Assembly (NCBI GenBank): GCA_016342685.1
Contig: JAEINU010000001.1
Location: forward strand, 824,169 to 888,168
DNA length: 64,000 nt
Reading direction: 5' to 3'
Source of the DNA: Bacteroidales bacterium
GTDB lineage: Bacteria > Bacteroidota > Bacteroidia > Bacteroidales > UBA12077
Shown: positions 1 through 64,000 of the stretch, one piece after another
How the letters are laid out: each line of letters starts with the position of its first letter
How positions within the stretch are numbered: the first letter of the stretch is position 1
Translations under genes and position numbers: made by a program
The notes under the pieces: generated by a model
Told to the model about the DNA's origin: nothing
What the model saw: the letters and a program-made list of their open reading frames with translations, nothing else
The model's database searches: none

Positions 1-2
1 TT

Positions 3-608
3 AAAATTAAAAAATCGTATGCCTCATATTTGAATGAATCCATTGAGTTGGGAAGATCATTTATTGTTAAAGATTACCAACGAAAACCGCTACCTTTATT
101 TCTTTTATGGAAAGGATTGTTATTCTTTTTACTAAAAAATAGCGATTATAGATATCTAATAGGACCTGTTAGTATTAGCAACGATTTTTCGAAATTTTCA
201 AAATCCCTAATTGTTGAATTTGTAAAACGATATCATTTTGATAATGAATTAGCAAATCATATCAAACCACGAAAAAAGTTTGTTGTTAAACCCGATAAAA
301 TAGTTGATCGTGATTTATTAACCGAATCTGAAAAGGGTGATGTTTCTAAACTTGATAAGCTTATTTATGATATTGAGTGTACGTACAAATTTCCAATTTT
401 GTTAAAAAAATATCTGCAGTTAAACGCAAAAATTATAGGATTTAATATCGACCCTAAATTTAATGATGCTCTTGATGGACTTTTAATGCTTGATATATTA
501 GATGTGCCGCAGAACTTTATAAAAGCTCTCTCAAAAGAATTAAATGATGAATCGCTGCTTGACAGATTTAATTTTTCAACAACTATTTTAGAAGAGGACA
601 AAGCATAA
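3..608 (+). CDS. C-terminal part of an acyltransferase-like protein (tentatively GNAT/hemolysin-like N-acyltransferase family); the 5' end is outside the window
   Basis: The reading frame is open back to the window edge. The listed TTG start at 30 is arbitrary. Weak resemblance only. Confidence 0.3.
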   Translation, partial: KIKKSYASYLNESIELGRSFIVKDYQRKPLPLFLLWKGLLFFLLKNSDYRYLIGPVSISNDFSKFSKSLIVEFVKRYHFDNELANHIKPRKKFVVKPDKIVDRDLLTESEKGDVSKLDKLIYDIECTYKFPILLKKYLQLNAKIIGFNIDPKFNDALDGLLMLDILDVPQNFIKALSKELNDESLLDRFNFSTTILEEDKA

Positions 609-715
609 AAAATCTATTTAGTAATTTATTCTTTTTGTTTTTTTGAACTTGTGGTACAATTGCATGTTAATCAATAGAACTAATATTTTTAATAAATTAA
701 TCTTTTTTTTATTAT

Positions 716-1849
716 ATGTCTACAAAATATGCATCTGAAGAAAGACTAGAAGAGAGCCAAATAGATAATCAATTTACAGAAATTTCTAACGTAAATTTTA
801 TTAATAGTCTTTTTGATTCTTTGCCGTACATCGCTGCAGTTTTAAACGAACAACGTCAGGTAATATTTTCCAATAAAGTTTTACTAGAACAGTTAGGTGT
901 TAATTCCATTAGCGACGTGTTGGGGTTGCGTACTGGAGAAATGCTTAATTGCATAAATTCGGCAAAAGAGGAGGGCGGGTGTGGAACTTCTGAAGATTGT
1001 AAATATTGTGGTGCAATAAATGCTATAATTAAAAGTCAAACCCAAAATGTAAAGGTTAATTCTGAGTGCACAATTCGCTCAAATAACAATGGTGAAATGT
1101 TTACTTATGAATTTGGATTGGCTGTAAATCCCTTCGATTTGCAAAATGAAAGATTTTATATTCTTACTTTATTTGATATTTCGGATTCAAAAAGACGATT
1201 GTTCTTAGAGAAAATATTTTTTCATGATATCATTAATAAAGCAGGTAGTTTAAATGGTTTTTTGCAATTAGTTAAGGCTATTAATGATCCATCAAAATTG
1301 GACGAATATATTGAAATACTTGACGATATTAGTCAGCAATTAATAAAGGAGATATTTTCGCAACAGCAATTAATGGAGGCCGAAAATGGAACCTTGGTTG
1401 TTAATAAAGAACTTATTGAGTCTAAGTCTTTTTTGCAATCATTGATTGTCCAAATTTCTGAACACAAAGTTGCAAAACAAATAAAGGTTGTTTTGTCTGA
1501 AAGTGCAGAATTGATAAGCTTTTTTTCTGATTCATCTTTGCTTGGTCGAATTGTCCTTAATATGTTAAAGAATGCGGTTGAGGCATCATCAGATGGCGAT
1601 ATTGTGACCGTTAATTGTACGAAAATAGAGAACAAAATACAAATAGCTGTTAATAATCCTGTTTTAATGTCTGAGGAGGTTAAGTCACGTATTTTTAATA
1701 GATCTTTTTCTACCAAAGGCACGGGGCGAGGATTAGGAACCTATAGCATGAAAGTACTTGCTGAGAATTATTTAAAAGGTAAGATATATTTTGAATCCAT
1801 AGAAAAAGTAGGAACAACTTTTTTTCTTGAATTAGCAATCGATCAATAA
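716..1849 (+). CDS. Cytoplasmic sensor histidine kinase with a PAS-like N-terminal domain carrying a 4-Cys insertion
   Basis: H-box FHDIINKAGSLNGFLQL; C-terminal HATPase_c G-boxes (GTGRGLGTYSMK); no TM segments; cysteine cluster CINSAKEEGGCGTSEDCKYCG. Confidence 0.8.
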   Translation: MSTKYASEERLEESQIDNQFTEISNVNFINSLFDSLPYIAAVLNEQRQVIFSNKVLLEQLGVNSISDVLGLRTGEMLNCINSAKEEGGCGTSEDCKYCGAINAIIKSQTQNVKVNSECTIRSNNNGEMFTYEFGLAVNPFDLQNERFYILTLFDISDSKRRLFLEKIFFHDIINKAGSLNGFLQLVKAINDPSKLDEYIEILDDISQQLIKEIFSQQQLMEAENGTLVVNKELIESKSFLQSLIVQISEHKVAKQIKVVLSESAELISFFSDSSLLGRIVLNMLKNAVEASSDGDIVTVNCTKIENKIQIAVNNPVLMSEEVKSRIFNRSFSTKGTGRGLGTYSMKVLAENYLKGKIYFESIEKVGTTFFLELAIDQ

Positions 1850-1867
1850 TACAGTTTTAGATCAAAC

Positions 1868-2707
1868 CTACTCTGTTCTAATAAAATTCTTTATTTCAGA
1901 TACAACAAGTTTGTTGCTTACGAAATTCTTTAAAACCATTCTGTGATCTGCTTTTTCAATAATTTTAATGTCTTTTTTTGCAGAAGGGCTTAAATTGTGA
2001 AGAGTATAACTCATCGATGGAGGAATAAAATCATCCGATTCTCCATGTATAAACAAAATTGGCTTTGTGTTATGTTTTACCAATGAATTGTTATCAAGTT
2101 TATAGATGGATTCATCTATTTCTAATTTTAAAAATGGTCTAATTATTCCAGGTAAAGCTTCTTTCAATAAATATGCTTGTAATTCTTCCAATGAACTAAA
2201 TGAAGATAGAATAACTCCCGAATTAACAATATCTTTTTTAATCATATTTAAGGCTACAAATCCCCCTAAAGAATAACCTAAAATTATGGTTGGTAAATCT
2301 TTATTTCCAATCTCATCTTTAAAAAAATCTAAAGCAATATCTCCATCTTCTATAATACCATCAATACTTGGTGTGCCATCACTTAATCCGTAGCCTCGAT
2401 AATTAAACGAGAAAATATTTAAATCTAACTGTCTGCCTAGTTCATTAAAGAAAGGTATTGCAGATCTAATATTACTGGCATTTCCCGATAAGTAAATCAA
2501 ATTTATTTGGGCATTTGTTTCAGATAAATACCATGATTCCAATCTTGAGGTATCCGAAGAAGGTATATAATATCTTTTAAATGTAAAGTTCTCTGTTAAT
2601 TCAAATTCCTTTGTGGGATTAAATACATCGCTTTGTGTAAACTTTTGATTAATGCAAGCGGTAAACGTGAATATTAAAATTGAAAGAGTTACTAATTTTC
2701 TAAACAT
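1868..2707 (-). CDS. Alpha/beta-hydrolase-fold lipoprotein (esterase/lipase-like)
   Basis: Signal peptide with lipobox (LSILIFTFTAC); nucleophile elbow GYSLGG; downstream Asp/His region (FIHGESDDF ... ADH). Confidence 0.7.
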   Translation of the reverse strand: MFRKLVTLSILIFTFTACINQKFTQSDVFNPTKEFELTENFTFKRYYIPSSDTSRLESWYLSETNAQINLIYLSGNASNIRSAIPFFNELGRQLDLNIFSFNYRGYGLSDGTPSIDGIIEDGDIALDFFKDEIGNKDLPTIILGYSLGGFVALNMIKKDIVNSGVILSSFSSLEELQAYLLKEALPGIIRPFLKLEIDESIYKLDNNSLVKHNTKPILFIHGESDDFIPPSMSYTLHNLSPSAKKDIKIIEKADHRMVLKNFVSNKLVVSEIKNFIRTE

Positions 2708-2854
2708 CGTATTGTTTTATTAATGAAGATAAAATATAAACATGAATGTTGAGAAATTGTTTATTCTCACATTCTATTTTTGATTATTCGTTTTATGTAC
2801 TAGTTTTGGAGTAGAACTTTTGAGAATTAAATAATCACAATTTGAATAGTACGT

Positions 2855-3256
2855 ATGGAGTTAATTAAATGGACAGATCAGTACTCTGTTGGAATTACAG
2901 AAATTGATAATCAACATAAAGGACTTGTTATAATTATTAATGAGTTGTTTTCGTATATGTCGAACGGAAAAGCTAAGGAACATTTAAACAATATTTTTGA
3001 TCATTTAACCGACTATACAGAGAAACATTTTTTAGTTGAAGAAACGATGCTCATAAAATATGCATATCCAGATTACGATCAACACAAATTTGAACATTCG
3101 AAATTTATTGAAAAGTTAAAAAGTTTAAAACTAGAGTTCGAATCCGGAAAAATCACAATTTCTTTAGAAATATTAAATTTCTTAAAGGATTGGTTATTAA
3201 ATCATATTTTGAATACAGATAAAAAATATAGCGCTCATATCGAGAAATATCAGTAA
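2855..3256 (+). CDS. Bacteriohemerythrin (hemerythrin-like metal-binding protein)
   Basis: Typical N-terminus (W-D-YSVGI-EID-QHK-L) and His/Glu/Asp ligand spacing of the hemerythrin HHE cation-binding fold; 133 aa. Confidence 0.8.
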   Translation: MELIKWTDQYSVGITEIDNQHKGLVIIINELFSYMSNGKAKEHLNNIFDHLTDYTEKHFLVEETMLIKYAYPDYDQHKFEHSKFIEKLKSLKLEFESGKITISLEILNFLKDWLLNHILNTDKKYSAHIEKYQ

Positions 3257-3360
3257 TAGTTTTAAGCCGTAGAGCCAAATTTGATAAAGCCTTCTGCTTT
3301 ATTCTTAGTTATTTTTTATAAGTTTGGTTTTAGATTATCACAAAACCGAATACGAAATTT

Positions 3361-4503
3361 ATGAAAGAGATTCAATCTCCGTACAATATAATGGTGACAA
3401 TGGTTGATCGATTGCAAGAACACTATCCAAATCATAACGAACGATCCGATGGTACAATCCAATTTCATTTTACACACGAAAAAACAAAGATCGATTGTTA
3501 TATTGAATCTAATAATGATCTACTTCAATTAAGAAATGGAATAGCCCCAAATCCTACTGTAACTGTAAAATCCTCATTTTATAATTGGTTAAAATTAGCA
3601 GGTGGAAAGCTAAATCCAGTTCTGGGAGTTATGCTTGGTAAATTAAAATTTAAAGGTGATTTATCCTTTTTTAAAATTCTACCGCGAAAATTTACAAATG
3701 ATGAATTAGGAATACCAAAAGATCCAATTTCAAAGTTCGAAAAAAATCCAGTAAAATTCTGGGAGAAACCCAAAAAGGTTATTGTTTTAAATGCATCGCC
3801 AAGGGGCGAAAAGGGATATACCGATTTTTATTTGAAACCTTTTATTAAAGGAATGGAGAGTAAAACGGAGGTTGAACATATCTATTTAAAAGATTTTAAA
3901 ATCAACCCATGTATTGGATGTTTTTCTTGTTGGATGGATAAGCCTGGCGTTTGTATTTATCACGATAAAGATGGCTTTCATGAATTAGCCGAAAAGATGT
4001 ACAAAGCAAATCTTATTGTTTATGCTTTTCCTATATATACAGACCATATTCCTGGTATACTGAAAAATTATTTCGACAGATCAGTCAGTAGAGCTTATCC
4101 TTACATGATCAATGGAATTAATGGGGTGCGTCATCCAAGGAAATTTATTCAGGAAAAGCAGTCGATGTTTATTTTTTCGATTTGTGGTTTTTTCGAAAAG
4201 AAAAATTTTAATTCCGTTAGAGAATACTTTAAGGCTTTAGCTCATAATAGACATTGTCCTGTTGTTGGAGAGGTGTATAGAACTACTGCAATTGGATTAT
4301 ATGGAAGTCCGTTTCATTTCCAGAAACTAAATACAATTATTAGATCTTTGGAAAAAGCTGGAGAGCAGATTATCCAAACAGGTAAGCTTAATAGAAATGT
4401 AAATAAATTAATACATCAAAAGATAAAAACTACCGAGGATGATTTGGTAAAAGTCAATCAGTGGTGGAACGATAAAAAAGGAAGTAAAGACCTTAATTAT
4501 TAG
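3361..4503 (+). CDS. Fusion protein: N-terminal SCP2 sterol-carrier-like domain plus C-terminal iron-sulfur flavoprotein (Isf / NADPH-dependent FMN reductase-like)
   Basis: SCP2-like segment LNPVLGVMLGKLKFKGDLSFF. Flavodoxin-fold start VIVLNASPRGEKGYT. Compact Cys motif CIGCFSCWMDKPGVC (C-x2-C-x2-C-x7-C) as in Isf proteins. Confidence 0.6.
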   Translation: MKEIQSPYNIMVTMVDRLQEHYPNHNERSDGTIQFHFTHEKTKIDCYIESNNDLLQLRNGIAPNPTVTVKSSFYNWLKLAGGKLNPVLGVMLGKLKFKGDLSFFKILPRKFTNDELGIPKDPISKFEKNPVKFWEKPKKVIVLNASPRGEKGYTDFYLKPFIKGMESKTEVEHIYLKDFKINPCIGCFSCWMDKPGVCIYHDKDGFHELAEKMYKANLIVYAFPIYTDHIPGILKNYFDRSVSRAYPYMINGINGVRHPRKFIQEKQSMFIFSICGFFEKKNFNSVREYFKALAHNRHCPVVGEVYRTTAIGLYGSPFHFQKLNTIIRSLEKAGEQIIQTGKLNRNVNKLIHQKIKTTEDDLVKVNQWWNDKKGSKDLNY

Positions 4504-4509
4504 TAAGTA

Positions 4510-5262
4510 TTAATCCTTCTCGTATTTTTCTTGATGATATTCTTTTAAAGGATCAATATTCAAATATTTAGAAAGCCACTTAACACCAAGATAGAAAGGA
4601 ATGGTATCTAAAAGAGCCGAAGTCATTTTAAACATGTAGTTCGAAGCAATAAGCATGATCAAAAATGAAAATACGTGAGTGTCTGGATGTAATTCAATTG
4701 CTTTTGCACCATAGTAGGTGATAAGTACAACTGCAATAGAATCAATTAACTGACTTGTTAAAGTTGATACATTATTTCGTAACCACAAATGCTTTCCTTT
4801 TGTAAGTTTTTTAAGAAAATGGAAAATATGAACATCAACAAATTGTGCAGTCAAATATGCGATCATTGAAGAAGCTGTTGCTCCAAAAGTTAATTCTCTA
4901 ATTCTAAAAAAAGCGTCGCTATTCATTTGCGGACTTTCAGGTAATTTACCTGCAAACCATAAAATAAATAAAACCCAACCATTCATTAATAAACCAACCC
5001 AAACTACCATATTTGCTCTTCTTCTACCATATAACTCACTAATGAAATCGGTACATAAAAAAGTAATTGGATAGGGTAAAACACCTACGAAAACCATAAA
5101 TGGTACTCTTGTACCATTTACATTAAAAGACAAATCAATTAGTCGTGATAAGCCTAAGATATTTAACATGGCTAATGATCCAACAAATAATCCGGCAAGC
5201 AATATAAAAACGGCTTCTCTTCGGAATGTGTATTTATCTTCAGAACTTGTATTCGAGAACAT
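4510..5262 (-). CDS. yhhQ: Queuosine precursor transporter, YhhQ/VUT (DUF165) family
   Basis: Multi-TM protein; conserved stretch PYPITFLCTDFISELYG matches the YhhQ family core. Confidence 0.7.
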   Translation of the reverse strand: MFSNTSSEDKYTFRREAVFILLAGLFVGSLAMLNILGLSRLIDLSFNVNGTRVPFMVFVGVLPYPITFLCTDFISELYGRRRANMVVWVGLLMNGWVLFILWFAGKLPESPQMNSDAFFRIRELTFGATASSMIAYLTAQFVDVHIFHFLKKLTKGKHLWLRNNVSTLTSQLIDSIAVVLITYYGAKAIELHPDTHVFSFLIMLIASNYMFKMTSALLDTIPFYLGVKWLSKYLNIDPLKEYHQEKYEKD

Positions 5263-5577
5263 ATCTTATAATTAATTAACATAAAGATATATACATTTTA
5301 ATTAATTAGCAATTAGTAATTTGTTAAATCTAATTTAATACATTGTTTAAATAATCTTTATAACTATCGAGATATTCGATGGATATGATTCTTCAAGACT
5401 TCGATAATTATTGTAATTACTTATTAACAAAGTACTTTTAATATCTTATGCCTAAAATATACTATATTGTTCTAAAGATTTTATATTTTTAAGGGTTAAT
5501 AGGCTAGGTTAATTTGCTAAAAAAAACTGAATAATAGGAATTTAGTTTTTACATTAACACATTAAAATAAGGAATCT

Positions 5578-8500
5578 ATGAGGAAATACTTTTACTCTAT
5601 TTTTAATCTTGAAGATAACGAAGGTTTAAGTGTATTTTTATTCCTCACTCAATCAATATTTCTGGGAATATTTTATGGTGCTTTTGATGTTGGAGCACAT
5701 GCTTTGTTTTTAACTGTATATCCAGCTTCAATGATTCCTAAAGCCTATATTGTTTCAGGTATTGCTGGTATCATTTTAACATCCTTGTATGCACGAATAC
5801 AGAACCGATTGCCATTTTCAAAATTGGCAATTTTAAATTTGATTTTCATTTCTATCTCAACAGCTATCCTAAGATTGTTATTTCAATTTACTGAAAGCAA
5901 TTGGCTTATTTTTCTAATTTTTATAATGATGGGGCCATTAAATATTATTGCTTTGTTAGGATTTTGGGGTGCCGTTGGTCGAATATTTTCTTTGCGTCAG
6001 GGGAAAAGATTATTTGGATTAATTGATAGCGGGCAAATTTTTGGTGCAATACTCAGTACTTTTGCTATTCCTGTATTGGTAGCAGTTGGATTTCAACAAA
6101 AAAACTTATTGTTTTTAAGTTCTGTAAGTATTGTAGGTGCTTTAATTATGCAATTAATAATATCTGTAAAATTTAACTTAAATCAGGTAATTAGTAAGGC
6201 TACAAAAAAACAAAAAAGACTACCTGTATTGTTAAAAAATAAGTACATCTTATTTATGTCTGTTTTTGTTGTGATGTCGATGTTTACAGCGTTCTTTATT
6301 CAATATTCTTTTCTTTCTGTAACAAAGGAGAATTATCCCGATCACAATGATTTAACTGAGTTCTTGGGAGCATTTACCGGAAGTCTTTTATTGTTTACTT
6401 TCTTGTTTAAAACCTTTTTGTATAGTAAGCTAATGAAAGCTTATGGACTGAAAATAAGTATGATTATATCGCCATTTTTACTTGGAATTTTTACATTATT
6501 AGCTGTTGGTATTGGTTCGCTTTGGGGGTATACCTCAGCATCAGCAAGCTTTATCTTTTTCTTTTTAATAATATCGTTAAGTCGCCTTTTCTCAAAAGCA
6601 CTAAAAGATGGAGTTGAGTATCCTTCTTTTAAAATATTGTATCAATCTTTAAAAGTAGATATAAGGCATGATGTTCAGGCTTATGTTGATGGAACTATTA
6701 ACGAAATTGCAGCATTAGCATCAGGACTCCTTTTGGCAGTTCTTGGATTGTTTGAATTTTTCACTCTTATACATTTTTCGTATGCTTTACTTATTATTTT
6801 AGTTATTTGGTTTTTTATCGCAAGAAAACTTTATTTCGAATATAAAACAACACTTCAGGAATCGCTGGCAGAATTCAAAGTTAAAGAAGAAAGTGTAAAT
6901 GATTTTTCCGAATATATAACAGATAATCTTTGTAATGATTTATCTAAAGATCCAAAATTTATAACTGGTATTGAGTTTAATTCGAAAATACATCCACTGG
7001 AATTCGAGCAAAATATTGATCAGTTAATTAGCCATTCAAATTCACAAATTGAAGAATATGCTATTAGTAAAGTTTCAGATCTTAAGTTAATTGAAAAGTA
7101 TATTAATATAAATAGCTTAAAGGAAGTTCACATTGAAAATGAAAATCTGAAAGAGGTTATTCATCGAGCTCAGAAAACTATAGAAACACCAGGTAATACA
7201 GAATTAATAAAATTATCGAAAGCACGAAGCACCGACGAAAGAGTTTTGGCAGCTTTTTTAATTGGTAAATTTTATAACAAAGAGTTATTTGTTTATTTAA
7301 AAGCTTTAATAAGAGATAATCAATCAACTGTTAAAATTGCTACAATTAGATCTGCAACCAAATTACAATTAGAAAGTCTTTGTCCATATATAATTGATTA
7401 TTTAGATTCTGAAGATATATATTCTTATGCCTATGATTCCATTCTTTTGTTCAAACAAAAGGCCTTGAGTTATTTAGATCTAGTATTTTATAAGTCTGGA
7501 ACAAATCATAGAGTGTTGCTTCGAATTGTTAAGTTAATTGCAGAGATAGGAGGAAATGAAGCAAAAGAGCTCTTAGTTAAAAAACTTGATCATCCGAATG
7601 AAGAGATTCTAAACTTTATATTACTCGGATTGCAAAAGTGTAATTTTGAGGCTGATGAAAACAATATTAATCAAGTCCATCAAATAATTGAAAAGCATAT
7701 TGGTCTTATAGGATGGAATATTGCTGCAAAACAAACTTTGTCTGAATACGATATTTTTGAGGAACTTGAGACTGCATTTAATGAGGAGATAACAGCTAAC
7801 TTTGAAATGTTGTATTTACTTCTTTCGCTTGCTTACGACGCGCAATCTGTTCTACATGTAAAAGAAAATATTGAAAGTGGAACTTCAGAAGGAGCTAGTT
7901 ATGCATTAGAACTTCTTGATTTATTTGTGTCTGAAGAGATTAAACCAAAATTATTTCCAGTTGTTGAGGATATTTCTTTATTAGAAAAAATTAGATTATT
8001 ACAAGATTTTTATCCTATAAAAAAACTGGAAATAGAAGAATTACTATTAGATACAATTAATAGAGATATAAATTTTATAAGTCTTTGGACTAAAGCATGT
8101 GCTATAAAAGCGATTAAAAACTTAAAGAATTCAAAAGTAACAGATGATTTGGTTGCGCATTTATTTAATCCAAATCAGCTATTAAGACAATCTGCTGCCG
8201 TAGTAATATACGAGTTGGATAAAGAAAATTATTATTCAATAGAAAAACGATTAAGTGATACTTATAAAGAGGAACTTGAAGATACATTAGATGAGCGCGA
8301 GGGTTCTGAGAATCATTTGTTATTTGAGAAAACACAATTTTTGAAATCCATTGAGCATTTTGAAAATGTGCCAAGTAAATATTTGTTTTTATTGGCTGAT
8401 GTAATGACAGAGTATAAAACAGAGGATGAGAATTTTTCTTTTTATAATGATTTAGAACTAAACGATAAGCTATTGTTAATAAAAGGAGATAGTGTTAGTT

Positions 8501-8721
8501 TAAAAGATGAATCGGCAAGTACATTATTGTTGCCAAATAAATTATATGTGATTGACGATTTAAAGGTAAAATCAAATCATTTTACTTTTGAAAACACCAT
8601 GAATAGCACTGTTTATTTAATTGATAAAAAAGATTTAATGTATAATGTATTTGATTATTATGAGATTGAAGTTTGTGTATTAAAGTGGTTTAGTAATGAA
8701 CTTCAGGCTGAACACATTTAG
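5578..8721 (+). CDS. Large membrane protein: N-terminal MFS/ATP:ADP-translocase-like 11-12 TM domain, central HEAT/PBS-lyase-like repeats, C-terminal degenerate cNMP-binding-like domain
   Basis: About 420 aa of hydrophobic helices at the N-terminus. Roughly 450 aa of leucine-rich alpha-helical repeats. The terminal ~120 aa is a beta-rich module resembling CAP effector domains but lacking a clear phosphate-binding cassette. First gene of a tightly packed co-directional cluster. Confidence 0.5.
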   Translation: MRKYFYSIFNLEDNEGLSVFLFLTQSIFLGIFYGAFDVGAHALFLTVYPASMIPKAYIVSGIAGIILTSLYARIQNRLPFSKLAILNLIFISISTAILRLLFQFTESNWLIFLIFIMMGPLNIIALLGFWGAVGRIFSLRQGKRLFGLIDSGQIFGAILSTFAIPVLVAVGFQQKNLLFLSSVSIVGALIMQLIISVKFNLNQVISKATKKQKRLPVLLKNKYILFMSVFVVMSMFTAFFIQYSFLSVTKENYPDHNDLTEFLGAFTGSLLLFTFLFKTFLYSKLMKAYGLKISMIISPFLLGIFTLLAVGIGSLWGYTSASASFIFFFLIISLSRLFSKALKDGVEYPSFKILYQSLKVDIRHDVQAYVDGTINEIAALASGLLLAVLGLFEFFTLIHFSYALLIILVIWFFIARKLYFEYKTTLQESLAEFKVKEESVNDFSEYITDNLCNDLSKDPKFITGIEFNSKIHPLEFEQNIDQLISHSNSQIEEYAISKVSDLKLIEKYININSLKEVHIENENLKEVIHRAQKTIETPGNTELIKLSKARSTDERVLAAFLIGKFYNKELFVYLKALIRDNQSTVKIATIRSATKLQLESLCPYIIDYLDSEDIYSYAYDSILLFKQKALSYLDLVFYKSGTNHRVLLRIVKLIAEIGGNEAKELLVKKLDHPNEEILNFILLGLQKCNFEADENNINQVHQIIEKHIGLIGWNIAAKQTLSEYDIFEELETAFNEEITANFEMLYLLLSLAYDAQSVLHVKENIESGTSEGASYALELLDLFVSEEIKPKLFPVVEDISLLEKIRLLQDFYPIKKLEIEELLLDTINRDINFISLWTKACAIKAIKNLKNSKVTDDLVAHLFNPNQLLRQSAAVVIYELDKENYYSIEKRLSDTYKEELEDTLDEREGSENHLLFEKTQFLKSIEHFENVPSKYLFLLADVMTEYKTEDENFSFYNDLELNDKLLLIKGDSVSLKDESASTLLLPNKLYVIDDLKVKSNHFTFENTMNSTVYLIDKKDLMYNVFDYYEIEVCVLKWFSNELQAEHI

Positions 8722-8758
8722 TCTTAAAAAAAGAAATATAGGCGAAAAATAAATAATT

Positions 8759-10765
8759 ATGTTAACCAAACTTGTTACAAGAATAAAAAGATATTATATG
8801 CGAAAAACAACCATTTTTAAGCAACTAATTTTAAATGTAGTAATTCCAGCAGTTTCAGCTTTGCTTATACTGGGCGTATTTAATTATAATCAAACAAAAT
8901 CGAATATTGTAAATTCTATAAATACAAAGAATAAGATAATTTCTCAGGAAATTATTCACATAATGGAATTTCAGGACGTTGCTCTTGAGGTTATTGAGCA
9001 GAGTTTAAATCCTGTAATGCAAACCTATAGTAGTCAGCTAGTAAATAATTATTTCAGAAACACAGACAATATAGATTTTGCCGATCTAAACAAGATTAGA
9101 AGAGAGTTGGGAATGGATATGGATATGGAAGATATTTATATTATCAATAAGGAAGGAATCGTTGTAAATACCACTTTTGAAAAGGATTTAGGATTGAATA
9201 TATTTTCGTTTGGAGATGATCATAAGGAATTACTTCTGGATATTTTTAAAGAAGGAAAGTTTGTAAACGAAAGATTTACAGTCGAATCAAGTACAAAGCG
9301 CCTGAAGAAGTACACCTATCAAACAACATTAGATGGCGAATATATAATTGAATTGGGAATTTATTCTAGACGTGCCGACGACATTATTAATTTTATAAAA
9401 ACAACCGTTAATAAGCTATCAAAAGATCAACCATCAATTGTAGATGTTGATTTATTTATAAGTAAAGATTACCCAATATCATTAAATAAAGATATTAACT
9501 TAAGTGATGAAGAAATTGTTTTCATGAAGGAACGATTCGAGCAACAAGATTCGACTCAGGTTTTTAAGAAAAGAAACAAACAAAAATTATATTACACATA
9601 TCTGTATATTAAAAGGTCAAATACAGATTTATATGAAGGAGCAGTAGTTCGCATAATTGCAGATCGATCTGGCGAAGACAAATTATTAAGGCGTGAAATG
9701 TTAAAGTTTTTAGCCGTTTTTGGATTAACCCTTGTAGTAGTAGTAGTTTTACTGTACCGAAAAACGAGAGTAATAACACATCCAATTAAGAAACTGGTTG
9801 ATAAAGTAAATAGAGTTACAGATGGACATTTGAATGAGCGAGCAGAAGTAATTGGTAACAATGAGATAGCAACGCTTTCGCAAAAATTCAATTCGATGAT
9901 TGAAGAGTTGGAGAGCTATTACAATGAACTGGAACAAAAAGTAAAAGATAGAACAGCTGAGGTGGTTCAACAGAAAGAATTAATAGAAATTAAGAATAAG
10001 CATATTATGGATAGTATCCATTATGCAAAACGAATTCAGAATGCGATTTTACCTCCCGATACTTATGTTAAACAATTACTTCCAAAATCATTTATTCTAT
10101 ATAAGCCGAAAGATGTTGTTAGTGGTGATTTCTACTGGATGACAAAAAAGAATAATCTGGCAATTTACGCTGCGGTTGATTGTACTGGGCATGGTGTTCC
10201 TGGAGCATTTATGTCAATTGTAGGGCATAATCAATTAAATTATGCTGTTGATGTTAAGAAAGCGCGAAGTGCAAATGTTATTCTGGACTATTTAAATGAA
10301 GGTGTTGTGGAGACATTGCGAGAAAAAGGTCAAGTTGGTAAAATAGCAGTAAAAGATGGAATGGATTTAGCTCTTTGTATAATTGATTATAAAAACATGA
10401 AGCTTCAGTTTGCAGGAGCAAACAACCCATTATGTCTGGTTCGAAATAATGAAATGATTCAGATAAAGGGAAACAAGCAGGCTATTGGGGGAGGATTCGA
10501 TGATGAGCTGCCTAAATTCACAAATCATGAAATGGATTTACAAAAAGGTGATGTGATATACACATTCTCTGATGGATATCCAGATCAGTTTGGAGGGCAC
10601 GATGGACGTAAATTTATGGTTAAAAAGTTTAGAGAATTATTGTTAAAAATTCATAGTCATCCGATTGAAGAGCAGGAAAAAATATTAGAAGATATTTTGG
10701 AAGAATGGAGAGGCAAAGAGGAACAAGTGGATGATATATTGATTATTGGAGTAAAAATTGAATAA
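8759..10765 (+). CDS. Membrane-bound PP2C-type (SpoIIE family) serine phosphatase with extracytoplasmic sensor domain and HAMP linker
   Basis: TM1 (LILNVVIPAVSALLILGVF); ~270-aa periplasmic region; TM2 (LAVFGLTLVVVVVLLY); HAMP; coiled coil; PP2C motifs (SGDFYW, DCTGHGVPGAFMS, DGYPDQFGG). Confidence 0.8.
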   Translation: MLTKLVTRIKRYYMRKTTIFKQLILNVVIPAVSALLILGVFNYNQTKSNIVNSINTKNKIISQEIIHIMEFQDVALEVIEQSLNPVMQTYSSQLVNNYFRNTDNIDFADLNKIRRELGMDMDMEDIYIINKEGIVVNTTFEKDLGLNIFSFGDDHKELLLDIFKEGKFVNERFTVESSTKRLKKYTYQTTLDGEYIIELGIYSRRADDIINFIKTTVNKLSKDQPSIVDVDLFISKDYPISLNKDINLSDEEIVFMKERFEQQDSTQVFKKRNKQKLYYTYLYIKRSNTDLYEGAVVRIIADRSGEDKLLRREMLKFLAVFGLTLVVVVVLLYRKTRVITHPIKKLVDKVNRVTDGHLNERAEVIGNNEIATLSQKFNSMIEELESYYNELEQKVKDRTAEVVQQKELIEIKNKHIMDSIHYAKRIQNAILPPDTYVKQLLPKSFILYKPKDVVSGDFYWMTKKNNLAIYAAVDCTGHGVPGAFMSIVGHNQLNYAVDVKKARSANVILDYLNEGVVETLREKGQVGKIAVKDGMDLALCIIDYKNMKLQFAGANNPLCLVRNNEMIQIKGNKQAIGGGFDDELPKFTNHEMDLQKGDVIYTFSDGYPDQFGGHDGRKFMVKKFRELLLKIHSHPIEEQEKILEDILEEWRGKEEQVDDILIIGVKIE

Positions 10766-10767
10766 TT

Positions 10768-12141
10768 ATGACGGATAAAAATCTGGATGTTTTGTTTTAT
10801 GTTCCATCTAAAAAGGAAAATGTAGATGAGCCTGAAAAACAATGGATTAATAATTTGAAATATATCCTTGAAATTAGTCTAAATCAGGTTTTAAAACGAA
10901 AAGCGAATTGTAACTTAGCATATGAAAACGATCCCATTCAAAATTCTGAAATCTATATTCAATGCTTTTTAGGAACAAATTTTTCTAAAGAAAAAACAAT
11001 TCAGAGTATATATAAAAGCGAAGATTTAAATATCTATCATGTATTAATTAACACTAATTCACTTGAGTTTTCGAATGCATTAATCAACTTAAAAACATAT
11101 CGTTTTTATAATGATCAAACCAGTAAGATTCTTGATTTAACATTGAAGTTAGAAGATATTTTAAATACTACGTGGCTTAAAATATCTGATCTTTCGTTTG
11201 AAATAGGAAAGGTTCTAAGAAAAAGGGATAAAAAGATACCTACAAACAATAAAATATTTATTGCAGAAACGAGTCCTGATCAGACATTGAATAGAAATTA
11301 TTTAGTGCGAGAGTTTAAGCATCAGGGTTACACTGTAGTTCCTGAAGATCAACTTCCTAATGATATTGTAAGTTTTAGTGATCAGGTTCAGAATCTTATG
11401 GAAGAATCGCTTATATCGATACATCTAATTGGGAATAATTATGCTCCTTTGCTTAACAATATTGAGATTTCGAAAGTAGAGTTGCAAAATGATATTTTTA
11501 ATGAAGTTATTGTAAAACCTGAATCTTTAAAACGGAATTTGCAGAGATTAGTACTTATTCCTCCTGCTTTAAAACCAAAATCTGACAAGCAAAAAAAGTA
11601 TATTGATAGTTTTAAACTAAATATTGAACTTCAAAAAAATACAGAGATAATACAATCGCCACTCGAAGATTTTAAATCTATAATTCAGAAAAAAGTAGAT
11701 GGATTTTTTAACGAGAATACTAAGCAAAAAGACGTCTCTATAAACAAATCAAAAAAAAGAACCATTTATATTATTGGCAATGGTACAAATGTAAATGCTA
11801 TAAAGGGTTTGAAAGAAGTACTTAATGAAAAAGGGTTTGATTTTGCTGAAACTATAAATTCTAAAAATAAAATTGAATTAATTAAAGATCATCAAAGAAA
11901 TTTAACTCATTGTGACGGTGTAATTGTTTATTATTCATCAAAAAATGAACAATGGTTAAATAGCAAATTGAGCGACATTGTTAAATCTCCTGGTATTGGA
12001 AGAAACATTCCATTTTTACTAAAAGCTATTTTGATAGATGGATTGCAGGAGCCAAAAATAGAAATGAATATTCGAGATTTACTGATTGTTAATACAAATA
12101 AACCCGATTATCTGAATCATTTATTGGAAAAAATAAAATAA
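10768..12141 (+). CDS. Hypothetical protein with two predicted flavodoxin-fold TIR/SLOG-like modules
   Basis: Beta-alpha-beta patterns KIFIAETSPDQ..GYTVVPEDQ..ISIHLIG and KRTIYIIGNGT..GFDF..CDGVIVYYSS. Start codon is 2 bp after the phosphatase stop, 4 bp before the STAND gene. Domain assignment is tentative. Confidence 0.35.
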   Translation: MTDKNLDVLFYVPSKKENVDEPEKQWINNLKYILEISLNQVLKRKANCNLAYENDPIQNSEIYIQCFLGTNFSKEKTIQSIYKSEDLNIYHVLINTNSLEFSNALINLKTYRFYNDQTSKILDLTLKLEDILNTTWLKISDLSFEIGKVLRKRDKKIPTNNKIFIAETSPDQTLNRNYLVREFKHQGYTVVPEDQLPNDIVSFSDQVQNLMEESLISIHLIGNNYAPLLNNIEISKVELQNDIFNEVIVKPESLKRNLQRLVLIPPALKPKSDKQKKYIDSFKLNIELQKNTEIIQSPLEDFKSIIQKKVDGFFNENTKQKDVSINKSKKRTIYIIGNGTNVNAIKGLKEVLNEKGFDFAETINSKNKIELIKDHQRNLTHCDGVIVYYSSKNEQWLNSKLSDIVKSPGIGRNIPFLLKAILIDGLQEPKIEMNIRDLLIVNTNKPDYLNHLLEKIK

Positions 12142-12145
12142 GATC

Positions 12146-15100
12146 ATGGCAGCTAGCAAAAATAAAAATATCAATGACTTAAATAACCCTTTCCCCGGTT
12201 TACGACCCTTTAAGGTCGAGGAAAGTCATTTGTTTTTTGGAAGAGAAGGTCAAAGTGAGGAAATATTAAATAAACTCTCCGACGAAAAGTTTGTTGCTGT
12301 TATCGGTGCATCTGGTAGTGGTAAATCTTCACTAATTTATTGTGGTTTGGTACCTGTATTATTTGGTGGGTTTGTTGGGGATGCAAATTCAACATGGAAA
12401 ATTATAGCTTCAAGACCTGGTAATTCTCCAATAGATAACCTTGCAAATGCAATTATTGGAAATTCAGAGAATGAAGATAACTCGGAAAACAATTTAATAA
12501 AGCAAAAGTTAAATGCTTCTATCTTACGAAGTAGTTCGAATGGTTTAGTAGAAGCTCTTGATCAAAATTACAATCTTGAAAAAGAAAATGTATTAATAAT
12601 AATTGATCAGTTTGAGGAACTGTTTAGATATAAATCGAGTAAAGGTGATCAATCAACATACAATGAATCGGAAGCTTTTGTAAAACTTTTAATCTCTGCA
12701 AATAAGGCAAAAGATGTTCCAGTTTACATTGTTTTAACGATGCGTTCTGATTTTATTGGCGAATGTTCTCAGTTTCATGAGTTAACTGAGTTAATAAATG
12801 AATCCAATTATTTAGTACCGCAAATGACGCGTGATGATTTTAAAAGCGCAATTGAAGGTCCTGTAGCAGTAGGCGGTGCAGAGATAGAAACACAATTAGT
12901 TCAGCAACTTTTAAATGAAGTAGGCGATAATCCCGATCAGCTTCCAATTTTGCAACATGCGCTAATGCGAACATGGAATTATTGGACAGAACATTCCGAC
13001 ACAGAGCAAGCAATTAGTATTTCGGATTATGCTGCAATTGGAAAAATGGAAAAAGCTTTGTCGGAACATGCGAATGAAGCATTTGATGAACTTAACGAAG
13101 ACGAAAAATTCATATGCGAAAGCATGTTTAAAACAATTACCGAAAAAGGTAATGATAATCGTGGTATTCGTCATCCTACAAGTATTAGTGATATTGCTAT
13201 AATTGCAAAAACTTCTACCGATAAGGTAAAGAAAGTTATAGATCCTTTTAGAGCAGCAGGAAGATCGTTTATTACACCATCGTTTGAAATAGAACTCGAA
13301 AATGATAGTATAATTGATTTATCGCATGAAAGTTTAATGCGTATCTGGAATAAACTACGAATTTGGGTTGAGGAGGAATGGAATGCAGTTCAAATGTATT
13401 CTCGATTATCAGAGGCATCGGAGATGTATCAACTTGGAAAAACTAGTTTATGGCGTCCGCCGGATTTACAATTAGCTTTAAATTGGAGAGATAAACAAAA
13501 GCCTACACTAGCTTGGGCTAAGAGATATAATCCTGCTTTTGAACGAGCAATGGTTTATTTAAAAACCAGCGATAAAGAGTTTAAAGCAGAAGAGGAAAAT
13601 AAGGTTAAGCTTCAGAAGAGACAACTTCGTCGTTCTAAGATATTTGCTATCGTATTGGGATCAGCTGCAATTATTGGAGTGGGTTTAACGATTTATTCAC
13701 AAATGCTTAAAGGAAGAGCCTTAAAACAAGAAAAAATAGCAACAGAGCAAAAGATAGAAGCGGATAAGCAAAAGGAAATTGCTGAAGAACAGACAATTAT
13801 CGCAAAAGAGAAGGAAAAGGAAGCCCTTGAACAGAAGGAAGAAGCGGAAAAACAAAAGTTAATTGCAGAGCAAAAGCAAAAAGAAGCAACACGGAATGCT
13901 GAGATTGCAGAAAGACAAACACAAATAGCAATACAACGGCAAGAAGAAGCAAATCAACAAAGAACTCTTGCAGAAAAGAATGCCGAAGAGGCAAGAAAAC
14001 AAACAGTGGAGGCAGAAAAGGCGCGGCAAGAAGCCTTAAGGAGAAGAATGCTGTCGATTTCGCAAAGTATGGCTGTTAAATCGCAACAAATATCCGACAA
14101 TACACAATTGAAGGCCTTGGTAGCGTATCAGTCTTATTTATTTAATAAAGATTATGATGGACCTAAGCATAACCCAGATGTGTATTTAGGTTTGTATTAT
14201 GCTTTAAAAGGATTAGAAGGTCAGTACTTTAATGCGCTCAATGGACATGAAGGATCTGTTATGGATATTGTTTTTGCACCCGAATCGAATGTCATGTATA
14301 GTACGGGTGGTGATGGAAAAATATTAAAATGGGATATTGGAAGTGATAATAAAAAGTTTGAGGTGATTGCTGAAAATCCATTCGTTCAAAGAGCGTTAGA
14401 AGTTACCAAAGATGGTAAATGGTTGATCTGTGCAACCGATCAAGCGAAGATATTATTGTTTAATCTGGAAAATAATGTTGAACAAAATCAAGAATTAATT
14501 GGGCATACTTCATTTGTAACAGGATTAGCGGTTGCTCCCGATAATTCATTCTTTATTTCATCGAGTAATGATAAGACAATTCGTAAATGGAATTTAAAAA
14601 CATTAGAAAGCGAAGTTCTTGTTACAAGCGATTCAAAAATAAATTCAATAGAAATATCTCCCGATTCAAAAAAAATTGTAGCAGGAACTCAAGATGGAAA
14701 AATTAGTATTTATGATTCTAATAACGAGAATTCTCCTATTGTTATTGAATCAAATTCAAAAAATGCAATATCATCAATATGTTATAATAAAAAAGGAGAC
14801 TGGATTGTTTCAGGTGATTCGAAAGGGAATGTTCAAGTTTGGGATGCAAATAATTATACTCAGATAAAAAATCTGCAAGGGCATAAATCAAGAATTTACG
14901 ATATTGCTTTTAACCCTAACGATTGTTTGCTTGCAACATCAAGTTTAGACGGTACCGTTCGGGTATGGGATTGTACAAATTTAAATAATCAGCCAATAGA
15001 GTTAAGAGATCATGAATCTTGGGTATTATCAATTTCTTTTACCCCAGACGGAAACAAATTAGTTACTTCTAGTAATAAAAAAGATAGAATCTTAATTTGG

Positions 15101-15238
15101 GATACTAAGCCAAATGCAATTGCAAGTAAAATCTTAAATAAATTAGAGCGTAATATGTCTGAAGATGAGTGGAATACTTATGTTGCCGAAGATATAGATT
15201 ATATCAAAACAATAGCTGAACAAATTAACACCAAATAA
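12146..15238 (+). CDS. Membrane-anchored STAND-class P-loop NTPase with coiled-coil stalk and C-terminal WD40 beta-propeller
   Basis: N-terminal PGLRPF..FFGRE motif followed by Walker A GASGSGKSS and Walker B IIIDQFEELF (AAA_16/NACHT-like, as in WD40/TPR-coupled STAND proteins). Single TM IFAIVLGSAAIIGVGLTIYS near residue 500. ~110-aa EKQK-rich coiled coil. At least 7 WD40 blades (GHEGSVMDIVF.., GHTSFVTGLAV.., GHKSRIYDIAF.. ending WD/WN). Confidence 0.75.
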   Translation: MAASKNKNINDLNNPFPGLRPFKVEESHLFFGREGQSEEILNKLSDEKFVAVIGASGSGKSSLIYCGLVPVLFGGFVGDANSTWKIIASRPGNSPIDNLANAIIGNSENEDNSENNLIKQKLNASILRSSSNGLVEALDQNYNLEKENVLIIIDQFEELFRYKSSKGDQSTYNESEAFVKLLISANKAKDVPVYIVLTMRSDFIGECSQFHELTELINESNYLVPQMTRDDFKSAIEGPVAVGGAEIETQLVQQLLNEVGDNPDQLPILQHALMRTWNYWTEHSDTEQAISISDYAAIGKMEKALSEHANEAFDELNEDEKFICESMFKTITEKGNDNRGIRHPTSISDIAIIAKTSTDKVKKVIDPFRAAGRSFITPSFEIELENDSIIDLSHESLMRIWNKLRIWVEEEWNAVQMYSRLSEASEMYQLGKTSLWRPPDLQLALNWRDKQKPTLAWAKRYNPAFERAMVYLKTSDKEFKAEEENKVKLQKRQLRRSKIFAIVLGSAAIIGVGLTIYSQMLKGRALKQEKIATEQKIEADKQKEIAEEQTIIAKEKEKEALEQKEEAEKQKLIAEQKQKEATRNAEIAERQTQIAIQRQEEANQQRTLAEKNAEEARKQTVEAEKARQEALRRRMLSISQSMAVKSQQISDNTQLKALVAYQSYLFNKDYDGPKHNPDVYLGLYYALKGLEGQYFNALNGHEGSVMDIVFAPESNVMYSTGGDGKILKWDIGSDNKKFEVIAENPFVQRALEVTKDGKWLICATDQAKILLFNLENNVEQNQELIGHTSFVTGLAVAPDNSFFISSSNDKTIRKWNLKTLESEVLVTSDSKINSIEISPDSKKIVAGTQDGKISIYDSNNENSPIVIESNSKNAISSICYNKKGDWIVSGDSKGNVQVWDANNYTQIKNLQGHKSRIYDIAFNPNDCLLATSSLDGTVRVWDCTNLNNQPIELRDHESWVLSISFTPDGNKLVTSSNKKDRILIWDTKPNAIASKILNKLERNMSEDEWNTYVAEDIDYIKTIAEQINTK

Positions 15239-15239
15239 A

Positions 15240-16274
15240 ATGAATAGATCTAAATCTTATATATTATTATGTATCCTTATTTTAGCGGGATTCATATCTA
15301 ACGCTCAGCAAACAAATTGTGCATTGAAACTCGACGAAGCTGAAAATCTATATGAAATGGGTGTTTTAGATTCGATACCCGCAATGTTAAGATCATGTAT
15401 AGATGATGGATTTGAGAATGAGGAACTTGCGCGAGCATATAAATTGCTTATTAGAACATATCTATTTGAAGATTATCAGGAAATGGCTGAATTAACAATG
15501 ATGAAATTTCTGAAAAAATTTCCTGAATACGAAATCAAAGCGAATGATCCGATTGAGTTCACATATTTATATAAATCGTATAAAACAGTTCCCTTATATT
15601 CAATAGGTATAATCGGCGGTGTTAATAATTCTTTTATAAGAATTATTGAACCTTATAGCCTAGATAATGCAGAAGATTATTCAGGAGAGTATTCTGTTTT
15701 GGGAGTTGGCTATCAGTTTGGAATCCAGATAAAAAGATATATAAATGATGAGATTGAAATAAACTTGGATGCCTTATTTGTAAATAAGAAGTTTGAGTAT
15801 AATAATGAACAATTAGATTCAAAAGTAAATTATAAAGAGAGTCAATCTCATTTATCATTCCCAATTACTGGAACATATGATTTGGAATATAAAAATGTTA
15901 GACCATTTGTTAGATTTGGTTTTAGTATCGATTATTTGTTAGCGTCGACAGCAAGTGTAGAAAGGTCTTTTACAGGACCTACCTCATTGGAAGCCTTAAC
16001 AGGTCCAGATCTAGATGTTGTTGAGGATAGAAACCCTCTGGATTTTTCTTTACTATTCGGTGTTGGATTAAAATACAATGTAAAAAAGGGATATGTCATT
16101 TTTGATGCGCGATACAATTTAGGTTTAACCAATACTGTGAATAGCGAAAATAGATATGCAAATCCTGAGAAAACATGGTATTATAATTATGTTGATGATG
16201 ATTTTGCTATTAATAATGTATATGTTTCAATTGGATATGTTTATCCATTTTATAGAACCAGAAAACAAAAATAG
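15240..16274 (+). CDS. Outer-membrane beta-barrel protein with N-terminal TPR-like helical segment
   Basis: Signal peptide (ILILAGFISNAQQ); helical hairpin; then alternating-hydrophobic beta strands typical of the Bacteroidota OMP_b-brl family. Start is 1 bp after the STAND gene stop. Confidence 0.5.
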   Translation: MNRSKSYILLCILILAGFISNAQQTNCALKLDEAENLYEMGVLDSIPAMLRSCIDDGFENEELARAYKLLIRTYLFEDYQEMAELTMMKFLKKFPEYEIKANDPIEFTYLYKSYKTVPLYSIGIIGGVNNSFIRIIEPYSLDNAEDYSGEYSVLGVGYQFGIQIKRYINDEIEINLDALFVNKKFEYNNEQLDSKVNYKESQSHLSFPITGTYDLEYKNVRPFVRFGFSIDYLLASTASVERSFTGPTSLEALTGPDLDVVEDRNPLDFSLLFGVGLKYNVKKGYVIFDARYNLGLTNTVNSENRYANPEKTWYYNYVDDDFAINNVYVSIGYVYPFYRTRKQK

Positions 16275-16279
16275 AAGCC

Positions 16280-17473
16280 ATGAATAAATCAAAATATATA
16301 ATACTTTTAATATACATTTTAACCTGCTATGCATGTGATAATTTAGACATCAAGTCAGGTCAATCAGAGTCTTTTATAAAAATATTTGGTTCGTATAGTG
16401 ATGATTATGGTGTAGATATAAAGGAATACGATAATGGTTATTTGATATTAGCAACAGTAAGTCCTAATAATGAAAATACAACAGACATTGCTATTATTAA
16501 AACTGATAAATATGGAAATCAAACAAATATTGAAACAATAGAGAAAAGTGGAAATGATCGTGCTTCAAAACTATTAATAACAAATGATGGAGGTTTTGTT
16601 ATTTTGGGAACATGTGAAGATACTGTTAACAATAACAAAGATATCTATGCTGCTAAGTACACCTCTACTTTAGAAAAAGAATGGACTAAGTCTATTGGTA
16701 AGGTCAGTGAAAATGAGGAAGGAATTTCAATTGCTAAACTATCAGATGGGTATTTAATTGCTGGTAATTCGGACGAAGCCAATGTGGCCAATGGAAATCC
16801 AAGTGGTGTGCAAGATATTGTTTTAATAAAAATAAACGAATCTGGAGATACACAATGGATAAATAGTTTTGGAGGAGTTGCCAAAGATATTGCAGTAGAT
16901 GTAATTGTTACCGATAATGGATTTGTTATAATTGGAACAACAGCAAGTTTTAGTGAACACGGACAGGACAAAGAAAACATAATTGTTATTAAAACAAATT
17001 CGGAAGGAAACGAAACGGATAAGTTAACATATGGAGGTTCATTCGACGACAAAGGTATTGCACTTATAGAATCAGATGCAGGTTATATTCTTCTTGGAAC
17101 CAAAGAGATATTATCAGGAGGAAACTCAGATATTTATTTAGTGTATTTAGGAAATGATATATATGATATTATTGATGAAAAAACATATGGCAGTTCAGGG
17201 GCAAACAATATTGGATCAGCTTTATATTATACAGGTAATAACCTTGTAGTTGCAGGAAGTAATGAAGAAGGAGGTGTAACTTCTGCCTATTTCTTAAAAC
17301 TAGATATTGAAGGAAATATTCTTATTGAAAATACTTTTGGTGGTTACGATGCACAAGTAATAAATGCTATTGAAAAGACAAGCGATGGTGGTTATATTAT
17401 GGTAGGTGTTAGTGGTTTCGGAGGAAATAATCAAATATGCTTATTAAAAGTAAGCTCTGAAGGGGAATTGTAA
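16280..17473 (+). CDS. Beta-propeller lipoprotein with ~50-aa degenerate blade repeats
   Basis: Lipoprotein signal (LTCYACDN). Repeated motifs DGGFVILGT / DGYLIAGNS / DNGFVIIGTT / DAGYILLGTK / DGGYIMVGVS. Confidence 0.5.
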   Translation: MNKSKYIILLIYILTCYACDNLDIKSGQSESFIKIFGSYSDDYGVDIKEYDNGYLILATVSPNNENTTDIAIIKTDKYGNQTNIETIEKSGNDRASKLLITNDGGFVILGTCEDTVNNNKDIYAAKYTSTLEKEWTKSIGKVSENEEGISIAKLSDGYLIAGNSDEANVANGNPSGVQDIVLIKINESGDTQWINSFGGVAKDIAVDVIVTDNGFVIIGTTASFSEHGQDKENIIVIKTNSEGNETDKLTYGGSFDDKGIALIESDAGYILLGTKEILSGGNSDIYLVYLGNDIYDIIDEKTYGSSGANNIGSALYYTGNNLVVAGSNEEGGVTSAYFLKLDIEGNILIENTFGGYDAQVINAIEKTSDGGYIMVGVSGFGGNNQICLLKVSSEGEL

Positions 17474-17516
17474 TTTCTTATATGTTGTTATTATTGGAAA
17501 TGAAAAGTAAAAAGCT

Positions 17517-20500
17517 ATGAAAAAGAGATATCAAATATTCTATATATTATTGTTTGTACTAATATCCAATCTGGGATTTGCACAATTAACTATAGTTAAT
17601 GCACTAGCTGTTGATGGCGATTCAAATGGATTTTATGGAACAGTGGAGATAGAATTTTCTACTGGAGTTAACGATGCTGAAATGCAAACAAGTGCATTGC
17701 CGCGAGACGATTGGGAGTTTTCTGAAGACCCAGAATTTACAACTTTTATTAGACCTAATAGCTTTAGTACAGAAGTTTTTGATATCGCAGTGGCAAATGT
17801 AGCAAATGATAAATATATTCGATTAACATTTCCATCTGAATTTTCTTCGAGTACTGGAACAATTTATTATAGATATATAAATGGTAATCTAGGTTCAGAT
17901 GATGTAACAGATTTTACTACAGGAACAGATGTGTTAGCTGATTTTGCAATTAAAAGTGCCACTGATGGTGCACCGCCTGTTATTTCTGGCGTTGTTTCAA
18001 ATGCAACAGATGCTGGAGTTTTAAAAGTTGGTGAATCGATTGTATTTACCGTCGATTTTGAAGATACTACTAATGATCCTAATTTAACAATACTACCTGC
18101 TCAATATAATAGTGAAGATTTAAACTGGATTACATCAAATGGTGGAGATACTTATACTGGAACGTATACTGTTACAGAAGGAAATGCAGATCAAACCACG
18201 GAATTACAATTAACAGGAGTAACAGCTACAGATGAGTATGGCAATGTGAGTGCATCTTTTAACGGAACTGATGTAGATAAAACGATTGATGCAAATACAC
18301 CTACTATTTCTTCAGTAACATCTGATGCAACTGCTGCTGACACATTAATTGTTGGAGAAACGATTACATTTACTGTTGATACAGAAACAGGACTTACAAT
18401 ATTACCCTTACAGTATAATGGACAAAACTTAAATTGGACAGCTATTAGTGGTGGAGATACCTATCAGGGTATATATACAGTAATGGAAGGTGATCAAGAT
18501 AGAATAACACCATTGCAGTTAACAGGAGTAACAGCTGAAGATGCTGCTGGGAATATTAGCAATACTGAAGATGGTAGTGATGTAGTAAAATCTATCGATG
18601 CAAATACACCATCGATAGTGACAGTTAAATCTGATGCAACAGCAGCTGGAATTTTAAAAGTTGGTGATAAAATAACTTTTACAATTGATGTTGCCACTCC
18701 AGATGGGAACTTAAGTGTAAATCCTTCCAATTATAATGGAGAAACCTTAAGTTGGTCTACGAGTGATGGAGGTGATTCATACATTGGAATATACACTGTA
18801 GTGGATAATGGTGTGGATCAGACTTCAGATTTGCAACTAACAGGAGTAACTTTAACAGATGCTGCAGGTAATGTTAGTAGTTCCGTTGATGGTGTTGATA
18901 TAGAGAAAACAATAGATTCAAATATACCTACTATTTCTTCAGTAACCTCCGATGCAACTGCTGCTGACACATTAATTGTTGGAGAAACGATTACGTTTAC
19001 CGTTGATGTTGTTGATACAGAAACAGGACTTACAATATTACCCTTACAGTATAATGGACAAAACTTAAATTGGACTGACATCAGTAGTGGTGATACTTAT
19101 CAGGGTATATATACCGTAATGGAAGGTGATCAGGATAGAATAACACCATTGCAGTTAACGGGAGTAACAGCTGAAGATGCTGCTGGGAATATTAGCAATA
19201 CTGAAGATGGTAGTGATGTAGTAAAATTAATCGATGCAAATACACCATCGATAGTGACAGTTAAATCTGATGCAACAGAAGCTGGGATTTTAAAAGTCGG
19301 TGATAAAATAACCTTTACAATTGATGTCGCTACTCCAGATGGGAACTTAAGTGTAAATCCTTCCAATTATAATGGAGAAACCTTAAGTTGGTCTACGAGT
19401 GATGGAGGTGATTCATACATTGGAATATACACTGTAGTGGATAATGGTGTGGATCAGACTTCAGATTTGCAACTAACAGGAGTAACTTTAACAGATGCTG
19501 CAGGTAATGTTAGTAGTTCCTTTGATGGTGTTGATATAGTGAAAACAATAGATTCAAATATACCTACTATTTCTTCAGTAACATCTGATGCAACTGCTGC
19601 TGATACATTAATTGTTGGAGAAACAATTACATTTACTGTTGATGTTGAAGATACAGAAACAGGACTTACAATATTACCCTTACAGTATAATGGACAAAAC
19701 TTAAATTGGACTGAGGTTAGTAGTGGTGATACCTATCGGGGTATATATACAGTAATGGAAGGTGATCAAGATAAAATAACACCATTGCAGTTAACAGGAG
19801 TAACAGCTGAAGATGCTGCTGGGAATATTAGCAACACTGAAGATGGTAGTGATGTAGTAAAATCTATCGATGCAAATACACCATCGATAGTGACAGTAAC
19901 ATCTGATGCAACCTTACTAGGAGTTCTAAAAGTTGGAGATAAAATTACATTTACTATAGATGTGGTTACTTCTGATGGAAACCTAACAGTTAATCCTACA
20001 AGCTATAATGGCAGAGCTTTAAATTGGTTTACAGATGATGGAGGCAGCACTTATACAGGAATATACAATGTTACAGAAGGAGATCCAGATCAATCTTCAG
20101 CTTTGCCTTTTACAGGAGTGACCTTAACTGATGTAGCAGGTAATGTAAGTGCAATATATAGTGCAAGTGATGTTGTAAAGACGATTGATGCGAATTCTCC
20201 ATTTATAAATAATTTTGTTGTACCTCAAATTAATATGACAATAGGAAACACTTATACAGCCACGATAAGTGTTAGTTCAGATCCTGATACTTATACTCTT
20301 ACTTCTGGTGAACTATCTGGATTTACGTTACATTCTTTAACAAAAGATGCTGATGATTCTTATTCGGTTGATTTTACTATTACCGATTTAGGATACGACA
20401 TATTAAGTGATAATTCATATTTGATTTCTAATTTGGTGATGTCAGATGCCTCTGGTAATATTTCAAATACTTATTCAAGTTCAATAAGTCAAATAAATGA

Positions 20501-23500
20501 TCCTATTTATACAATTTCTCCTTCGGCAAAAGTTTCAGGAAATTATGATATTTGTGATAAAGATTCAGCAACACTTTTATTTCAGTTAACAGGTAATTCA
20601 CCTTGGGATATTGAGCTAGATACTGGAGTAGGAATAACCACTATTTCAAGTATAAATGCCTCGCCTTATATTTATAAAGTACAAGCGAATGATTTAAATA
20701 ATTTGGTTGATCCTGATACTGCAATATATAAAATTACACAGGTTACAGATGTAAATGGGATTATTGTCAGTGTAGGTTCACCAATCGATAGTGCTACGGT
20801 ATTTGCTTATAAATTACCTGTAGTTGATATTACATATCCTGCGGGAGATCAAACATATAATATAAGTGCAAGTGAAGATACTTTAGTTGGAAATCCTCTT
20901 AATGGGATTTTTACTGGAGCAGGAATTGTATCCTCAAATAACACATTTCATCCTTCATCAGCAGGTCTTGGAGAGCATAATATAGAATATACTTATACAG
21001 ACCCAACCTCAGGATGTTCAAATTTAGACTCAGTAGAGTTAACCGTTATAGAATCAGCAGCAGAAATTGTTTTTCAAAATAACGATACATGGTGGTGTGA
21101 TTATGAAACATCGTTTACTTTAACAGGAGCTGTAGTCGGGAAACCGTCAATAGTTGGAACTTTTTCTTTAGATAAAGATGGAGGCGCAATTAGCTCGACA
21201 GCTGATAATGCTGCCATAATTGATATTAGTTTATTAGTTAGCGGGGGGTCTTACATTGTTAGTTATAGTTATTTTGATGGTGTTCCAATTACATTCATAA
21301 AAAGTTTTACTATTGAATCTGTAAATACAGATATTGGTATTCCAGTTATTAATGATATGTGTGAAGATTATGATACAGTATTTGTAAATGCTTATAATCT
21401 TGCTCCATTAGGAGGTAGTGGTACTTTTACCTTTTCAGGCAGTAGTAGTGACTATTTTATAAATGACCCTAACAATAATAAACTTTATTTTTATCCTGAT
21501 TCGATTGCTCCCGGGGATTATAATTTGAAATATTACTACACAACTCCAAATGGATGTAATAGCGTTGAAACATCACGAGATTTTAAAGTAAATGCCTTAC
21601 CAATTGTTGATATTGTAATGGATAATCTTTATAATATTGAGGGTGGAGTTGAAATTATTTCTGGAACTCCAAATACACCAGCAGGTATATTCTCACCTAG
21701 TTTCATGATTGACAATAGTAACGGAACAGCGAACTTTAACCCATCTATAGTGGGTTTAGGTATTGATACTGCATATTATACTTATACAGATGTTAATGGT
21801 TGTGTTAATCAAGATACCGCAATATTTGAAGTTGATAAAGCAAAAGGACAATTCTATGGATTAGATAAGTTTGATTCTAAAAATCAATATTGTTATTTTA
21901 ATAGTTTATCCGATACAATTAGTGTAATTCCTTTAAATGGGAGTGGTTTTCCAGGTTCATTTTATATTGATAATATATTATTTACTAATAATGTTGGTAA
22001 TGATAGTATAGCATTTTCACCTTCAGATATAATTTCAGGAAACCATGATTTGAGATTTACATATACCAGAGATGGAGTTGAATTTAATCTCGATACAGTC
22101 TTTAATATTGATTCCATTGGGAGTTTAAGTGTTGTTGGACTTGATAGTGAATATTGTCAAGATGATGATAGAAGCATTAATCTTACGGGGATTTCAGATG
22201 GCGCTGGATCAGGTTTAAGTATTTTTGGAGGGGATGGTATTACTGATGTAAATGGAATATTTAAACCAGCTGATGCTAATATAGGAACAAATACGATCTC
22301 ATACACATTTACAAGAGATGATTCTGGGTGCCAAAAGAGTGTTAGTGTAAATAGCCTAATAAATAAAGTGCCAGATATCGGATTTATTCTTGAAAAGACT
22401 TGTATTTCTAGCATTCAAGATTCTGTTTTATTTACTTCAGATACTTTATCATCTGATAATGTGATTAACTGGAATTGGTCTGTAACAGCACTTGGAAATA
22501 GCAGATTAAGTAATGAAATCAATCCTAAATTTTCGTTAACAAAGCAAGAGAAAAACTTTATTTCATTAACTGTTGAAACAGATAAAGCGTGTTCTTCTTC
22601 TCTAGATAGTAGTATTTTTATAGGTTCTGTTGTAGATATAGATTTCTCTTGGGATAAGGAATGCTTTGGCGAAACAGTTACATTCAAGGTTTTAGAAAAA
22701 ACGGATGAGCTAGGGGTCGACAGTGTTCGATGGAATTTTGGAGGAGATGGTTTTTCCGATTTAACAGATATTTATAATCCGCAATATACATATGATGTTC
22801 ATGGAGGGTATGATGTTACATACGAAGAGTTTACAAAATCTTGTGGACTTATTTCAGAAACCCTAAAGATAAATATTCGTCCTTCCATTAGTTTAAGTTC
22901 TGGGGCATATTTCGAAGATTTTGAAGAAGAATCAGATGTGACTGGATGGGCTGTTGATATTTTAGAAAGTACTTCGAACTCATCATGGGAATGGGGTGTT
23001 CCGAATGGAACGCTTATCAATACAGCAGCAGATGGAACTAGTGCGTTTGTTACAAATTTGGATGGGAATTATGCAAATGACGAGAAATCTATTATTTCAA
23101 GTCCTTGTTTTGATTTGTCGGGACTTGAACGACCAATGATATCGTTTGATTTTATTTCTGATCTTCAAGAAGATAGAGATGGAGTTGTAATTGAATATGC
23201 TGTTGATAAAGAAAACTGGAAGATATTAGGATTTGCAGATCAAGGTGTTGATTGGTTTAATACAAACACAAATTACGATGCTATTTTAGGTTCTTCTAGA
23301 GCTTGGACTGGCGATGGCGAAGGTGAATCATTTTCAAGTGAGGATGTAGAATGGAGAAAAGCGAAATATTGGCTCGAAGATGTAGTTGGAGAAGCAGGAG
23401 TAAGGTTTAGGTTTACTCTGGGAACTGATGATGCCGGAGTGAATGAAGGTTTTGGATTTGATAATTTGCGAATTGGTGATAGAAACAGAATGGTATTATT

Positions 23501-24428
23501 AGAGCATTTTGCAAATCCTTCAGAAGAAGATTTTATTAATACTCAGAATATAATCAACAATATTGTAAGTGATAACCCATTAGATGTTATATCAGTTCAG
23601 TTTTTCACAAGTTTCCCTGAAATAAATGATTTAAGTAGTTTTTATACTGCTGGACCAAGTGCAAGATCTTTATATTATGGTGTATCACAAGTTCCTTATT
23701 CTATTGTTGATGGGGGCGATAGAAAATTTAATTATTCTAGTACAAATACTTTAGGAACAGTTGATATTCAGAAAAGAATGCTTGAAGAATCTAAATTTGA
23801 AATAAATGTTAAGCAAGATAATCAAAATGATAAATTAGTTGTTTCTGGATCAATCAAAGCAAAGGAAAATATTTCAGGAATTGGAATAAGTGCAAGAATT
23901 GCAATAGTTGAAAAGACAATTCGTTATGAAGAAAATACTATTCATAATGTACTTAGAGCTATGCTGCCAGATCCGGCAGGGAAGCTAATAGAGAGAGAGT
24001 GGCTAGCTAATGATTCGGTAATGGTATATCAATCTTGGGATTTGCCAGAATTAGTAAATAAAGATAGCTTAATGGCAATCCTTTTCATTCAGGATGAATT
24101 AACAAATGAAATATATCAGGCTGGATTTACTGATAAATTTTCAATTGTTACGTCAAATGAATCAGATTTTATTCAGAATGAAAATACATATAGTATATAC
24201 CCAAATCCAATGTCAGATTATTTTACAATAGTGTTTGGGGTTGAACAAAAAGAAGATCTAGTAATAGACTTATATAATAATATTGGTGTACTTGTTAAAA
24301 CAATGAAGTTAGAGCAAGGTCTTAGTATGATTGAGGTAAATACAGATGACTTGCCTATAGGTATTTATTATGTACAGGTTAAATATCCTAATTATATAAG
24401 TTCACAAAAAATTGTAAAGAGTAATTAA
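17517..24428 (+). CDS. Giant (2303 aa) cell-surface adhesin-like protein: signal peptide, ~8 Ig-like ~105-aa modules, beta-rich region, MAM-like domain, T9SS type-A C-terminal sorting domain
   Basis: Signal peptide. Repeated module TP.I..V.SDAT.AG.LKVG..ITFT.D ... LTGVT..D.AGN.S. MAM-like block GWAVDILESTSNSSWEWGVP...SPCFDL. C-terminus YSIYPNPMSDYFTIVF...GIYYVQVKY matches the Por_Secre_tail pattern. Confidence 0.8.
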   Translation: MKKRYQIFYILLFVLISNLGFAQLTIVNALAVDGDSNGFYGTVEIEFSTGVNDAEMQTSALPRDDWEFSEDPEFTTFIRPNSFSTEVFDIAVANVANDKYIRLTFPSEFSSSTGTIYYRYINGNLGSDDVTDFTTGTDVLADFAIKSATDGAPPVISGVVSNATDAGVLKVGESIVFTVDFEDTTNDPNLTILPAQYNSEDLNWITSNGGDTYTGTYTVTEGNADQTTELQLTGVTATDEYGNVSASFNGTDVDKTIDANTPTISSVTSDATAADTLIVGETITFTVDTETGLTILPLQYNGQNLNWTAISGGDTYQGIYTVMEGDQDRITPLQLTGVTAEDAAGNISNTEDGSDVVKSIDANTPSIVTVKSDATAAGILKVGDKITFTIDVATPDGNLSVNPSNYNGETLSWSTSDGGDSYIGIYTVVDNGVDQTSDLQLTGVTLTDAAGNVSSSVDGVDIEKTIDSNIPTISSVTSDATAADTLIVGETITFTVDVVDTETGLTILPLQYNGQNLNWTDISSGDTYQGIYTVMEGDQDRITPLQLTGVTAEDAAGNISNTEDGSDVVKLIDANTPSIVTVKSDATEAGILKVGDKITFTIDVATPDGNLSVNPSNYNGETLSWSTSDGGDSYIGIYTVVDNGVDQTSDLQLTGVTLTDAAGNVSSSFDGVDIVKTIDSNIPTISSVTSDATAADTLIVGETITFTVDVEDTETGLTILPLQYNGQNLNWTEVSSGDTYRGIYTVMEGDQDKITPLQLTGVTAEDAAGNISNTEDGSDVVKSIDANTPSIVTVTSDATLLGVLKVGDKITFTIDVVTSDGNLTVNPTSYNGRALNWFTDDGGSTYTGIYNVTEGDPDQSSALPFTGVTLTDVAGNVSAIYSASDVVKTIDANSPFINNFVVPQINMTIGNTYTATISVSSDPDTYTLTSGELSGFTLHSLTKDADDSYSVDFTITDLGYDILSDNSYLISNLVMSDASGNISNTYSSSISQINDPIYTISPSAKVSGNYDICDKDSATLLFQLTGNSPWDIELDTGVGITTISSINASPYIYKVQANDLNNLVDPDTAIYKITQVTDVNGIIVSVGSPIDSATVFAYKLPVVDITYPAGDQTYNISASEDTLVGNPLNGIFTGAGIVSSNNTFHPSSAGLGEHNIEYTYTDPTSGCSNLDSVELTVIESAAEIVFQNNDTWWCDYETSFTLTGAVVGKPSIVGTFSLDKDGGAISSTADNAAIIDISLLVSGGSYIVSYSYFDGVPITFIKSFTIESVNTDIGIPVINDMCEDYDTVFVNAYNLAPLGGSGTFTFSGSSSDYFINDPNNNKLYFYPDSIAPGDYNLKYYYTTPNGCNSVETSRDFKVNALPIVDIVMDNLYNIEGGVEIISGTPNTPAGIFSPSFMIDNSNGTANFNPSIVGLGIDTAYYTYTDVNGCVNQDTAIFEVDKAKGQFYGLDKFDSKNQYCYFNSLSDTISVIPLNGSGFPGSFYIDNILFTNNVGNDSIAFSPSDIISGNHDLRFTYTRDGVEFNLDTVFNIDSIGSLSVVGLDSEYCQDDDRSINLTGISDGAGSGLSIFGGDGITDVNGIFKPADANIGTNTISYTFTRDDSGCQKSVSVNSLINKVPDIGFILEKTCISSIQDSVLFTSDTLSSDNVINWNWSVTALGNSRLSNEINPKFSLTKQEKNFISLTVETDKACSSSLDSSIFIGSVVDIDFSWDKECFGETVTFKVLEKTDELGVDSVRWNFGGDGFSDLTDIYNPQYTYDVHGGYDVTYEEFTKSCGLISETLKINIRPSISLSSGAYFEDFEEESDVTGWAVDILESTSNSSWEWGVPNGTLINTAADGTSAFVTNLDGNYANDEKSIISSPCFDLSGLERPMISFDFISDLQEDRDGVVIEYAVDKENWKILGFADQGVDWFNTNTNYDAILGSSRAWTGDGEGESFSSEDVEWRKAKYWLEDVVGEAGVRFRFTLGTDDAGVNEGFGFDNLRIGDRNRMVLLEHFANPSEEDFINTQNIINNIVSDNPLDVISVQFFTSFPEINDLSSFYTAGPSARSLYYGVSQVPYSIVDGGDRKFNYSSTNTLGTVDIQKRMLEESKFEINVKQDNQNDKLVVSGSIKAKENISGIGISARIAIVEKTIRYEENTIHNVLRAMLPDPAGKLIEREWLANDSVMVYQSWDLPELVNKDSLMAILFIQDELTNEIYQAGFTDKFSIVTSNESDFIQNENTYSIYPNPMSDYFTIVFGVEQKEDLVIDLYNNIGVLVKTMKLEQGLSMIEVNTDDLPIGIYYVQVKYPNYISSQKIVKSN
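18300..20198 (+). repeat. Three tandem near-identical coding repeats (627, 636, 636 bp; each encodes two Ig-like modules) inside the adhesin gene
   Basis: Identical antisense ORFs at 18494-18730 and 19130-19366 (offset 636). Direct reading shows >90% nucleotide identity between units starting at 18300, 18927 and 19563. Unit 3 diverges after ~19900. Confidence 0.85.
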
Positions 24429-24431
24429 TAA

Positions 24432-24463
24432 AACAAGGGCATCTAAGTGGATGCCCTTGTTTT
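24432..24463. terminator. Bidirectional rho-independent terminator between convergent genes
   Basis: Perfect 12-bp stem AACAAGGGCATC / GATGCCCTTGTT with 6-nt loop, flanked by A-run upstream and T-run downstream. Confidence 0.7.
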
Positions 24464-24464
24464 A

Positions 24465-25019
24465 TTATCTGTTATCTCTTCTTCGATAATGCTTTTCTTG
24501 GTTTTCCCTTCGATGAGAATTTCGTCTAGGCTCTTTATCTTGAACAGAAATCATTCGAATAAATAATTTCTTTAAGACTTCTTGTTGTTCTTCATTGCAA
24601 ATTTCTTTTAGTCCAAGAAAATGATCCGAAGTAAGTAATTTTAGTTCATAATGCAAATTGCCAATTTGTCTTGAAATTGAATCTATATTTTTCAGATTCG
24701 GATCTTTATTAGCAATTTCATCTATTAATAAATGCCTGTATTTATTGAGTGCATCACTTTTATTTCGTGTTTTCACTGCATACTCTCTATTGATATTTTT
24801 AAACGCATTAAATTGCTCATCTGATAATTTTAATTCATTTCTAAAATAATCATACATTCCTGATCTTCTAATTTCTTCTTTCTGAATATTTATCTTATCT
24901 ATCTTTTTAGCTTTAATTTTACTATTGTAATAAATAGTACCTAATGCCGATACATTTATTATTACAAGTAAAGTAATTAGAATAATTAGAAGTCTTTTTT
25001 TATTAATACTATTCATCAT
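24465..25019 (-). CDS. Periplasmic Spy/CpxP-family (LTxxQ-like) protein, likely envelope-stress chaperone
   Basis: Signal/anchor helix; helical repeats with LSDEQFNAFK and LTSDHFLGLKEI motifs; last gene of the ECF sigma operon. Confidence 0.5.
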   Translation of the reverse strand: MMNSINKKRLLIILITLLVIINVSALGTIYYNSKIKAKKIDKINIQKEEIRRSGMYDYFRNELKLSDEQFNAFKNINREYAVKTRNKSDALNKYRHLLIDEIANKDPNLKNIDSISRQIGNLHYELKLLTSDHFLGLKEICNEEQQEVLKKLFIRMISVQDKEPRRNSHRRENQEKHYRRRDNR

Positions 25020-25030
25020 TAATAAGTTTA

Positions 25031-25513
25031 TTATTTTTGAATTAAACTGTCATTATTTATTAGAGTATTTTCTATACTTTCAATTTCAAAATCATTTAAG
25101 TATTTATTTTCAGAAAAGACTTTAATATAATCTTGCTCTTCAATATTTAATTCAGAGTATTGTTCTGAATTTCCGGAATATGAACCAATTTGTATTCCAA
25201 TAAATACTGCTATTATAACAGAAGAGAGATACAGGGCTGGTTGCATTATTTTATTATTATATAATCTTGTTAAAACAGAAGTTTTTTGAATAAGATTGCT
25301 TTCTATTTTCTGTTTTAATCTTGTATAATAAAATGCGTGTTCTTCAATATTTTTTGTTGGCTTTAACAAATTAAGCGTATTAATAACGCTGGTATATTTA
25401 CTGTAACATAACGTACAATTATCAAGATGTAATTCAATTGCCTTTCTGTTCTCATCTGATAATGATCCATCAATGTACTTGGATAATATTTTATTTACAT
25501 CTTTACATCTCAT
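25031..25513 (-). CDS. Anti-sigma factor (zf-HC2 type) with single TM
   Basis: N-terminal H-x3-C-x2-C motif (LHLDNCTLC); central TM (LYLSSVIIAVFIGIQIG); located immediately downstream of the ECF sigma gene. Confidence 0.7.
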   Translation of the reverse strand: MRCKDVNKILSKYIDGSLSDENRKAIELHLDNCTLCYSKYTSVINTLNLLKPTKNIEEHAFYYTRLKQKIESNLIQKTSVLTRLYNNKIMQPALYLSSVIIAVFIGIQIGSYSGNSEQYSELNIEEQDYIKVFSENKYLNDFEIESIENTLINNDSLIQK

Positions 25514-25566
25514 TGGTCTATTTTTTGTTATATGACACTTATAATGTGCTTATTATTACAAATTGT

Positions 25567-26136
25567 TTAGTTTTTTTTGTAATAATCAAGTATTAATTTT
25601 TGTAATTTCTTTTTACCTCTATTAATTAAAACTCCAACTTCTGATACAGAAATTTCCATTACTTCTGATATTTCTTTGTACGATAAATCTTCAAAATTAT
25701 TCAGAGTTATAGCTATTCTTTGTTTTTCAGGGAGCTTATTAAGTGCAAAATACAATGCTTTTTTATTTTCGTTACGCTCAAGATCTTCACCAGGCTTTAG
25801 CGCTGTATCTTCAGGATCATTTTTTTTTGAGTCATCATTAAAAAGAACATCTAAACTCGAAAATAATCTATTTTTTTTCTTTGATCTTAAGTAGTTTAAA
25901 GATTTATTAACTGATATTCTGTACAACCAAGTTGTTATTTTAGAATCGCCTCTAAACGATTCGATTGATTCGTAGAACTGAATAAAAACCTCCTGTGAAA
26001 CATCCATAGAATCATCATAGTTGTTTAAAATGTTGTTGCAAATATTTAGTACAAGATGATGATGCATTTCAACAAAGGTTTGAAACGCTTTTTCATCTTT
26101 ATTTGCAATTTTATCTATTAGGATTCTTTCGTCCAT
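25567..26136 (-). CDS. RNA polymerase ECF-type sigma-70 factor
   Basis: Region 2 (FQTFVEMHHHLVLNICNNIL ... WLYRISVNKSLNYLR) and region 4 HTH (LSYKEISEVMEISVSEVGVLINRGKKKL). Confidence 0.85.
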   Translation of the reverse strand: MDERILIDKIANKDEKAFQTFVEMHHHLVLNICNNILNNYDDSMDVSQEVFIQFYESIESFRGDSKITTWLYRISVNKSLNYLRSKKKNRLFSSLDVLFNDDSKKNDPEDTALKPGEDLERNENKKALYFALNKLPEKQRIAITLNNFEDLSYKEISEVMEISVSEVGVLINRGKKKLQKLILDYYKKN

Positions 26137-26288
26137 TCAGGAATTTCGTAATCGTTTTTATTATGACACAAAAAAAGAAATTTTATTACACTTTGCGACT
26201 TTTATGTATAAGAATTTTCAAAATATAAATAATAAGTCTATTTAAGTTTAATCGTATTTCTTTCAGTTATATGATCGCTATATATAGT

Positions 26289-28373
26289 TTATTCTTTATT
26301 TGTTAAATATTCATAAATGTAACCATAAAATTGAGCTGTTTCTCTTACATTATTGAATAAACCAACAGATCCATTATGACCTGCTCTTTTAATTGTTTTT
26401 AGTAAAATTGGATTTTTTTGAGCAGCTCTATTCTGTAATTTTGCTGCGAATTTGTATGAATGAAAAGGAGGCACCCTTTCGTCATTTTCTGATGTAATAA
26501 TAAGCATCCCAGGATAATTAATATTCTCTTTGACATTGTGAAGAGGTGAATAACTTAACAGATTAACAAAATCAGTAGAATCAGAAACAGTACCAAATTC
26601 ATCAATGTGGAAGTTTCCTACGGTAAATTTTTCAAAACGAAGCATATCAAATACTCCAACAACAGGAACGGCAAGTTTAAATAAATCAGGACGCTGAATA
26701 GCTGAGGCGCCAACGACTAAACCACCATTAGATCCTCCGGTTATAGCTAATTTATTTGGATTGGTATATTTATTTTGGATTAGATATTCGGCTGCAGAAA
26801 TAAAATCATCAAAGGAATTCTGTTTGTTTTCGCCACGTCCATCTTGATGCCATGAATAACCATTATCGCCACCTCCTCTAACATTTGCATATGCTATTAC
26901 TCCACCTTTATTTAAAAAATAAACTATGCCAGGATCAAAATGGGGTTGTACAATAGAACCAAATCCTCCATACGCTTTTAATATAGTTGGATTATTTCCA
27001 TCAAGTTTAATATCATTATTGTGAATCAAAAACATTGGTACTTTAGTACTGTCTTTAGAATAATATTCAATTTCGGTATATTCAATATTGTCAGAATCGA
27101 AAGTCGCATAAGGGTTCTGTATTAGAGTTCTTTCATAGTCATTTATATCTAGTTTGTAAACTATAGGTGGAATCGTATAGGATGTAAAATAAAAGATTAA
27201 CTCATTATCATTAAAATTGCCATAAAATCCACTTACGGAGGTTGCAATTGGCAATTCCAAAGTGTAAAGTGGATTTCTATTGTAATCATAAACAATAATT
27301 ATTGGACGTTGATTATACTGATATATTGCAATTATTTTTTCTTTTAAAGGTTTTATATCTAATAGAATTGCTTTTTCATATTCGGGAATAAGAACCTTTA
27401 AATTATAGGGCTCCATTGGATTCAGTTCAATTACATAATTGTTGTTGGAATTTAAATTCGTAGTTGCAATTAGTTTTCCATTTCTGCTTTCAACTATATT
27501 TAAATTATCTGATAGGTTCATTAATAACGGTTTTAAATCCGCATTTGGAGATGCATAGTCGATATAGAAAATATTTATTTTACCTGATTTTTCATTAATC
27601 TCTTTTAAGATAAAGAACCTTTCATCGGAAGTAACAGTATATTTAAACTGAGTTTGATGATTTTTTCTTTCAAAGATCAATTTATCTTCACTTTGATTAG
27701 TTCCAATTTTATGATAAAAAATTTTCTCTCCGAATGTTGGAGAAAATTTATCTAATTTTGGGTATTTAGAATAAAAAAAACCATTTTCTTTCCATACTAT
27801 ATTTGAAAATTTTATGTTTATTAGATGATCTTTTAATTCTTTTTTAGTATCTAGATTTACAATTTTAATTTCGGTCCAGTCACTTCCGTTTCGGTTAAAT
27901 TGATACGATAAATATTCTGAATTTTTAGATACCCAATATCCTTTGATTCTTATTTTATCTTTACTCGATATGAAGTTAGGGTCAATTAGAAGTTTTAACC
28001 GTTGATTTATTTTGGCCTTGTAAAATAATGCTGGCACACCTAAATTATCATAATACGCATATGTAAAGTAATATTTTCCCTTTTTTATTGGTGTTGTGTA
28101 TTTAGTATCAAAATATTTATCTATTGTATTAAATGCCTTATTTTTTGTACTACCTTTTTTTAATTCCTTTTTTGATAGTTTGTTTTGGGAATTAATCCAA
28201 TTTCTTACTTCTATATTATCAATATCTTCAAGCCAACGGTACTCATCTTTAATAATAAAATCCTTATAAAAAGTATCTATTACTGAAACTTTTTTTGTTG
28301 TTGGATATTGGTTTTCTTGACAATTAGAATTGAGGAATGTAAATAGAAGGGCTAATAAAAATAGGTTTCTCAT
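26289..28373 (-). CDS. S9A prolyl oligopeptidase family serine peptidase (secreted), paralogue 1
   Basis: Signal peptide; beta-propeller N-domain; catalytic GGSNGGL nucleophile motif; Asp and His (AGHNG) in the C-terminal alpha/beta-hydrolase domain. Confidence 0.85.
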   Translation of the reverse strand: MRNLFLLALLFTFLNSNCQENQYPTTKKVSVIDTFYKDFIIKDEYRWLEDIDNIEVRNWINSQNKLSKKELKKGSTKNKAFNTIDKYFDTKYTTPIKKGKYYFTYAYYDNLGVPALFYKAKINQRLKLLIDPNFISSKDKIRIKGYWVSKNSEYLSYQFNRNGSDWTEIKIVNLDTKKELKDHLINIKFSNIVWKENGFFYSKYPKLDKFSPTFGEKIFYHKIGTNQSEDKLIFERKNHQTQFKYTVTSDERFFILKEINEKSGKINIFYIDYASPNADLKPLLMNLSDNLNIVESRNGKLIATTNLNSNNNYVIELNPMEPYNLKVLIPEYEKAILLDIKPLKEKIIAIYQYNQRPIIIVYDYNRNPLYTLELPIATSVSGFYGNFNDNELIFYFTSYTIPPIVYKLDINDYERTLIQNPYATFDSDNIEYTEIEYYSKDSTKVPMFLIHNNDIKLDGNNPTILKAYGGFGSIVQPHFDPGIVYFLNKGGVIAYANVRGGGDNGYSWHQDGRGENKQNSFDDFISAAEYLIQNKYTNPNKLAITGGSNGGLVVGASAIQRPDLFKLAVPVVGVFDMLRFEKFTVGNFHIDEFGTVSDSTDFVNLLSYSPLHNVKENINYPGMLIITSENDERVPPFHSYKFAAKLQNRAAQKNPILLKTIKRAGHNGSVGLFNNVRETAQFYGYIYEYLTNKE

Positions 28374-28405
28374 TTTCTCATTTTTTATACTAAAATAACT
28401 AAAAA

Positions 28406-28972
28406 TTACATCATTTCAGATTTTTTATTTTGAGAACATCTATCAATAACAATAGCAATCCTTTTTTCTCTAGTTTCTATTCGTTTAGCATTTGTTACCC
28501 AGTTTATGTATTGGTTCTGATATGATTTAGCGAAATTCGAAAAGTTCATCCATGCTTTTTCATCTGCTTTTAATGCTTTTTCCAAATAACTTGGTAATTC
28601 AACATCTTTTTGAGTTGTATATGCTTTTTCCCACTGACCATTCTTTTTGGCAATATCAACTTGTTCCATTCCAGCCTTTGTCATTTTATTTTCACTTATC
28701 AGTTTTTTAACCCGATTCTTATTTATAAGTGACCACATGCTTTTAGCTTTTCTTGGAGTGTATTTTTGCATATATGTTTCCTTATCAATACTTTTTACGG
28801 TACTATCAATCCATCCATAACATAAAGCTTCTTCAACGGCATCGTTGTAAGAGACAGTTTCCTTTTTCGTGTGTTTTTTGAAATAGATGAGCCAAATAAT
28901 ATTGGTTGATTTATAATTTTGTTCTAACCAAGCCCTCCACTCATCTCTATTTTTACAGTATATTGTTTCCAC
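28406..28972 (-). CDS. YdeI/OmpD-associated (bacteriocin-protection) family protein
   Basis: Conserved N-terminus W..WL..N......IWL.YFKK and EEALCYGWIDS motif; 188 aa. Confidence 0.65.
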   Translation of the reverse strand: METIYCKNRDEWRAWLEQNYKSTNIIWLIYFKKHTKKETVSYNDAVEEALCYGWIDSTVKSIDKETYMQKYTPRKAKSMWSLINKNRVKKLISENKMTKAGMEQVDIAKKNGQWEKAYTTQKDVELPSYLEKALKADEKAWMNFSNFAKSYQNQYINWVTNAKRIETREKRIAIVIDRCSQNKKSEMM

Positions 28973-29068
28973 AATTTAAATGATTATTAGTGATCCAAAT
29001 TATGAAATTTGAATCACTAAAAAAAGCGCAACCAGTAATTGTTGCGCTTAGATTTAATTTGAAATTAA

Positions 29069-31153
29069 TTAGTTATGTTCAGTCAGATATTTATAAATAT
29101 ATCCATAAAACTCCGAAGTCTCCTTAACATCTTTAAATATTCCTATTGAACCAGAATGCCCGGCATTTTTTATTACTTTCAATAATATTGGATTTTTTTG
29201 GGCATCTCGATTCTGAAGTTTTGCAACAAATTTGTACGAATGAAAAGGAGGCACCCTTTCGTCATTTTCTGAAGTAATAATAAGCATCCCAGGATAATTA
29301 ATATTCTCTTTGATATTATGAAGAGGTGAATAACTTAACAGATTAACAAAATCAGTAGAATCAGAAACAGTACCAAATTCATCAACATGTAAATTACCTA
29401 CGGTGAATTTTTCAAATCTTAACATATCGAATACACCTACAACTGGCACTACCAGCTTGTACAGCTCAGGTCTTTGAATTGCTGATGCAGCAACAATTAA
29501 ACCACCATTTGATCCTCCAGTTATAGCTAATTTATTTGAATTTGTATAATTATTTTTTATTAAGTATTCAGCCGCAGAGTTAAAATCATTAAAAGAATTT
29601 TGTTTATTTTCTCTTCTTCCCTTATTATGCCATTCATGTCCAAAAACACCACTACCTCTTATTTTGGTATACGCCAAAACACCACCATTCTTAATAAAAT
29701 AAATAATACCTGGCTCATAATGTGGCTGAACAATTGATCCAAAACCTCCATATGTTTTAAGTAAAGTTGGATTATCACCATTCAATTCTAAATCTTTATG
29801 ATAGATTAGAAACATGGGAATAACTGTACTATCAGAAGAAAGGTATTCAACTTCTTTGTAAACGATATCTTCGAAATCAAATGTTACCGAGGTATGTTGA
29901 AGCAATTTCCTTTCGAACGTTTGTATGTTAAATTTATAAACTACTGGGGGAAGAGTGTAAGAAGTAAAATAAAACAAAAGTTCAGTATCATCTATATTTC
30001 CATTGAAACCACCTATGGAAGTTGCAATGGGCATTTCAAGAGAGTATAATAAATTTCCATCAAAATCATACACGGTAATAATTGGTCTTTGATTTTTTTG
30101 ATAAATGGCTATAATCTTTTCCTGTAGAATTTTAGTTTCTATTAATACGGATTTCTCGTAAGGTGGTATTATCTCTTTTATATTAAAAGGATTTAATGGA
30201 TCAATTTCGACAATAAAACCTGTATTTGAATTTAAATTTGTACTTGCAATTAGCTTCCCATTTCTACTTTCAAGAATATTAAAATCATCCTTTAAATTCA
30301 TTAAAAGTGGTTTTAATGTAGGATTATCTGATTTATAATCAATGTAAAATATATTTCTTTTTCCTAGGTCTTCATAATCTTCTTTAAGAATAAAGAATCT
30401 TTCATTCGAACTTACGGTAAATTGAAAATCAATTTTAGGATTATTTCTTTTGAAAATTAATTTATCTTCATCTTGATGTTTACCTATTTCATGATAGTAT
30501 ATTTTTTCTCCCAGTGTTGGAGAAAATTTATCTGCTTTGGGATATTTTGAATAGAAAAATCCATTTCCTAACCATTCAATATTTGAGAATTTTATATCTG
30601 TTAAATGATCTTTTAAGTGTATTCCTGTTTTTAGGTTTATAACTTTAACTTCAGCCCAATCACTGCCATTTCTGTCAAATTGATAAGCTAAATATTTTGA
30701 ATCTTTAGACACCGAATAAGCCTTTAATGTAATTTGGTCTTGTTTTGAGATAAAATTTGGATCAACTAAAATTTCTCCAGGTTGATTTAAGTTTGTTTTG
30801 TAAAATAAAGCAGGTAACCCGACCACATTATAATATGCATAGGAGAAATAATACTTACCTTTTTTAACTGGTCTTGAATATTTTGTGTATGAATATTTAT
30901 CGATATTTTTAAAAGCTTGATTTTTATTTATAGCCTTTTGTAACTGTTTTTTAGATATTTTATTTTGCTCATTTATCCAAATTTTAACTTCTTCATTATT
31001 TATATCTTCCATCCATCTGAATCCATCTTCTACAATATAAGCATTAAAAAATGTATCAATAACAGGAATTTCTCTAGCAAAAGGAAATTCAATTTCTTGG
31101 CTAAATATATTATTTGCAATTAATAATAAGGTAAACAAAAATATTTTTCTCAT
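29069..31153 (-). CDS. S9A prolyl oligopeptidase family serine peptidase (secreted), paralogue 2
   Basis: About 65% identical to 26289-28373 over the full length; GGSNGGL motif; signal peptide. Confidence 0.85.
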   Translation of the reverse strand: MRKIFLFTLLLIANNIFSQEIEFPFAREIPVIDTFFNAYIVEDGFRWMEDINNEEVKIWINEQNKISKKQLQKAINKNQAFKNIDKYSYTKYSRPVKKGKYYFSYAYYNVVGLPALFYKTNLNQPGEILVDPNFISKQDQITLKAYSVSKDSKYLAYQFDRNGSDWAEVKVINLKTGIHLKDHLTDIKFSNIEWLGNGFFYSKYPKADKFSPTLGEKIYYHEIGKHQDEDKLIFKRNNPKIDFQFTVSSNERFFILKEDYEDLGKRNIFYIDYKSDNPTLKPLLMNLKDDFNILESRNGKLIASTNLNSNTGFIVEIDPLNPFNIKEIIPPYEKSVLIETKILQEKIIAIYQKNQRPIITVYDFDGNLLYSLEMPIATSIGGFNGNIDDTELLFYFTSYTLPPVVYKFNIQTFERKLLQHTSVTFDFEDIVYKEVEYLSSDSTVIPMFLIYHKDLELNGDNPTLLKTYGGFGSIVQPHYEPGIIYFIKNGGVLAYTKIRGSGVFGHEWHNKGRRENKQNSFNDFNSAAEYLIKNNYTNSNKLAITGGSNGGLIVAASAIQRPELYKLVVPVVGVFDMLRFEKFTVGNLHVDEFGTVSDSTDFVNLLSYSPLHNIKENINYPGMLIITSENDERVPPFHSYKFVAKLQNRDAQKNPILLKVIKNAGHSGSIGIFKDVKETSEFYGYIYKYLTEHN

Positions 31154-31274
31154 TTTATTTAGTTTTTTAAATTAACGTGAATTTAAAAAAAGATAGACAG
31201 TTTACAAGGACAAAAAACAATAAAAAAAAGTGCAACTGTTTAGTTGCACTTTTTTTATCAATGACGATTATTAA

Positions 31275-32726
31275 TTAGTCTTTTTTATCATTCTTCTTTT
31301 TCGGAATCTCTTTTATTTCTTCTTGCTTTATTTCCTGAACATCAGAAATTGTTTCATCCTTCTTTTTTGTTCCTTTTAAATAATCAGGTAATTCCATACC
31401 AGCCATTTTAAATAGTTCTTCGAAAGGAGGAATTGATCCAAGCATTCCAGATAGGAAGTTAGCCGAAGTAGGAGAGTTTCCATCTTTTCCACCACTCATG
31501 TTATCCCAAACAGTAATCTTATCAATTTTAAGATTCTTAATAGCTTCGACTTGAGTTTTAACTAATTCAGGTAATTTGTCAGCAATCATCATCATTACTG
31601 CACTTTGAGCATCGTCACCAGTAGCATTTACAAGTTTCTGGAAACCTTCTGCTTGTTTACTAAGAATCTCATACATACCTTTACCTTCAGCTGCCATTTT
31701 CATAAATATTGCATCTGCATCACCTTTAGCATGACGACGGGTTTGTTCAGCTATTGCTTCAGCCGCAATCTCAATCTTTTCTTTATCGATTTGAGCTGGT
31801 ACAACAATGTTTGCTGTTTGTGTTGCTTTATCCCTTTGTGCTCTTACTTCTTCGGCTTTTCTTTCCGCAGAATAAGCTTCTTCTAATGCTTTCGCCTGAG
31901 TTACTTTTTCAGCGGCTACAGCTTTACGTTCTGCTTCAGCTTCCATCTCACGACGCGTAGCGTCTGAGTTGGCGATTGTAATTTTCGCATTATTTTCACC
32001 TTCAACAGCAGTAGCATCTGCAGCAGCAACGTTTACACGTTGATCCTGATGAGCATTTGCTTCACCAATTGCTCCATCACGATTCTTCTCAGATACACTT
32101 TTCTTTGCATCATTTATCGCTTTTGCGGCAGCCTCTTTACCTAAAGCTTCAATATAACCCGATTCATCGTTAATGTCGGTTACGTTTACGTTAATAAGCT
32201 TTAAACCAATTTTCTTAAGTTCAGCTTCAACGTTCGAAGAAACGGCAGCTAAGAATTTATCTCTATTACTGTTAATTTCTTCAATATCCATTGTTGCAAC
32301 TACTAAACGCAACTGACCAAAGATGATATCTTTTGCTAAATTGTTAACATCATCTTGTGAGAGTCCTAATAAACGTTCAGCAGCATTGGTCATTACTCCG
32401 GGTTCTGTTGAAATACCAACAGTAAATCTCGAAGGAACATCAACACGAATATTTTGCTTACTTAAAGCGCTTGTTAAGTTAATTTCAATAGAAATAGGAG
32501 TAAGGTCAAGATATGAATAATCTTGAATTATTGGCCATATAAATGCCGCTCCACCATGAATACATTTTGCTGAACGAGATTCGGCATCAATACCTTTACC
32601 GACTTTACCATAAATAACTAAAATCCTGTCCGAAGGGCAACGTCTATATCTCCTAAAAAAGGAAACGATTAGTACGAAAACGAAAATGACTGCCGCAACG
32701 ACAAGTAAAACAATGTATTGTCCCAT
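31275..32726 (-). CDS. Flotillin-like SPFH/band-7 domain membrane protein
   Basis: N-terminal TM (YIVLLVVAAVIFVFVLIVSFF); SPFH domain; long Ala/Glu-rich coiled-coil flotillin region; partnered with the NfeD-like gene. Confidence 0.8.
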   Translation of the reverse strand: MGQYIVLLVVAAVIFVFVLIVSFFRRYRRCPSDRILVIYGKVGKGIDAESRSAKCIHGGAAFIWPIIQDYSYLDLTPISIEINLTSALSKQNIRVDVPSRFTVGISTEPGVMTNAAERLLGLSQDDVNNLAKDIIFGQLRLVVATMDIEEINSNRDKFLAAVSSNVEAELKKIGLKLINVNVTDINDESGYIEALGKEAAAKAINDAKKSVSEKNRDGAIGEANAHQDQRVNVAAADATAVEGENNAKITIANSDATRREMEAEAERKAVAAEKVTQAKALEEAYSAERKAEEVRAQRDKATQTANIVVPAQIDKEKIEIAAEAIAEQTRRHAKGDADAIFMKMAAEGKGMYEILSKQAEGFQKLVNATGDDAQSAVMMMIADKLPELVKTQVEAIKNLKIDKITVWDNMSGGKDGNSPTSANFLSGMLGSIPPFEELFKMAGMELPDYLKGTKKKDETISDVQEIKQEEIKEIPKKKNDKKD

Positions 32727-32878
32727 AATTTTTTTATTTGATTAAATGATTAATTTATACTTAATAAGTACTTAGTTTAAAGTTTCCGAAGTGCCTAAAT
32801 ATTATGAAATTGGTTTTGTTCATTATTTCTTAAACTCTAGGTATTCTAAACTTTGATTCACTCTAAGTATTCTTATCT

Positions 32879-33472
32879 CTATTTACTACTAGGTTTAACA
32901 ACTAGTATTTCATTATTTAAGATTTCTATTACTTCAACAACAGCTCCTGTTTTAATTTCTTCATCATAGTCAGTCATTGCATCTAAGGTTTGTAAGCCTT
33001 GAACTTTAATTTGCACTTTCCCAAAACCATCTCTTTTTGCAGGTATTGGTAGATAAACACTGCCAACTTTTCCAATTGCATTATTCATATTTAAGGTTCC
33101 ATTATCAGTTAATTTACCCATGAAGTAAACTATAGATGCCATAATCGACATCATTACTAAACCAGAAATTGAAGAGATAAGAACTGATTTACCAACACTT
33201 AATCCTCCATCTAAACAAGCAACTCCTGCCCAACCAAAGATTGTGAAAAAAGCAACCAGATTTTTTAAGGTGATAAACTGAAAATCAATTCCGTGATCAC
33301 TGTCAACGGAAACGTCTGAATCTCCATCAGCTTCAATATCATCAATATCTCCCCCAAAAAAGGTTAGAATGATTTGAAGAACAAATAATACCGAAAAGGG
33401 CACTGCAATACACCAATATATCTTTTCAATAAGCTCTAGTGATTGCCATGATTCTGTAATAGTTAATAACAT
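32879..33472 (-). CDS. NfeD/YqiJ-like membrane protein with C-terminal OB-fold (flotillin partner)
   Basis: Two N-terminal TMs, acidic linker, C-terminal beta-rich domain; conserved synteny with the flotillin gene. Confidence 0.6.
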   Translation of the reverse strand: MLLTITESWQSLELIEKIYWCIAVPFSVLFVLQIILTFFGGDIDDIEADGDSDVSVDSDHGIDFQFITLKNLVAFFTIFGWAGVACLDGGLSVGKSVLISSISGLVMMSIMASIVYFMGKLTDNGTLNMNNAIGKVGSVYLPIPAKRDGFGKVQIKVQGLQTLDAMTDYDEEIKTGAVVEVIEILNNEILVVKPSSK

Positions 33473-33574
33473 AGTATATAAGTTAGATTTTGAAGAAGCA
33501 AATTACTATAAATTGCTGAGAATTCAAGGCGTAGTGGAGTTAATAATTGTTAAAATCAGATTAATGTTTTTATT

Positions 33575-33967
33575 TTAGATTTTCTTCGAATCATTCATTG
33601 TTGTTTTTAGCCAATTTAACGCATTGTTTTTTGAGTAAAAGATCTCAATGTGGTAATTAGGCGCTTTAACTAATTCTTTAAAAATCATACTGTAAGCAGT
33701 TTCAATTGGAGCGGTCTGAATAATTGCTACATGAATGAAAGTATACTGTTTAACTATTCTATTTATTAATTCAATTGCCTTAGAAATATTAACATTTGAG
33801 TCTTCAAATTGAGCTTCAATTTCATCTTGAATAATGTATAAAACCTTTGGTAGATTTTTGTTTGAGTAAAGTTTTTCGAAAAAATCAATAATGTCAGAAG
33901 GTCCTATTGTACCTGTATATTTGACATGCAAGATGTTGTCGGACTTATGGAAATGAAAACTTATCAT
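33575..33967 (-). CDS. Hypothetical small protein (possibly STAS/SpoIIAA-like fold)
   Basis: 130-aa ORF with good coding periodicity; no strong motif. Confidence 0.25.
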   Translation of the reverse strand: MISFHFHKSDNILHVKYTGTIGPSDIIDFFEKLYSNKNLPKVLYIIQDEIEAQFEDSNVNISKAIELINRIVKQYTFIHVAIIQTAPIETAYSMIFKELVKAPNYHIEIFYSKNNALNWLKTTMNDSKKI

Positions 33968-33978
33968 TTATTTGGTGT

Positions 33979-34770
33979 TTAATTATTTTTCTTATCAATA
34001 GAAAGTTGCTTGTTCATTATATTTTTAAATCGAGTATTACTTATTGGATTTTCAGCAACCAACAAACCGTTATATAAAATACAGAATGTTCCGAATGCAC
34101 TTGGACTATTTTGGGCATCTGTATAATTTTTCAATTCAATAATTGTTGGTTTGATCTTATATTCTTTTACGGCAGTTTCCGAAATTTCGCTAATCGCTTT
34201 CGTGGTATATGGACACTGATCTGAAGTGATTAGAAATAAGCCCTTTGCATATTTCGAAGCTCTTTTTTTGCAATTGTCATTAAAAGTGGGGGGCTCAGCA
34301 TTATTATTAAATGATTTGAACAATAATTCAAAGTCAGGTTTGGCTGAATCCGCAATCACAAATCCATTCTTAATAAACAAATCTCTGCTTGCCATCCAAG
34401 TTCCTTTTCTTGTAACAACGGCAACTCCAAGCATATTTTGATTTTTAGTATCCTCAATACACGAATCAAGAAGCATTTGTCCAAATCCTTTTCCTTTCAG
34501 ATTCTTAGGTAGAATAAATAAACAGTGAATAAACATATATTTCTTTGCATTTACAGGTCTCCATGCGTAATCACCAGGAATGTATTCAATAGCTCCAACA
34601 GCACCTTTCTCTTCGGAATAAAGAACATTGTATCTCATTCCTTCCTTCATTCTTTCTTGGGTCCATTTAATCTTACGTTGGAAACCTTCAATTTTCGGAT
34701 TTTTGTAACCACACATTCCAAATTCTTTGAGATTTTCAGGATTTGCTTCTATAATTTTTAGCTTTGACAT
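33979..34770 (-). CDS. GNAT family N-acetyltransferase with C-terminal YoaP-like domain
   Basis: GNAT acetyl-CoA motif (LPKNLKGKGFGQMLL). C-terminal Cys-containing module (SDQCPYTT...FGTFCILYNG) resembling the B. subtilis YoaP C-domain. Confidence 0.6.
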   Translation of the reverse strand: MSKLKIIEANPENLKEFGMCGYKNPKIEGFQRKIKWTQERMKEGMRYNVLYSEEKGAVGAIEYIPGDYAWRPVNAKKYMFIHCLFILPKNLKGKGFGQMLLDSCIEDTKNQNMLGVAVVTRKGTWMASRDLFIKNGFVIADSAKPDFELLFKSFNNNAEPPTFNDNCKKRASKYAKGLFLITSDQCPYTTKAISEISETAVKEYKIKPTIIELKNYTDAQNSPSAFGTFCILYNGLLVAENPISNTRFKNIMNKQLSIDKKNN

Positions 34771-34889
34771 TTTATTTAAAGATATTTTTGTATTTTTTTC
34801 TTGAAGCTAGAAGCTAATTGCAAGTAGCTTCTGGCAAGTTCTTCAATAGTTTAAATTATTGGTCAATATTTCACAGATAATTACAAAGC

Positions 34890-35780
34890 TTATTTAACTA
34901 TTTTTCCGCAACATTTTTTATATTTTTTCCCGCTTCCGCAAGGGCAAGGATCATTTCTGTTTATTTCTCCTTTTGATGATTTCTTTAACTTATTTGCCAT
35001 GTTTTGATTAAAGATTTCTTCGAGGAGCAAATATAATTTGGGATGTTTTTGCTTTAATAATTTCGGACGTTCAAAAAAATACTCGCTTATTACTGCAAAG
35101 AATTCTGTTTTATTTGTTGCACCATATGGGTTTATATCGGATTCTCCTTCGTAAATATCTTCAATTTTTTTCTGGATTAAATCAATCCAAGGTAAGGTGT
35201 ATTGTTTGTCGAGCAATAATTCAGGAATACCATCGGTATTCCCATCTGCTTTATCTATTAAATGCACAAACTCATGAATAGCAGTGTTTTTCTTATCTGA
35301 CTCATTCCTAAAACCTAAATGCAGTGCTTGTTTAGAAAGAATCATTTTTCCTTCCATGTAACCAGTTCCTACCATTCCAGCAATTGAACGATTTTCGCCA
35401 TCTGTATCAAAGTTCTCGTTAAATAAACTAGGGTAGAGTAATACTTCTTTTAAATTAAAATATTTCCATTCAGGAAAGGCAAAAATTGGAATAATGGCAC
35501 TAGCTGCAACCAAAATCTTATCAGATTCAACAACAGAAGTATTTACTCCTGTTATTCTAATATTTAATATAAACTCTTGAACTTTAAATTCAAAAAGTAG
35601 CTTTTCTTCAGGAGCCAAACTTTTATAAAAACTAACGTTTTCTAATAAGGTTTTTTTCCAATTTTCCGGAATTTTTTTTGAAGGTTTTCTCCATGTGGTT
35701 CTTTTTTTTAATTTTTTACCTAAAAATATTAAAAATAGTATAATACAGAGTATTATCAGTATAGCAAATAGCTTATTCAT
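34890..35780 (-). CDS. M90 (MtfA-like) zinc metallopeptidase with N-terminal TM and C-terminal SEC-C metal-binding motif
   Basis: TM anchor; HEFVHLID HExxH motif; C-terminal NDPCPCGSGKKYKKCCG identical in pattern to the SecA C-terminal zinc motif. Confidence 0.6.
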   Translation of the reverse strand: MNKLFAILIILCIILFLIFLGKKLKKRTTWRKPSKKIPENWKKTLLENVSFYKSLAPEEKLLFEFKVQEFILNIRITGVNTSVVESDKILVAASAIIPIFAFPEWKYFNLKEVLLYPSLFNENFDTDGENRSIAGMVGTGYMEGKMILSKQALHLGFRNESDKKNTAIHEFVHLIDKADGNTDGIPELLLDKQYTLPWIDLIQKKIEDIYEGESDINPYGATNKTEFFAVISEYFFERPKLLKQKHPKLYLLLEEIFNQNMANKLKKSSKGEINRNDPCPCGSGKKYKKCCGKIVK

Positions 35781-35884
35781 ATTGTGAAATTAAATAATTT
35801 TTTATAATAGATAACTTTTTTGTCTTTTAATAAATAAAAAAATCGGAATTTTGGATTCTGTTTGAATCGCGTAATAATTATTTT

Positions 35885-37888
35885 ATGAGAATTTTTGATG
35901 GATTATTCAAGAGGATTGTTATAATTTTTTTGATTATTATTTTGCTGTGGTTTTTGTTTTCTAATGTTATAATATTCTCATTATTTACAGAAGTAGAAAA
36001 TTATAATCTTATTAAAGAGCATGTTGATTGGGCTTTTGTAATTTTTTCATTTATTCTAATCTATTTTTTAATAAATAGAGAATTTATTAAAAGGAATTAT
36101 AGAAAAGCAGTCATAGCAGCAGAGCAAAATCTGTACAAAACAATATTCGAAACTGCTCATGATGCAATTTATCTATTAAATGATCAATATGAATTTGTTG
36201 ACTGTAATAAGGAAACACTTGACATGTTTCAATGTACAAAAGAGCAAATTATAGGTAAAAAACCTTTTGATGTTTCTCCTTATTTTCAGTTTGGTGAGGT
36301 GAAATCAGAAATGCTATCAACTGAAAAAATGAGTCAAGCAAAAAATGGAAAACCTCAATTTTTTGAATGGTTACATACTAATTTAAAAAAGGATAAATTA
36401 TTTTTTACAGAGGTTTCACTTAATAGATTGGTAATTTCAGGTGAAATTTTTTTATTAGCAGTTATCAGAGATATTTCTAAAAGAAAAAAGGCTGAAAGTA
36501 CATTAACAGAAAGCGAAAAAAAATATCGTCGATTAACTGAAAATTCTCCCAATATAACTTACATTTTTTCAGTAAAAAGAGGTGCTTTATATTGGTCTTC
36601 TAAAGTAAAGGATATTCTTGGTTTTGATTCTGAGAATTTATTAAACAATACACTAAAATGGGGGAATTCAATACATCTAGAAGATAGACCTAAAATAAAA
36701 CTTTTTTTTACAAATATTCAAGTTGGAAAAACATACGAAATAGAATATAGAATATATGATATTCATAAAAAGATACATTGGTTTTATGACAGGATATTTA
36801 ATGTGAGGGAAGAAGATGGAGATATTATTTTAGAAGGTATAATATCAGATATTACGAAACAAAAGGAAACAGAACATATTCTAAAAATAAGTGAAGAAAA
36901 ATATAAGGCACAATATGATTATTTCCCTATACCAATATATACTTTTAAAAAGCAAGGCAAAGACTTATATATCACAGATGTAAATAACGCAGCAAAAAAT
37001 TATCCTTTTGTTAAAGCCGAAGAAATAATAGGAAGGAATGTGACTGACTTTGTTGAAAATAAAGAAGAAATGGTGCTTCTTGATGTTTTAAATGAAACGT
37101 TCAAAATAAAACAAGACCAGAAATTAGAAATGGCCTATAGGTTTAAAACAACAGGTGTAAAAAGAAATATAACTGCCGTTATTGGATTTGTTCCACCCGA
37201 TTCTGTGTTGTTATCTACAATTGATGTAACAGATAAAAGAAATGCACAGCAAAAGGTTTATCATGCAATGATTAATGCGGAGGAACGAGAAAGAAGTCGA
37301 ATTGCTAAAGAATTACATGATGGTGTTTCTCCAATATTGTCGGCTACTAAGCTTTATATACAAACCTTATTGAATTTGAAAGATGAAAAAACAAGGGGTG
37401 AAATATCTAATAAGATTAATAATACAATAAATGAGGCGATTCAAAGTGTATCCGATATCTCAAATAAGCTGAGTCCTCACATTCTTCAAAATTTTGGTTT
37501 ATCTACGGCAATACAATCTTTTTTTGATAAGATAACTGAGATTGCAAATATTCATCATAGTTTTTTTTATAATATTAATAGTAAGCTTGATGAAGATATT
37601 GAAGTTAATATTTATCGAATATTAGTTGAACTTATTAATAATACTGTAAAGTATGCCAATGCAAAAAACATTATCATTAATATTCAAGAAAAGGGAGATG
37701 TAATTAAGATATTTTTTGAACATAACGGTAAGGGTTTTAATATTGAAGAAGTTAGAAGTAAATCTAGGGGCATGGGCTTATATAATTTAGATAATAGAAT
37801 AAATTTATTAAATGGTGATTTCGATATTGAATCTGATATTAAAACTGGACTGAAAGTAAAAATTACTTTTCCTTTAAATATAGAATAA
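35885..37888 (+). CDS. Membrane sensor histidine kinase with three PAS domains and HisKA_3/HATPase_c core (NarL-partner type)
   Basis: Two N-terminal TMs; PAS repeats; H-box ERERSRIAKELHDGVSPIL (HisKA_3); C-terminal ATPase G-boxes. Confidence 0.8.
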   Translation: MRIFDGLFKRIVIIFLIIILLWFLFSNVIIFSLFTEVENYNLIKEHVDWAFVIFSFILIYFLINREFIKRNYRKAVIAAEQNLYKTIFETAHDAIYLLNDQYEFVDCNKETLDMFQCTKEQIIGKKPFDVSPYFQFGEVKSEMLSTEKMSQAKNGKPQFFEWLHTNLKKDKLFFTEVSLNRLVISGEIFLLAVIRDISKRKKAESTLTESEKKYRRLTENSPNITYIFSVKRGALYWSSKVKDILGFDSENLLNNTLKWGNSIHLEDRPKIKLFFTNIQVGKTYEIEYRIYDIHKKIHWFYDRIFNVREEDGDIILEGIISDITKQKETEHILKISEEKYKAQYDYFPIPIYTFKKQGKDLYITDVNNAAKNYPFVKAEEIIGRNVTDFVENKEEMVLLDVLNETFKIKQDQKLEMAYRFKTTGVKRNITAVIGFVPPDSVLLSTIDVTDKRNAQQKVYHAMINAEERERSRIAKELHDGVSPILSATKLYIQTLLNLKDEKTRGEISNKINNTINEAIQSVSDISNKLSPHILQNFGLSTAIQSFFDKITEIANIHHSFFYNINSKLDEDIEVNIYRILVELINNTVKYANAKNIIINIQEKGDVIKIFFEHNGKGFNIEEVRSKSRGMGLYNLDNRINLLNGDFDIESDIKTGLKVKITFPLNIE

Positions 37889-37889
37889 A

Positions 37890-38543
37890 ATGAGCAAAAT
37901 AATTAATATAATTATTGTTGATGACCATGCAATTTTTAGAGATGGTTTGAAATCATTATTATCACAGATCCCAAATTTTTATGTTTTGGATGAAGCAAAA
38001 ACGGGATTGGATTTTTTGAATATTTTACAAAATAGAAAGCCAGATATTGTATTGATGGATATCTCGATGCCCGAGTTAGATGGGGATGAAGCCACAGAAA
38101 AGGCTTTACTACAATATCCAGATCTTAAAATAATAGCACTTTCCAGTTATAGTGATCATATTTATTACTACAAAATGATTAGAGCTGGAGTACAGGGGTT
38201 TGTATTAAAGAAATCGGGTAGAGAAGAACTTGAAGAAGCAATAAATACCGTTTTTAAGGGTGAAAACTATTTTCCTCAGGATATCTTAAGAAATTTAATA
38301 TTTAAATTAGGAAATACAGGAATTGAATCCGTTTTAGATGATCATGTTTCTCTTTCAAAAAGAGAAAAAGAAGTGTTACAATTAATTTGTCAGGGATTTA
38401 CAAATATTGAGATTGCTGAAAAACTTCACATTAGTCCTAAAACCGTAGATAATCACAGAACCAAATTGTTGTCAAAAACCAATACTAAGAATTCAGCTCA
38501 TCTTGTTATGTTTGCTATCAAGAATCACTTAATAGAAGTCTAG
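37890..38543 (+). CDS. NarL/FixJ-family response regulator (REC + LuxR-type HTH)
   Basis: REC domain (IIVDDH ... VLMDISMP ... ALSSY); LuxR HTH (REKEVLQLICQGFTNIEIAEKLHISPKTVDNHRTKL). Start is 2 bp after the kinase stop. Confidence 0.85.
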   Translation: MSKIINIIIVDDHAIFRDGLKSLLSQIPNFYVLDEAKTGLDFLNILQNRKPDIVLMDISMPELDGDEATEKALLQYPDLKIIALSSYSDHIYYYKMIRAGVQGFVLKKSGREELEEAINTVFKGENYFPQDILRNLIFKLGNTGIESVLDDHVSLSKREKEVLQLICQGFTNIEIAEKLHISPKTVDNHRTKLLSKTNTKNSAHLVMFAIKNHLIEV

Positions 38544-38585
38544 AAATTAAGTGATTTATAGTTATATCTCTAGTTTTTTAAAGTA

Positions 38586-38630
38586 AAATTAGGGGATTTA
38601 CCCTATCGATTTAGTGTTTTCCCCTCTTAT
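38586..38630 (+). promoter_or_regulatory. Conserved 45-bp element with inverted repeat (AGGGGA..24 bp..TCCCCT, inner GGGGAtttACCC), 46 bp upstream of the cheY-like gene; copy 1
   Basis: 42/45 identical to the copy at 42770-42814. Same spacing to the start codon in both copies. Lies just downstream of the NarL-type regulator gene. Confidence 0.55.
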
Positions 38631-38676
38631 TACTTATTGAATAGTAAATTATTTTTGGCATTAAAATATTAGTGCC

Positions 38677-39090
38677 GTGAAAATAATAATTGTTGATGAC
38701 AATAAAACTTTTAGAGAAAGCCTGAAATATTATGTGGAAGACGAACTTTTGCATGAAGTTATCGCTATGGCGGTAGATGGACTGGAGTTTCTAAAAATTG
38801 AAAATATTCATAAAGCCGACATCGTTTTAATGGATATAGAAATGCCTAATTTAAATGGCATTGAAACTACAAAAAGAGCTTTGAATGATTACCCTGCTTT
38901 AAAAATTGTGGCAATTACAAATTATACCGATAGAGCTTATCTTATTGACTTGTTAAGTGCTGGATTTAAGGGCTGTGTTTTTAAGAATAGTGTTTACGAT
39001 GATCTTAAGAATGCTCTTTCTAATTTGTTTTCTAACAAGTTATATTTTCCAAATAACATATTAACAATAAGGAATATAGTAAACAAATAA
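38677..39090 (+). CDS. cheY: CheY-like single-domain response regulator (GTG start), module A
   Basis: Receiver residues present: DD (7-8), D in LMDIEMP, T in AITNY, K in FKGCVFK; no output domain. Confidence 0.7.
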   Translation: MKIIIVDDNKTFRESLKYYVEDELLHEVIAMAVDGLEFLKIENIHKADIVLMDIEMPNLNGIETTKRALNDYPALKIVAITNYTDRAYLIDLLSAGFKGCVFKNSVYDDLKNALSNLFSNKLYFPNNILTIRNIVNK

Positions 39091-39100
39091 TATATTATAT

Positions 39101-39574
39101 ATGGAGATAGACAGCAAAACACAAATTAACTCCTATTTAACGTTTAAAATTGGAGTTGAAGAGTTCGGAATTCAAGTAAATAAAGTACTAAATATTCTTG
39201 AATTGCAAGAAATTACAAATGTTCCAAAATCTCCTGAGTATATGAAAGGAGTTATTAATTTAAGAGGAACAATTCTTCCAATAATTGATACTCGGATTAA
39301 ATTTGAAATGACTCCAACTGAGTTTACAGATGATACATGTATTGTGGTGATGGATTTAGTAGTAGAAGATGAGATAATGCATGTTGGAGCCTTGGTCGAT
39401 TCTGTTGTTGCAGTTCGTGAAATTGATGAAAGTCAAATTAATCCATCTCCGAATATTGGTAAAAGTTATAAATCAGAATTTATTTCTGGACTCGTTAAAA
39501 TTAATGAAAGCTTTGTCATGATTTTGGATGTAATTAAGCTTTTTACAGGTGAAGATTTAAAGGATTTAAATTAA
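39101..39574 (+). CDS. cheW: Chemotaxis coupling protein CheW, module A
   Basis: Classic CheW core LTFKIGVEEFGIQVNKVLNILE...PKSPEYMKGVINLRGTILPIIDTR. Confidence 0.85.
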   Translation: MEIDSKTQINSYLTFKIGVEEFGIQVNKVLNILELQEITNVPKSPEYMKGVINLRGTILPIIDTRIKFEMTPTEFTDDTCIVVMDLVVEDEIMHVGALVDSVVAVREIDESQINPSPNIGKSYKSEFISGLVKINESFVMILDVIKLFTGEDLKDLN

Positions 39575-39631
39575 AAAAGGAATTATAAAATGACGTTTAA
39601 TAATTAAAAATTAGTAATAACACAATTAATT

Positions 39632-40378
39632 ATGAAAAGAAGAATAGTTTTAATAATTGTATTAATACTAATAAGCTTTAGCGGTTTTTCACAGGATATA
39701 ACATTAGTCAATAAGGATTCTAAATCTTATACCGATATAGGAGCCGATATTGTAAGTAGTTATGTTTGGAGAGGTTTGCAAGTTGATGCATCTCCTAATA
39801 TTCAAGGATGGGGAGAGTTTGGTAATAATTTTTTTAATTTTGGTGTTTGGGCTTCTAGTAATTTTAATGGAAGTTATGTAGAAGCAGATGTTTATGCAGG
39901 ATTCACAATCGGAGGATTTAACGCTTTACTAACGGATTATTTTGTGGGATCGGATGATTTTTTCAACTTTGATAAAAATACAACTACTCATGTAGCAGAA
40001 TTAGCTCTACAATACACAATAAGTGATAATTTCCCTTTGCAATTTACATTTGGAACATTAATTTTTGGAGACGATAAACAAATTGCTTCAGTTGATTTAA
40101 ATGATGATCCTGTTTTTAATAATAAGAATAATTTTTCTTCTTACATCGAACTTATGTACACAATTACACATCGAAATACTGAAATTTCATTTGTTGCTGG
40201 CGGAGTAACTCATGAAAGTTATTATTATTCCAGCGAAAGAGCTTCCATTATAAATTTGGGAGTTGTAGCTTCTAAAGAAATAAAAATTACAGATAATTTT
40301 AGTTTACCTATATCTTTTGGATTGACAGTAAATCCAGAGCTTGAGAGTATATATACTGTTGTAGGTATCACATTATAA
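39632..40378 (+). CDS. Outer-membrane beta-barrel protein, possibly TorF-like putative porin, module A
   Basis: Signal peptide; YVWRGLQVD motif resembling the TorF/Gcw_chp family; alternating beta-strand pattern; C-terminal aromatic-rich strand. Confidence 0.45.
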   Translation: MKRRIVLIIVLILISFSGFSQDITLVNKDSKSYTDIGADIVSSYVWRGLQVDASPNIQGWGEFGNNFFNFGVWASSNFNGSYVEADVYAGFTIGGFNALLTDYFVGSDDFFNFDKNTTTHVAELALQYTISDNFPLQFTFGTLIFGDDKQIASVDLNDDPVFNNKNNFSSYIELMYTITHRNTEISFVAGGVTHESYYYSSERASIINLGVVASKEIKITDNFSLPISFGLTVNPELESIYTVVGITL

Positions 40379-40401
40379 ATCATTAGATTAATTAATAAGT
40401 T

Positions 40402-42474
40402 ATGAGAACAAATTCAATAAAAACAAAACTTTCTCTTGTTTTAGGAGTGATAATATTAATTGCAATAGCAATAATAATTACGGTGTCAAGCATTAATGGA
40501 AACAAAGTTGCCATTGAGAATGCAGAAAACAAGATGGTATCTACTTTAGAGAATTCCACACAAAAACTCGAAAATATTATTAATAAAAATATTTTGGAAA
40601 TGGAAGCTCATTGGAATGATTTAAAAGTTTTGATTCAATATGAAAATTTTGATAGAACACAAGTTCAGGATATTTATAAAAATATGCTGAAAAAAGATGC
40701 TTCTGCCATTGGATATACAATATGTCTTAAGCCTGGTTGTTTTGATGGCAAATCTGATGATTATAAAGGATATCCAGGTTATTATTCTGATGGACGTTTT
40801 AGTGAGTATTTATATAAGGAAGGTAATCAAATCTTAAGAGATGAATTGACCATTTCTTTTGAACAGGATCTTCAAGAGGCAGGTTCTGATTGGTGGAGAA
40901 TACCGGAAAAGACAAAAGAAAACTTTATCTATATGGATATATACAATGTTGGTGGGAAAGACGTATTAATGGTTTCTGTTACATATACAATACTTCGTAA
41001 CAACGAATTTATTGGAGTAATATGTAAAGATTTTATTAGTGAATTTATACAGCAAGAAGCTATAGAAGCAAATAGTAAACTTTTTAAAGGTCAAGGTAAT
41101 ATAGAAATATACGATCAGGATGGAAATATAGCTGCAGATACTAAAAATGCAGAAAATGTAGGGAAGGATCTCAAAACTATATCAAATGAAAATTACTCAG
41201 AAATTATAAGTTCAATAAAACAGGGAGAAGAAAGAACTTATAAAGAAAATGGTAATTACTACTGTGTAGTTCCTATTAAATTTAATGGAAGTACATCGAA
41301 TTGGCAAATGAGAGTAGAGATTCCTGAAAATGTAATAAAAGAAAAAGCAATGTTGCTAATGAGAAATCAGCTTATAATTGGATTATTTTCAATTTGTATA
41401 AGTATTCTTATTATATTTTTAATTGTAAAAAGAATGCTTAATCCATTAAACAGTTTAACCGCCTTTTCTGAAAAAGTAGCACAAGGTATTCTTTATGAAA
41501 ATATTAATATTGACAGGGATGACGAAATAGGTCAGTTAGCTAAAGCATTTTCTATAATGATGAGTAGAATTAGAGAAGTAGTTAATGGAGTAAAAGATAA
41601 TGCCGATAATCTTGTTAGTGCTAGTCAACAATTGAGTTCAAGTTCAGAAGAAATGTCCCAAGGTGCATCCGAACAAGCATCGTCAACAGAAGAAGTTTCT
41701 TCATCAATGGAAGAGATGTCGTCTAATATTCAACAAAATACAGATAATGCACAGGAAACAGAAAAAATATCTGTTGTGGCTGCAAAAGGAATATCGGAGG
41801 TTGAAAAGGCTGCTAAAGAAAGTTTAACATCAATTAAGCAAATTGCAGATAAAATAACCATTGTTAACGACATTGCATTTCAAACGAATATTTTAGCATT
41901 AAATGCTGCTGTCGAAGCTGCTAGGGCAGGAGAGCACGGTAGAGGTTTTGCTGTTGTTGCTGCCGAAGTAAGAAAATTAGCAGAGCGTAGTAAAATTGCT
42001 GCCGACGAAATAGTTTCCTTATCTACTTATAGTGTTAAAGCAACTGCAGACGCAGGAGAACTAATGTCAAAAATAATTCCGGAGGTTGAAAAAACTGCAA
42101 GATTAGTGCAGGAGATTACTGCTGCTAGCTTAGAGCAAAATTCAGGTGCCGATCAAATAAATAGTGCGATACAGCAATTAAATCAGGTAACTCAGCAAAA
42201 TGCTGCGGCAAGCGAAGAAATGTCTACAAGTTCAGAAGAGCTTTCTAGTCAAGCTGAACAACTTAAGGATATGGTGAGTTTCTTCAAGGTAGATAATTCT
42301 GAAAATTATATGGGCGTTAGGTCTAATACTTTACAACAGTTTAATCAAGATTCAAAATTTGTAAAAACTGCAGGATCAAACGGTAGTAAGAACAAAAAGG
42401 TTCTTGATGAAAAAGGGTTTGATCTTAATTTAAATGAATCTAATAAAATAGATAATGAATTTGAATCATTTTAG
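40402..42474 (+). CDS. Methyl-accepting chemotaxis protein with periplasmic double-Cache-like sensor, HAMP and MCP signalling domain (MCP1)
   Basis: TM1/TM2 flank a ~285-aa extracytoplasmic domain; HAMP; highly conserved MCP signalling core ([40 protein letters not shown]); C-terminal NEFESF. Confidence 0.9.
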
Positions 42475-42502
42475 ATAAGGGTAGGTTTTTTTAGTTTGTA
42501 GA

Positions 42503-42534
42503 AAAGGAGGACATTATATTGTTCTCCTTTTTTA
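42503..42534 (+). terminator. Rho-independent terminator after MCP1
   Basis: AGGAGGACA / TGTTCTCCT stem followed by a T6 run. Confidence 0.55.
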
Positions 42535-42769
42535 ATTTCTAAATAATTCTGTCTGAACTTATAACTCTAAAGGTGATTTATGGTATTATCAATATGTCAA
42601 TCAATTCTATTTAAAAAGAGCAGGCTGGTATCGAATAGCAGAACCAATTTATTGTAAAAAACAATTCAAAGAATGAAGCTTATCCGATTATGTTTATTAT
42701 CTAACATTATTTACTACAGACGCATAAATTAGAAAATATTTAATTAGATCTCTCCTCGTTTTTAAAATG

Positions 42770-42814
42770 AAATTAGGGTATTTACCCTATCAATTTAGTG
42801 TTTTCCCCTCTTAT
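42770..42814 (+). promoter_or_regulatory. Conserved 45-bp inverted-repeat element, copy 2, 46 bp upstream of the cheY-like gene of module B
   Basis: Near-identical to 38586-38630; contains perfect GGGTA-TT-TACCC palindrome. Confidence 0.55.
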
Positions 42815-42860
42815 ATTTTTTCGACCATTAAGTTATTTTTGATATTTAAATAAGAAAGCT

Positions 42861-43265
42861 TTGAAAATAATAATTGTTGATGATAGTAATGTTTTTAAGG
42901 AAAGTATAAAATATTATTTGGAAAAAATGCTTTCGCATGAAGTTATTAATATGGCAGGAAATGGAGTTGAGTTTCTAAAAATAGAAGATTCATATGAGGC
43001 AGATGTTATTTTAATGGATATAGAGATGCCCCTTTTAAATGGTTTTGAAACTGCGAAAAGAGCATTGTATGAAAATCCCGCCTTGAAACTAATAGCCATA
43101 ACAAATTATTCAGATAGAGTTTATCTTGTAGATCTAATTAGTGCCGGTTTTAAGGCTTGTGTTTTTAAAAGCAATATTTACCAAGAGCTTGAAAAAGTTT
43201 TTTCCAAATTGCATTCAAAAAAGTTGTGCTTCCCCAAAAACATAATGTTAATGAATAATCAATAA
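42861..43265 (+). CDS. cheY: CheY-like single-domain response regulator (TTG start), module B
   Basis: About 60% identical to module A CheY; conserved receiver residues. Confidence 0.7.
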   Translation: MKIIIVDDSNVFKESIKYYLEKMLSHEVINMAGNGVEFLKIEDSYEADVILMDIEMPLLNGFETAKRALYENPALKLIAITNYSDRVYLVDLISAGFKACVFKSNIYQELEKVFSKLHSKKLCFPKNIMLMNNQ

Positions 43266-43283
43266 CCAAATAATATTCGAATT

Positions 43284-43787
43284 ATGGAAATAGAAACTAA
43301 AATAAAAATTGATTCTTATTTAACTTTTAAGATCGGTGATGAAGAATTTGGAGCACATGTAAATAAAGTGCTTAATATTCTTGAGTTACAAAATATTACG
43401 AAAGTTCCTAAATCTCCGGAGTATATGAAAGGAATTATTAACTTGAGAGGAAAAGTGCTTCCAGTTATTGATACTCGGATCAAATTTAATATGAATCCAA
43501 CTGAGTTTACCGATGATACCTGCATTGTAGTTATGGATCTAGAAATTGAAGATGATGTTATACATATAGGGGCTCTAGTCGATTCTGTTGTTGCTGTTCG
43601 AGAAATTGATGAAAATCAAATTAATCCTCCACCAAGTATTGGGAAAAGTTATAAGTCCGAATTTATTACAGGAATAGTTAAAGTTAATGAAAGGTTTGTG
43701 CAGATTTTGGATTTAGTAAAGCTTTTTACTGGTACAGAATTGAGTGAATTAAAGAAATCACAAAACAAGGTAAATGAAGAAGATTAA
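43284..43787 (+). CDS. cheW: Chemotaxis coupling protein CheW, module B
   Basis: About 75% identical to module A CheW. Confidence 0.85.
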   Translation: MEIETKIKIDSYLTFKIGDEEFGAHVNKVLNILELQNITKVPKSPEYMKGIINLRGKVLPVIDTRIKFNMNPTEFTDDTCIVVMDLEIEDDVIHIGALVDSVVAVREIDENQINPPPSIGKSYKSEFITGIVKVNERFVQILDLVKLFTGTELSELKKSQNKVNEED

Positions 43788-44772
43788 AATTCTATTTACG
43801 GTTTATTTACTGATTTTAACTGCAACTATGTTTGCTAATGATTCAGATTCTGTTGATATCTATCCTAAAACAAAACCAATTATTAAGGTTTTTGGGAATT
43901 ATCATTTTGGATTAAACGATTATTCAACCGTGAATGCTTTTGAACTAACAAGGGCATATTTGGGTTATGATGTAAAAGTATCCGAAAATATTAGTTTTAA
44001 AACCAATATAGACATGGGTCGACCAACATCCGATAGCAAATATGATTATGTTGCATACTTAAAAACTGCTGCTTTAAAATATCATAAAGGCAAAATACAG
44101 ATTAACGCTGGATTGATTGGTTTAAAGCAATTTAAATTGCAAGAAAAAATATGGGGACACAGATATGTTTATAAATCTCTTCAAGATGAGCATAAGTTTG
44201 GACATAGTGCAGATTTAGGTGTTATGCTAGAGTATAAACTAATTGATGGTTTATTTATAGATGCAACGATAAGGAACGGAGAAGGATATAAAAAATTACA
44301 ATCAGACGAAACCTTTAATGGAGCGCTGGGAATTACGTATCACGTTTGGAAAAATATTGTTGTAAGAGGTTCATATGAACATTCAGAGAAATCTATAAAT
44401 CAATCTGTTTATTCTGGGTTAATAGGATTTCAAATGAAAGATGTAATACTTATGGGAGTTGAATATAATTATATGCAAAACTCTTCATATATCAAAAATC
44501 ATAATTTAACTGGTTATTCTGCTTACCTAACATTTATTATGAATGATAAGTTTCAGTTATTTGGGCGATACGATAATTTGAAATCAAACAAAATAAATGA
44601 TGAAATTATTTCATGGAACGAATCAAATGATGGAGAAGCAATAATCGCAGGTGTACAATATAAATTAGAGAAGAATTTAAAGGTATCTACTAATTTACAA
44701 TATTGGGCGCCCGATAAAAATAGTTTAAATAAAGAAGTTTACGCTTTTATAAGTTTAGAGTATAAATTATAA
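43774..44772 (+). CDS. Outer-membrane beta-barrel porin-like protein, module B (family differs from the module A barrel)
   Basis: Signal peptide; ~16 amphipathic beta strands; C-terminal strand ISLEYKL; overlaps CheW-B stop by 14 bp (translational coupling). Confidence 0.45.
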   Translation: MKKIKILFTVYLLILTATMFANDSDSVDIYPKTKPIIKVFGNYHFGLNDYSTVNAFELTRAYLGYDVKVSENISFKTNIDMGRPTSDSKYDYVAYLKTAALKYHKGKIQINAGLIGLKQFKLQEKIWGHRYVYKSLQDEHKFGHSADLGVMLEYKLIDGLFIDATIRNGEGYKKLQSDETFNGALGITYHVWKNIVVRGSYEHSEKSINQSVYSGLIGFQMKDVILMGVEYNYMQNSSYIKNHNLTGYSAYLTFIMNDKFQLFGRYDNLKSNKINDEIISWNESNDGEAIIAGVQYKLEKNLKVSTNLQYWAPDKNSLNKEVYAFISLEYKL

Positions 44773-44784
44773 AAATTATAAAAA

Positions 44785-46782
44785 ATGAAAAATTTAAGAA
44801 TAGGTACAAAACTAGCTATTGGATTTATTATTGTAATTGGTATTAGTGTAGTTATTGGTCTTGTCGGTTATACAGGCATGCATTCTTTAAACGACAGAAT
44901 TGATAAAACAGAAGATGCGCACTCTGTTAGTAAAATGGCTTTAGATTTAAGAAGATATGAAAAGGACTTTATGCTTCGTCATGATGAAAAATCGATACAA
45001 GGCGGAACTAAAACCCTAGAGTCTATTTATGGTCAAATAGAAGAGTCTAAGTTGAAGTTTAAAGATCAAAAGGATTTAGATGATCTTGATGTATTAAAAC
45101 AAAAAGGAGATAATTATAAAGATGCTCTAACTGAGTATGTTAGAATTTACCAAGAAGACTATACTTTTAATATAGAGAAAACCATAAAAGAAGGAGAAAA
45201 AGCCATTGAGTTAGCTAAGGCGCTTCAATTATCTCAAAAACAACAAATGATCGATGAATTAGCAAAAGAAGTAAATAAGAATTTCTTGCTTAAACGTTTT
45301 GAAAAAAATGAACTGTCAAATGATATTCTAGAATCTTTTGCTGTAATACGTATAGATGCTAAAGGTTTTGTAATTAGTCGTGATCAAAAAGACGGCGCAA
45401 AAGTTATTGAGCAATTGGATCTTTTACTTGATAAAATTGACTATACAAAGAAGTTGATGAAAAAGAAAGTTGATATTCAGCAGCTTGAAGAGATGTATAA
45501 TGCGGTTGATGTTTATAAAAACGCTTTTGAAAAATCAGTTGAAGTTGTTGCTTTACAGGAAGATGAAGCCGATGTGATGGTAAGTTCAGCTCATGAATTT
45601 ATTGCTGTTGCTGATAAGTTAAAAGATGGTCAGTCTTTAAAAATGGTAAAAGAAGAACAGCGAGCTAGTTCTATGATTATAAGTTTTATGATTCTTGGAA
45701 TTATTTTAGGTGTTGTTATGGCATATATAATTACTCGAGGGATTATAACCGGACTTAGAAAAGGAGTCGATTTTGCAACTGCTATTGCAAAGGGAGATTT
45801 AACAGCAGAAATTGATATTGATCAGAAAGATGAAATAGGTTTATTAGCAAGATCATTAAAGATCATGGTTTTAAAACTTAAAGAGATTGTTTCTGATATA
45901 ACATCTGGAGCTGAAAATATTGCATCTGCAAGTCAGCAATTAAGTTCTGGATCAGAGGAAATGTCGCAAGGTGCATCAGAACAAGCATCATCTACAGAAG
46001 AAGTTTCATCATCAATGGAAGAAATGACTTCAAATATTCAACAAAATACTGATAATGCACAAGAAACGGAAAAGATATCAGTTATGGCAGCCAAAGGAAT
46101 CTCAGATGTTGAAAAGGCAGCTAAAGAAAGTTTAACATCGATTAAACAAATTGCAGAAAAAATTACAATTGTTAATGATATTGCATTTCAAACAAATATT
46201 TTAGCTTTAAATGCTGCTGTCGAAGCTGCTAGAGCAGGAGAGCATGGTAGAGGTTTTGCAGTTGTTGCAGCTGAGGTTCGCAAATTAGCCGAACGAAGTA
46301 AAGTGGCAGCTGATGAAATAATTTCATTATCGACATATAGTGTTAAGGCAACCGAAGAATCTGGTGAATTAATGTCTAAAATAATACCTGAAATTGATAA
46401 AACAGCAAGATTGGTGCAAGAGATTACGGCTTCTAGTTTAGAACAAAATTCAGGTGCCGATCAAATAAATGGTGCGATACAGCAATTAAATCAGGTAACT
46501 CAACAAAATGCAGCTGCCAGCGAAGAAATGTCTACAAGTTCAGAAGAACTATCTAGTCAAGCAGAACAACTTAAAGATGTTGTAAGTTTTTTCACCTTGA
46601 ATGATAAAACAAGAAATTTTAAGGGTAGTAAAAACACTTTAAAAGAATTTAAATTTGAAAAGCAAGACACACGCACAGATCGTATTAAAAAAGAATCTGC
46701 TGGTCATAGTGAAAATGCTAAAGGCTTTGATTTAAAATTGAATACAAACGACAATATGGATAAAGATTTTGAATCGTTTTAG
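44785..46782 (+). CDS. Methyl-accepting chemotaxis protein with all-helical periplasmic sensor (4HB/HBM-like), HAMP and MCP signalling domain (MCP2)
   Basis: Two TMs flank a ~265-aa helical domain; signalling domain ~90% identical to MCP1; C-terminal KDFESF. Confidence 0.9.
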
Positions 46783-46811
46783 GTAAGTAAAAATATTTTT
46801 TTAGTTTGAGT

Positions 46812-46842
46812 AAAAAGGGGCTGTTTAAAAAGCCCCTTTTTT
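46812..46842 (+). terminator. Rho-independent terminator after MCP2
   Basis: AAAAAGGGGCT / AGCCCCTTTTTT hairpin. Confidence 0.65.
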
Positions 46843-47000
46843 AATGTGTACACTCGACATGTTTAGTGTAGGGTGTTGGTAATTAGCTGTTTGTAATATT
46901 GATTTTATCAAAATATGAATAGCTTTTTTACTTTTTGGACAGTTCCTTCCTTATTTAAATAATAAAATAAAAATTAACATTTATTACATTATAAATGAAG

Positions 47001-47065
47001 AAAGGGCGTTTTACTTTTTCAATTACTTATTGTTCGAAACTTTAATATTGTCGTTAGACGATAGT
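47001..47065 (+). promoter_or_regulatory. Conserved ~65-bp non-coding element (copy 1) upstream of MCP3
   Basis: About 80% identical to 49786-49857. Contains TTTACTTTTTCAA, TATTGTTCGAAAC and a TCGTTAGACGA near-palindrome. Confidence 0.45.
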
Positions 47066-47356
47066 TACAACAATATGCTTTCTTCTGCTGATGAATTAAC
47101 TTCAAAAACCGCATTAATAAGATGAAGTTACTAACAGGTTCATATACAGAATCCTGTCTTTTTTTGTTTAAAAAAAGTATGTAAAACCCGAACTTTATCG
47201 AAAAAATGCAGTAAGAATAAACATTAATTCAATATTACAAATACAATATACATATTATACTTAATCGATAATTTGGAATTAATTAAAATATTATTGCAAA
47301 TAACTATCCTTCAAATGGGTAGTGCATAAGTTTATGAAAATTAAGTCGCTATTTCT

Positions 47357-49420
47357 ATGAAAAGAACACTTTCTATTCGGTCCAAACTAATTTATTTGGT
47401 TTTGATTACATGCATGCTTATATACTCTATAACAATTGCATACTTAATAATTAATTTAAAGTCATCATCACTAGAAGATGCTAAAAGACTGGTAGAAGAA
47501 TCAATTAAAACAGGAGCAAAAGAAATTGAAGCTGAATTGAACTTGCATATGGGGGTTGCTCGCAGTTTGGCTTATACCATGTCCGATTTCGAAAATATAT
47601 CTATTGAGAATAGAAGCCAATTTTACAATCCTATTTTAAGTAAAACATTAGATGCTAATCCGAATTACATTGGTACATATTTCACAATGGAATTAAGTGC
47701 ATACGATCCAGAATGGGGAAATGCTCCTGGCAGGGAATCAAAAATATTTTACAAAGATAAAGGAACAATTCATTACAATGAAGTTATACATGATGTTGGA
47801 GGAGTTAAGAAAAGAACAGGATATCATAAGGTAAAAGATACCATGAAGGAAGCAATATGGGAGCCATACTGGTGTGATACATATTCAACCGAAGCAGGAA
47901 GAGTACTCGAAACAACACTTGGTGTACCAATTATTATAGAAGGTCAATTCATGGGACTAGCAGGAATTGATATTGAGCTTAGTGTTTTTAAAGAATTAAT
48001 TGCTAAGATACAGCCTTTTAAGGATGGTTATGCCTTTCTACTATCGAATGAATCAACCTATGTTGCTCACCCTGATCCTGCTTGCATAGCAAAAAAATTC
48101 GATGAAGAAAATCCGGATGAAGAGCAATTGTACCATATAAGTGAAAAAATTAAAAATGGCGAAAGTTTTTCTTTTGAGGCAATACATACAGATTCAAACA
48201 ATGATTTATATGTAAAATTTGTGCCAGTGCATATCGCAAGTACTACAACACCTTGGTCACTTGGAATATTAGTTCCTATTAATTCAATTATGGTGAATTC
48301 GAACCGAATTATAAAAATCACGCTCATTGCAGGTTTTATTGGATTACTCATTCTGTTTTTAGTTATCTCAAATGTTAGCCGTAGCATTATTAAACCCATT
48401 AAGGATAGTGTTGATTTTGCTGAAAAAATTAGCCAAGGTGATTTGAATGCTAAATTAGATTTCGATTCAAATGACGAAATTGGCATTTTGGCTAAACATT
48501 TAATGAGTATGACCGAAAAGTTTAAAGAAGTTGTTGAGCAAATAAAGCAAAGCGGTGATGAAATAAATCAGGCCAGTATAAGGATTTATAAAAACTCAGA
48601 TCAACTTGCTTCAGGAGCCAATAGTCAGGTGGCAGCAACCGAGGAAGTTTCTTCTTCAATGGAAGAAATGATTGCTAATATTCAACAGAATACAGATAAT
48701 GCTCAGTTAACTGAGAAAATTACTTTGGTTGCAGCAGACGGTATAAATAAGGGAAATGCATCAACTGAAATTTCTGTAAAGTCGATGAGAAAGATTGCAG
48801 AAAAAATAACAATTATAAATGATATTGCATTCCAAACTAATATTTTAGCGCTAAATGCGGCTGTTGAAGCAGCAAGAGCAGGAGAACATGGTAAAGGATT
48901 TGCAGTTGTGGCTGCCGAAGTAAGAAAATTAGCTGAAAGAAGTAAAATTGCTTCGGATGAAATAAATCAACTTTCGCGTGAAGGAGTTCTAATTTCTGAA
49001 GAAGCTGGAGAACAATTGGCAGAAATTGTTCCAGAAATCGAGAAAACGTCAAAATTAGTTCAAGAAATTGCTGCAGCTAGTATGGAGCAAAATAGTGGTG
49101 CTGATCAAATTAATAGTGCAATACAACAATTAAATAAAATAACTCAACAAAACGCCGCTGCTAGTGAAGAAATGGCAACTAGCTCGGAAGAGCTTACTCA
49201 TCAGGCAGATCAATTAAATCATGTTGTAAGTTTCTTTAAAATTAGTGATGATTCAAAAATATACAATAGGAAAAAGTCTTTAAAACAACCTAAAGCTGAA
49301 AATTATTACAAAAACACAAATATTAAAAATGAAGATTCTATTCAAAGTAAAAATGTTAAAGGTTTTGATTTAAAGCTAAATACAACTGATAATATGGATA
49401 AGGATTTTGAATCGTTTTAG
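47357..49420 (+). CDS. Methyl-accepting chemotaxis protein with periplasmic double-Cache-like sensor (MCP3)
   Basis: Two TMs; Cache-like ~285-aa sensor; HAMP; MCP core; C-terminal KDFESF. Confidence 0.9.
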
Positions 49421-49445
49421 CAACAAAAAATAATTTTCAATTTTG

Positions 49446-49484
49446 GAAAAAAGGAGAACATATATAACATGCTCTCCTTTTTTT
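49446..49484 (+). terminator. Rho-independent terminator after MCP3
   Basis: AGGAGAACAT / ATGCTCTCCT stem plus T8. Confidence 0.55.
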
Positions 49485-49785
49485 ATTTTCTAGTTAATGG
49501 TTAAAACCCTGCAATTTCAATGTAGCTACTCTAGTTTCTATAAATTTCAATTAAAATTAAATCTACAATGTTCAAGTTTAAAGTAAATCACAAAACGTAA
49601 TATTCAAAGTCCAATATTTAGGTTTGGGTCATTAATGTGTAATGTTTTTATATTTTGAATATTGGATATTATTTGATATTTGTTAATTGTTATCTGGTGC
49701 TTGCTAAAGGAATTTTATTTGTAATCTATAGTGGTTAAGTTAAATGATGAAATAAGAATGAACAATTATTAAATTATAACTGATT

Positions 49786-49857
49786 AAAGGAAACTTTACT
49801 TTTTCAAATGCGTATTGTTCGATACTTTAATTTTATCGTTAAACGATAAATGTAATT
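49786..49857 (+). promoter_or_regulatory. Conserved ~65-bp non-coding element (copy 2) ending 19 bp upstream of MCP4; contains perfect palindrome ATCGTTaAACGAT
   Basis: Alignment with 47001-47065; palindrome read directly. Confidence 0.45.
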
Positions 49858-49875
49858 TGTAAAATATGTATATAT

Positions 49876-51900
49876 ATGAAATGGAAAAATTTAAAATTAG
49901 GAAGAAAGTTTCTTATCTCTTTTGGTTTAATCATAATGCTTCTGGTTGTTGTTGCTTTTTGGTCAATTAATGGTATAGGAGGAATTGTAAATGATGCCGA
50001 AGAAGTAATCGAAGGAAATAAACTTAGAGCGGATTTGGAAAATAAATATGTTCAACATCTTCAGTGGGCATCTAAAGTAAATAAATTATTAACTGATGAG
50101 AATGAAACGGTGCTCAATGTTCAAACCGATCCACATAAATGTGATTTTGGTAAGTGGTATTATAGTGAAGGGAGAAAACATGCAGAATCGCTAGCTCCTG
50201 AATTAAAATCTCTATTCGATGAGATTGAAGAACCTCACTTACATTTGCATGAATCAGCAACAAAGATAAATAATGTTTTTCATCAGGCCGACGTAACATT
50301 TGGAGACAAGCTTAGGGATGTAAAGAGTGCTCATTTGTTATGGGCACATTCAATTAAAGATGCTTTATTGCAACAAAAAAAGACCCTTGCTGTACAAACT
50401 GATCATCATAAATGTGAATTTGGGATATGGTTGGATTCGGATGAAATTATTCAAATGAGAAAAGAAGATCCAGAGTTAGACAGGTTATTAGTTAAGATCA
50501 TAGAACCTCATGAAAAACTTCACACAAGTGCTGTTCAGATACAAAATTATCTTTCACAAAGAAACTTTAATGCAGCTTATAATTATTATAATAACAATAC
50601 AAATAATTATGCGATAGCAACTTTAGATTTAATAGATGATGTCATTGCTTGGAATGATAAACATGTCCAAGGTATGAAGGAAGCCAATGCAATTTATAAT
50701 AATGAAACATTAGTTAACCTAGAACAAGTTGGAGATTTATTTTCTAAGATAGTTGAAAAATCAAAGGAGTATATTCTTACTGAAGATGTAATGCTTCAAC
50801 AAGCGGGAATTACAAGGGTAGGAGTAATTATTTTTAGTGTAATTGCCTCATGTATAGCAATTGTAGTGGCATTTTTTATTACACGTGGAATTGTAAATCC
50901 TGTAAAAAAATCAGTTGAATTTGCAAAAAAAGTAGCAAATGGTGATTTAACTGCTACTGTTGAAATTGATCAAAAAGACGAAATAGGAGTTCTAGCAAGT
51001 TCATTGAAAGATATGGTAGGTGAGTTGCGCAAAATTGTTGTAAATATTCAGGATGGTGCAGCCAATATCACTAGTGCAAGTTTAGAGATGAGTTCAACTT
51101 CTCAACAGATGTCACAAGGTGCTTCGGAGCAGTCTACTTCAACCGAGGAAGTTTCTTCATCAATGGAAGAAATGACATCTAATATTCAACAGAATACTGA
51201 TAATTCAAAGCAAACTGAAAAAATATCATTAGCTGCTGCAGAAGGAATTACGAATGTTGCAAATGCTGCGGATGAGAGTTTAATATCTATTAAACAAATT
51301 GCAGAAAAAATTACAATAGTCAATGATATTGCATTTCAAACAAATATTTTAGCATTAAATGCTGCAGTAGAAGCTGCTCGTGCAGGAGAACATGGAAAAG
51401 GTTTTGCAGTTGTTGCTGCTGAGGTTAGAAAGCTTGCAGAGCGAAGTAAAATTGCTGCCGATGAAATTAACGATCTTTCAAGAAGTAGTTTAGACGTTAC
51501 TAATGAAACAAGTGCATTAATGAAGAATATTATTCCTGAAATTGAAAAAACAGCTAGTTTGGTGCAGGAAATTACAGCATCTAGCTTGGAACAAAATTCA
51601 GGAGCGGATCAAATTAATAGTGCTATTCAACAATTAAACCTAGTAACGCAGCAAAATGCCGCAGCAAGCGAAGAAATGGCTACAAGTTCAGAAGAGTTAT
51701 CAAGCCAAGCTGAACAGTTAAAAGATATCTTAGGTTTCTTTAAGGTTGATAGAAAAAATATAAATAAATTGGAAAGATCTTATTCTTTAAAGCCAAGCTT
51801 GTCAAAAAGTGCTTTAGGGAAAAAATCAAAGATTGATATAGTTAAGAATCAAGGCCTTGATTTAAAAGATAATCTCGATAGTGAATTTGAATCGTTTTAG
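49876..51900 (+). CDS. Methyl-accepting chemotaxis protein with two tandem periplasmic CZB (chemoreceptor zinc-binding)-like domains (MCP4)
   Basis: Between TM1 (res 12-31) and TM2 (res 313-333): HLQW...[12 protein letters not shown]...EEPHLHLH and HLLW...[12 protein letters not shown]...EPHEKLH. This matches the CZB H-x3-C ... H ... H zinc site twice. HAMP; MCP core; C-terminal SEFESF. Confidence 0.85.
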
Positions 51901-51932
51901 ATAAAAATTAGTTTGTTTAAAATTTGTGTTTT

Positions 51933-51965
51933 AAAAAAGGAGAATGGTTCTATTCTCCTTTTTTA
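51933..51965. terminator. Bidirectional terminator between MCP4 and the convergent VOC gene
   Basis: GGAGAAT / ATTCTCC stem with flanking A and T runs; overlaps the last codons of the minus-strand gene. Confidence 0.5.
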
Positions 51966-52324
51966 AATTCCATAAGTTCAATAGGCGTTCCATTATGTTT
52001 TATCATAGCCACTCTTAGGCCTTCCATAGGCGAGTTGGGTGCATTTAAAATTTCGAAATTCTTAGCAGCCTTGTCAATATCTGGAACAACAAATGCAAGG
52101 TGTGGAACCGTTTTTATAAGTTCATCAAAAGGAGAATCTTTATCAAAGCGCATATATTCAATACCAAATGGGCTTATGTCAAAGCCTTTTACATAAAATT
52201 CTAAATGGGGAATATAGTGTTCTCCCGGGATTGGTTCTTTAATTGGGATGCCAATATGATGATATTTCCATCCCCATTTTTCCGTGGCTAATGGTAATTC
52301 GTGTTCTTTTCTTTTGTACTCCAT
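51950..52324 (-). CDS. VOC (glyoxalase/bleomycin-resistance/dioxygenase) family protein
   Basis: 124 aa; beta-alpha-beta-beta-beta module pattern with conserved His/Glu positions (HHIGIP.., HLAFVV). Confidence 0.55.
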   Translation of the reverse strand: MEYKRKEHELPLATEKWGWKYHHIGIPIKEPIPGEHYIPHLEFYVKGFDISPFGIEYMRFDKDSPFDELIKTVPHLAFVVPDIDKAAKNFEILNAPNSPMEGLRVAMIKHNGTPIELMEFKKGE

Positions 52325-52543
52325 AAAAATGTTTAAATATTTTTGGTGCTAACAAGATTAACAAATTTAATAATTTATTAAAAACAATGATAACTACTTA
52401 GATTAGTTGTACTATTCAATAATGATGATCTCATATAATAAAAATATTGAAGCTTGTAATTTATTGACATTGAGTTGATTTTGTAATAACTTTGTATGTT
52501 CACATCTTGATTTTAGGGTTTAATTTAAAAATAGGAGGAGAAA

Positions 52544-52759
52544 ATGCCAAACACTGTTTACAAAATTATTGAACTTGTTGGAACAAGTCCAGAATCATGG
52601 GAAAAAGCAGCATCAAATGCTGTGGCTAAAGCAGCTGAAAGTCTACGTGATCTTCGAATTGCAGAAGTTTCGCAGTTGGACATGCAACTTAATGATGGGA
52701 AAATTGAAGCTTATCGTGCAAAAGTAAAAGTATCATTTAAATTTGAAGGACATCAGTAA
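52544..52759 (+). CDS. Dodecin family flavin-binding protein
   Basis: 71 aa; YKIIELVGTSPESWEKAASNAV.KA closely matches the dodecin signature; good RBS GGAGGAG 6 bp upstream. Confidence 0.8.
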   Translation: MPNTVYKIIELVGTSPESWEKAASNAVAKAAESLRDLRIAEVSQLDMQLNDGKIEAYRAKVKVSFKFEGHQ

Positions 52760-52763
52760 TATA

Positions 52764-52794
52764 GATCAGGCATTTTATTGCCTGATTTTTTTTA
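52764..52794. terminator. Bidirectional terminator between dodecin and the convergent LtaS-family gene
   Basis: ATCAGGCA / TGCCTGAT stem followed by T8. Confidence 0.65.
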
Positions 52795-52800
52795 ATGCAG

Positions 52801-54699
52801 TTATTCTAGTGTCAATTTATTATGAATCATTCTTTCTTGGTAGGATTGAATTATTGCCTTTATTTTATTTTCAATAGATGTATAATCTAAACCACTATTT
52901 ATAAGGTTGTTTTTTAATTGTTTATCTTCCTTTGTATAGTATACTCCAATTGTATTATTTCCATCAAATTGAATCGTGTAATCTCCTTCTATAAGCTGAT
53001 AAATTCCATTTATATAGTTTATCGAAAAGTGCGAAGTAGAATCATTTAAAAGACTATTACCAAAACAAATAAAAGGTTCCTTGTAAGAGATATAATCTAA
53101 AATCGTTGGAAATATATCTGTTTGTTGTGCTACATATTCACTGTTTCCCAGAAATATAGTATCCGTTGGATGATAAAAGAAAATTGGAATAGAATACATC
53201 CCCAATTTATTTTTATATTCAGCTTTTTCAACCTGAGCAGTATGGTCAGCAACAAATATAAATAGCGTATTTTTAAACCATTCTGTTTTTTTTGCAGATT
53301 TAAAAAATTGCTTTAATGCAAAATCTGTATAACCAATAGTTTCATGGATTTTCAGATTTCCTTTAGGAAATCGATCTTTGTATTTTTCAGGAATAGGATA
53401 AGGGTGGTGCGATGTTAAAGTGAATATTGTACTAAAAAAAGGTTTTTTAAATTCAGTTAATTTATCTTCCCAAAATGATAAAAACTCTTCATCAAAAATT
53501 CCCCATTGACCATCAAAATAGGCAGGATTATCAAACTCCGACATACCATAATATTCTTTGTATCCAGAAAGTCGAGCAAATTGATCAAACCCCATGGTGC
53601 CATTTTTTCCTCCATGAAAAAAACTGGTATGATAACCCAAATTATTTAAAATTTCGGGTAATCCTTTAATTGTATTCGACGAATATTTTGATGTAATATA
53701 AGGATTGTTTTGTAAAGATGGAATTCCTGCAGCAATCGATGTAATTGCCTCAATCGATTTCTTCCCATTAGCATATGCATTCGGAAAAACTAGGCTTTTA
53801 TTCATTAAAGAGTCTAAAAAAGGCGTATACCCAAATCCGTTATTTAAATAACCTATATATTCTTTAGAAAAACTTTCAAGTATAACAACTACAATATTGG
53901 TATTATGATTATTCTTAGGGCTATTAAGTACATGAATAGGATTGTAAATTGAATCTAGGGCATCTTTTTTTAAGTAATTTTTAGAAATCAAGGATTGTGA
54001 ACCAAACGATTTCATAATTGTAAATGGAGAATTCAAAACTAAGGGTATGTTTCGAGCCGAAGCGTGATCAGTTGCATGAATTGTTCGTAAAGGTTTTAAT
54101 TGAAATCCACCTCGCCCCCCTAATAAACCAAAACCGAGAATTAAGATAAAAATACCTATTTGAATTGTCAGTTGCTTAAAACCTTTTGATTTTTTTGATA
54201 AACTCTTCTCTTTTAATTTAGGATAGACCTTTACAATAAGGTAAGTTGAAAGTATCCATAATATAATTAAGTACCAGTAATCTTTTATAAATTGAGGAAG
54301 AAGTGTTTTGAAATCTTCTCCAAGCCAAACACCTGAAAAAATATCACTCGTAAGTCGTTTATTTTCGAAATCGAAAAATTTAGTATCTATAAAGTTTGTT
54401 GCTAATAAAAGAATATTGATAATCAAAAAGAAAGAAAATAGGATTTTTTGGTAAATCTTGTTGTTTTTAAAATCTCCAGGAATCAAACTTAGGAGTATAA
54501 AAATAATGTTAAAATAAAATAGAGCAGAAATATCAAATCTTATCCCTCCAAGAAGAATTCTTATAAATTCAAAAAAACCAATGCTATTGAAATAATTGAT
54601 GTTAAAACAATAAAATAGAATACGTGAAATGCTGAAAATTGCAATTAAAATTAGAAAACGTTGAAAAAATAATTTTATATGATAAAGGTAATTTTTCAT
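52801..54699 (-). CDS. LTA synthase / phosphoglycerol-transferase family protein (sulfatase-fold, MdoB/LtaS-like)
   Basis: Five N-terminal TMs; C-terminal alkaline-phosphatase/sulfatase superfamily domain (VVILESFS..., HGG..GT). Confidence 0.75.
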   Translation of the reverse strand: MKNYLYHIKLFFQRFLILIAIFSISRILFYCFNINYFNSIGFFEFIRILLGGIRFDISALFYFNIIFILLSLIPGDFKNNKIYQKILFSFFLIINILLLATNFIDTKFFDFENKRLTSDIFSGVWLGEDFKTLLPQFIKDYWYLIILWILSTYLIVKVYPKLKEKSLSKKSKGFKQLTIQIGIFILILGFGLLGGRGGFQLKPLRTIHATDHASARNIPLVLNSPFTIMKSFGSQSLISKNYLKKDALDSIYNPIHVLNSPKNNHNTNIVVVILESFSKEYIGYLNNGFGYTPFLDSLMNKSLVFPNAYANGKKSIEAITSIAAGIPSLQNNPYITSKYSSNTIKGLPEILNNLGYHTSFFHGGKNGTMGFDQFARLSGYKEYYGMSEFDNPAYFDGQWGIFDEEFLSFWEDKLTEFKKPFFSTIFTLTSHHPYPIPEKYKDRFPKGNLKIHETIGYTDFALKQFFKSAKKTEWFKNTLFIFVADHTAQVEKAEYKNKLGMYSIPIFFYHPTDTIFLGNSEYVAQQTDIFPTILDYISYKEPFICFGNSLLNDSTSHFSINYINGIYQLIEGDYTIQFDGNNTIGVYYTKEDKQLKNNLINSGLDYTSIENKIKAIIQSYQERMIHNKLTLE

Positions 54700-54987
54700 G
54701 AACTTTAAAATAAATGGAAGCCATTTTTATTCCAATTTGCTAAAATATAACCAAGTTCTTTAAACACCAAATAACTGACAAAAGTCATGTCGATGCTGAT
54801 TCGAACAAAAAACGTTTTTATGCTGTTGATATGCAGTACATTGTTTTATAACTTGTGTCATTATTCGATAAAAGTGTGAAAAAAAAAGTTTTATGTTAAA
54901 GAACAATATTTTATAGCATAAAATAATACCATAAATAATTAGTCTGTTATATTGATTATAAATACTTTTGCAAGAAATCTTTATATT

Positions 54988-55398
54988 ATGAAACCTTCAC
55001 ATATAGAACATATTGGAATAGCCGTAAAAAATCTTGAAGAATCGATCAAGTATTACGAAGAAGTATTAGGTCTTGAATGTTATAACATTGAAGAAGTTAA
55101 AGATCAGAAAGTTAAAACTGCTTTTTTTAAAGTGGGCGATACAAAGATCGAATTGTTAGAGTCAACTGATCCAGAAGGACCAATTGGTAAATATGTTGAG
55201 AAAAAAGGTGAAGGTATACATCACATCGCTTTTGCTGTTAAAGATATCGACAATCAACTTAAGAAAGCAGAAGAAAAAGGGATTCGGGTTATCGATAAAA
55301 CTTCACGAAGTGGGGCAGAAGGATTAAGTATTGGATTTTTACACCCAAAATCAACTTTTGGTGTTTTAACAGAATTATGCGAAGACAAAAATAAATAA
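54988..55398 (+). CDS. mce: Methylmalonyl-CoA epimerase (VOC fold)
   Basis: HIEHIGIAV and [10 protein letters not shown] metal-ligand motifs. Upstream of the mmd operon. Start moved to the internal Met, because the first 12 codons of the listed ORF lack conservation. Confidence 0.75.
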
Positions 55399-55433
55399 TA
55401 ATCTACTTCAAATATAATTTTCATTCATACCAA

Positions 55434-56993
55434 ATGAGTAAACAAGACAAAATTAAGCAACTTATTGACTTAAGAGCCGAAGCCAAATTAGGCGGTGGCG
55501 AAAAAAGAATTGAATCGCAGCATGCAAAAGGGAAAATGACTGCTCGTGAGCGTATCGAAATTTTACTAGACGAAGGTAGTTTCGAAGAATACGATATGTT
55601 TGTAACACATCGTTGTACAAATTTTGGTTTAGAAAAAACTAAAGTTTTAGGTGATGGAGTTGTTACAGGTTCTGGTACTATTGATGGCCGTGTAGTATAT
55701 GTATACGCACAAGATTTCACTGTTTTCGGTGGATCTTTATCTGAAACTTTTGCAAAAAAGATTTGCAAGGTAATGGATATGGCAATGAAAGTTGGAGCTC
55801 CAATTATCGGAATTAACGATAGTGGTGGTGCTCGTATTCAAGAAGGTGTTACCAGTTTAGCTGGTTATGCTGATATTTTCCAAAGAAACATTATGGCCTC
55901 GGGTGTTATTCCCCAAATATCCGCAATTTTTGGACCATGCGCTGGTGGTGCAGTTTATTCTCCTGCATTAACAGATTTTATTATGATGACAGAGAATTCC
56001 AGTTATATGTTTGTTACAGGTCCAAAAGTTGTTAAAACAGTAACTGGTGAAGAAATTACAACCGAAGATCTTGGTGGAGCAAATATTCACTCTTCAAAAT
56101 CTGGTGTTTCGCATTTCTTATTAGAAGACGAAGAAGAAGGTTTATTATTAATAAGAAAATTACTTAGCTATTTACCTCAAAATAACTTGGAAGAAGCTCC
56201 GGTTGTTGAATGTAATGATCCAATTGATCGTTTAGACGATGCTTTGAACGAGATTATTCCTGAAAATGCAAATCAGCCTTATGATGTAAAGGATGTAATT
56301 TACTCAATGGTTGACAATAGTGAATTTTTAGAAATTCATCGTCATTATGCTAAAAATATAGTTTGTGGTTTTGCTAATTTCGACGGAATGTCTGTTGGTA
56401 TTGTTGCAAATCAGCCTAATTTCTTAGCAGGTGTTTTAGATATTGATGCATCAAGAAAAGCAGCTCGCTTTGTTCGATTCTGTGATGCATTTAATGTGCC
56501 TATTCTTACTTTGGTTGATGTTCCTGGATTTTTACCTGGAAGTAATCAAGAATATGGTGGAATTATTACTCATGGTGCGAAATTAATGTTTGCTTATGGC
56601 GAGGCTACAGTTCCTAAAGTAACAATTACTCTTCGTAAATCATATGGTGGTGCACATGATGTAATGAGTTCAAAACAATTACGTGGTGATATTAATTATG
56701 CTTGGCCATCAGCTGAAATAGCTGTTATGGGTGCATCTGGAGCTGTTGAGGTTCTTTATGGACGCGAATTATCGAAAATAGAAGATGCCGACGAAAGAGC
56801 TAAATTTGTAGCTGAAAAAGAAGCAGAATATAAAGAGAAATTTGCAAATCCTTATCAAGCAGCTAGCTTGGGATATATTGATGATGTAATTGAACCACGA
56901 AACTCAAGATTTAGAATAATTCGTGCGTTTGAAATGCTTCAGACAAAAAAGGATACAAATCCACCAAAGAAACATTCAAATATTCCATTGTAA
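55434..56993 (+). CDS. mmdA: Methylmalonyl-CoA decarboxylase alpha subunit (carboxyltransferase)
   Basis: Strong propionyl-CoA carboxylase beta / MmdA family similarity over 519 aa; followed by delta, gamma (biotin) and beta (Na+ pump) subunit genes. Confidence 0.85.
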
Positions 56994-57003
56994 ATATTTA
57001 ATT

Positions 57004-57378
57004 ATGATTTCAGTTATAGCTAAAACAGGAACAGATTTCTCGATGGTTGCGGGATTTGGAGTTACTACCGCTATTGTTGGTTGGCTGATAGTTTTTGCGG
57101 CTTTAGTATTATTGGTTATTGTTTTTACACAAATACCAAAATTGATATACTATAATACTCGCAAAAAGCTAAAAGTTAAAAACAAAAGCGCAGTTGTTAC
57201 AGACGATGAATTGCATATTACAGGAGATGTTAATGCTGCCATTGCAATGGCATTATACATGTTTTTCGATGAAATGCACGACGAAGAAAGTAATGTAATA
57301 ACTATTAAACGTGTGAGAAAAACATATTCTCCATGGAGTTCAAAAATTTATGGATTAAGAGTTTGGCCAAGAAAATAA
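57004..57378 (+). CDS. mmdD: Methylmalonyl-CoA decarboxylase delta subunit (OadG-like small membrane protein)
   Basis: Single TM (VGWLIVFAALVLLVIVF) right after mmdA. Start set at the internal ATG, because the listed ORF overlaps mmdA by 70 bp in another frame. Confidence 0.55.
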   Translation: MISVIAKTGTDFSMVAGFGVTTAIVGWLIVFAALVLLVIVFTQIPKLIYYNTRKKLKVKNKSAVVTDDELHITGDVNAAIAMALYMFFDEMHDEESNVITIKRVRKTYSPWSSKIYGLRVWPRK

Positions 57379-57387
57379 TAAGCAAAA

Positions 57388-57813
57388 ATGAAAAAATTCA
57401 AATTTACAATAAGAGGTAACGAATACGATGTCGATATAAAAGACTTCGATGGAGATCTCGCTAAGATAGAAGTTAATGGCACTGATTATGATGTTGAAGT
57501 ACATCAAGAAGTTAAAGCTACTAAAACTCCTACATTAGTTCGCCCAAGAGTTTCTATTGACAGAAAGGATAGTAAAATTAAAAAATCTGTTAGTAACCGC
57601 TCATATGAACTTAAAGCTCCACTTCCAGGAAGTATTTTCAAAATACTTATGAACGAAGGTGATGAAGTTAAAAAAGGTGATACCATTATGATTATGGAAG
57701 CTATGAAAATGGAGAACAATATTCAATCTGAAAAAGATGGTAAAATTGTTACCATGAAAGTAAAAGAAGGTGATTCTGTTCTTCAGAATGATGTATTAGT
57801 TGAAATCGAATAG
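57388..57813 (+). CDS. mmdC: Biotin carboxyl carrier protein (decarboxylase gamma subunit)
   Basis: C-terminal biotinyl-lysine motif IMEAMKMEN. Confidence 0.8.
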   Translation: MKKFKFTIRGNEYDVDIKDFDGDLAKIEVNGTDYDVEVHQEVKATKTPTLVRPRVSIDRKDSKIKKSVSNRSYELKAPLPGSIFKILMNEGDEVKKGDTIMIMEAMKMENNIQSEKDGKIVTMKVKEGDSVLQNDVLVEIE

Positions 57814-57819
57814 TTTCTA

Positions 57820-59346
57820 ATGAAGACAATACTTAAAAATAATATGAAAAAACTTTGCTTAGTCATAGTAGCTTTTGTTTTTCTTCTTGGAAATTACTCT
57901 TTTGCCAATACTTCAGAAACCACAGATGCTCTGGTTACGGGCAAATGGGTTAATAAATCTGATGGATACAAAGTTAGAGCAGGCAGTGATGAAACAGTTG
58001 AAAGATATAAAGGAATAAAATTTGAAAAAAATCAGACATTCGTTTTAGATTCAGTTAAAATGAAATTTTCTGGTGAATGGAAAGTAATTGATAATATATT
58101 ATATCTTGAATTTAATGATCACAATATTGATCCAAAGATTGCAAGTTTCAGCGATGAAGGACTTATAATTGGAAACGATTTATATAAAAGTTATTCAGGC
58201 GCAGTTGCGGGCTTATTAAATTTTTATGAGTTTACAGGAGTGCCTAATGCTACTCCAGGCCATTTGCTTATGGTTCTGGTTGGAGTGTTCTTTATATTCT
58301 TGGCAATAAGATATAATTACGAACCTTTATTATTAATTCCGATTGGATTTGGTATCATCATTGGAAATATTCCATTTTATCAAGCCGAAGGATTTAATTT
58401 AAAATTAGGAATTTACGAAGAAGGAAGTGTAATGAGTTATTTATACTTTGGAGTTCGCCAAGGTATTTATCCTCCACTTATTTTCTTGGGAATTGGGGCA
58501 ATGACAGATTTTTCTTCATTAATTTCAAATCCAAAATTGATGATTTTAGGTGCAGCGGCTCAAATAGGTATCTTCTTAACGTTCCTTGGAGCTCTATATC
58601 TTGGATTTTCTCCAGCAGAAGCAGGAGCAATTGGAATTATTGGTGGAGCAGATGGTCCAACAGCTATTTTCTTATCGTCTAAATTGGCTCCGCATTTGAT
58701 CGGACCTATTGCGATTGCAGCATATTCATATATGGCATTGGTTCCAATTATTCAACCACCATTCATGAAATTGATTGTAACTAAAAAGGAACGATTAATT
58801 CGAATGAAACCACCACGTGCAGTTTCTAAATTGGAGAAAATTATGTTCCCGGTAGTTGGCTTGTTATTGACAGCGTATATTTCACCAAGTGCATTGCCAC
58901 TTTTAGGAATGTTGTTCTTTGGTAATTTATTAAAAGAATCAACTGTAACAAAGCGTTTAGCCGATACTGCAAGTAATGCATTAATCGATATTGTAACTAT
59001 ATTATTAGGAATAACTGTTGGAGCATCAACTCAGGCAGATATCTTTTTAACTCCACAATCTTTAAAGATTTTTGGATTAGGTGCTTTATCATTTATTATA
59101 GCTACTTGTGGTGGATTATTTTTCGCTAAACTAATGAATGTATTCTTGAAAGGCGATAATAAAATTAATCCATTAATTGGTGCAGCGGGTGTTTCTGCTG
59201 TTCCCGATAGTGCGCGTGTTGTTCAGCACGAAGGATTAAAAGCCGATCCTACAAATCACTTATTAATGCATGCAATGGCACCAAATGTTTCTGGTGTAAT
59301 TGGATCTGCAGTAGGAGCAGGTATTTTATTAAGTTTCTTAATGTAA
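57820..59346 (+). CDS. mmdB: Na+-translocating decarboxylase beta subunit (OadB/MmdB) with a ~140-aa N-terminal secreted extension
   Basis: Residues ~145-508 align with OadB (EPLLLIPIGFGIIIGNIP...). The N-terminal 140 aa have a signal peptide and a soluble beta-rich domain not typical for OadB. Confidence 0.75.
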   Translation: MKTILKNNMKKLCLVIVAFVFLLGNYSFANTSETTDALVTGKWVNKSDGYKVRAGSDETVERYKGIKFEKNQTFVLDSVKMKFSGEWKVIDNILYLEFNDHNIDPKIASFSDEGLIIGNDLYKSYSGAVAGLLNFYEFTGVPNATPGHLLMVLVGVFFIFLAIRYNYEPLLLIPIGFGIIIGNIPFYQAEGFNLKLGIYEEGSVMSYLYFGVRQGIYPPLIFLGIGAMTDFSSLISNPKLMILGAAAQIGIFLTFLGALYLGFSPAEAGAIGIIGGADGPTAIFLSSKLAPHLIGPIAIAAYSYMALVPIIQPPFMKLIVTKKERLIRMKPPRAVSKLEKIMFPVVGLLLTAYISPSALPLLGMLFFGNLLKESTVTKRLADTASNALIDIVTILLGITVGASTQADIFLTPQSLKIFGLGALSFIIATCGGLFFAKLMNVFLKGDNKINPLIGAAGVSAVPDSARVVQHEGLKADPTNHLLMHAMAPNVSGVIGSAVGAGILLSFLM

Positions 59347-59368
59347 TTTAATAACACAATTATAGATT

Positions 59369-59400
59369 CAAGGGCTGACTTTTTTAGTCGGCCCTTTTTA
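59369..59400 (+). terminator. Rho-independent terminator after the mmd operon
   Basis: AGGGCTGAC / GTCGGCCCT stem plus T run. Confidence 0.6.
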
Positions 59401-59499
59401 TTAAAATAATGTTGTTGAAAATAGCATTCAAAGCATAAAAACAAGAAACGATTATTATATTTGTATTGTAATGAATAGACATCCTAAAAATTATTAAAT

Positions 59500-60732
59500 A
59501 TGAGTAATAAAATTGCTAACGCCGGAAACATTGGCAAAAAAGTTAGATCAGATTGCTATGTTACTCTTGAATTAAAAGATTCGGGAGGAATAGTAATCAA
59601 TCAAAAGAGCAAGGTGCAGGTTCTTTATGGCGATTCTAATAATGAATTATGTAAAGATGTATTAAGCTTTTTCGGAATTGAAAATGCAATTCTAACACTT
59701 GAAGATCGCGGAGCTCTTCCTTTGGTAATTGCTGCAAGAATTGAAGCTGCAATTAAAACTCTAATTGATACGGATAAAGAATATCTTCTTGATTTTATCG
59801 ATGAAAATAATTACACATCAGAAAAAGAACAATTTCGTTTTTCAAGATTATACTTGCCAGGTAATAGTCCTAGCATGATGTTAAATGCAGGTATTCACGA
59901 GCCAAATGGTATTATTTTGGATTTAGAAGATTCTGTAGCATACAACAAAAAAACAGAAGCGCAGCATTTAGTGCGTAATGCGCTTCGTGGAATTAATTTT
60001 TATGGTGCTGAACGTATGGTGCGTATTAATCAGTTTCCTAAAGGGTTAGAAGATTTAAAATACCTTATTCCACATAATGTTCATATGTTGTTGGTTCCAA
60101 AATGTGAAGGTGCCGATCAAATTAAACAACTCGAAAAAAAGATAGTAGAATTAAAATCACAACATAAAGTTACTCATTCAATTTTCTTAATGCCAATTAT
60201 TGAAAGTGCATTAGGTGTTGAGAAAGCATTTGAAATTGCTACAGCATCAGAAAATGTTGTTGCTTTGGCAATTGGTCTTGAAGATTATACTGCTGACCTA
60301 GGTACTCGTCGTACAAATGAGGCAACGGAATCTTTCTATGCAAGAAGCAGAATGGTTAATGCATGTAAGGCAGCAGGTATTCAGGCAATTGATTCTGTTT
60401 TTTCTGATGTTGGAGATATGGAAGCATTAAAAGCAAATGTAAAGGTTTCTAAAGGATTAGGATTTGAAGGAATGGGATGTATTCATCCTCGCCAGATAAA
60501 AGTTATTCATGAGAGTTTTGCTCCTGAAGCGGCAGCGATTGATAAAGCAATGAAAATTGTTAATGCATTTATCATTGCAACAGAAAAAGGTTTGGGAGTT
60601 GTTTCATTAGGAACAAAAATGATTGATCCACCTGTAGTAAAAAGAGCAGAAAAGACAATCAATTTAGCAATTAGTTTAGGTTTAATATCTGAAAATTGGA
60701 GAGAGGATTTTTTAAATGAGCAAGCAGGTTAA
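59500..60732 (+). CDS. citDE: Fused citrate lyase acyl-carrier (gamma, CitD) and citryl-CoA lyase (beta, CitE) subunits
   Basis: N-terminal ~95 aa resemble CitD (CYVTLELKDSGGIVIN...ALPLVIAARIEAAI). Remainder is HpcH/CitE family (RLYLPGNSP...EDSV). 3' end overlaps citF by 17 bp. Confidence 0.7.
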   Translation: MSNKIANAGNIGKKVRSDCYVTLELKDSGGIVINQKSKVQVLYGDSNNELCKDVLSFFGIENAILTLEDRGALPLVIAARIEAAIKTLIDTDKEYLLDFIDENNYTSEKEQFRFSRLYLPGNSPSMMLNAGIHEPNGIILDLEDSVAYNKKTEAQHLVRNALRGINFYGAERMVRINQFPKGLEDLKYLIPHNVHMLLVPKCEGADQIKQLEKKIVELKSQHKVTHSIFLMPIIESALGVEKAFEIATASENVVALAIGLEDYTADLGTRRTNEATESFYARSRMVNACKAAGIQAIDSVFSDVGDMEALKANVKVSKGLGFEGMGCIHPRQIKVIHESFAPEAAAIDKAMKIVNAFIIATEKGLGVVSLGTKMIDPPVVKRAEKTINLAISLGLISENWREDFLNEQAG

Positions 60733-62269
60733 AAATGCTGTGGGACGTATGGTTCCTACAGAGATAAACGGAGAAGAAGTAATTCCTTTTAAGGGAATAG
60801 GAAAACATAAACCAACAGGACGTAAATATGCGCCGCCAATTCCAACGGTACTTGATTATCCCGAAGATGGAAATAAGGTTGTTGGATCATTAAAAGAAGC
60901 ATTAAAAAAGTGCGGTTTGTCTGATGGAATGACAATTTCTACGCATCACCATTTACGGAATGGTGATTTGGTTAGTAATACCATTTTTGATGCTGCAAAA
61001 GAAATGGGAGTCAAGGATTTAGTTTGGTTTCCATCAGCATCATTTCCATGTAACGAACCAATTATGGTGTACTTGGAAGATGGTACAGTAAATCGTATCG
61101 AAGGAAGTATGAACGGACCTTTAGGAAGGTTTGTATCACAAGGAAAGATGAAAGGAACTGCAGTTTTGCGTTCTCACGGTGGTCGTGCACAAGCAATTCA
61201 GGATGGTGAAGTGAAAATCGACATTGCTGTTTTAGCGGCTCCATCGTCTGATTTATTTGGTAATGCGAATGCTTTAAGCGGTCCTTCTGCATGTGGTGTA
61301 CTAGGTTATGCAACTACAGATTTTTTATATGCCGATAGAGTAATCGTAATAACAGATAATTTGGTTGATTTCCCAAATATGCCAATGGAAATCCAAGGTA
61401 ATTATGTTGATTTTGTTGTTGTTGTAGATAAAATTGGAATTCCTGAAAGAATTGTTTCTGGAACAACACAAATTACAAAAAGCCCTGATAGATTATTAAT
61501 TGCTGAGCTTACTGCTGACTTTTTACAAGAAAGTGAAATCTTGAAAGATGGTTGCTATATGCAAGCAGGAGCGGGTGGAACTTCATTGGCAATTGGTCAT
61601 TATCTTCATCAGATATTAAAGGAAAAAGGATGGAAATCGAAATTAGGTTTTGGCGGTAGTACAAAATATATGGTTCAAATGCTTGAAGAAGGCACTATGG
61701 AACATATCATGGATGCTCAGGCTTTTGATTTAGATGCTGTTGCTAGTATTGCAAATAATAAAAATCATCATCAATATCCCGTGTTCAATGCCTACAATTT
61801 TCATTCAAAAGGAAATTTAACATCTATGATGGATATTATGATTTTGGGTGCTACTGAAGTTGATGTAAATTTTAATGGAAATGTTGCCACACATTCCGAT
61901 GGTTACTTATTACATGGTATTGGTGGATGGCAAAATTGCTTGCATGCAAAGAATGTGATTTTACCAATTCCTTTATTTAGAGATCGTATTTCTGTTATTA
62001 AAGATGAAGTTACTACGATTTGCGGACCAGGTGAAATGATTGATATTATTGTTACTGAACGTGGTATTGCAATTAATCCACGACGTAAAGATTTAATTGA
62101 GAAGATGAAAAATAGTTCATTGCCAATTAAAACAATCGAAGAATTAAAAGCAGAAGCAGAAGCTATTTGCGGACCTGCTCAGAAACCAAATATTTCTGAT
62201 GAAGTGGTTGCTGCAATTAAATGGGTTGATGGAACTGTAATTGATGTAGTTCGAAAAGTGATTGATTAG
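60716..62269 (+). CDS. citF: Citrate lyase alpha subunit (citrate CoA-transferase), paralogue 1
   Basis: Full-length CitF similarity (GRMVPTEINGEE...ISTHHHLRNGD...). Confidence 0.85.
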   Translation: MSKQVKNAVGRMVPTEINGEEVIPFKGIGKHKPTGRKYAPPIPTVLDYPEDGNKVVGSLKEALKKCGLSDGMTISTHHHLRNGDLVSNTIFDAAKEMGVKDLVWFPSASFPCNEPIMVYLEDGTVNRIEGSMNGPLGRFVSQGKMKGTAVLRSHGGRAQAIQDGEVKIDIAVLAAPSSDLFGNANALSGPSACGVLGYATTDFLYADRVIVITDNLVDFPNMPMEIQGNYVDFVVVVDKIGIPERIVSGTTQITKSPDRLLIAELTADFLQESEILKDGCYMQAGAGGTSLAIGHYLHQILKEKGWKSKLGFGGSTKYMVQMLEEGTMEHIMDAQAFDLDAVASIANNKNHHQYPVFNAYNFHSKGNLTSMMDIMILGATEVDVNFNGNVATHSDGYLLHGIGGWQNCLHAKNVILPIPLFRDRISVIKDEVTTICGPGEMIDIIVTERGIAINPRRKDLIEKMKNSSLPIKTIEELKAEAEAICGPAQKPNISDEVVAAIKWVDGTVIDVVRKVID

Positions 62270-62294
62270 ACAGTAATTAATTAGATAGATTATT

Positions 62295-62326
62295 AAGCTC
62301 CGAAGAACTTCTTCGGAGCTTTTTAT
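62295..62326 (+). terminator. Rho-independent terminator between the two citF paralogues
   Basis: Perfect palindrome AGCTCCGAAGAA-c-TTCTTCGGAGCT followed by TTTTTATTT. Confidence 0.7.
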
Positions 62327-62439
62327 TTGATCGTTTTTAAAGGATGAATTAGGATACTACTTTTTAGGTATTTTCTATAAATCTAAATAATTGTATATTT
62401 ACCTTTATCATAAACGAACAAACAAAAGAACTAAATTAC

Positions 62440-64000
62440 ATGGGAAACAAATATTCTGGTCTTGTTACTAATGCTGTTGGTCGACTTGTCCCGACAGAAG
62501 TTAACGGCGAAAAGCAAGTTCCTTTTCAAGGGGTAGGGAAATTTAAACCCAATGCTTCAAAACACGGACCTAAAATTAATTCTTGTGCCGATTTTCCAGA
62601 AGATGGGAATAAACAAGTAAAATCTTTAAAAGAGGCTTTAGTAAAAGCTGGCTTGAAAGATGGAATGACTATCTCCACTCATCATCATTTTCGTAATGGA
62701 GATTTGGTGGCAAATCAGATTTTTGATGTTGCAAAAGAACTAGGTGTAAAAAATTTACGGTGGGTTCCATCGGCATCGTTTCCATGCCACGAGCATTTAA
62801 TTCAATATCTTGAAGATGGAACAATTCATCATATAGAAGGAAGTATGAATGGACCATTAGGACGTTTTGCATCTCATGGAAATATGAAAGGAATGGGAGT
62901 TTTGCGATCACATGGAGGGCGTTATCAAGCAATTCAAGATGGTGAAGTTAAGATTGACATAACAGTAATTGGAGCCGCATGTGCCGATGAATTTGGTAAT
63001 GCAAATGGTTTACATGGCCCATCGGCGAGTGGATTATTGGGTTTTGCATTAGCTGATTCTCAATATGCCGATAAAGTTATTGTTGTTACCGATAATATGA
63101 TACCATTTCCATGCGTTCCTTGGCAAATTCAAGGAAATTATGTTGATTATACTGTTCAAATTGAGCAGGTTGGTGTTCCTGAGAAAATTGTTTCTGGAAC
63201 AACACAAATAACAAAAAGCCCAGATCGTTTATTATTAGCAGAAATGACAGCCCAATTTTGTTTGGAAGCTGGTATTATTCGCGATGGATTTTCTTTTCAA
63301 TCAGGGGCTGGGGGAACATCATTAGCAGTAGGCGATTATTTTGCTAAAATAATGCGCGAGAAAAATATAAAAGCTCGTTTTGCACGTGGTGGAAGTAATA
63401 AGTACTTGGTTAGTATGCTCGAAGAAGGTTTGGTCGATTATATTTTAGACGGACAAACATTCGACCTCGATGGAGTAAAATCAATGGCTGAAAATCCAAA
63501 TCATACATGGACAAGTCCGTTTACAAGTTATAATTATCATGGGAAAGGGAATTTTGCAGGATTGGTTGATGTTGTTATTCTTGGAGCAACCGAAGTAGAT
63601 GTTAATTTTAATGCAAATGTTGTAACGCATTCCGATGGATTATTATTACATGGAATTGGGGGTTGGCAAAATTGCTTATTCTCAAAAACTGTAATATTAC
63701 CAGTTCCACTATTTAGAGATCGTTTCCCTGTAATTCTTGATGAAGTTACTACCATTTGTGGTCCGGGAGAATTAATTGATGTTATTGTTACTGAGCGAGG
63801 TATTGCAATAAATCCTAAACGAAAAGATTTAATTGAGAAATTAAAAGATACGAATTTACCTATAAAATCAATTCAAGAATTAAAGGATGAAGCAGAGAAA
63901 ATTTGTGGTAAGCCAGCAAAGCCTGAGTTTGATGATGAATTAATTGCAGTAATTAAATGGGTTGATGGTACAATTATAGACGCTGTAAAAAAAGTAAAAT
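62440..64000 (+). CDS. citF: Citrate lyase alpha subunit paralogue 2 (3' end runs off the window)
   Basis: ATG at 62440. Frame is open to the window end. About 60% identical to paralogue 1 (GRLVPTEVNGEK...ISTHHHFRNGD...). Not in the ORF track because no stop is reached. Confidence 0.8.
   Translation, partial: MGNKYSGLVTNAVGRLVPTEVNGEKQVPFQGVGKFKPNASKHGPKINSCADFPEDGNKQVKSLKEALVKAGLKDGMTISTHHHFRNGDLVANQIFDVAKELGVKNLRWVPSASFPCHEHLIQYLEDGTIHHIEGSMNGPLGRFASHGNMKGMGVLRSHGGRYQAIQDGEVKIDITVIGAACADEFGNANGLHGPSASGLLGFALADSQYADKVIVVTDNMIPFPCVPWQIQGNYVDYTVQIEQVGVPEKIVSGTTQITKSPDRLLLAEMTAQFCLEAGIIRDGFSFQSGAGGTSLAVGDYFAKIMREKNIKARFARGGSNKYLVSMLEEGLVDYILDGQTFDLDGVKSMAENPNHTWTSPFTSYNYHGKGNFAGLVDVVILGATEVDVNFNANVVTHSDGLLLHGIGGWQNCLFSKTVILPVPLFRDRFPVILDEVTTICGPGELIDVIVTERGIAINPKRKDLIEKLKDTNLPIKSIQELKDEAEKICGKPAKPEFDDELIAVIKWVDGTIIDAVKKVK

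What the first reader, a model, noticed from the sequence alone, without database searches (positions are those of the whole stretch)
18300..20198. Near-identical 636-bp tandem coding repeats in the giant T9SS adhesin gene
Three consecutive units (18300, 18927, 19563) are >90% identical at the nucleotide level and each encodes two ~105-aa Ig-like modules. One unit lacks a 9-bp GTTGATGTT insert. This level of identity implies ongoing unequal recombination, so repeat-number variation (surface-antigen length variation) and possible assembly collapse. Flanking, more diverged copies show an older expansion.
Basis: seen in the sequence. Interest (0 to 1): 0.55.

Follow-up and report, generated by a model that had tools for sequence, protein, structure and literature searches.

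The report
Two-domain tandem repeats in surface protein
A large secreted surface protein of an uncultured Bacteroidales bacterium holds about 2.5 near-identical copies of a 636-bp unit encoding two Ig-like domains. This is an ordinary recombination-prone domain array of a known kind, and its copies have swapped sequence between two strains without changing in number.

Summary
The repeat is real, but the description needs correcting. Gene 17517-24428 (2303 aa, T9SS type A C-terminal sorting domain) carries seven ~106-aa modules: M0-A1-B1-A2-B2-A3-B3.

- **Identity:** A1/A2/A3 are 94-96% identical in DNA and B1/B2 are 97%. B3 is only 73% identical to B1/B2. The near-identical tract is therefore 2.55 units (18300-~19912), not three.
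- **9-nt gap:** it is real, and it is a deletion specific to this strain.
- **Fold:** an AlphaFold model of A2B2 (pLDDT 96.8) shows two Ig-like beta-sandwiches.
- **Second strain:** an independent assembly, 96.8% identical, has the same seven modules. Its A copies are mosaic relative to the window (25 of 91 site pairs fail the four-gamete test). Sequence has moved between copies, but copy number has not changed.
- **Age of the copies:** copy-to-copy dS (0.07-0.20) is about equal to or above strain-to-strain dS (0.086), with dN/dS 0.06-0.25. The copies are not very young and are under purifying selection.
- **Sister species:** alleles with 3 and 5 modules exist, differing by an exact 639-bp two-module unit flanked by a 23-nt direct repeat. 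One scaffold has a gap inside the repeat.
- **Other lineages:** further lineages show their own two-module expansions.

Verdict: a Periscope-like repeat array in a T9SS cargo protein, a new member of a known kind. The label "adhesin" is untested.

The parts
17517..24428 (+). Whole gene, 2303 aa. It is identical to NCBI MBI9052832.1 (MAG, Bacteroidales bacterium; annotated 'T9SS type A sorting domain-containing protein').
   Evidence: ORF list, translation, 100% match to P0001.
17517..17585 (+). Probable Sec signal peptide (MKKRYQIFYILLFVLISNLGFA|Q).
   Evidence: Read from the translation. Orthologues have equivalent N-termini. No signal-peptide predictor was run.
17586..17975 (+). N-terminal ~130-aa beta-sandwich domain with no assigned family.
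   Evidence: No Pfam match. AF2 pLDDT 86.4, all-beta. Best PDB hits are CopC/PcoC, E 2.6e-3, TM 0.48-0.61.
17976..18299 (+). Module M0, an old Ig-like module. It is 66-68% nt identical to the A and B modules.
   Evidence: Groups with module 1 of three-module orthologues.
18300..18608 (+). Module A1 (309 nt). It lacks 9 nt after about 18380.
   Evidence: 95-96% nt identical to A2/A3. Strain L001 has the 9 nt in its A1, so this is a deletion derived in the window strain.
18609..18926 (+). Module B1.
   Evidence: 97% nt identical to B2, 67% to the A modules.
18927..19244 (+). Module A2.
   Evidence: Its 3' two-thirds match A1 of L001 (4 differences in 231 nt) rather than A2 of L001 (18 differences).
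19245..19562 (+). Module B2.
19563..19880 (+). Module A3.
   Evidence: 94-96% nt identical to A1/A2. Closest to A3 of L001.
19881..20198 (+). Module B3, a diverged terminal module. Only its first ~32 nt match B1/B2 closely.
   Evidence: 73% nt and 64-65% aa identical to B1/B2. Edge of near-identity shown. Groups with module 3 of P0002 and module 7 of P0019.
20199..20528 (+). Degenerate eighth module (M7), 22-31% aa identical to the others.
   Evidence: Module HMM score 17 at aa 907-989.
18300..19912 (+). The near-identical tract: 2.55 copies of the 636-nt A+B unit.
   Evidence: Self-shift profile, junction alignments, independent shift scan.
18696..18884 (+). Longest exact repeat, 189 nt, identical to 19332-19520. 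This is ample substrate for homologous recombination.
24195..24416 (+). T9SS type A C-terminal sorting domain (aa 2227-2300).
   Evidence: PF18962, 38.4 bits against a cut-off of 27. TIGR04183, 32.9 bits against a cut-off of 23.

Best explanation
The region is a lineage-specific tandem amplification of a two-domain (A-B) unit. It sits in the Ig-like module array near the N-terminus of a T9SS-secreted, probably cell-surface, protein.

**Inferred history.** The ancestral array had three modules, M0-A-B3. Unequal homologous recombination or replication slippage between the conserved junctions of modules two positions apart added A-B units. Because these junctions lie two modules apart, near-identical domains never sit next to each other. 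The resulting long repeats (exact stretches up to 189 nt) then exchanged sequence by gene conversion or unequal crossover. This made the copies mosaic between strains, and a 9-nt slippage deletion arose in A1.

**Shown:**
- the anatomy of the array
- the Ig-like fold of the modules
- purifying selection on every copy
- exchange between copies after the two strains split
- gain or loss of one two-module unit in the sister species
- recurrent two-module expansions in other lineages

**Inferred:**
- the recombination mechanism
- that adding units lengthens an extended rod and so changes how far the N-terminal domain projects, as in Periscope Proteins
- that the protein stays attached to the cell surface
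For: **Anatomy and identities:**

**Fold.** The AF2 model of A2B2 has pLDDT 96.8 and shows two beta-sandwiches. Foldseek PDB top hits are tandem Ig domains, NCAM2 Ig1-2 and titin Z1Z2, at probability 1.00. Pfam gives weak Big_12 and Filamin matches.

**T9SS cargo.** PF18962 and TIGR04183 both match above their cut-offs.

**Three-module ancestry.**
- Seven orthologues have three modules.
- M0, A and B3 group with orthologue modules 1, 2 and 3.

**Selection.** Between copies, dN/dS is 0.06-0.25 and dS is 0.07-0.20. Between the two strains, dS is 0.086 and dN/dS 0.13.

**Exchange between copies.**
- The independent assembly L001 is 96.8% identical and has the same seven modules.
- W_A2 matches L_A1 (4 differences in 231 nt) and not L_A2 (18 differences).
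- The first ~75 nt of W_A1 are of the A2/A3 type. L_A1 carries 14-15 private differences over that stretch.
- 25 of 91 informative site pairs fail the four-gamete test.

**Gain or loss of a unit in the sister species.**
- L002 has 5 modules. L003-L005 have 3. Apart from this they differ by 2-5 mismatches in 5.6 kb.
- The two 639-nt copies in L002 differ at 1 of ~662 nt.
- In the three-module allele, the 23-nt direct repeat ATAGATGCACACAAGCCTGTAAT sits at both junctions, 639 nt apart.

**Recurrence.**
- Near-identical modules two positions apart occur in P0004, P0005, P0009, P0017 and P0075.
- The DNA repeat periods are 645 nt in L007 and L008, and 639 nt in L002.
- Only 1 of 222 adjacent module pairs is >=80% identical. 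The median adjacent identity is 49.5%.
Against: - All sequences come from metagenome assemblies. Mosaic copies could partly reflect reads from paralogous copies or co-existing strains being merged during assembly.
- No copy-number difference is seen in the window's own lineage, though only two distinct assemblies are available.
- A simple [A B] duplication does not explain why A3 is near-identical to A1/A2 while B3 is only 73% identical to B1/B2. An extra step is needed, such as an old B/B3 split followed by later homogenisation of the A copies.
- The repeats lie near the N-terminus, with ~1400 aa of other domains between them and the C-terminal anchor. They would extend only the distal tip, not the main stalk.
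- Surface attachment and any binding function are untested.
Confidence: 0.7

Rival explanations
1. Assembly artefact. The number, order or mosaic make-up of the A/B units is a product of metagenome assembly: collapse, over-expansion, or a mixture of strain variants. The real gene would then differ from the window sequence.
For: - The source is a MAG.
- Exact repeats reach 189 nt. [Own knowledge] That is longer than typical short reads or assembly k-mers.
- In the sister species the same region is assembled as 3 modules, as 5 modules, with a 100-N scaffold gap, or cut at contig ends.
Against: - A second, independent assembly (JGI sample 3300035388, 705-kb contig) gives the same seven modules in the same order.
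- Every copy is in frame, with dN/dS 0.06-0.25, like the rest of the gene.
- Copies differ at 8-20 sites per 318 nt, which gives an assembler anchors.
- The contigs are long, 1.45 Mb and 705 kb.
- Collapse of an additional fully identical unit cannot be excluded.
Confidence: 0.15
2. A fixed, stable duplication with no present-day dynamics. The A-B units were duplicated once or twice before the two known strains split, and are now simply diverging slowly as ordinary paralogous domains.
For: - Both strains have the same copy number.
- Copy-to-copy dS of 0.07-0.20 is no lower than the strain-to-strain dS of 0.086.
- All copies are under purifying selection.
Against: - Positional orthology is broken. 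W_A2 matches L_A1. The 5' end of W_A1 is A2/A3-like while that of L_A1 is not. 25 of 91 site pairs fail the four-gamete test.
- The sister species carries a two-module indel among genomes that are >99.9% identical elsewhere in the gene.
Confidence: 0.12
3. Targeted hypervariation, such as a diversity-generating retroelement acting on template and variable repeats, rather than plain recombination.
For: Only the superficial resemblance of near-identical repeats that differ at scattered sites.
Against: - Differences between copies show no adenine-specific bias. For A2 against A3 the counts are G>A 5, C>T 4, T>C 3 and so on.
- Most differences are synonymous.
- The units are whole two-domain modules in tandem inside one ORF.
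- Pfam scans of the adjacent genes (5578-17473 and 24465-32726) matched no reverse-transcriptase family.
Confidence: 0.01

Closest known systems
Periscope Proteins: variable-length bacterial surface proteins such as SasG, Rib, Sgo_0707 and CdrA (Whelan et al. 2021, PMC8201768)
   Same: - Long, highly similar DNA tandem repeats encode folded, mostly Ig-like (E-set) domains joined by short linkers, in a protein with a C-terminal surface-anchoring signal.
- Intragenic recombination is proposed as the source of repeat-number change.
- SasG in particular also repeats a two-domain unit, G5 plus E.
   Different: - Here near-identical domains are never adjacent. A and B are 51-53% identical in aa. The paper stresses that classic Periscope Proteins break the rule of <50% identity between neighbouring domains.
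- There are only 2.55 units, at 94-97% identity.
- No repeat-number variation is seen in the window's own lineage (2 assemblies).
- The anchor signal is a T9SS CTD, not LPXTG.
- The repeats sit near the N-terminus, with ~1400 aa of other domains between them and the anchor.
Large repetitive T9SS cargo proteins of Bacteroidota, such as the Flavobacterium johnsoniae gliding adhesins SprB and RemA (named from my own knowledge, not tested here)
   Same: Very large, beta-rich, repetitive proteins with an N-terminal signal peptide and a C-terminal T9SS sorting domain.
   Different: - No sequence relationship to SprB or RemA was tested or found here.
- This protein has a type A CTD (TIGR04183). It scored only weakly against CHU_C, described in Pfam as a Type IX secretion signal domain (E 0.0056, 17.2 bits against a cut-off of 27).
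- A role in gliding or adhesion is unknown.
Super-repeats in eukaryotic multi-Ig proteins such as titin, and the rule of low identity between adjacent domains (refs 15 and 31-33 of PMC8201768)
   Same: - Duplication acts on blocks of several domains, so neighbours stay dissimilar.
- Across the 75 homologous proteins examined, the median identity of adjacent modules is 49.5%. Near-identical modules sit 2, 3 or 5 positions apart.
- The predicted fold resembles tandem titin Ig domains.
   Different: This is a bacterial secreted protein with much younger copies. A misfolding-avoidance rationale is an inference here and was not tested.

Membership tests
T9SS type A cargo protein | C-terminal sorting domain (TIGR04183 / PF18962) at the extreme C-terminus | tested here: met
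   PF18962 matches aa 2227-2300 of 2303 at 38.4 bits (cut-off 27). TIGR04183 scores 32.9 bits (cut-off 23).
T9SS type A cargo protein | N-terminal Sec signal peptide | tested here: inconclusive
   A basic N-terminus, a hydrophobic stretch and GFA|Q are visible in the translation and conserved in orthologues. No signal-peptide predictor was available.
T9SS type A cargo protein | The host genome encodes the T9SS machinery (PorK/L/M/N, Sov, PorU/V) | not testable with these tools
   Only the 64-kb window is available. None of the window proteins scanned against Pfam matched a T9SS machinery family, but not every ORF was scanned.
Periscope Proteins (PMC8201768) | Long, highly similar DNA tandem repeats inside the gene | tested here: met
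   The unit is 636 nt. A copies are 94-96% and B copies 97% identical, over 2.55 units.
Periscope Proteins (PMC8201768) | The repeats encode folded domains arrayed in tandem with short linkers | tested here: met
   AF2 pLDDT 96.8, showing two beta-sandwiches. PDB matches are to tandem Ig domains. Modules abut at IDANTP / IDSNIP junctions. Whether the array is rod-like and rigid was not measured.
Periscope Proteins (PMC8201768) | Repeat number varies between closely related strains | tested here: inconclusive
   In the window's lineage, both assemblies have 7 modules. In the sister species there are 3 against 5 modules among otherwise near-identical genes, but collapse in short-read assembly cannot be excluded.
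Periscope Proteins (PMC8201768) | Adjacent repeat domains are themselves highly similar (the family 'breaks the rule') | tested here: not met
   Adjacent A and B modules are 51-53% aa and 66-67% nt identical. Near-identical modules are always two apart. SasG, with its alternating G5/E, is a member with similar alternation.
Periscope Proteins (PMC8201768) | The repeat stalk lies between the cell anchor and a distal functional (ligand-binding) domain | tested here: inconclusive
   A ~130-aa N-terminal beta-sandwich precedes the repeats, but it has no recognised binding family. About 1400 aa of other domains lie between the repeats and the CTD.
Diversity-generating retroelement target | Template/variable repeat pair with adenine-specific mismatches and a nearby reverse transcriptase | tested here: not met
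   The substitution spectrum is not A-biased. No reverse-transcriptase family was matched among the neighbouring genes scanned.

The most novel reading that the evidence does not exclude
In this family of T9SS surface proteins, length changes occur only in blocks of two or more domains, so that identical Ig-like domains are never neighbours. That would make it a 'register-alternating' Periscope design: it keeps long DNA repeats available for recombinational length variation while still obeying the rule against identical adjacent domains that classic Periscope Proteins break.

This would extend the Periscope concept to environmental Bacteroidota and T9SS anchoring. It would also offer a natural test of whether avoiding misfolding shapes repeat architecture.
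Probability: 0.25. Interest if true: 0.45.

Novelty: new member of a known kind. Interest (0 to 1): 0.3.

Why it matters
**Practical.** Repeat counts in this gene family cannot be trusted from short-read MAGs. The sister species is assembled with 3 modules, with 5 modules, or with a gap. Gene length, domain counts and strain comparisons therefore need long reads.

**Biological.**
- Recombination-prone arrays of surface-protein domains, well documented in pathogens as Periscope Proteins, also occur in T9SS cargo of uncultured environmental Bacteroidales.
- The unit of change here is a two-domain block flanked by short junction homology.
- If length really varies in populations, it would be a simple way to tune how far a distal domain projects from the cell.
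- None of this is surprising to a specialist.

Tried and rejected
- **Tandem Repeats Finder** found nothing relevant, because its longest period is 500 nt. I used self-shift profiles and pairwise alignments instead.
- **Scans of metagenome contigs and genome contigs**, by protein and by an exact 28-nt repeat motif, found no further relatives.
- **Exact look-up of P0001** in the contig index found no record, so I have no sample metadata or read information for the window's own assembly.
- **Literature search** for 'type IX secretion' plus 'periscope' returned one paper whose title and abstract concern an unrelated topic.
- **DGR-type mutagenesis** was considered and rejected.
- **A recognisable adhesive domain at the N-terminus** was looked for and not found. 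There is no Pfam match, and the model only weakly resembles CopC-like beta-sandwiches.
- **A simple model of three rounds of [A B] duplication** was rejected, because B3 is far more diverged than A3.
- A first shift scan of L007 and L008 used shifts out of frame and found nothing. It was corrected.
Full report
**1. What is at the coordinates**

The region lies inside one long ORF, 17517-24428 on the + strand (2303 aa). The product is identical to NCBI MBI9052832.1, which is annotated 'T9SS type A sorting domain-containing protein' from a Bacteroidales MAG on a 1.45-Mb contig.

The units are 627, 636 and 636 nt long. Each unit encodes two modules of 103-106 aa.

I name the modules as follows:

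| Module | Coordinates |
|---|---|
| M0 | 17976-18299 |
| A1 | 18300-18608 |
| B1 | 18609-18926 |
| A2 | 18927-19244 |
| B2 | 19245-19562 |
| A3 | 19563-19880 |
| B3 | 19881-20198 |
| M7 (degenerate) | 20199-20528 |

**2. How similar the copies are**

- A1/A2/A3 are 94-96% identical in DNA and B1/B2 are 97%.
- A against B is only 66-67% nt and 51-53% aa identical.
- B3 is only 73% nt and 64-65% aa identical to B1/B2.
- As whole units, U1-U2 is 96.3% identical, U1-U3 84.7% and U2-U3 83.5%.
- A self-comparison at a 636-nt shift shows near-identity with sharp edges. It begins at the first base of A1 and ends about 32 nt into B3, near 19912. The tract therefore holds 2.55 units, not three.
- The 9-nt difference is real. 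A1 reads GTTGAT-ACA where A2 reads GTTGATGTTGTTGAT-ACA. This is an in-frame loss of three codons inside a small local direct repeat.
- The longest exact repeat is 189 nt, 18696-18884 matching 19332-19520.

**3. What the modules are**

Pfam gives only borderline Big_12 and Filamin matches.

I aligned A2B2 with 28 other two-module segments: three from this gene and 25 from homologues. The AlphaFold2 model built from this alignment has mean pLDDT 96.8 and shows two all-beta domains. Foldseek against the PDB returns tandem Ig domains first: NCAM2 Ig1-2, Dpr4 Ig1-2 and titin Z1Z2, all at probability 1.00. 'Two Ig-like modules per unit' is therefore confirmed.

The C-terminus carries a type A T9SS sorting domain above the curated cut-offs. 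The N-terminus looks like a Sec signal peptide.

The ~130-aa domain ahead of the modules has no Pfam match. Its model (pLDDT 86.4) only weakly resembles CopC-like beta-sandwiches. Calling the protein an 'adhesin' is therefore a guess.

**4. History of the array**

A search of 5.8 billion proteins found 68 relatives. I built an HMM from the seven modules and used it to count modules in each relative.

- Seven orthologues have three modules. Others have four to seven.
- In a neighbour-joining tree, M0, the A modules and B3 group with modules 1, 2 and 3 of the three-module orthologues.
- The ancestral state was therefore probably M0-A-B3, and the extra A-B units are specific to this lineage.
- A plain [A B] duplication does not explain why A3 is near-identical to A1/A2 while B3 is not. 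An older B/B3 split followed by later homogenisation of the A copies, or a conversion tract ending 32 nt into B3, is needed. This remains unresolved.

**5. Is exchange ongoing?**

The protein's 90%-identity cluster has one other member, P0069 (2306 aa). It is encoded on a 705-kb JGI contig, fetched as L001.

- The two genes are 96.8% identical in DNA. Their only length difference is the 9 nt, which L001 has in its A1. The deletion is therefore derived in the window strain, and both strains have seven modules.
- Copy-to-copy dS is 0.20 (A1-A2), 0.086 (A1-A3), 0.20 (A2-A3) and 0.069 (B1-B2), with dN/dS 0.06-0.25.
- The two strains differ by dS 0.086 and dN/dS 0.13 outside the repeats.
- The copies are thus about as old as the strain split or older, and each is under purifying selection like the rest of the gene.

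Positional orthology is nevertheless broken:

- Over alignment columns 118-348, W_A2 differs from L_A1 at 4 sites but from L_A2 at 18.
- The first ~75 nt of W_A1 are of the A2/A3 type, while L_A1 carries 14-15 private differences over that stretch.
- 25 of 91 pairs of informative sites show all four allele combinations.

This is the signature of gene conversion or unequal crossover among the copies after the split, with no net change in number. One caveat applies: both sequences are metagenome assemblies, and some of the mosaicism could be an assembly effect.

**6. Direct evidence for unit gain or loss, from the sister species**

The cluster of the closest orthologue contains proteins of 1871 aa and 2084 aa, plus truncated forms. 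The members include P0002 and P0070, the latter from Bacteroidetes bacterium GWC2_33_15.

- L002 has five modules and L003-L005 have three. The genes otherwise differ at only 2-5 of ~5600 positions.
- The two 639-nt copies in L002 differ at 1 of ~662 positions.
- L006 has a 100-N scaffold gap inside the repeat.
- P0071 and P0073 contain the m3-to-m2 junction that is diagnostic of the duplication.
- In the three-module allele, a perfect 23-nt direct repeat, ATAGATGCACACAAGCCTGTAAT, sits at the m1|m2 junction and at the junction after m3, 639 nt apart. The five-module allele is exactly what recombination or slippage between these two sites would produce.
- Whether the three-module assemblies are real alleles or collapsed repeats cannot be decided without reads.

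**7. Recurrence and the two-module rule**

- Near-identical modules two positions apart also occur in P0004 (89-99% aa), P0005 (88-92%), P0009 (96%) and P0017 (94%).
- The DNA periods are 645 nt in L007 and L008.
- Across the 75 homologous proteins examined, only 1 of 222 adjacent module pairs is >=80% identical. The median adjacent identity is 49.5%. Near-identical modules lie 2, 3 or 5 positions apart.
- Two explanations fit this. One is the position of junction homology. The other is selection against identical neighbouring domains, a rule that the Periscope paper notes is usually obeyed in multidomain proteins and is broken by classic Periscope Proteins.

**8. Comparison with what is known**

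The closest concept is the Periscope Protein class (PMC8201768). These are surface proteins with long, highly similar DNA repeats encoding mostly Ig-like domains, whose number varies between strains. SasG also repeats a two-domain unit, G5/E.

This locus meets the repeat and fold criteria. It does not meet the criterion of highly similar adjacent domains. It is inconclusive on strain-level number variation and on stalk placement. It also uses a T9SS anchor signal. I file it as a new member of a known kind, not a new kind.

DGR-type mutagenesis is excluded by the substitution spectrum.

**9. Verdict**

The feature is real, is understandable by established mechanisms, and is of modest interest. 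Its main practical message is that module counts in this gene family are unreliable in short-read assemblies.

Noticed in passing
window 5578-17473 (+): A tightly packed same-strand gene row lies upstream of the giant gene:
- HEAT-repeat protein, 1047 aa
- HAMP + SpoIIE/PP2C phosphatase (SiaA-like), 668 aa
- 457-aa protein with no family match
- nSTAND1 NTPase fused to a WD40 propeller, 1030 aa
- OMP_b-brl_2 outer-membrane barrel, 344 aa
- 397-aa protein with a weak match to SBBP-repeat propeller lipoproteins

This is possibly a signalling and envelope module linked to the T9SS protein.
   Followed up: partly
window 15240-26136; loci L001, L002-L006, L007, L008: Gene order is conserved in lineages whose giant protein is only 40-50% identical. 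The order is: OMP_b-brl_2 barrel, a ~400-aa protein, the giant T9SS protein. In L001, L007 and L008, on the opposite strand, there then follows a 181-184-aa protein (weak Metal_resist match in the window, L007 and L008). In L001 and L008 a zf-HC2 anti-sigma factor and an ECF sigma factor come next; L007's contig ends before them. This suggests an ECF-controlled surface cassette.
   Followed up: partly
window 40402-51900 (+): Four methyl-accepting chemotaxis proteins with different sensor domains lie within 11.5 kb of a MAG labelled Bacteroidales: PDC at 40402-42474, HBM at 44785-46782, dCache at 47357-49420 and CZB at 49876-51900. From my own knowledge, chemoreceptors are unusual in Bacteroidota.
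   Followed up: no
window 26289-28373 and 29069-31153 (-): Two prolyl oligopeptidase (S9) paralogues of exactly 694 aa each are separated by a 188-aa ORF, a nearby duplication of a whole gene.
   Followed up: no
window 20529-23900 (+), aa ~1005-2130 of the giant protein: The rest of the protein has almost no Pfam coverage. It contains repeated Cys-bearing segments of the form ...Y.YTD.NGC...D...., a weak PKD_4 match, a weak InhA-like MAM match and a weak Omp28 match before the CTD. These domain types are largely uncharacterised.
   Followed up: partly
protein P0019 (JGI, partial, 7.4-kb contig): This orthologue is 49% identical and also has seven modules, at the same positions as the window protein. 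Its copies are diverged (46-77% aa). It looks like an older expansion that became fixed and drifted apart.
   Followed up: partly

Follow-up and report, generated by a model that had tools for sequence, protein, structure and literature searches.

The window analysed here, a 64-kb stretch of DNA, contains two tandem operons (38677–42474 and 42861–46782), each of which encodes a receiver, a CheW, an outer-membrane barrel and a methyl-accepting chemotaxis protein (MCP), in this order (Table 1). The host genome is of a marine-type Bacteroidales. A preliminary description of this DNA had reported the same gene order in two consecutive modules, in agreement with both the open reading frames and the Pfam domains, and had put the identity of the CheY and CheW copies at 60–75%, against a measured 62% for the receiver (REC) domains and 77% for CheW. 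The cytoplasmic parts of the two MCPs are 69% identical. Since neighbouring genes inside both modules overlap by up to 14 nt or are separated by at most 57 nt, each module reads as a single operon. CheW_A and CheW_B consist of a single CheW-like domain of ~150 aa, which matches PF01584 at 122 and 126 bits and the NCBIfam CheW model at 100–102 bits, short of the equivalog threshold (260). The module genes are under purifying selection, with dN/dS values relative to the related locus L001 of 0.04–0.37 for all ten genes compared.

Table 1. Features of the two modules and of the adjoining genes in the window.
Feature	Position	Strand	Characteristics
PAS-PAS-HisKA_3-HATPase histidine kinase	35885..37888	+	Pfam; membrane-anchored, two N-terminal hydrophobic segments
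LuxR/GerE-type (NarL family) response regulator	37890..38543	+	Pfam Response_reg and GerE
Conserved 41-nt element, copy A	38590-38630	+	starts with 7-2-7 palindrome TAGGGGA-TT-TACCCTA (38590-38605)
-7 box TATTTTTG, module A	38650..38657	+	20 nt upstream of RR_A start codon
RR_A, stand-alone receiver	38677..39090	+	GTG start; truncated NarL-type REC and linker
CheW_A, coupling protein	39101..39574	+	Pfam CheW, E 1.8e-35
Barrel A, 248 aa	39632..40378	+	signal peptide; ~12-14 strands; Gcw_chp-related
MCP_A	40402..42474	+	2-TM; PDC/dCache-like periplasmic sensor, HAMP, MCPsignal (34H); C-terminal EFESF
Intrinsic terminator, module A	42499..42534	+	hairpin -19 kcal/mol, z -5.2, then T-run
Conserved 41-nt element, copy B	42774-42814	+	palindrome 42774-42789
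-7-type box TATTTTTG, module B	42834..42841	+	20 nt upstream of RR_B start codon
RR_B, stand-alone receiver	42861..43265	+	TTG start; paralogue of RR_A
CheW_B, coupling protein	43284..43787	+	Pfam CheW, E 7.9e-37
Barrel B, 332 aa	43774..44772	+	16-strand porin, inward helical loop; BBP2 / Porin_O_P-related
MCP_B	44785..46782	+	2-TM; helical bimodular (HBM) periplasmic sensor, HAMP, MCPsignal; C-terminal DFESF
Intrinsic terminator, module B	46812..46841	+	hairpin -17.1 kcal/mol, z -5.0, then T-run
MCP_C, solitary receptor	47357..49420	+	same class, without barrel; dCache_1 sensor
MCP_D, solitary receptor	49876..51900	+	same class, without barrel; two CZB domains

The conserved element that opens each module, previously given as 45 bp, extends over 41 nt, of which 39 positions are identical between the copies (two matches found, none expected by chance), and the terminator said to close each module is present in both, as a strong hairpin followed by a T-run. 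The palindromic element is kept ahead of both modules in the related loci L001 and L003, while the TATTTTTG box, which is assigned to the -7 promoter motif of Bacteroidota (TAnnTTTG), is unchanged across all six aligned upstream regions. Palindrome and box are kept even in relatives whose proteins are just 56–74% identical. One palindromic operator and one promoter would be common to both operons, which would therefore be co-regulated, most likely by the adjacent pair of PAS histidine kinase and LuxR-type regulator. The kinase, whose position is kept in L001 and L003, is a candidate upstream regulator of both modules, and the LuxR-type regulator is a candidate binder of the palindromic element. 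As in NarL/FixJ two-component systems, the modules are immediately preceded by genes for a HisKA_3 kinase and a GerE-domain regulator, and they carry a predicted operator in the form of a 16-bp 7-2-7 palindrome. Its half-site TACCCTA resembles the NarL heptamer TACYYMT; the orientation of the half-sites differs from that of the classical NarL 7-2-7 site. Also unlike NarL/FixJ systems, the putative target operons are headed by two extra receiver paralogues devoid of an HTH domain.

With regard to these receivers, the earlier label "CheY-like" does not hold, as they are NarL-type receivers in truncated form and paralogues of the LuxR-type regulator next to them. The receiver matches PF00072 over residues 3–114, with the DD motif and the phospho-acceptor Asp of LMDIEMP present. 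The identity to the REC domain and linker of the neighbouring regulator is 43% for RR_A and 36% for RR_B; this regulator is the closest match of the receiver (43%, E 1e-33, with an alignment that reaches into the linker), and the score against UvrY/GacA is 62.6 bits, versus 33.6 for E. coli CheY, with VraR also among the best matches. RR_A and RR_B were thus rejected as CheY orthologues, being nearer to NarL-family receivers. It is a real possibility, though on balance a doubtful one, that they function outside the Che pathway, acting as phosphate sinks or connectors for the PAS-kinase/LuxR system, with the modules as targets of that system together with a feedback element and "CheY-like" as a misnomer. 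Besides the identity to the regulator and the NarL-family proteins that top the NCBIfam and PDB matches, this reading draws on the distribution of the receivers, which head the modules only where the kinase–regulator pair adjoins them (L001 and L003) and not in L010. It is countered by helix alpha-1, which is alike in RR_A (ESLKYYVE) and RR_B (ESIKYYLE) and differs in the LuxR-type regulator (DGLKSLLS), the pattern expected once paralogues become insulated. Furthermore, CheB and CheY receivers score almost as well against RR_A and RR_B, and cheW starts 10–18 nt downstream of each receiver gene.

All four receptors of the window contain PF00015 (E 7e-32 to 2e-34) and PF00672, and their hairpin tip aligns with that of Tsr. 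Relative to Tsr (36H), the alignment has symmetric 7-residue gaps in both arms, and since these deletions are symmetric the receptors can be assigned to heptad class 34H. The EE/EQ pairs at the Tsr methylation sites are kept, and all four receptors end in the pentapeptide (D/E)FESF; C-terminal pentapeptides are common among Bacteroidetes receptors (PMC7390727). The sensor domains of the two module receptors differ, as had been described, MCP_A having a PDC/dCache-like and MCP_B an HBM sensor; periplasmic sensors are found in the barrel-less MCP_C and MCP_D as well, which counts against dedicated channels. In size and type, large and all-helical, the MCP_B sensor is comparable to that of Pseudomonas aeruginosa CtpL, which has 286 aa and nine predicted helices (PMC4926252). 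CtpH and CtpL provide a precedent, as chemoreceptors for an ion that is also the substrate of an uptake system; CtpL acts through PstS and, unlike module B, has no dedicated porin gene alongside (PMC4926252).

The two barrels belong to different families, as had been noted, with no significant mutual similarity (E 0.39). Barrel A is predicted to have a signal peptide and a closed beta-barrel of ~230 residues, with KdgM, a COG4313 channel, NanC and Tsx as its best structural matches. It is a small barrel, like the KdgM/NanC family, yet the identity to KdgM is 7–11%, without sequence similarity. Barrel A itself has no Pfam match at E <= 0.01, and its family assignment comes via nine homologues (33–40% identity) that carry PF09694, with ten columns invariant across 31 sequences. 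No mention of the function of Gcw_chp was found in the literature searched. Across 80 metagenome loci, the neighbours of this family include Amt (36), P-II (15), KdpA/B (4) and che genes (2), as opposed to sugar-acid catabolism genes. These partners suggest ammonium or another cation as the candidate ligand of module A.

Barrel B has a fully identical (100%) counterpart in a Bacteroidales MAG (P0031), and its predicted model is an OprP-like porin of 16 strands in which a loop forms the constriction. Its Pfam scores fall below threshold, in contrast to the OprP/OprO porins (Porin_O_P, PF07396): 28.5 bits for OMP_b-brl (cut-off 28.7) and 16.8 for Porin_4 (cut-off 27). Homologues with 36–63% identity carry PF07642, PF07396 or PF13609. 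In 80 genomes, the family neighbours PHO4 (25), PstC (18), PstS (14), a 450-aa lipoprotein (44) and MCP genes (2), which points to phosphate or another anion as the candidate ligand of module B. This linkage to phosphate uptake holds for the family and not for the copy in the window, whose neighbours are cheW and mcp; likewise, Barrel B differs from OprP/OprO of Pseudomonas in adjoining a chemoreceptor gene and not Pst genes. It is the family of the barrel that suggests phosphate as the ligand of MCP_B.

A structural role of the barrels alongside the receptors, for instance as a trans-envelope anchor that places the receptor arrays, is highly improbable. Its sole support is the tight gene adjacency, whereas the two barrel folds are those of open solute channels, members of both families occur next to transporters elsewhere, and the models show no periplasmic domain able to reach the inner membrane.

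The preliminary description had proposed that the barrels are dedicated entry channels for the ligands of the receptors. In all close relatives examined (L001, L003, L006, L010, L013 and L092), the barrel genes remain linked to MCP genes, and the linkage recurs in the distant lineages L007, L008, L095 and L102, including within a full che operon. The invariant core is the barrel–MCP pair: module A of L003 does not have CheW, the modules of L010 are devoid of the receiver, and L006 has only barrel and MCP. In close relatives, the partner of Barrel A is always a sensor of the PDC/dCache type, and that of Barrel B a helical bimodular sensor with a common LRKxEKDFLLR motif. The identity of the Barrel-A-linked sensors to the ligand-binding domain of MCP_A amounts to 85, 58, 49 and 51% in the clade of the window and to 23–27% in the distant che operons. 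The MCP_B sensor is strongly diverged from its counterparts in L003, L010 and L013, resembling them only over the first 65 residues, and for module B the case for a strict "one channel, one ligand" reading is weaker as a result. A che operon without any barrel in L172 and L173 has one in L007, L008 and L095, flanked by the MCP and CheR genes, and in a neighbour-joining tree the che-linked family-A barrels fall into at least three separate clades. As 78 of the 80 sampled loci of each family are not che-linked, the linkage is a lineage-specific recruitment. The proposal is partly supported, by comparative evidence on the linkage to MCPs and on the presence of both families beside small-ion uptake systems.

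Taken with the gene content of the modules, these patterns favour, with somewhat better than an even chance, two paralogous cassettes of a Bacteroidales chemosensory system, each combining a channel with a receptor whose ligand the channel would admit. The products of each operon would comprise a membrane-spanning chemoreceptor whose periplasmic sensor is large, a CheW adaptor of its own, a receiver that stands alone and, from the gene directly ahead of the receptor gene, an outer-membrane channel. The channel would probably let a small hydrophilic solute, sensed by the receptor in the periplasm, cross the outer membrane, doing for the receptor what its family appears to do elsewhere for inner-membrane uptake, with ammonium or potassium as the candidate solutes for A and phosphate for B. 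The proximity of the family barrels to inner-membrane uptake systems for small ions fits such substrate-specific entry channels. A wider proposal is that outer-membrane channels for ion uptake, of a Gcw_chp family elsewhere linked with Amt and Kdp and of an OprP-like family elsewhere linked with Pst and PHO4, were repeatedly brought into chemoreceptor operons of Bacteroidales, giving self-contained cassettes for ammonium-like cations and phosphate-like anions; it is tentative and rather unlikely to hold as it stands.

The barrels may alternatively be uptake channels within the regulon of the receptors, for instance in a starvation response governed by the adjacent two-component system, feeding transporters encoded elsewhere and irrelevant to sensing. 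Co-regulation of this kind, without coupling, seems unlikely. The wider barrel families do accompany uptake genes and not sensors, and the operator and promoter common to both modules mean that the selected unit could be co-expression; however, the window and the syntenic loci L001 and L003 are devoid of Amt, Pst, PHO4 and Kdp genes, and every che-linked barrel directly abuts an MCP gene, with one sensor type per barrel type. Moreover, this adjacency arose in several separate clades and survives where regulator and receiver genes are missing (L006, L010).

Studies of Gram-negative chemoreceptors usually assume that ligands enter the periplasm via general porins, and in Bacteroidota, which chiefly use TonB-dependent SusCD-type importers, general porins are little known. 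If channel and receptor do function together, outer-membrane entry would be a dedicated and co-evolving part of signal input, with a specific channel hard-wired to a specific receptor. Functions would also be suggested for two poorly characterised barrel families, together with ligands for two orphan receptors, namely cations such as ammonium or potassium for one and anions resembling phosphate for the other. Should the wider recruitment proposal hold, outer-membrane permeability encoded within a chemosensory input module would represent a previously undescribed principle, and the uncharacterised Gcw_chp family would gain a first link to function, as a cation channel of the outer membrane.

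The modules share with the accessory receptor/CheW sets of multi-receptor systems the MCPsignal and HAMP domains, the methylation sites, the C-terminal pentapeptide and a dedicated CheW, as well as a CheA that is not part of the module and is putatively encoded elsewhere. They differ from such sets in the outer-membrane channel gene embedded between cheW and mcp and in their non-flagellated Bacteroidales host, and they would document the organisation of chemosensory systems in such hosts. The receiver beside CheW recalls the logic of CheV-type adaptors, as a split CheV in reverse order, although the module receiver is NarL-type and unfused to CheW.

No CheA, CheB or CheR is encoded in the 64-kb window, as had been stated. 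The accompanying view that chemotaxis genes are uncommon in Bacteroidota does not apply to Bacteroidales of this kind, since a CheA query returned 7,663 matches, many of them named CheA of Bacteroidales or Bacteroidota MAGs; none of the best 120 of these (down to 55% identity) came from the contig of the window or those of the relatives. As methylatable class 34H receptors with a CheR/CheB-tethering pentapeptide, the MCPs would enter arrays through CheW, and the signal would pass to a putative CheA encoded outside the window, probably in an operon of the STAS-REC-CheA-CheW-MCP-CheR-HATPase-CheD-CheB type found in related Bacteroidales. It is quite plausible, if somewhat short of an even chance, that the output belongs to a non-motility pathway of the "alternative cellular function" type, acting on partner switching or gene expression and not on gliding or swimming. 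In the conserved core che operon of Bacteroidales (L007, L172), genes for a STAS protein and for a small protein with HATPase_c lie amid the che genes, an arrangement that resembles anti-sigma/anti-anti-sigma modules. Also cited in favour are a T9SS-sorted protein encoded in the window and the absence of flagella, as to our knowledge Bacteroidota have none. Control of gliding motility is, however, also compatible with the data, and the non-motility alternative concerns only the output and fits the pairing of channel and receptor.

The window has a G+C content of about 30%, and its 35.9–51.9 kb section is a single co-directional block on the + strand, where genes were assigned with Pfam and NCBIfam (see table). 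Two tandem modules, A and B, each have the order receiver, CheW, outer-membrane barrel and MCP, with genes inside a module overlapping by up to 14 nt or lying up to 57 nt apart, and are followed by two solitary receptors, MCP_C and MCP_D. At the protein level the receivers are 62% and the CheWs 77% identical between modules, and the four MCPs share 55–69% identity in their cytoplasmic parts. The preliminary description had delimited two look-alike modules with barrels from different families and differing MCP sensors. The modules and their boundaries are borne out by the domains, the paralogue identities, a shared 41-nt element and the terminal hairpins; furthermore, the barrels show no sequence relationship to each other, and the sensors are PDC/dCache-like in MCP_A and of the HBM type in MCP_B. 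A recent DNA-level repeat can be ruled out as the origin of the two modules, as near-identity is limited to the 41-nt element and the coding regions are only 62–77% identical at the protein level.

Features of the chemotaxis-related block and its non-coding elements
Feature	Coordinates	Strand	Basis or remark
PAS/HisKA_3 histidine kinase	35885-37888	+	Pfam/NCBIfam
LuxR/GerE-type response regulator	37890-38543	+	Pfam/NCBIfam
41-nt element, first copy	38590-38630		5' of module A
RR_A, module A receiver	38677-39090	+	Pfam/NCBIfam
CheW_A	39101-39574	+	Pfam/NCBIfam
Barrel A, 248 aa	39632-40378	+	no Pfam match
MCP_A, PDC/dCache-like sensor	40402-42474	+	Pfam/NCBIfam
Spacer after module A	42535-42773		~240 nt
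41-nt element, second copy	42774-42814		5' of module B
RR_B, module B receiver	42861-43265	+	Pfam/NCBIfam
CheW_B	43284-43787	+	Pfam/NCBIfam
Barrel B, 332 aa	43774-44772	+	borderline OMP_b-brl and Porin_4 matches
MCP_B, HBM sensor	44785-46782	+	Pfam/NCBIfam
Spacer after module B	46842-47356		~515 nt
MCP_C, dCache_1	47357-49420	+	Pfam/NCBIfam
MCP_D, two CZB domains	49876-51900	+	Pfam/NCBIfam

AlphaFold models built from family alignments predict both barrel folds with confidence: barrel A has some 14 strands after a signal peptide (pLDDT 87), and barrel B has 16 strands plus a helical loop formed by residues 118–139 (pLDDT 92). More distant homologues of barrel A (family A) contain Gcw_chp (PF09694), on which the literature search found no paper, while homologues of barrel B (family B) carry BBP2, Porin_O_P or Porin_4. 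Barrel B itself is 100% identical to the hypothetical protein JEY96_03490 of a Bacteroidales MAG (1.45-Mb contig).

The preliminary description had tied its proposal to the linkage of the barrels with che genes in close relatives, and this was followed across numbered homologous loci. The entire locus is syntenic in L001, a 705-kb metagenome contig (proteins 93–99% identical), and synteny extends to L003 (1.7-Mb contig), where the barrels are 56% and 74% identical and module A has no cheW. L010, from the MAG GLR59 (barrel B 62%), has CheW-barrel-MCP with the receiver absent, within a series of CheW-MCP pairs; L006 (barrel A 48%) retains barrel and MCP only, and L013, from a Salinivirgaceae MAG (barrel B 50%), has the order MCP-barrel-MCP. 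The barrel–MCP pair, present in all five, is thus the invariant core of the cassette. With L001 as reference, purifying selection acts on all ten genes (dN/dS 0.04–0.37). Downstream, at 54952–62269, genes for a Na+-translocating decarboxylase (carboxyltransferase, biotin carrier, OAD beta) and citrate-lyase-like proteins are syntenic with GLR59 (L010:14490–20999), which helps to anchor the orthology of the che region.

The usual genomic partners of the two families were determined by locus scans with trimmed family alignments (A3 and A4). For family B, sampled at one genome per species, 413 relatives were found, nearly all in Bacteroidales MAGs. Among the best 80 of the 413, counting genes no more than three from the barrel, the neighbours were a 450-aa lipoprotein without Pfam domain (44 loci), a PHO4-family phosphate transporter (25), PstC (18), PstS (14) and an MCP (2). 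The metagenome scan for family A gave at least 545 relatives, and the best 80 of these had as neighbours the ammonium transporter Amt in 36 cases, P-II in 15, KdpA or KdpB in four and che genes in two; a histidine kinase and response regulator frequently lie just 5' of the barrel. As a rule, both families therefore have genes for the inner-membrane uptake of small inorganic ions as neighbours, the hallmark of outer-membrane channels dedicated to a substrate. In the window lineage, the chemoreceptor replaces the uptake system as the barrels' inner-membrane partner.

Two further observations emerged from these scans. The lipoprotein (signal peptide plus Cys) is encoded directly 3' of the OprP-like porin in the majority of Bacteroidales genomes, for instance at L016:7010–8353, L020:7024–8379 and L040:7014–8363 (loci within L012–L091), often with PHO4 or Pst genes nearby, and this uncharacterised porin–lipoprotein pair possibly has a role in phosphate acquisition. 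Gcw_chp barrels lie directly beside amt/glnK or kdpABC (L009:10001–12355; L093–L170), which suggests an undescribed family of outer-membrane channels for cations (NH4+/K+); no paper on porin genes adjoining amtB/glnK in Bacteroidetes was found in the literature search.

With regard to the che linkage, four lines of evidence say that it is more than an accident of one lineage. In a neighbour-joining tree of 91 family A barrels, those with che linkage fall into three or more distinct groups interspersed with Amt-linked clades, namely the window clade, an L007/L008/L095 clade and L102, the number of recruitment events being approximate as the tree carries no support values. In L007, L008 and L095 the barrel gene is flanked by those for the MCP and CheR within a complete operon (STAS-REC-CheA-CheW-MCP-barrel-CheR-HATPase-CheD-CheB), and the matching operon of two other Bacteroidales MAGs (L172, L173) is barrel-free, so that a conserved che operon has received the barrel by insertion. 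A family B barrel lies about 1 kb from such a complete operon in L021.

Moreover, each barrel type keeps one sensor type. The sensor of MCP_A is 85%, 58%, 49% and 51% identical to those of the barrel-A-adjacent MCPs in L001, L006, L003 and L092, respectively, and distantly related (23–27%) to the PDC/dCache-like sensors of L007, L095 and L102. The barrel-B-adjacent MCPs of L003, L010 and L013 have a common helical sensor (mutual identity 36–52%) with a duplicated LRKxEKDFLLR motif, and the MCP_B sensor matches them only over the first 65 residues and in the first motif. A swap of the MCP_B sensor for an unrelated fold in these relatives is ruled out by the common N-terminal 65 residues and (R/K)xEKDF motif; the MCP_B sensor is a fast-diverging version of this helical type.

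The proposal of the preliminary description, that the barrels are dedicated entry channels for the ligands of the cognate receptors, stands, with moderate confidence, as the best-supported explanation, on a basis confined to comparative genomics. Extrapolating from the genomic partners of the barrel families, the ligands might be ammonium- or potassium-like cations for module A and phosphate-like anions for module B, a suggestion made with lower confidence. The nearest functional precedent for the sensing of an ion that the cell also takes up is phosphate taxis in Pseudomonas aeruginosa via CtpH and CtpL (PMC4926252), which lacks a dedicated porin gene. The parts of the locus (MCPs, CheW, two-component system, porins) are ordinary but their arrangement is not, and the literature search found no description of chemoreceptor operons that contain outer-membrane channel or porin genes.

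In each of the four MCPs, two transmembrane segments enclose a sensor of 270–295 residues (29–324 in MCP_A and 29–298 in MCP_B), and the C-terminus reads (D/E)FESF, in agreement with the aromatic-x-x-F pentapeptide by which CheR and CheB are tethered and which has been reported as abundant among Bacteroidetes receptors (PMC7390727). Alignment of MCP_A to E. coli Tsr (class 36H) reveals two symmetric 7-residue gaps, one per arm, which settles its heptad class, left for checking in the preliminary description, as 34H; Glu/Gln pairs are kept at the Tsr methylation sites. Such features would be meaningless without CheA, CheR and CheB. As had been noted beforehand, none of the three is encoded within the 64-kb window. 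The CheA of L007, whose CheW is 51–54% identical to the window CheWs, was used as query; the MCP of L102 is 66–68% identical to the window MCPs in their cytoplasmic domains. The search gave 7,663 matches, many of which bear the name CheA and come from Bacteroidales or Bacteroidota MAGs, so the supposed rarity of chemotaxis genes does not hold in this Bacteroidales branch. The best 120 of the 7,663 (at least 55% identity) included no protein from the contigs of the window or its relatives, and the CheA P0176 belongs to other Bacteroidales MAGs, not to the nearest relative GLR59. A CheA is expected in the window's genome. The core che operon common to Bacteroidales MAGs (L007:4312–14269; L172:9191–18171) has the order 598–603-aa protein, STAS-REC-CheA-CheW-MCP-CheR-HATPase_c (297 aa)-CheD-CheB-DUF4407-REC, and its pair of STAS and small kinase suggests a partner-switching output, not motor control.

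The stand-alone receivers, previously described as CheY-like, have the acidic pocket and acceptor Asp and would appear functional, but their affinities lie elsewhere. RR_A and RR_B come closest to the REC domain that belongs to the adjacent LuxR-type regulator (at 43% and 36% identity, respectively), in an alignment that spans the linker (YFPxxIL) up to the would-be HTH start. NCBIfam places UvrY/GacA first (62.6 bits, against 33.6 for E. coli CheY), and VraR is the best solved-structure match, with CheB and CheY receivers close behind. These matches identify them as HTH-less receivers of the NarL type. In alpha-1, RR_A and RR_B are alike and the LuxR regulator differs, which may hint that the two receivers share a phosphodonor and that this is not the neighbouring kinase. 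Both receivers begin with MKIIIVDD, from a GTG at 38677 and a TTG at 42861, where the equivalent L003 positions (9550, 13127) have ATG.

The 41-nt element occurs in exactly two copies with two mismatches (0 expected by chance) and opens with a 7-2-7 palindrome, TAGGGnA-TT-TACCCTA (copy: TAGGGnATTTACCCTA). In L001 and L003 it is likewise conserved 5' of each module, and it is found nowhere else among 173 loci. A dimeric HTH regulator would be the natural reader of such a palindrome, and the adjacent LuxR-type regulator is the prime candidate. About 20 nt 3' of the element, and 20 nt 5' of the start codon, lies an invariant TATTTTTG, recognised by eye, which matches the Bacteroidota -7 motif, TAnnTTTG. 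The TTTG -33 motif is absent at its expected spacing, which would be compatible with a promoter dependent on an activator; a sigma-70 promoter scan gave fewer sites than shuffled controls. The modules end in strong hairpins followed by T-runs (-19 and -17 kcal/mol for A and B, z about -5), missed by a terminator scan and confirmed by folding. Both spacers beyond them lack any ORF of at least 60 aa and, like the entire window, any Rfam match; the second precedes MCP_C, which has no 41-nt element.

Elsewhere in the window, a co-directional cluster at 5578–24428 encodes a HEAT-repeat protein (1047 aa), a HAMP-SpoIIE phosphatase, a 457-aa protein without Pfam match, an nSTAND1 NTPase-WD40 fusion (1030 aa), an OMP_b-brl_2 barrel and two proteins of 397 aa and 2303 aa, the latter combining Ig-like repeats with a T9SS sorting tail, a C-terminal domain in keeping with Bacteroidota. 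On the - strand, tandem paralogous 694-aa prolyl oligopeptidases (S9) lie at 26289–31153 with a small OmdA/YdeI-domain protein between them, and a small stress module at 24465–26136 combines an ECF sigma factor with a zf-HC2 anti-sigma factor and a periplasmic protein resembling Metal_resist.

Follow-up and report, generated by a model that had tools for sequence, protein, structure and literature searches.

A repeated 45-bp promoter element, probably an activator site for a neighbouring NarL/FixJ-type regulator, precedes receiver-CheW-MCP operons in uncultured Bacteroidales

The window analysed here is a stretch of 64,000 nucleotides of DNA from a Bacteroidales bacterium, which carries, all on the plus strand, a two-component system followed by two paralogous operons in tandem. 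The two-component system consists of a sensor kinase with a PAS-PAS-HisKA_3-HATPase architecture (35885..37888; assigned with Pfam and NCBIfam) and a response regulator of the NarL/FixJ family (37890..38543), in which a REC domain is joined to a GerE/LuxR HTH with the recognition helix ISPKTVDNHRTKLLSKT. The kinase is presumably the cognate partner of the regulator, and the synteny of the two genes is kept in all orthologous loci. With its receiver and HTH both intact, the regulator is a bona fide member of the NarL/FixJ family; its nearest solved relatives are VraR, DesR, EvgA, DevR and NarL, and it scores 107 bits against the NarL equivalog model (cut-off 250) and 96 against that of NarP (cut-off 343). 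Orthologs of this regulator are widespread in uncultured sediment Bacteroidales and Marinilabiliales, with more than 100 found at 59-100% identity.

The first operon (38677..42474) encodes a receiver-only protein (38677-39090), CheW (39101-39574), an unknown protein of 248 aa (39632-40378), whose hydrophobic N-terminal stretch resembles a signal peptide, and a PDC/HAMP MCP (40402-42474). The second operon (42861..46782) has the same order, with a receiver-only protein (42861-43265), CheW (43284-43787), a putative beta-barrel protein with a sub-threshold match to outer-membrane beta-barrels (43774-44772) and an HBM/HAMP MCP (44785-46782). An earlier sequence-only reading of this DNA had called the leading genes cheY-like: they are not CheY orthologs, but receiver-only paralogs of the receiver domain of the adjacent regulator, to which they are 43% and 36% identical (E values of 3e-33 and 3e-29), compared with 28% and 25% identity to E. 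coli CheY. The CheY equivalog model, which has a cut-off of 189, gives a score of 33.6 bits. Both receiver-only proteins are of the NarL class and retain the phospho-acceptor Asp as well as the acidic pocket. Domains of CheA, CheB or CheR were found neither in the window nor in the gene tables of the relatives' loci (within 10 kb).

Directly downstream of the kinase and regulator genes, as the earlier reading had it, lies the first copy of a 45-bp element (38586..38630), which served as our reference 45-mer; the second copy (42770..42814) occupies the equivalent position upstream of the second operon. The 45-mer was recovered at both sites, with 0 and 2 mismatches, respectively. The identity of the two copies is thus 43/45 and not 42/45 as had been counted, with a G/T difference at position 10 and a G/A difference at position 23. 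From the end of either copy to the start codon (GTG at 38677, TTG at 42861) the distance is 46 nt, as first reported. Allowing up to 3 mismatches, we found no further match in the rest of the 64 kb and none in 100 dinucleotide shuffles. A copy upstream of the kinase-regulator operon, i.e., an autoregulation site, was not found, and neither were copies upstream of the two orphan MCP genes. The conserved stretch reaches approximately 10 nt farther upstream than the 45-mer, across an A-rich tract, and a separate conserved TATTTTTG follows 19 nt downstream of each copy. The motif TTGGCAT in copy 1 was considered as part of a sigma-54 promoter and dropped, as its GG is not kept in copy 2.

The flanks of the two copies are diverged, in line with the original description. 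The upstream regions align by blastn at 74% identity over 215 nt (38456-38668 versus 42639-42852, E value of 4e-36), and at approximately 69% once the element is left out. This alignment includes a decayed remnant of the 3' end of the regulator gene (42639..42726, plus strand), which contains an in-frame stop and shows that the regulator gene, or at any rate its 3' end, was part of the duplicated segment. The two element copies arose by this segment duplication. The element copies (96% identical) are more alike than the paralogous coding genes, which are 72% (receiver genes) and 77% (CheW genes) identical at the nucleotide level, and with a background identity of 0.65-0.77 the chance of at least 43 matches in 45 positions is 1e-6 to 8e-4.

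The sequence-only reading had held that absence of the element upstream of orthologous modules in relatives would speak against it. We found the element in 13/13 loci that have a regulator-linked, receiver-led operon, always upstream of that operon, giving 15 non-redundant instances with regulators of 58-100% identity. Most of these loci were retrieved with the regulator as the query, so that the adjacency of regulator and element is partly ascertainment; the reverse search from the receiver-only protein returned three loci only. In the only receiver-led module that lacks the element (L171), the 956 bp upstream contain an apparent transposase remnant in place of a regulator gene. Conversely, a locus with a regulator ortholog and no module (L174) has no element; there, the module-less ortholog is followed by an unrelated GC-rich inverted repeat and a T run, terminator-like on inspection. 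Metagenome and genome scans with the regulator yielded few close orthologs and many relatives of at most 55% identity that have neither the module nor the element, and the latter were used as negative background. With a position weight matrix of the conserved dyad described below, every hit of at least 22 bits in 2.2 Mb of retrieved sequence is one of these promoter sites. A 21-bit hit at 5071-5087, within the Vut_1 coding sequence, has no CCTCT block or -7 box at the right offsets and was set aside as chance. The repeated 45-bp element is genuine and forms the upstream half of a promoter conserved in related uncultured Bacteroidales.

Two inverted repeats had been named within the element, each of which is perfect in one copy only: GGGTA-TT-TACCC in copy 2 and AGGGGA...TCCCCT in copy 1. 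The latter does not hold up as a conserved feature, with pairing of 75.6% in the 15 homologous instances versus 76.7% in shuffled columns, and the apparent long-range repeat is a by-product of three similar half-sites. What is kept across genomes is the symmetry of a 16-bp dyad, TAGGG-N6-CCCTA, which has the consensus TAGGGkAwTTaCCCTA in the 15 instances, i.e., a 7-2-7 format of inverted 7-bp half-sites with a 2-bp spacer. This dyad has the highest information content in the alignment (15-16 instances). It reads TAGGGGATTTACCCTA in copy 1 (38590..38605) and TAGGGTATTTACCCTA in copy 2 (42774..42789), where the format is TAGGGTA-TT-TACCCTA, and in one relative (L003) it is a perfect 8+8 palindrome, TAGGGTAATTACCCTA. 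At dyad positions 6 and 11, the bases are not complementary in 11/15 sequences and pairing does not exceed that of shuffles, so that the half-sites vary independently, which fits recognition by a protein rather than base pairing. Downstream of the dyad lies a degenerate site of the form rGTG-N6-CCTCT, with the sequence AGTGTTTTCCCCTCT in both copies (38613..38627 and 42797..42811, plus strand), whose right half TTnCCCTCT echoes the right half of the dyad (TTACCCTAT) 21 bp farther downstream. In most instances the GTG and CCTCT blocks keep fixed offsets of 23-26 and 33-37, respectively, and offset 33 for CCTCT is seen in 13/15, while the spacers that separate the blocks are freely diverged across genomes.

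The TATTTTTG motif downstream of the element (38650..38657 and 42834..42841, plus strand) corresponds to TAnnTTTG, the -7 consensus of Bacteroidota sigma-A promoters, which spans -12 to -5 (PMC9723704; PMC7366714). From this box alone, with a mapped start expected 5-7 nt downstream of it, we infer transcription starts at approximately 38662, with a 5' UTR of about 15 nt, and at approximately 42846 for the second operon. The information peaks of the alignment, namely the dyad, GTG, CCTCT and TAnnTTTG, fall in an ungapped register, and the distance from the start of the dyad to TAnnTTT[G/A] is exactly 60 bp in 13/15 instances and 61 bp in another, for a background rate of 7.8e-4 per base. A -33 TTTG box at the canonical 19-nt spacing is missing from all 14 instances with a placeable -7 box, which have TTAT, TTTT, TATC, TTTA and the like in its place; the conserved CCTCT block of the element flanks the spot where this box would be. 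The -33 motif is not universal in Bacteroidota, and a global study of Flavobacterium johnsoniae found none, in the words of the passage that cites it in PMC7366714. A scan for sigma-70 (-35/-10) promoters was uninformative, with 23 sites versus 27 expected, the organism using the Bacteroidota promoter type. Relative to the predicted start, the element would extend from approximately -76 to -32, the dyad would be centred at -64.5 and the proximal site would run from -49 to -35, abutting the absent -33 box. An element upstream of the -7 box, in promoters that have no -33 TTTG, has the geometry of an activator site. The term operator, which was first applied to the element, is therefore probably the wrong word, and its placement suggests an activator site instead.

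The neighbouring NarL/FixJ-type regulator, proposed at the outset as the binder, is still the best candidate. NarL-type output domains bind as dimers to inverted heptamers with a 2-bp spacer and activate from approximately -40 to -49 (PMC4549865), and the distal dyad is of this 7-2-7 format. Furthermore, variants of the recognition helix co-occur with variants of the dyad. The helix KTVDNHRT pairs with the dyad centre kAwTT, KTIDNHRT (L085, L086, L167) with a GTTTTT centre, and PNTVDNHRS (L087) with TAGTGGAAATCCACTA at the same offset, while the more divergent regulators of L172 and L173 have different dyads. Helix variants track dyad variants, in perhaps two to four independent events that may reflect shared ancestry; a further regulator with a T-to-S helix variant (P0108) comes from a locus without the module and adds no data point. 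Taken together, the element is most likely the docking site of the neighbouring regulator, with the distal dyad proposed as the high-affinity site for a regulator dimer.

We consider it reasonably probable that the 45-mer represents the activator-binding half of a sigma-A promoter used by this regulator. Points that weigh against this reading are the heptamer orientation, opposite to that of the E. coli NarL box, and the lack of an element copy in front of the kinase-regulator operon. In the mechanism that we propose, the PAS/HisKA_3 kinase would phosphorylate the adjoining regulator, one dimer of which would take the 16-bp dyad centred at about -64.5. A second dimer, probably recruited cooperatively, would then occupy the degenerate proximal site, which lies two turns farther along towards the gene and faces the same side of the helix, and the regulator would thereby be set against the spot of the missing -33 TTTG box. 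Bound in this position, it would aid RNA polymerase at the -7 box, leading to transcription of the operon for receiver, CheW, outer-membrane protein and MCP. In this reading, the window has two copies because promoter and operon were duplicated together with at least the 3' end of the regulator, and selection retained the promoter architecture as the flanks decayed.

The same two sites could in principle serve regulation of the opposite sign, with the regulator bound at the dyad and the proximal site repressing a constitutive promoter by occlusion of the -33 region. Such repression is geometrically possible, as the proximal site overlaps the -33 position and hence the DNA that sigma-A region 4 would contact. 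NarL itself represses some promoters via 7-2-7 sites (PMC4549865), and the F. johnsoniae result, as relayed in PMC7366714, makes the absence of TTTG weak evidence for an activator. We nevertheless regard repression as unlikely: the strongest site would be centred far upstream of the DNA covered by polymerase, contact between an activator and polymerase requires the strict 60-bp phasing of dyad and -7 box whereas occlusion does not, and the NarL repression sites in the literature lie around the start, at -4/+6 (PMC4549865).

It is slightly less likely again that the element is bound by a dimeric HTH factor encoded elsewhere, of the LuxR, Crp or another family, and that the two-component system is a mere neighbour. 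The pairing of regulator and element is deduced from sequence, the query-driven retrieval of the loci inflates their adjacency, and Crp-family regulators are found near other CheW-MCP genes in two of the relatives (L003, L165). Those CheW-MCP genes beside Crp-like regulators, however, do not have the element, whereas the kinase-regulator pair stands directly upstream of it also in L172 and L173, which were found independently via the receiver-only protein. The agreement of dyad variants with recognition-helix variants of this regulator, and a 7-2-7 dyad typical of its HTH family (PMC4549865), likewise argue for the neighbour as the binder.

A nucleic-acid structure, be it a 5'-leader RNA, a riboswitch or an intrinsic terminator that serves the regulator gene or antisense transcripts, is very improbable, despite a fold z score of -3.0 for copy 1 and a pattern scan that flags the minus-strand dyad as a terminator-like hairpin with a T-rich run. 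There is no Rfam 15 match at E values up to 1 in 38300-43100, and the two copies take different minimum-energy folds, that of copy 2 (z = -0.7) being no better than shuffles. Covariation is lacking in both the short hairpin and the long-range stem, which pair no better than shuffled columns, and the pair at columns 16/21 is unpaired in 11/15 sequences. With a conserved -7 box downstream of it, the element should lie outside the mRNA; moreover, no convergent minus-strand gene is present that would need a terminator here, and the module-less regulator ortholog has its own, unrelated terminator-like repeat in the element's place. An RNA element or terminator was thus rejected on Rfam, fold, covariation, pattern scan and the module-less ortholog. 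Least credible of all is a functionless relic of duplication or gene conversion, or a dispersed repeat of the REP/MITE type, for which the operons do offer tandem paralogy and homology through the whole intergenic region, including the regulator pseudogene remnant, but which is already effectively refuted by cross-genome conservation: the same architecture recurs in 13 other genomes whose regulators are as little as 58% identical and whose spacers have diverged. Also against it are the excess identity of the element (96%) over the adjacent coding sequence (72-77%) and the restriction of the element to two promoter-positioned copies in 64 kb, with none at non-homologous positions in 2.2 Mb.

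Returning to the activator-site reading, it is tempting to speculate about what the element might connect. To our knowledge, Bacteroidales are not a flagellated group. In one scenario, which we consider rather doubtful, the element wires a CheA-less chemosensory device into the two-component system, with MCP-CheW signalling via the HisKA_3 kinase or with the receiver-only paralog siphoning its phosphate. The kinase and regulator may then induce CheW, an outer-membrane porin-like protein and an MCP along with a truncated version of the receiver found in the regulator itself, and this would amount to a feedback-coupled hybrid of chemoreceptor and two-component system in Bacteroidales. The scenario is compatible with NarL-class receivers that keep the phospho-acceptor Asp and with loci free of CheA, CheB and CheR, although a cheA gene may simply lie in another part of these genomes. 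Otherwise, the arrangement is a conventional one of regulator, site and operon, and the element a well-defined yet ordinary kind of bacterial control element.

Almost no transcription-factor sites in Bacteroidota are known to us, and the element provides a concrete, testable predicted binding motif and promoter architecture for a NarL-type two-component family. It also illustrates cleanly a Bacteroidota sigma-A promoter that apparently depends on an activator, with a -7 box, no -33 box and an activator site in strict phase. In addition, with the "cheY" genes relabelled as receiver-only regulator paralogs, one may ask by what route the CheW-MCP modules of these genomes signal.

As in other Bacteroidota sigma-A promoters, both window copies have a perfect TAnnTTTG, here 19-20 nt ahead of the start codon, and the leader is short and has no Shine-Dalgarno sequence, which is common in this phylum (PMC9723704; PMC7366714; PMC6847099). 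They differ from that type by the missing -33 TTTG in 14/14 placeable instances.

NarL and NarP of E. coli recognize heptamers of the consensus TACYYMT, which in inverted order give TACYYMT-NN-AKRRGTA. One 7-2-7 NarL site in E. coli is TACCCCTAAAGGGGTA, and napF and yeaR are activated from approximately -40 to -49 (PMC4549865). Like NarL/NarP sites, the element described here contains a 16-bp dyad of two 7-bp half-sites with a C/G triplet and a 2-bp spacer, has additional, apparently lower-affinity half-sites nearby and lies upstream of or abutting a promoter (PMC4549865). NarL/NarP sites are bound by a GerE/LuxR-type HTH dimer partnered with a HisKA_3 kinase (PMC4549865), as is predicted for the dimer here. 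In contrast to the NarL box, the heptamers are reversed (TAGGGTA-nn-TACCCTA versus TACCCCT-nn-AGGGGTA) and the regulator is far below the NarL and NarP equivalog cut-offs; with this orientation and 107 bits against the NarL cut-off of 250, the element is not an E. coli-type NarL box proper. The host also differs, being a member of the Bacteroidota with a -7/-33 sigma-A promoter, as do the targets, which are receiver, CheW and MCP genes instead of genes for respiratory enzymes.

BvgA at the Bordetella fha promoter and DosR/DevR at its boxes in Mycobacterium use a high-affinity upstream inverted repeat together with weaker promoter-proximal sites, which are filled cooperatively. Half-site sequences, spacing, sigma factor and promoter type are all different in the present case, and cooperative filling would be read here from the sequence layout only. 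Nevertheless, the element resembles the BvgA and DosR sites in combining an apparently strong upstream dyad with a degenerate site two turns nearer the promoter that reaches the -35-equivalent region, and DevR is itself among the nearest solved homologs of the regulator.

The 45-bp element occurs twice in the window, a stretch of 31% G+C from an uncultured member of the Bacteroidales. Copy 1 (AAATTAGGGGATTTACCCTATCGATTTAGTGTTTTCCCCTCTTAT) lies at 38586-38630 and copy 2, with two substitutions relative to it, at 42770-42814. No further copy was found in the 64 kb at up to three mismatches, and dinucleotide shuffles of the window gave no 45-mer matches. The repeat is real: both conserved copies described in the sequence-only reading are present, at an identity of 43/45 rather than the 42/45 stated there. 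Its observations that both copies end 46 nt before a start codon (GTG at 38677, TTG at 42861) and that the flanks have diverged (about 69% identical versus 96% for the element) also hold. In gene order, a minus-strand M90 peptidase gene is followed by a PAS-HisKA_3 kinase gene (35885-37888) and the REC+GerE regulator gene (37890-38543), whose product has an exact counterpart (100% identity) among NCBI MAG proteins. The first ORF after each element copy is a small receiver gene, leading an operon of receiver (38677-39090), CheW, a 248-aa protein of no assigned family (39632-40378) and MCP after copy 1, and of receiver (42861-43265), CheW, a protein with a sub-threshold beta-barrel OMP match (43774-44772) and MCP after copy 2. 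Two further, orphan MCP genes (47357 and 49876) follow the second operon.

The two intergenic regions are homologous throughout (74% over 215 nt, 38456-38668 versus 42639-42852), and the paralogous receiver and CheW genes share 72% and 77% nucleotide identity, both below the 96% of the element. If the background identity were 0.65-0.77, 43 or more matches in 45 would arise with a probability of 1e-6 to 8e-4. Homology between the copies also covers the final 88 nt of the regulator gene. Its counterpart ahead of copy 2 (42639-42726) is a decayed pseudogene fragment of the C-terminal HTH region, broken by an in-frame stop, so the duplicated segment took in at least the regulator 3' end, the promoter and the operon.

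At 59-100% identity the regulator has more than 100 homologs, most of them in MAGs of Bacteroidales and Marinilabiliaceae, and orthologous loci were gathered through the genomic context of exact protein matches, a metagenome scan and a genome scan. The element, whose absence upstream of orthologous modules would have counted against the sequence-only reading, is present in every locus examined where a regulator (58-100% identical) precedes a receiver-led operon, giving 15 non-redundant instances, from 13 loci besides the window. This conservation across genomes rules out that the similarity of the two copies is a neutral duplication relic or the product of gene conversion, and copy number and positions rule out a dispersed repeat.

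We aligned the instances without gaps, anchored on the inverted repeat within the element (the dyad; 38590-38605 in copy 1, 42774-42789 in copy 2). Four blocks are conserved, with freely diverged spacers between them: TAGGGkAwTTaCCCTA(T) at offset 0-16 from the dyad start in all instances, with variants; rGTG at 23-26 in most; CCTCT at 33-37, placed at offset 33 in 13/15; and TAnnTTT(G/A), at exactly 60 in 13/15 and at 61 in one, TAnnTTTG having a background of 7.8e-4 per base in the window. When a dyad position weight matrix was run over 2.2 Mb of fetched sequence, all matches of at least 22 bits were these promoter sites. The best off-target match (TAGGTGTTTTACCCTAT, 21 bits; 5071-5087, minus strand) lies inside a Vut_1 transporter coding sequence, has neither the CCTCT block nor a -7 box, is at chance expectation and is probably a chance match. 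In three relatives (L085 ~10800-11020, L086 ~13560-13790 and L167 10849-11052), a conserved small ORF of 67 to ~75 aa (MRxxN...NPIDH..LL.SG(I/L)N.KI) lies between element and receiver gene; there this small protein would be the first product under the element's control. No such ORF exists in the window.

The primary sigma factor of Bacteroidota uses TAnnTTTG as its -7 box, at -12 to -5 (PMC9723704; PMC7366714). The position of the box here (38650-38657 and 42834-42841) would place transcription starts near 38662 and 42846, with a 5' UTR of about 15 nt. The whole 45-mer would then lie at -76 to -32, the dyad at -72 to -57 (centre -64.5) and the GTG...CCTCT block at -49 to -35. No instance with a placeable -7 box has the canonical -33 TTTG, expected some 19 nt before that box; the 4-mers found there are TTAT, TTTT, TATC and similar. 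Judged by this position, upstream of a -7 box that has no -33 box, what had been called a candidate operator is probably an activator site. The conserved symmetric unit also differs from the inverted repeats named at first: the dyad has a 7-2-7 geometry (TAGGGTA-TT-TACCCTA in copy 2) and forms a perfect 8+8 palindrome in the related locus L003. Its right half, TTACCCTAT, recurs 21 bp (two helical turns) downstream as TTnCCCTCT, and the corresponding left half, TAGTG, is a degenerate TAGGG. From these repeats, the element seems to comprise two dimer sites sharing a helix face, a strong one and, directly against the vacant -33 position, a weak one.

A terminator scan flags the dyad on the minus strand; however, no minus-strand gene there needs a terminator, and fixed phasing to the -7 box would be superfluous for one. 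A structured RNA is likewise not supported, since there is no Rfam match, the two copies fold differently with copy 2 no better than shuffles, neither the hairpin nor the long-range stem exceeds shuffled columns in pairing or covariation, and columns 16 and 21 fail to pair in 11/15 sequences. We regard it as very probable that the element is a conserved transcription-factor/promoter element.

NarL-type output domains, which bind as dimers, prefer inverted heptamers with a 2-bp spacer and activate from about -40 to -49 (PMC4549865). The regulator is a typical family member (nearest solved relatives VraR, DesR, EvgA, DevR and NarL), and among 64 orthologs its recognition helix (ISPKTVDNHRT) hardly varies, matching the conserved dyad. 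Most orthologs combine KTVDNHRT with a dyad centre kAwTT, whereas KTIDNHRT in L085, L086 and L167 goes with GTTTTT, and PNTVDNHRS in L087 with TAGTGGAAATCCACTA at the same offset from a -7-like box. Two loci with more divergent regulators, reached via the receiver-only protein, pair TKTVSNYRT with GGTAG-N4-CTACC (L172) and VKSIEAYRS with TAGGGTTTA-N19-TAAACCCTA (L173). Most loci were ascertained through the regulator, and independent helix/dyad events are few. Some 140 loci with regulator relatives at most 55% identical contain neither module nor element. L174, with a 60%-identical regulator and no module after it, lacks the element; in its place a GC-rich inverted repeat of unrelated sequence precedes a T run, terminator-like in appearance. 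L171, with a module in the order receiver-carbonic anhydrase-MCP-CheW, was the only locus with neither element nor regulator gene upstream of the module (956 bp); upstream of this module, an apparent IS200/IS605-type transposase fragment was seen by eye at ~280-600 on the minus strand.

The helix/dyad variants and the co-occurrence in L174 and L171 fit the adjacent regulator as binder; the protein first put forward appears to be the right one, and from these patterns we infer binding. That a different, unlinked transcription factor binds the element is improbable. Repression by the same protein from the same site is also unlikely, if slightly less so; with its proximal site overlapping the -33 position, the geometry would allow it. 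We somewhat favour the full mechanism in which dimers of the adjacent regulator would occupy the strong dyad and the weaker promoter-proximal site and would activate the receiver-led operon from upstream of the -7 box. Distant NarL-type regulators (36-40% identical) in a Dehalococcoidia MAG (L122 ~1600-1680) and a Desulfosporosinus MAG (L123 ~10700-10900) carry the helices KTVEGHKT and KTVETHKS and are followed by several GGG-N-CCC dyads, e.g., CAGGGTAAATCCCCTG; those in L123 precede two ORFs resembling, by N-terminal sequences only, a membrane subunit and a Tat-signal oxidoreductase. Such dyads hint at widespread recognition of GGG/CCC heptamers in this branch of the NarL family.

The label "cheY-like" did not survive. 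The two proteins are receiver-only paralogs of the regulator, aligning with its receiver domain at 43% (E 3e-33) and 36% (E 3e-29) identity and on into the linker motif (L/N)YFP, versus 28% and 25% with E. coli CheY. Among NCBIfam models they match NarL-class receivers best, and they reach 33.6 bits for the CheY equivalog, whose cut-off is 189. Several public sources name family members NarL/FixJ regulators despite the absent HTH. No CheA, CheB or CheR was found in the 64-kb window or in the returned gene tables of L001, L003, L165, L167-L169 and L171-L173, which span up to ~10 kb on each side in most loci and less in L171 and L172 (contig ends); CheW and several MCP genes are nevertheless present (the hosts are presumably non-flagellated Bacteroidales). 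From this absence, the MCP-CheW modules might signal through the HisKA_3 system rather than CheA, the regulator switching on CheW, MCP, a porin-like protein and shortened versions of its own receiver, but we consider this a long shot, and a CheA gene might just as well lie in another part of these genomes.

The slot between CheW (or receiver) and MCP varies, holding four different protein kinds across modules. In the window, the protein at 39632-40378 has an N-terminal hydrophobic signal-peptide-like stretch and that at 43774-44772 has 332 aa; the slot is filled by an OprB porin in L173 (8494-9690) and by a beta-carbonic anhydrase in L171 (1433-2167). These contents suggest that in each module a chemoreceptor would be matched with a protein serving the envelope or uptake. 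Upstream of the orphan MCP genes is a second conserved block, unrelated to the element (46955-47063 and 49740-49848; 82% identical over 109 nt), containing TTTACTTTTTCAA, TTGTTCGAnACTTTAAT and the palindrome TCGTTAnACGA, one copy 290 nt and the other ~30 nt from the annotated start; it may be another regulator's site or a shared promoter. Farther upstream, an unusual signalling cluster (5578-17473) encodes a 1047-aa HEAT-repeat protein, a HAMP-SpoIIE (PP2C) phosphatase, an nSTAND1 NTPase-WD40 fusion (1030 aa), an OMP beta-barrel and proteins of 457 and 397 aa of no assigned family, followed by a 2303-aa T9SS-sorted Ig-repeat protein (17517-24428).

The motif, together with its rigid architecture and distribution, may be undescribed; the underlying principle is textbook. 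The element is distinct from the E. coli-type NarL box: its heptamers have the opposite relative orientation, and the regulator scores far below both the NarL and NarP equivalog cut-offs. With Bacteroidota sigma-A promoters these promoters share the -7 box but not the -33 box. The combination of a strong inverted repeat and a weaker promoter-proximal site is like that of NarL/BvgA/DosR-type activator regions.

What the first reader, a model, noticed from the sequence alone, without database searches (positions are those of the whole stretch)
42400..42474. All four MCPs end in a conserved tail KGFDLKLN...D[KE][DE]FESF: a candidate CheR/CheB-tethering pentapeptide
The C-termini are NEFESF, KDFESF, KDFESF and SEFESF. 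The x-F-x-x-F pattern has aromatic residues at positions 2 and 5, paralleling the enterobacterial NWETF pentapeptide that docks CheR and CheB. The linker preceding it (GFDLKLN) is also conserved. This predicts a pentapeptide-dependent methylation system in this lineage.
Basis: partly seen in the sequence, partly recalled or inferred. Interest (0 to 1): 0.5.

Follow-up and report, generated by a model that had tools for sequence, protein, structure and literature searches.

The report
Chemoreceptor tails that likely tether CheR
Four chemotaxis receptors of an uncultured Bacteroidales bacterium end in the acidic, two-aromatic tail typical of one receptor class, which most likely holds the adaptation enzyme CheR close to the receptors; this kind of tail is already catalogued, so the finding is real but largely ordinary.

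Summary
All four MCPs in the window, and no other of its 38 large ORFs, end in D-x-[DE]-F-E-S-F. A K/QG[FL]DL motif lies upstream of it, and both sit at the end of a 50-60-residue variable linker.

The receptors belong to heptad class 34H, whose published tether motif is x[FY]xx[FY] (Geobacter consensus EFEKF). 84% of 191 non-redundant Bacteroidota homologue tails carry it. The same 1.45-Mb contig of the window's MAG encodes CheY, CheA, CheR and CheD about 290 genes upstream. A relative whose CheR is about 98% identical has the full CheA-CheW-MCP-MCP-CheR-HK-CheD-CheB operon, with tail-bearing MCPs next to CheR.

The CheR keeps the long beta-subdomain loop and the R197 equivalent of pentapeptide-dependent Salmonella CheR. 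Its AlphaFold model matches 1BC5 best. It lacks the loop glycines, and no binding has been shown.

High abundance of such tails in Bacteroidetes was reported in 2020, so this is a new member of a known kind. The mildly new point is the second motif, G-phi-x-phi-x-phi. It lies a near-fixed 7-8 residues before the pentapeptide in 78% of tails (1% expected by chance), which suggests a roughly 20-residue two-part docking module.

The parts
40402..42474 (+). MCP1 (690 aa; PDC/dCache-type sensor, HAMP, class 34H signalling domain, 60-aa tail)
   Evidence: Pfam MCPsignal 7e-32, HAMP and MCP-like_PDC_1. The alignment to Tsr shows one 7-residue gap in each arm.
42292..42411 (+). MCP1 variable linker (40 aa, rich in N, S and K)
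   Evidence: 18% mean pairwise identity among the paralogues. The AF2 model of the equivalent MCP2 segment is coil with pLDDT 55-57.
42412..42432 (+). MCP1 upstream motif KGFDLNL (G-phi-x-phi-x-phi)
42451..42471 (+). MCP1 terminal heptapeptide DNEFESF (pentapeptide EFESF)
44785..46782 (+). MCP2 (665 aa; HBM sensor). Tail 46600-46779, KGFDLKL at 46720-46740, DKDFESF at 46759-46779.
   Evidence: The exact protein is MBI9052853.1.
47357..49420 (+). MCP3 (687 aa; dCache sensor). Tail 49244-49417, KGFDLKL at 49358-49378, DKDFESF at 49397-49417.
49876..51900 (+). MCP4 (674 aa; two CZB domains). Tail 51748-51897, variant motif QGLDLKD at 51850-51870, DSEFESF at 51877-51897.
39101..39574 (+). CheW paralogue 1, two genes upstream of MCP1
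   Evidence: Pfam CheW 2e-35. The protein is MBI9052847.1.
43284..43787 (+). CheW paralogue 2, two genes upstream of MCP2
   Evidence: Pfam CheW 8e-37. The protein is MBI9052851.1.
38677..39090 (+). Stand-alone receiver (CheY-like) protein, 137 aa, immediately upstream of CheW1
   Evidence: Pfam Response_reg 1.6e-21. A syntenic REC gene is present in L001.

Best explanation
The four genes encode class-34H methyl-accepting chemoreceptors. Each signalling hairpin is followed by a disordered linker of about 35-40 residues and then a conserved module of about 20 residues at the extreme C-terminus. The module is [KQ]-G-phi-x-phi-x-phi, then 7-8 residues, then D-x-[DE]-[FY]-E-x-[FY]-COOH.

The terminal acidic, two-aromatic peptide is the 34H-class version of the NWETF tether. 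It most likely docks on the basic beta-subdomain loop of the operon-encoded CheR (KYFLKSKNQEKKQVRV in this genome). It may also dock, more weakly, on CheB. Docking would raise the local enzyme concentration so that this receptor and its neighbours in the array, including the minority of tail-less 34H receptors, are methylated and demethylated efficiently.

Shown here:
- the motif and its selective conservation;
- the 34H class;
- CheR, CheA, CheY and CheD in the same genome;
- the CheR loop length, the R197 equivalent and the fold.

Inferred:
- physical binding;
- involvement of CheB;
- the role of the upstream motif. I propose that it pairs with, or binds beside, the terminal peptide on the same partner, because the spacing between the two is nearly fixed.
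For: 1. Tail motif. It is present in 4 of 4 window MCPs and in none of the other large ORFs. The linker is 18% identical among paralogues, against 79% for the last seven residues.

2. Receptor class. phmmer against E. coli Tsr (36H; 3zx6, 6s1k, 1qu7) aligns end to end with exactly one 7-residue gap in each arm, which gives class 34H. The literature states that pentapeptide MCPs are restricted to 36H (xWxxF) and 34H (x[FY]xx[FY]). The Geobacter 34H consensus is EFEKF, and those receptors are encoded with a cognate CheR group (PMC2577667).

3. Spread of the motif. 161 of 191 non-redundant tails (84%) carry it. The consensus is D(-7) 89%, [ED](-5), Y/F(-4) with 0% W, E(-3) 88%, F/Y(-1). 75 of 82 complete MCP ORFs in the fetched loci carry it, including the MCPs directly upstream of cheR.

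4. Enzymes in the same genome. CheR P0297 (MBI9052533.1) lies on the same 1,454,937-bp contig, with CheY (MBI9052530), CheA (2531), a mini-HK (2534) and CheD (2535). L089, whose CheR is about 98% identical, shows the full operon with CheB.

5. CheR features. The beta-loop has the same length as in Salmonella CheR, R197 is kept and R187 is Lys, whereas P. aeruginosa CheR1 is 3-4 residues shorter. These are the criteria of PMC5907407. Catalytic R98, D154 and Y235 are conserved. The AF2 model has pLDDT 88, and its best PDB match is 1bc5_A, the CheR-NWETF complex (TM 0.84/0.89, rmsd 2.6 A), ahead of B. subtilis CheR and P. aeruginosa CheR1.

6. Charge complementarity. The acidic tail faces a Lys-rich loop, in line with the remark in PMC7390727.

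7. Tether properties. The linker is predicted to be unstructured, and methylation-site consensus motifs are present in all four MCPs.
Against: - The CheR loop lacks G188, G190 and G194, the glycine ('GXX') signature used to call pentapeptide-dependent CheRs.
- No W occurs at position 2, and R197 was described as contacting that Trp.
- Some enterobacterial CheBs do not bind pentapeptides at all (PMC7698151), so CheB docking is uncertain.
- CheB of the window's MAG was not observed directly.
- No complex could be modelled and no binding data exist for any Bacteroidota system.
- The tail is about 25 residues longer than in Tsr and carries an extra conserved motif of unknown partner.
Confidence: 0.72

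Rival explanations
1. The tail, or at least its upstream G-phi-x-phi-x-phi part, docks a different lineage-specific partner rather than CheR or CheB. Candidates are other genes of the conserved operon: the unannotated 587-625-aa protein, the 305-aa soluble histidine kinase, the STAS protein and CheD.
For: The operon REC-unknown-STAS-CheY-CheA-CheW-(MCP)-CheR-HK-CheD-CheB is conserved across the Bacteroidota loci and contains components absent from E. coli. The G-motif is absent from Nitrospira tails (GDEFEEF), whose loci also lack the unknown protein, the STAS protein and, between CheR and CheD, the mini-HK.
Against: The terminal peptide matches the published CheR-tether motif of 34H receptors. 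The CheR has the required loop and R197. The fixed 7-8-residue spacing between the two motifs argues for one binding surface. There is no evidence for any other partner.
Confidence: 0.12
2. The terminal motif is a stability, turnover or localisation signal, such as a protease or adaptor recognition tag, unrelated to adaptation enzymes.
For: C-terminal short motifs on disordered tails often serve as degrons. Nothing specific from the tools supports this reading here.
Against: The motif is found only on MCPs in the window. It follows the receptor-class rule for CheR tethers. It is genomically linked with cheR.
Confidence: 0.05
3. The similarity of the four tails reflects only recent duplication or gene conversion, with no function.
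For: The four signalling domains are 61-80% identical and the genes are clustered.
Against: The linker between two conserved blocks has diverged to 18% identity. The same motif occurs in 84% of homologues from Bacteroidales, Cyclobacteriaceae, Flavobacteriales, Lentimicrobiaceae and beyond.
Confidence: 0.02

Closest known systems
E. coli / Salmonella Tar and Tsr NWETF pentapeptide with CheR (PDB 1BC5) and CheB
   Same: Both have an extreme C-terminal x-aromatic-x-x-aromatic peptide on a flexible linker after the signalling domain. CheR has a beta-subdomain of the same length with the R197 equivalent. Tail-less receptors coexist with tailed ones.
   Different: The receptor class is 34H rather than 36H. 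Position 2 is F/Y and never W. The conserved part is a strongly acidic heptapeptide, D-x-[ED]-[FY]-E-x-[FY]. The tail is 50-60 aa rather than about 35. There is an extra upstream motif. The CheR loop glycines are replaced by S-K-D/N.
Geobacter class-34H MCPs ending in EFEKF with 'group B' CheR (Tran et al. 2008, PMC2577667)
   Same: Same receptor class and an almost identical pentapeptide (E[FY]E[KS]F). The MCP genes are co-located with the cognate cheR. This is the closest published analogue.
   Different: The phylum differs. I could not retrieve the Geobacter sequences, so I could not test identity of the CheR loop or presence of the G-phi-x-phi-x-phi motif there. One Desulfobacteraceae CheR orthologue (L068) has the same KSKD-type loop.
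In-silico survey of xZxxZ chemoreceptors (Ortega & Krell 2020, PMC7390727)
   Same: The survey reports high abundance of pentapeptide-bearing chemoreceptors in Bacteroidetes and Balneolaeota, and a predominantly negative net charge of the peptide.
   Different: The survey considers only the last five residues. In the text I read, it does not describe the upstream motif, the D at -7 or the CheR partner in this phylum.
P. aeruginosa McpB/Aer2 GWEEF with CheR2/CheB2, and P. syringae PSPTO_0912 (34H, F8 cluster) with a GXX-insertion CheR
   Same: The tail is specific to the CheR encoded in the same cluster. In P. syringae a 34H receptor is assigned to an F8 system.
   Different: Those CheRs carry the GXX insertion with glycine. 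There, the tail marks a single receptor among many, whereas here it marks the large majority.

Membership tests
Pentapeptide-bearing (CheR/CheB-tethering) chemoreceptors | Extreme C-terminus matches x-[HFWY]-x(2)-[HFWY] | tested here: met
   EFESF or DFESF in all four MCPs. Motif definitions come from PMC7390727 and PMC7184735.
Pentapeptide-bearing (CheR/CheB-tethering) chemoreceptors | The peptide is separated from the signalling domain by a flexible linker of at least 10 residues | tested here: met
   There are 50-60 residues after the last signalling helix. The linker is 18% identical among paralogues and is coil with pLDDT 55-57 in the AF2 model. The criterion is from PMC7698151.
Pentapeptide-bearing (CheR/CheB-tethering) chemoreceptors | The receptor belongs to heptad class 36H or 34H | tested here: met
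   There is one 7-residue gap per arm relative to 36H Tsr, which gives 34H. The rule is from PMC2577667.
Pentapeptide-bearing (CheR/CheB-tethering) chemoreceptors | The peptide physically binds CheR (micromolar) and/or CheB | not testable with these tools
   Complex prediction and binding assays are not available here.
Pentapeptide-dependent CheR (Salmonella CheR type) | Long beta-subdomain loop (3-residue insertion relative to pentapeptide-independent CheRs) | tested here: met
   P0297 and 80 orthologues align without gaps to Salmonella CheR across RYFMRGTGPHEGLVRV. P. aeruginosa CheR1 is 3-4 residues shorter. The AF2 hairpin is E186-188, loop, E196-199.
Pentapeptide-dependent CheR (Salmonella CheR type) | Arg197 equivalent (and Arg187) in the binding site | tested here: met
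   Window-MAG CheR is KYFLKSKNQEKKQVRV: the R197 equivalent is kept and R187 is Lys. Across orthologues these positions are R or K. The criterion is from PMC5907407 and PMC2577667.
Pentapeptide-dependent CheR (Salmonella CheR type) | Loop glycines G188, G190, G194 ('GXX' insertion containing Gly) and Q182 | tested here: not met
   In Bacteroidota these are replaced by S, N/D and K/R, and Q182 by K/R. They are retained in the Nitrospira orthologues (RGKGDSAG).
Pentapeptide-dependent CheR (Salmonella CheR type) | Overall CheR fold with catalytic R98, D154 and Y235 | tested here: met
   Pfam and NCBIfam identify it as CheR. The catalytic residues are conserved in the alignment. The best fold match is 1bc5_A, TM 0.84.
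Complete methylation/demethylation system in the same genome | cheR and cheB are present | tested here: inconclusive
   cheR, cheA, cheY and cheD are shown on the window's contig. cheB is shown only in the relative L089, whose CheR is about 98% identical, and in nearly all orthologous operons. It was not seen directly for the MAG.
F8-class chemosensory system | Classification of CheA, CheW, CheB and CheR by the Wuichet-Zhulin profile models | not tested
   Only the literature link from 34H to F8 (PMC11253619 and PMC7184735) is available. No class HMMs were at hand.

The most novel reading that the evidence does not exclude
In Bacteroidota the tether is not a pentapeptide but a two-part module of about 20 residues. 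It has an amphipathic strand-like motif (G-phi-x-phi-x-phi), a near-fixed spacer of 7-8 residues, and an acidic D-x-[ED]-[FY]-E-x-[FY] end. The two parts may fold as a beta-hairpin onto the glycine-less, lysine-rich beta-loop of this phylum's CheR. Alternatively, the module may hold CheR and a second enzyme (CheB or CheD) side by side. Either way it would be a distinct tethering mode that co-evolved with the altered CheR loop.
Probability: 0.3. Interest if true: 0.5.

Novelty: new member of a known kind. Interest (0 to 1): 0.28.

Why it matters
Adaptation by receptor methylation is what gives chemotaxis its memory, and tethering of CheR and CheB sets its speed and its pathway specificity. Nearly all experimental knowledge comes from Proteobacteria with xWxxF tails.

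This locus, together with the roughly 80 orthologous operons collected here, gives a concrete and testable CheR-tail pair for the 34H-type system of Bacteroidota, a phylum in which chemosensory signalling has hardly been studied. It also points to an extended, fixed-spacing tail motif that published surveys of the last five residues would have missed.

If the simple reading holds, the result mainly confirms an existing bioinformatic prediction.

Tried and rejected
- Exact-protein look-ups of the MAG's own genes (MCP1 and CheW P0191) in the look-up of encoding contigs found nothing, because the NCBI MAG is not position-indexed. I therefore could not walk along the contig. I used cluster membership and the contig-length signature instead.
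- The single genome-contig scan with the MAG's CheR returned no match above 80% identity. The MAG is therefore not a GTDB representative, and its cheB could not be read directly.
- CheW paralogues of the same MAG or its relatives (P0191/P0269, L006) turned out to be further CheW-MCP pairs, not the core operon.
- Perez & Stock 2007 and Garcia-Fontana 2014, the primary sources for the CheR criteria, are not held. I took the criteria from papers that cite them.
- AF2 of the isolated last 100 residues of MCP2 gave only coil for the tail. There was a small pLDDT rise (71) at the G-motif, so no hairpin is shown. Complex prediction is not possible with the tools.
- The promoter and terminator scan of the MCP region was uninformative. 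Promoter-like sites were fewer than in the shuffles and terminator-like sites were about as many.
- I looked for covariation between the R197/K197 CheR variants and the tail variants across lineages. No clear pattern emerged.
- A literature search for a described Bacteroidota chemosensory system found nothing specific.

Full report
OBSERVATION

The interval 42400-42474 is the 3' end of a 690-codon ORF (40402-42474, + strand) and reads ...[24 protein letters not shown] followed by a stop. Pfam confirms four methyl-accepting chemotaxis proteins in the window, all with HAMP and MCPsignal but with different sensors:
- 40402-42474: PDC/dCache-like sensor
- 44785-46782: HBM sensor
- 47357-49420: dCache sensor
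- 49876-51900: two CZB domains

Three carry KGFDL[NK]L 19-20 residues from the end. The fourth has QGLDLKD with a shorter spacer. None of the other 34 ORFs of at least 150 aa ends in [FWY]xx[FWY].

The four are paralogues, so simple counting overstates independence. The informative control is the gradient of conservation. Mean pairwise identity is 74% in the signalling domain, 18% in the 41-column linker, 71% in the G-motif and 79% in the last seven residues.

WHERE THE WINDOW COMES FROM

Ten window proteins are exact matches to proteins MBI9052824-MBI9052865 of an NCBI MAG labelled 'Bacteroidales bacterium', all on one contig of 1,454,937 bp. G+C content is 31%. Near-identical relatives exist in JGI metagenomes 3300035388 and 3300035389. 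The citrate-lyase cluster also contains Tenuifilaceae MAGs.

WHAT THE RECEPTORS ARE

phmmer against PDB chains aligns the signalling domain end to end with E. coli Tsr (3zx6, 6s1k, 1qu7). There is exactly one 7-residue gap in the N-terminal arm (4+3) and one in the C-terminal arm (5+2). Tsr is the 36-heptad (36H) reference, so these receptors are class 34H.

This is decisive for interpretation. According to Tran et al. 2008 (PMC2577667, summarising Alexander & Zhulin 2007 and Perez & Stock 2007), CheR-tethering pentapeptides occur only in classes 36H (xWxxF) and 34H (x[FY]xx[FY]). The Geobacter 34H consensus is EFEKF, and those receptors are encoded next to a matching 'group B' CheR. The window's EFESF and DFESF are therefore the textbook 34H motif.

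All four receptors also carry methylation-site consensus motifs such as [10 protein letters not shown] and [10 protein letters not shown]. The tail after the last signalling helix is 50-60 residues, against about 35 in Tsr. An AF2 model of the last 100 residues of MCP2 gives a helix for residues 2-36 and then coil, with pLDDT 55-57 in the linker. This is as expected for a flexible tether.

HOW WIDESPREAD THE TAIL IS

I pooled 120 homologues from the protein search and the MCP ORFs from 90 fetched loci. Of 191 non-redundant tails, 161 (84%) end in [FWY]xx[FWY].

The conserved unit is longer than five residues:
- position -7: D in 89%
- position -5: E or D
- position -4: Y 58%, F 41%, W 0%
- position -3: E in 88%
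- position -1: F 83%, Y 16%

Receptors without the motif mostly stop 3-15 residues after the signalling helix. These are tail-less receptors like E. coli Trg and Tap.

Of the 161 tailed receptors, 126 (78%) have G-[VIF]-x-[LI]-x-[ML] within the last 32 residues, against 1% in composition-matched shuffles. The gap to the pentapeptide is 7 or 8 residues in 75% of cases, although total tail length varies widely. Many exceptions keep phi-x-phi-x-phi without the Gly.

The motif occurs in Bacteroidales, Marinilabiliales, Cyclobacteriaceae, Flavobacteriales, Lentimicrobiaceae and Roseivirgaceae loci. It does not occur in the Nitrospira (…GNGHDRRAKGDEFEEF) or Treponemataceae tails found with orthologous CheRs.

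THE ENZYMES

A CheW search revealed a distinct 174-178-aa CheW type. Its context is a core operon: REC, an unknown 587-625-aa protein, STAS, CheY, CheA, CheW, (MCP)n, CheR, a 305-aa HisKA/HATPase kinase, CheD and CheB.

Searching with that CheR returned P0297 (285 aa), whose only contig is the 1,454,937-bp contig of the window. Cluster look-ups give it accession MBI9052533.1. They also place the unknown protein (MBI9052528), CheY (2530), CheA (2531), the mini-kinase (2534) and CheD (2535) on the same contig, about 290 genes before the window's genes.

The CheR of JGI relative L089 is about 98% identical. L089 shows the whole operon, including CheB, and two MCPs immediately upstream of cheR that end in ...[20 protein letters not shown] and ...KGFDLKIDDVDNEYEKF. 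CheB of the MAG itself was not seen directly. The same operon order holds in most of the 80 loci recovered from GTDB genomes.

DOES THIS CheR LOOK PENTAPEPTIDE-DEPENDENT?

Published criteria are a longer beta-subdomain loop ('GXX insertion'), R197, and contacts at Q182, R187, G188, G190 and G194 (PMC5907407, PMC2577667, PMC11253619).

The Bacteroidales CheRs hit Salmonella CheR (1af7, 1bc5) best, at E = 6e-46. They align without gaps over RYFMRGTGPHEGLVRV, whereas pentapeptide-independent P. aeruginosa CheR1 needs a 3-4-residue gap there.

The window MAG's loop is KYFLKSKNQEKKQVRV. The length is kept, the R197 equivalent is kept and R187 is Lys. The three glycines are replaced by S, N and K, and Q182 by K. 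Nitrospira orthologues of the same CheR family still have RGKGDSAG, so the family appears to descend from the glycine-bearing type. Second CheRs present in a few loci lack the loop altogether.

Catalytic R98, D154 and Y235 are conserved. An AF2 model (pLDDT 88, pTM 0.83) shows the hairpin E186-188, loop, E196-199. Its best PDB match is 1bc5_A, the CheR-NWETF complex (TM 0.84/0.89, rmsd 2.6 A). B. subtilis CheR scores 0.72 and P. aeruginosa CheR1 scores 0.66. The Lys-rich loop complements the acidic tail, as Ortega & Krell noted for pentapeptides in general.

CONCLUSION AND NOVELTY

Its interpretation is the best-supported one, and both of its stated refutation conditions fail.

The idea is not new. 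Class-specific x[FY]xx[FY] tethers of 34H receptors were described in 2007-2008. The high abundance of xZxxZ receptors in Bacteroidetes was reported in 2020 (PMC7390727).

What is not in the texts I could read is the phylum-wide second motif at fixed spacing, the invariant Asp at -7, and the glycine-less CheR loop. Together these allow a modestly novel reading: a two-part docking module that co-evolved with CheR. That reading is untested. CheB binding is also open, since some CheBs ignore pentapeptides (PMC7698151).

I rate this a new member of a known kind, with low-to-moderate interest.

Noticed in passing
window 39101-42474 and 43284-46782: A module occurs twice: CheW, then a secreted protein resembling an outer-membrane beta-barrel, then an MCP. 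The middle ORFs are 39632-40378 (248 aa, no family hit) and 43774-44772 (332 aa, sub-threshold OMP_b-brl hit). An outer-membrane protein gene wedged between cheW and mcp is unusual. It might supply or gate the ligand for the adjacent receptor.
   Followed up: partly
L089 315-13419; also L002, L004 and about 70 of L009-L088. In the window's MAG these are MBI9052528-2535, outside the window.: The core che operon of Bacteroidota is strongly conserved. It contains three non-canonical genes: an unannotated 587-625-aa protein (no Pfam or NCBIfam hit), a small STAS-domain protein before CheY-CheA, and a 305-aa soluble HisKA/HATPase histidine kinase between CheR and CheD. This suggests an extra signalling branch built into the chemosensory pathway.
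   Followed up: partly
window 42292-42411, 46600-46719; L001, L006, P0003, P0116: A third, weaker motif, [ST]-L-[KQ]-[EQ]-F, lies about 12-15 residues after the end of the signalling helix in the linker of close relatives only (for example NTLKEF, NTLQQF, NLQEFKPKAKP). It may be family-level inertia or a further docking element.
   Followed up: no
window 35885-39090: A PAS-PAS HisKA_3 histidine kinase (35885-37888), a LuxR/GerE response regulator (37890-38543) and a stand-alone receiver protein (38677-39090, GTG start) lie directly upstream of the first CheW. The same arrangement is syntenic in L001.
   Followed up: partly
window 5578-17473: A gene run encodes a 1047-aa HEAT-repeat protein, a HAMP-SpoIIE (PP2C) phosphatase (8759-10765), an unannotated 457-aa protein, an nSTAND1 NTPase fused to WD40 repeats (12146-15238) and an OMP beta-barrel protein (15240-16274). 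It looks like a STAND-type signalling or defence-like cluster.
   Followed up: no
window 26289-28373 (-) and 29069-31153 (-): Two paralogous 694-aa secreted proteins, of which 26289-28373 was confirmed as an S9 prolyl oligopeptidase by Pfam, are separated by a 188-aa ORF. A 2303-aa secreted protein lies nearby (17517-24428), as does an ECF sigma factor gene (25567-26136) next to two small ORFs (24465-25513) that may encode an anti-sigma factor.
   Followed up: no
L046, L047, L057, L058, L060, L063, L078 (downstream of the core operon): Some Bacteroidota (Marinilabilia, Geofilum, Alkaliflexus and others) carry a second CheR-CheB pair right after the first. Where I examined it (L046, L060, L078), the second CheR lacks the long beta-loop, so pentapeptide-dependent and pentapeptide-independent enzymes may coexist. 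In these lineages the tail variant is ...DLSNLGKEFDLDNYEKF.
   Followed up: partly
one search hit list: The homologue search with the C-terminal 290 aa of MCP2 did not list the query's own full-length cluster (P0145, 665 aa), and every listed hit was shorter than 510 aa. The word-index ranking seems biased towards short or fragmentary targets. This matters when absence from that list is read as absence from the database.
   Followed up: no
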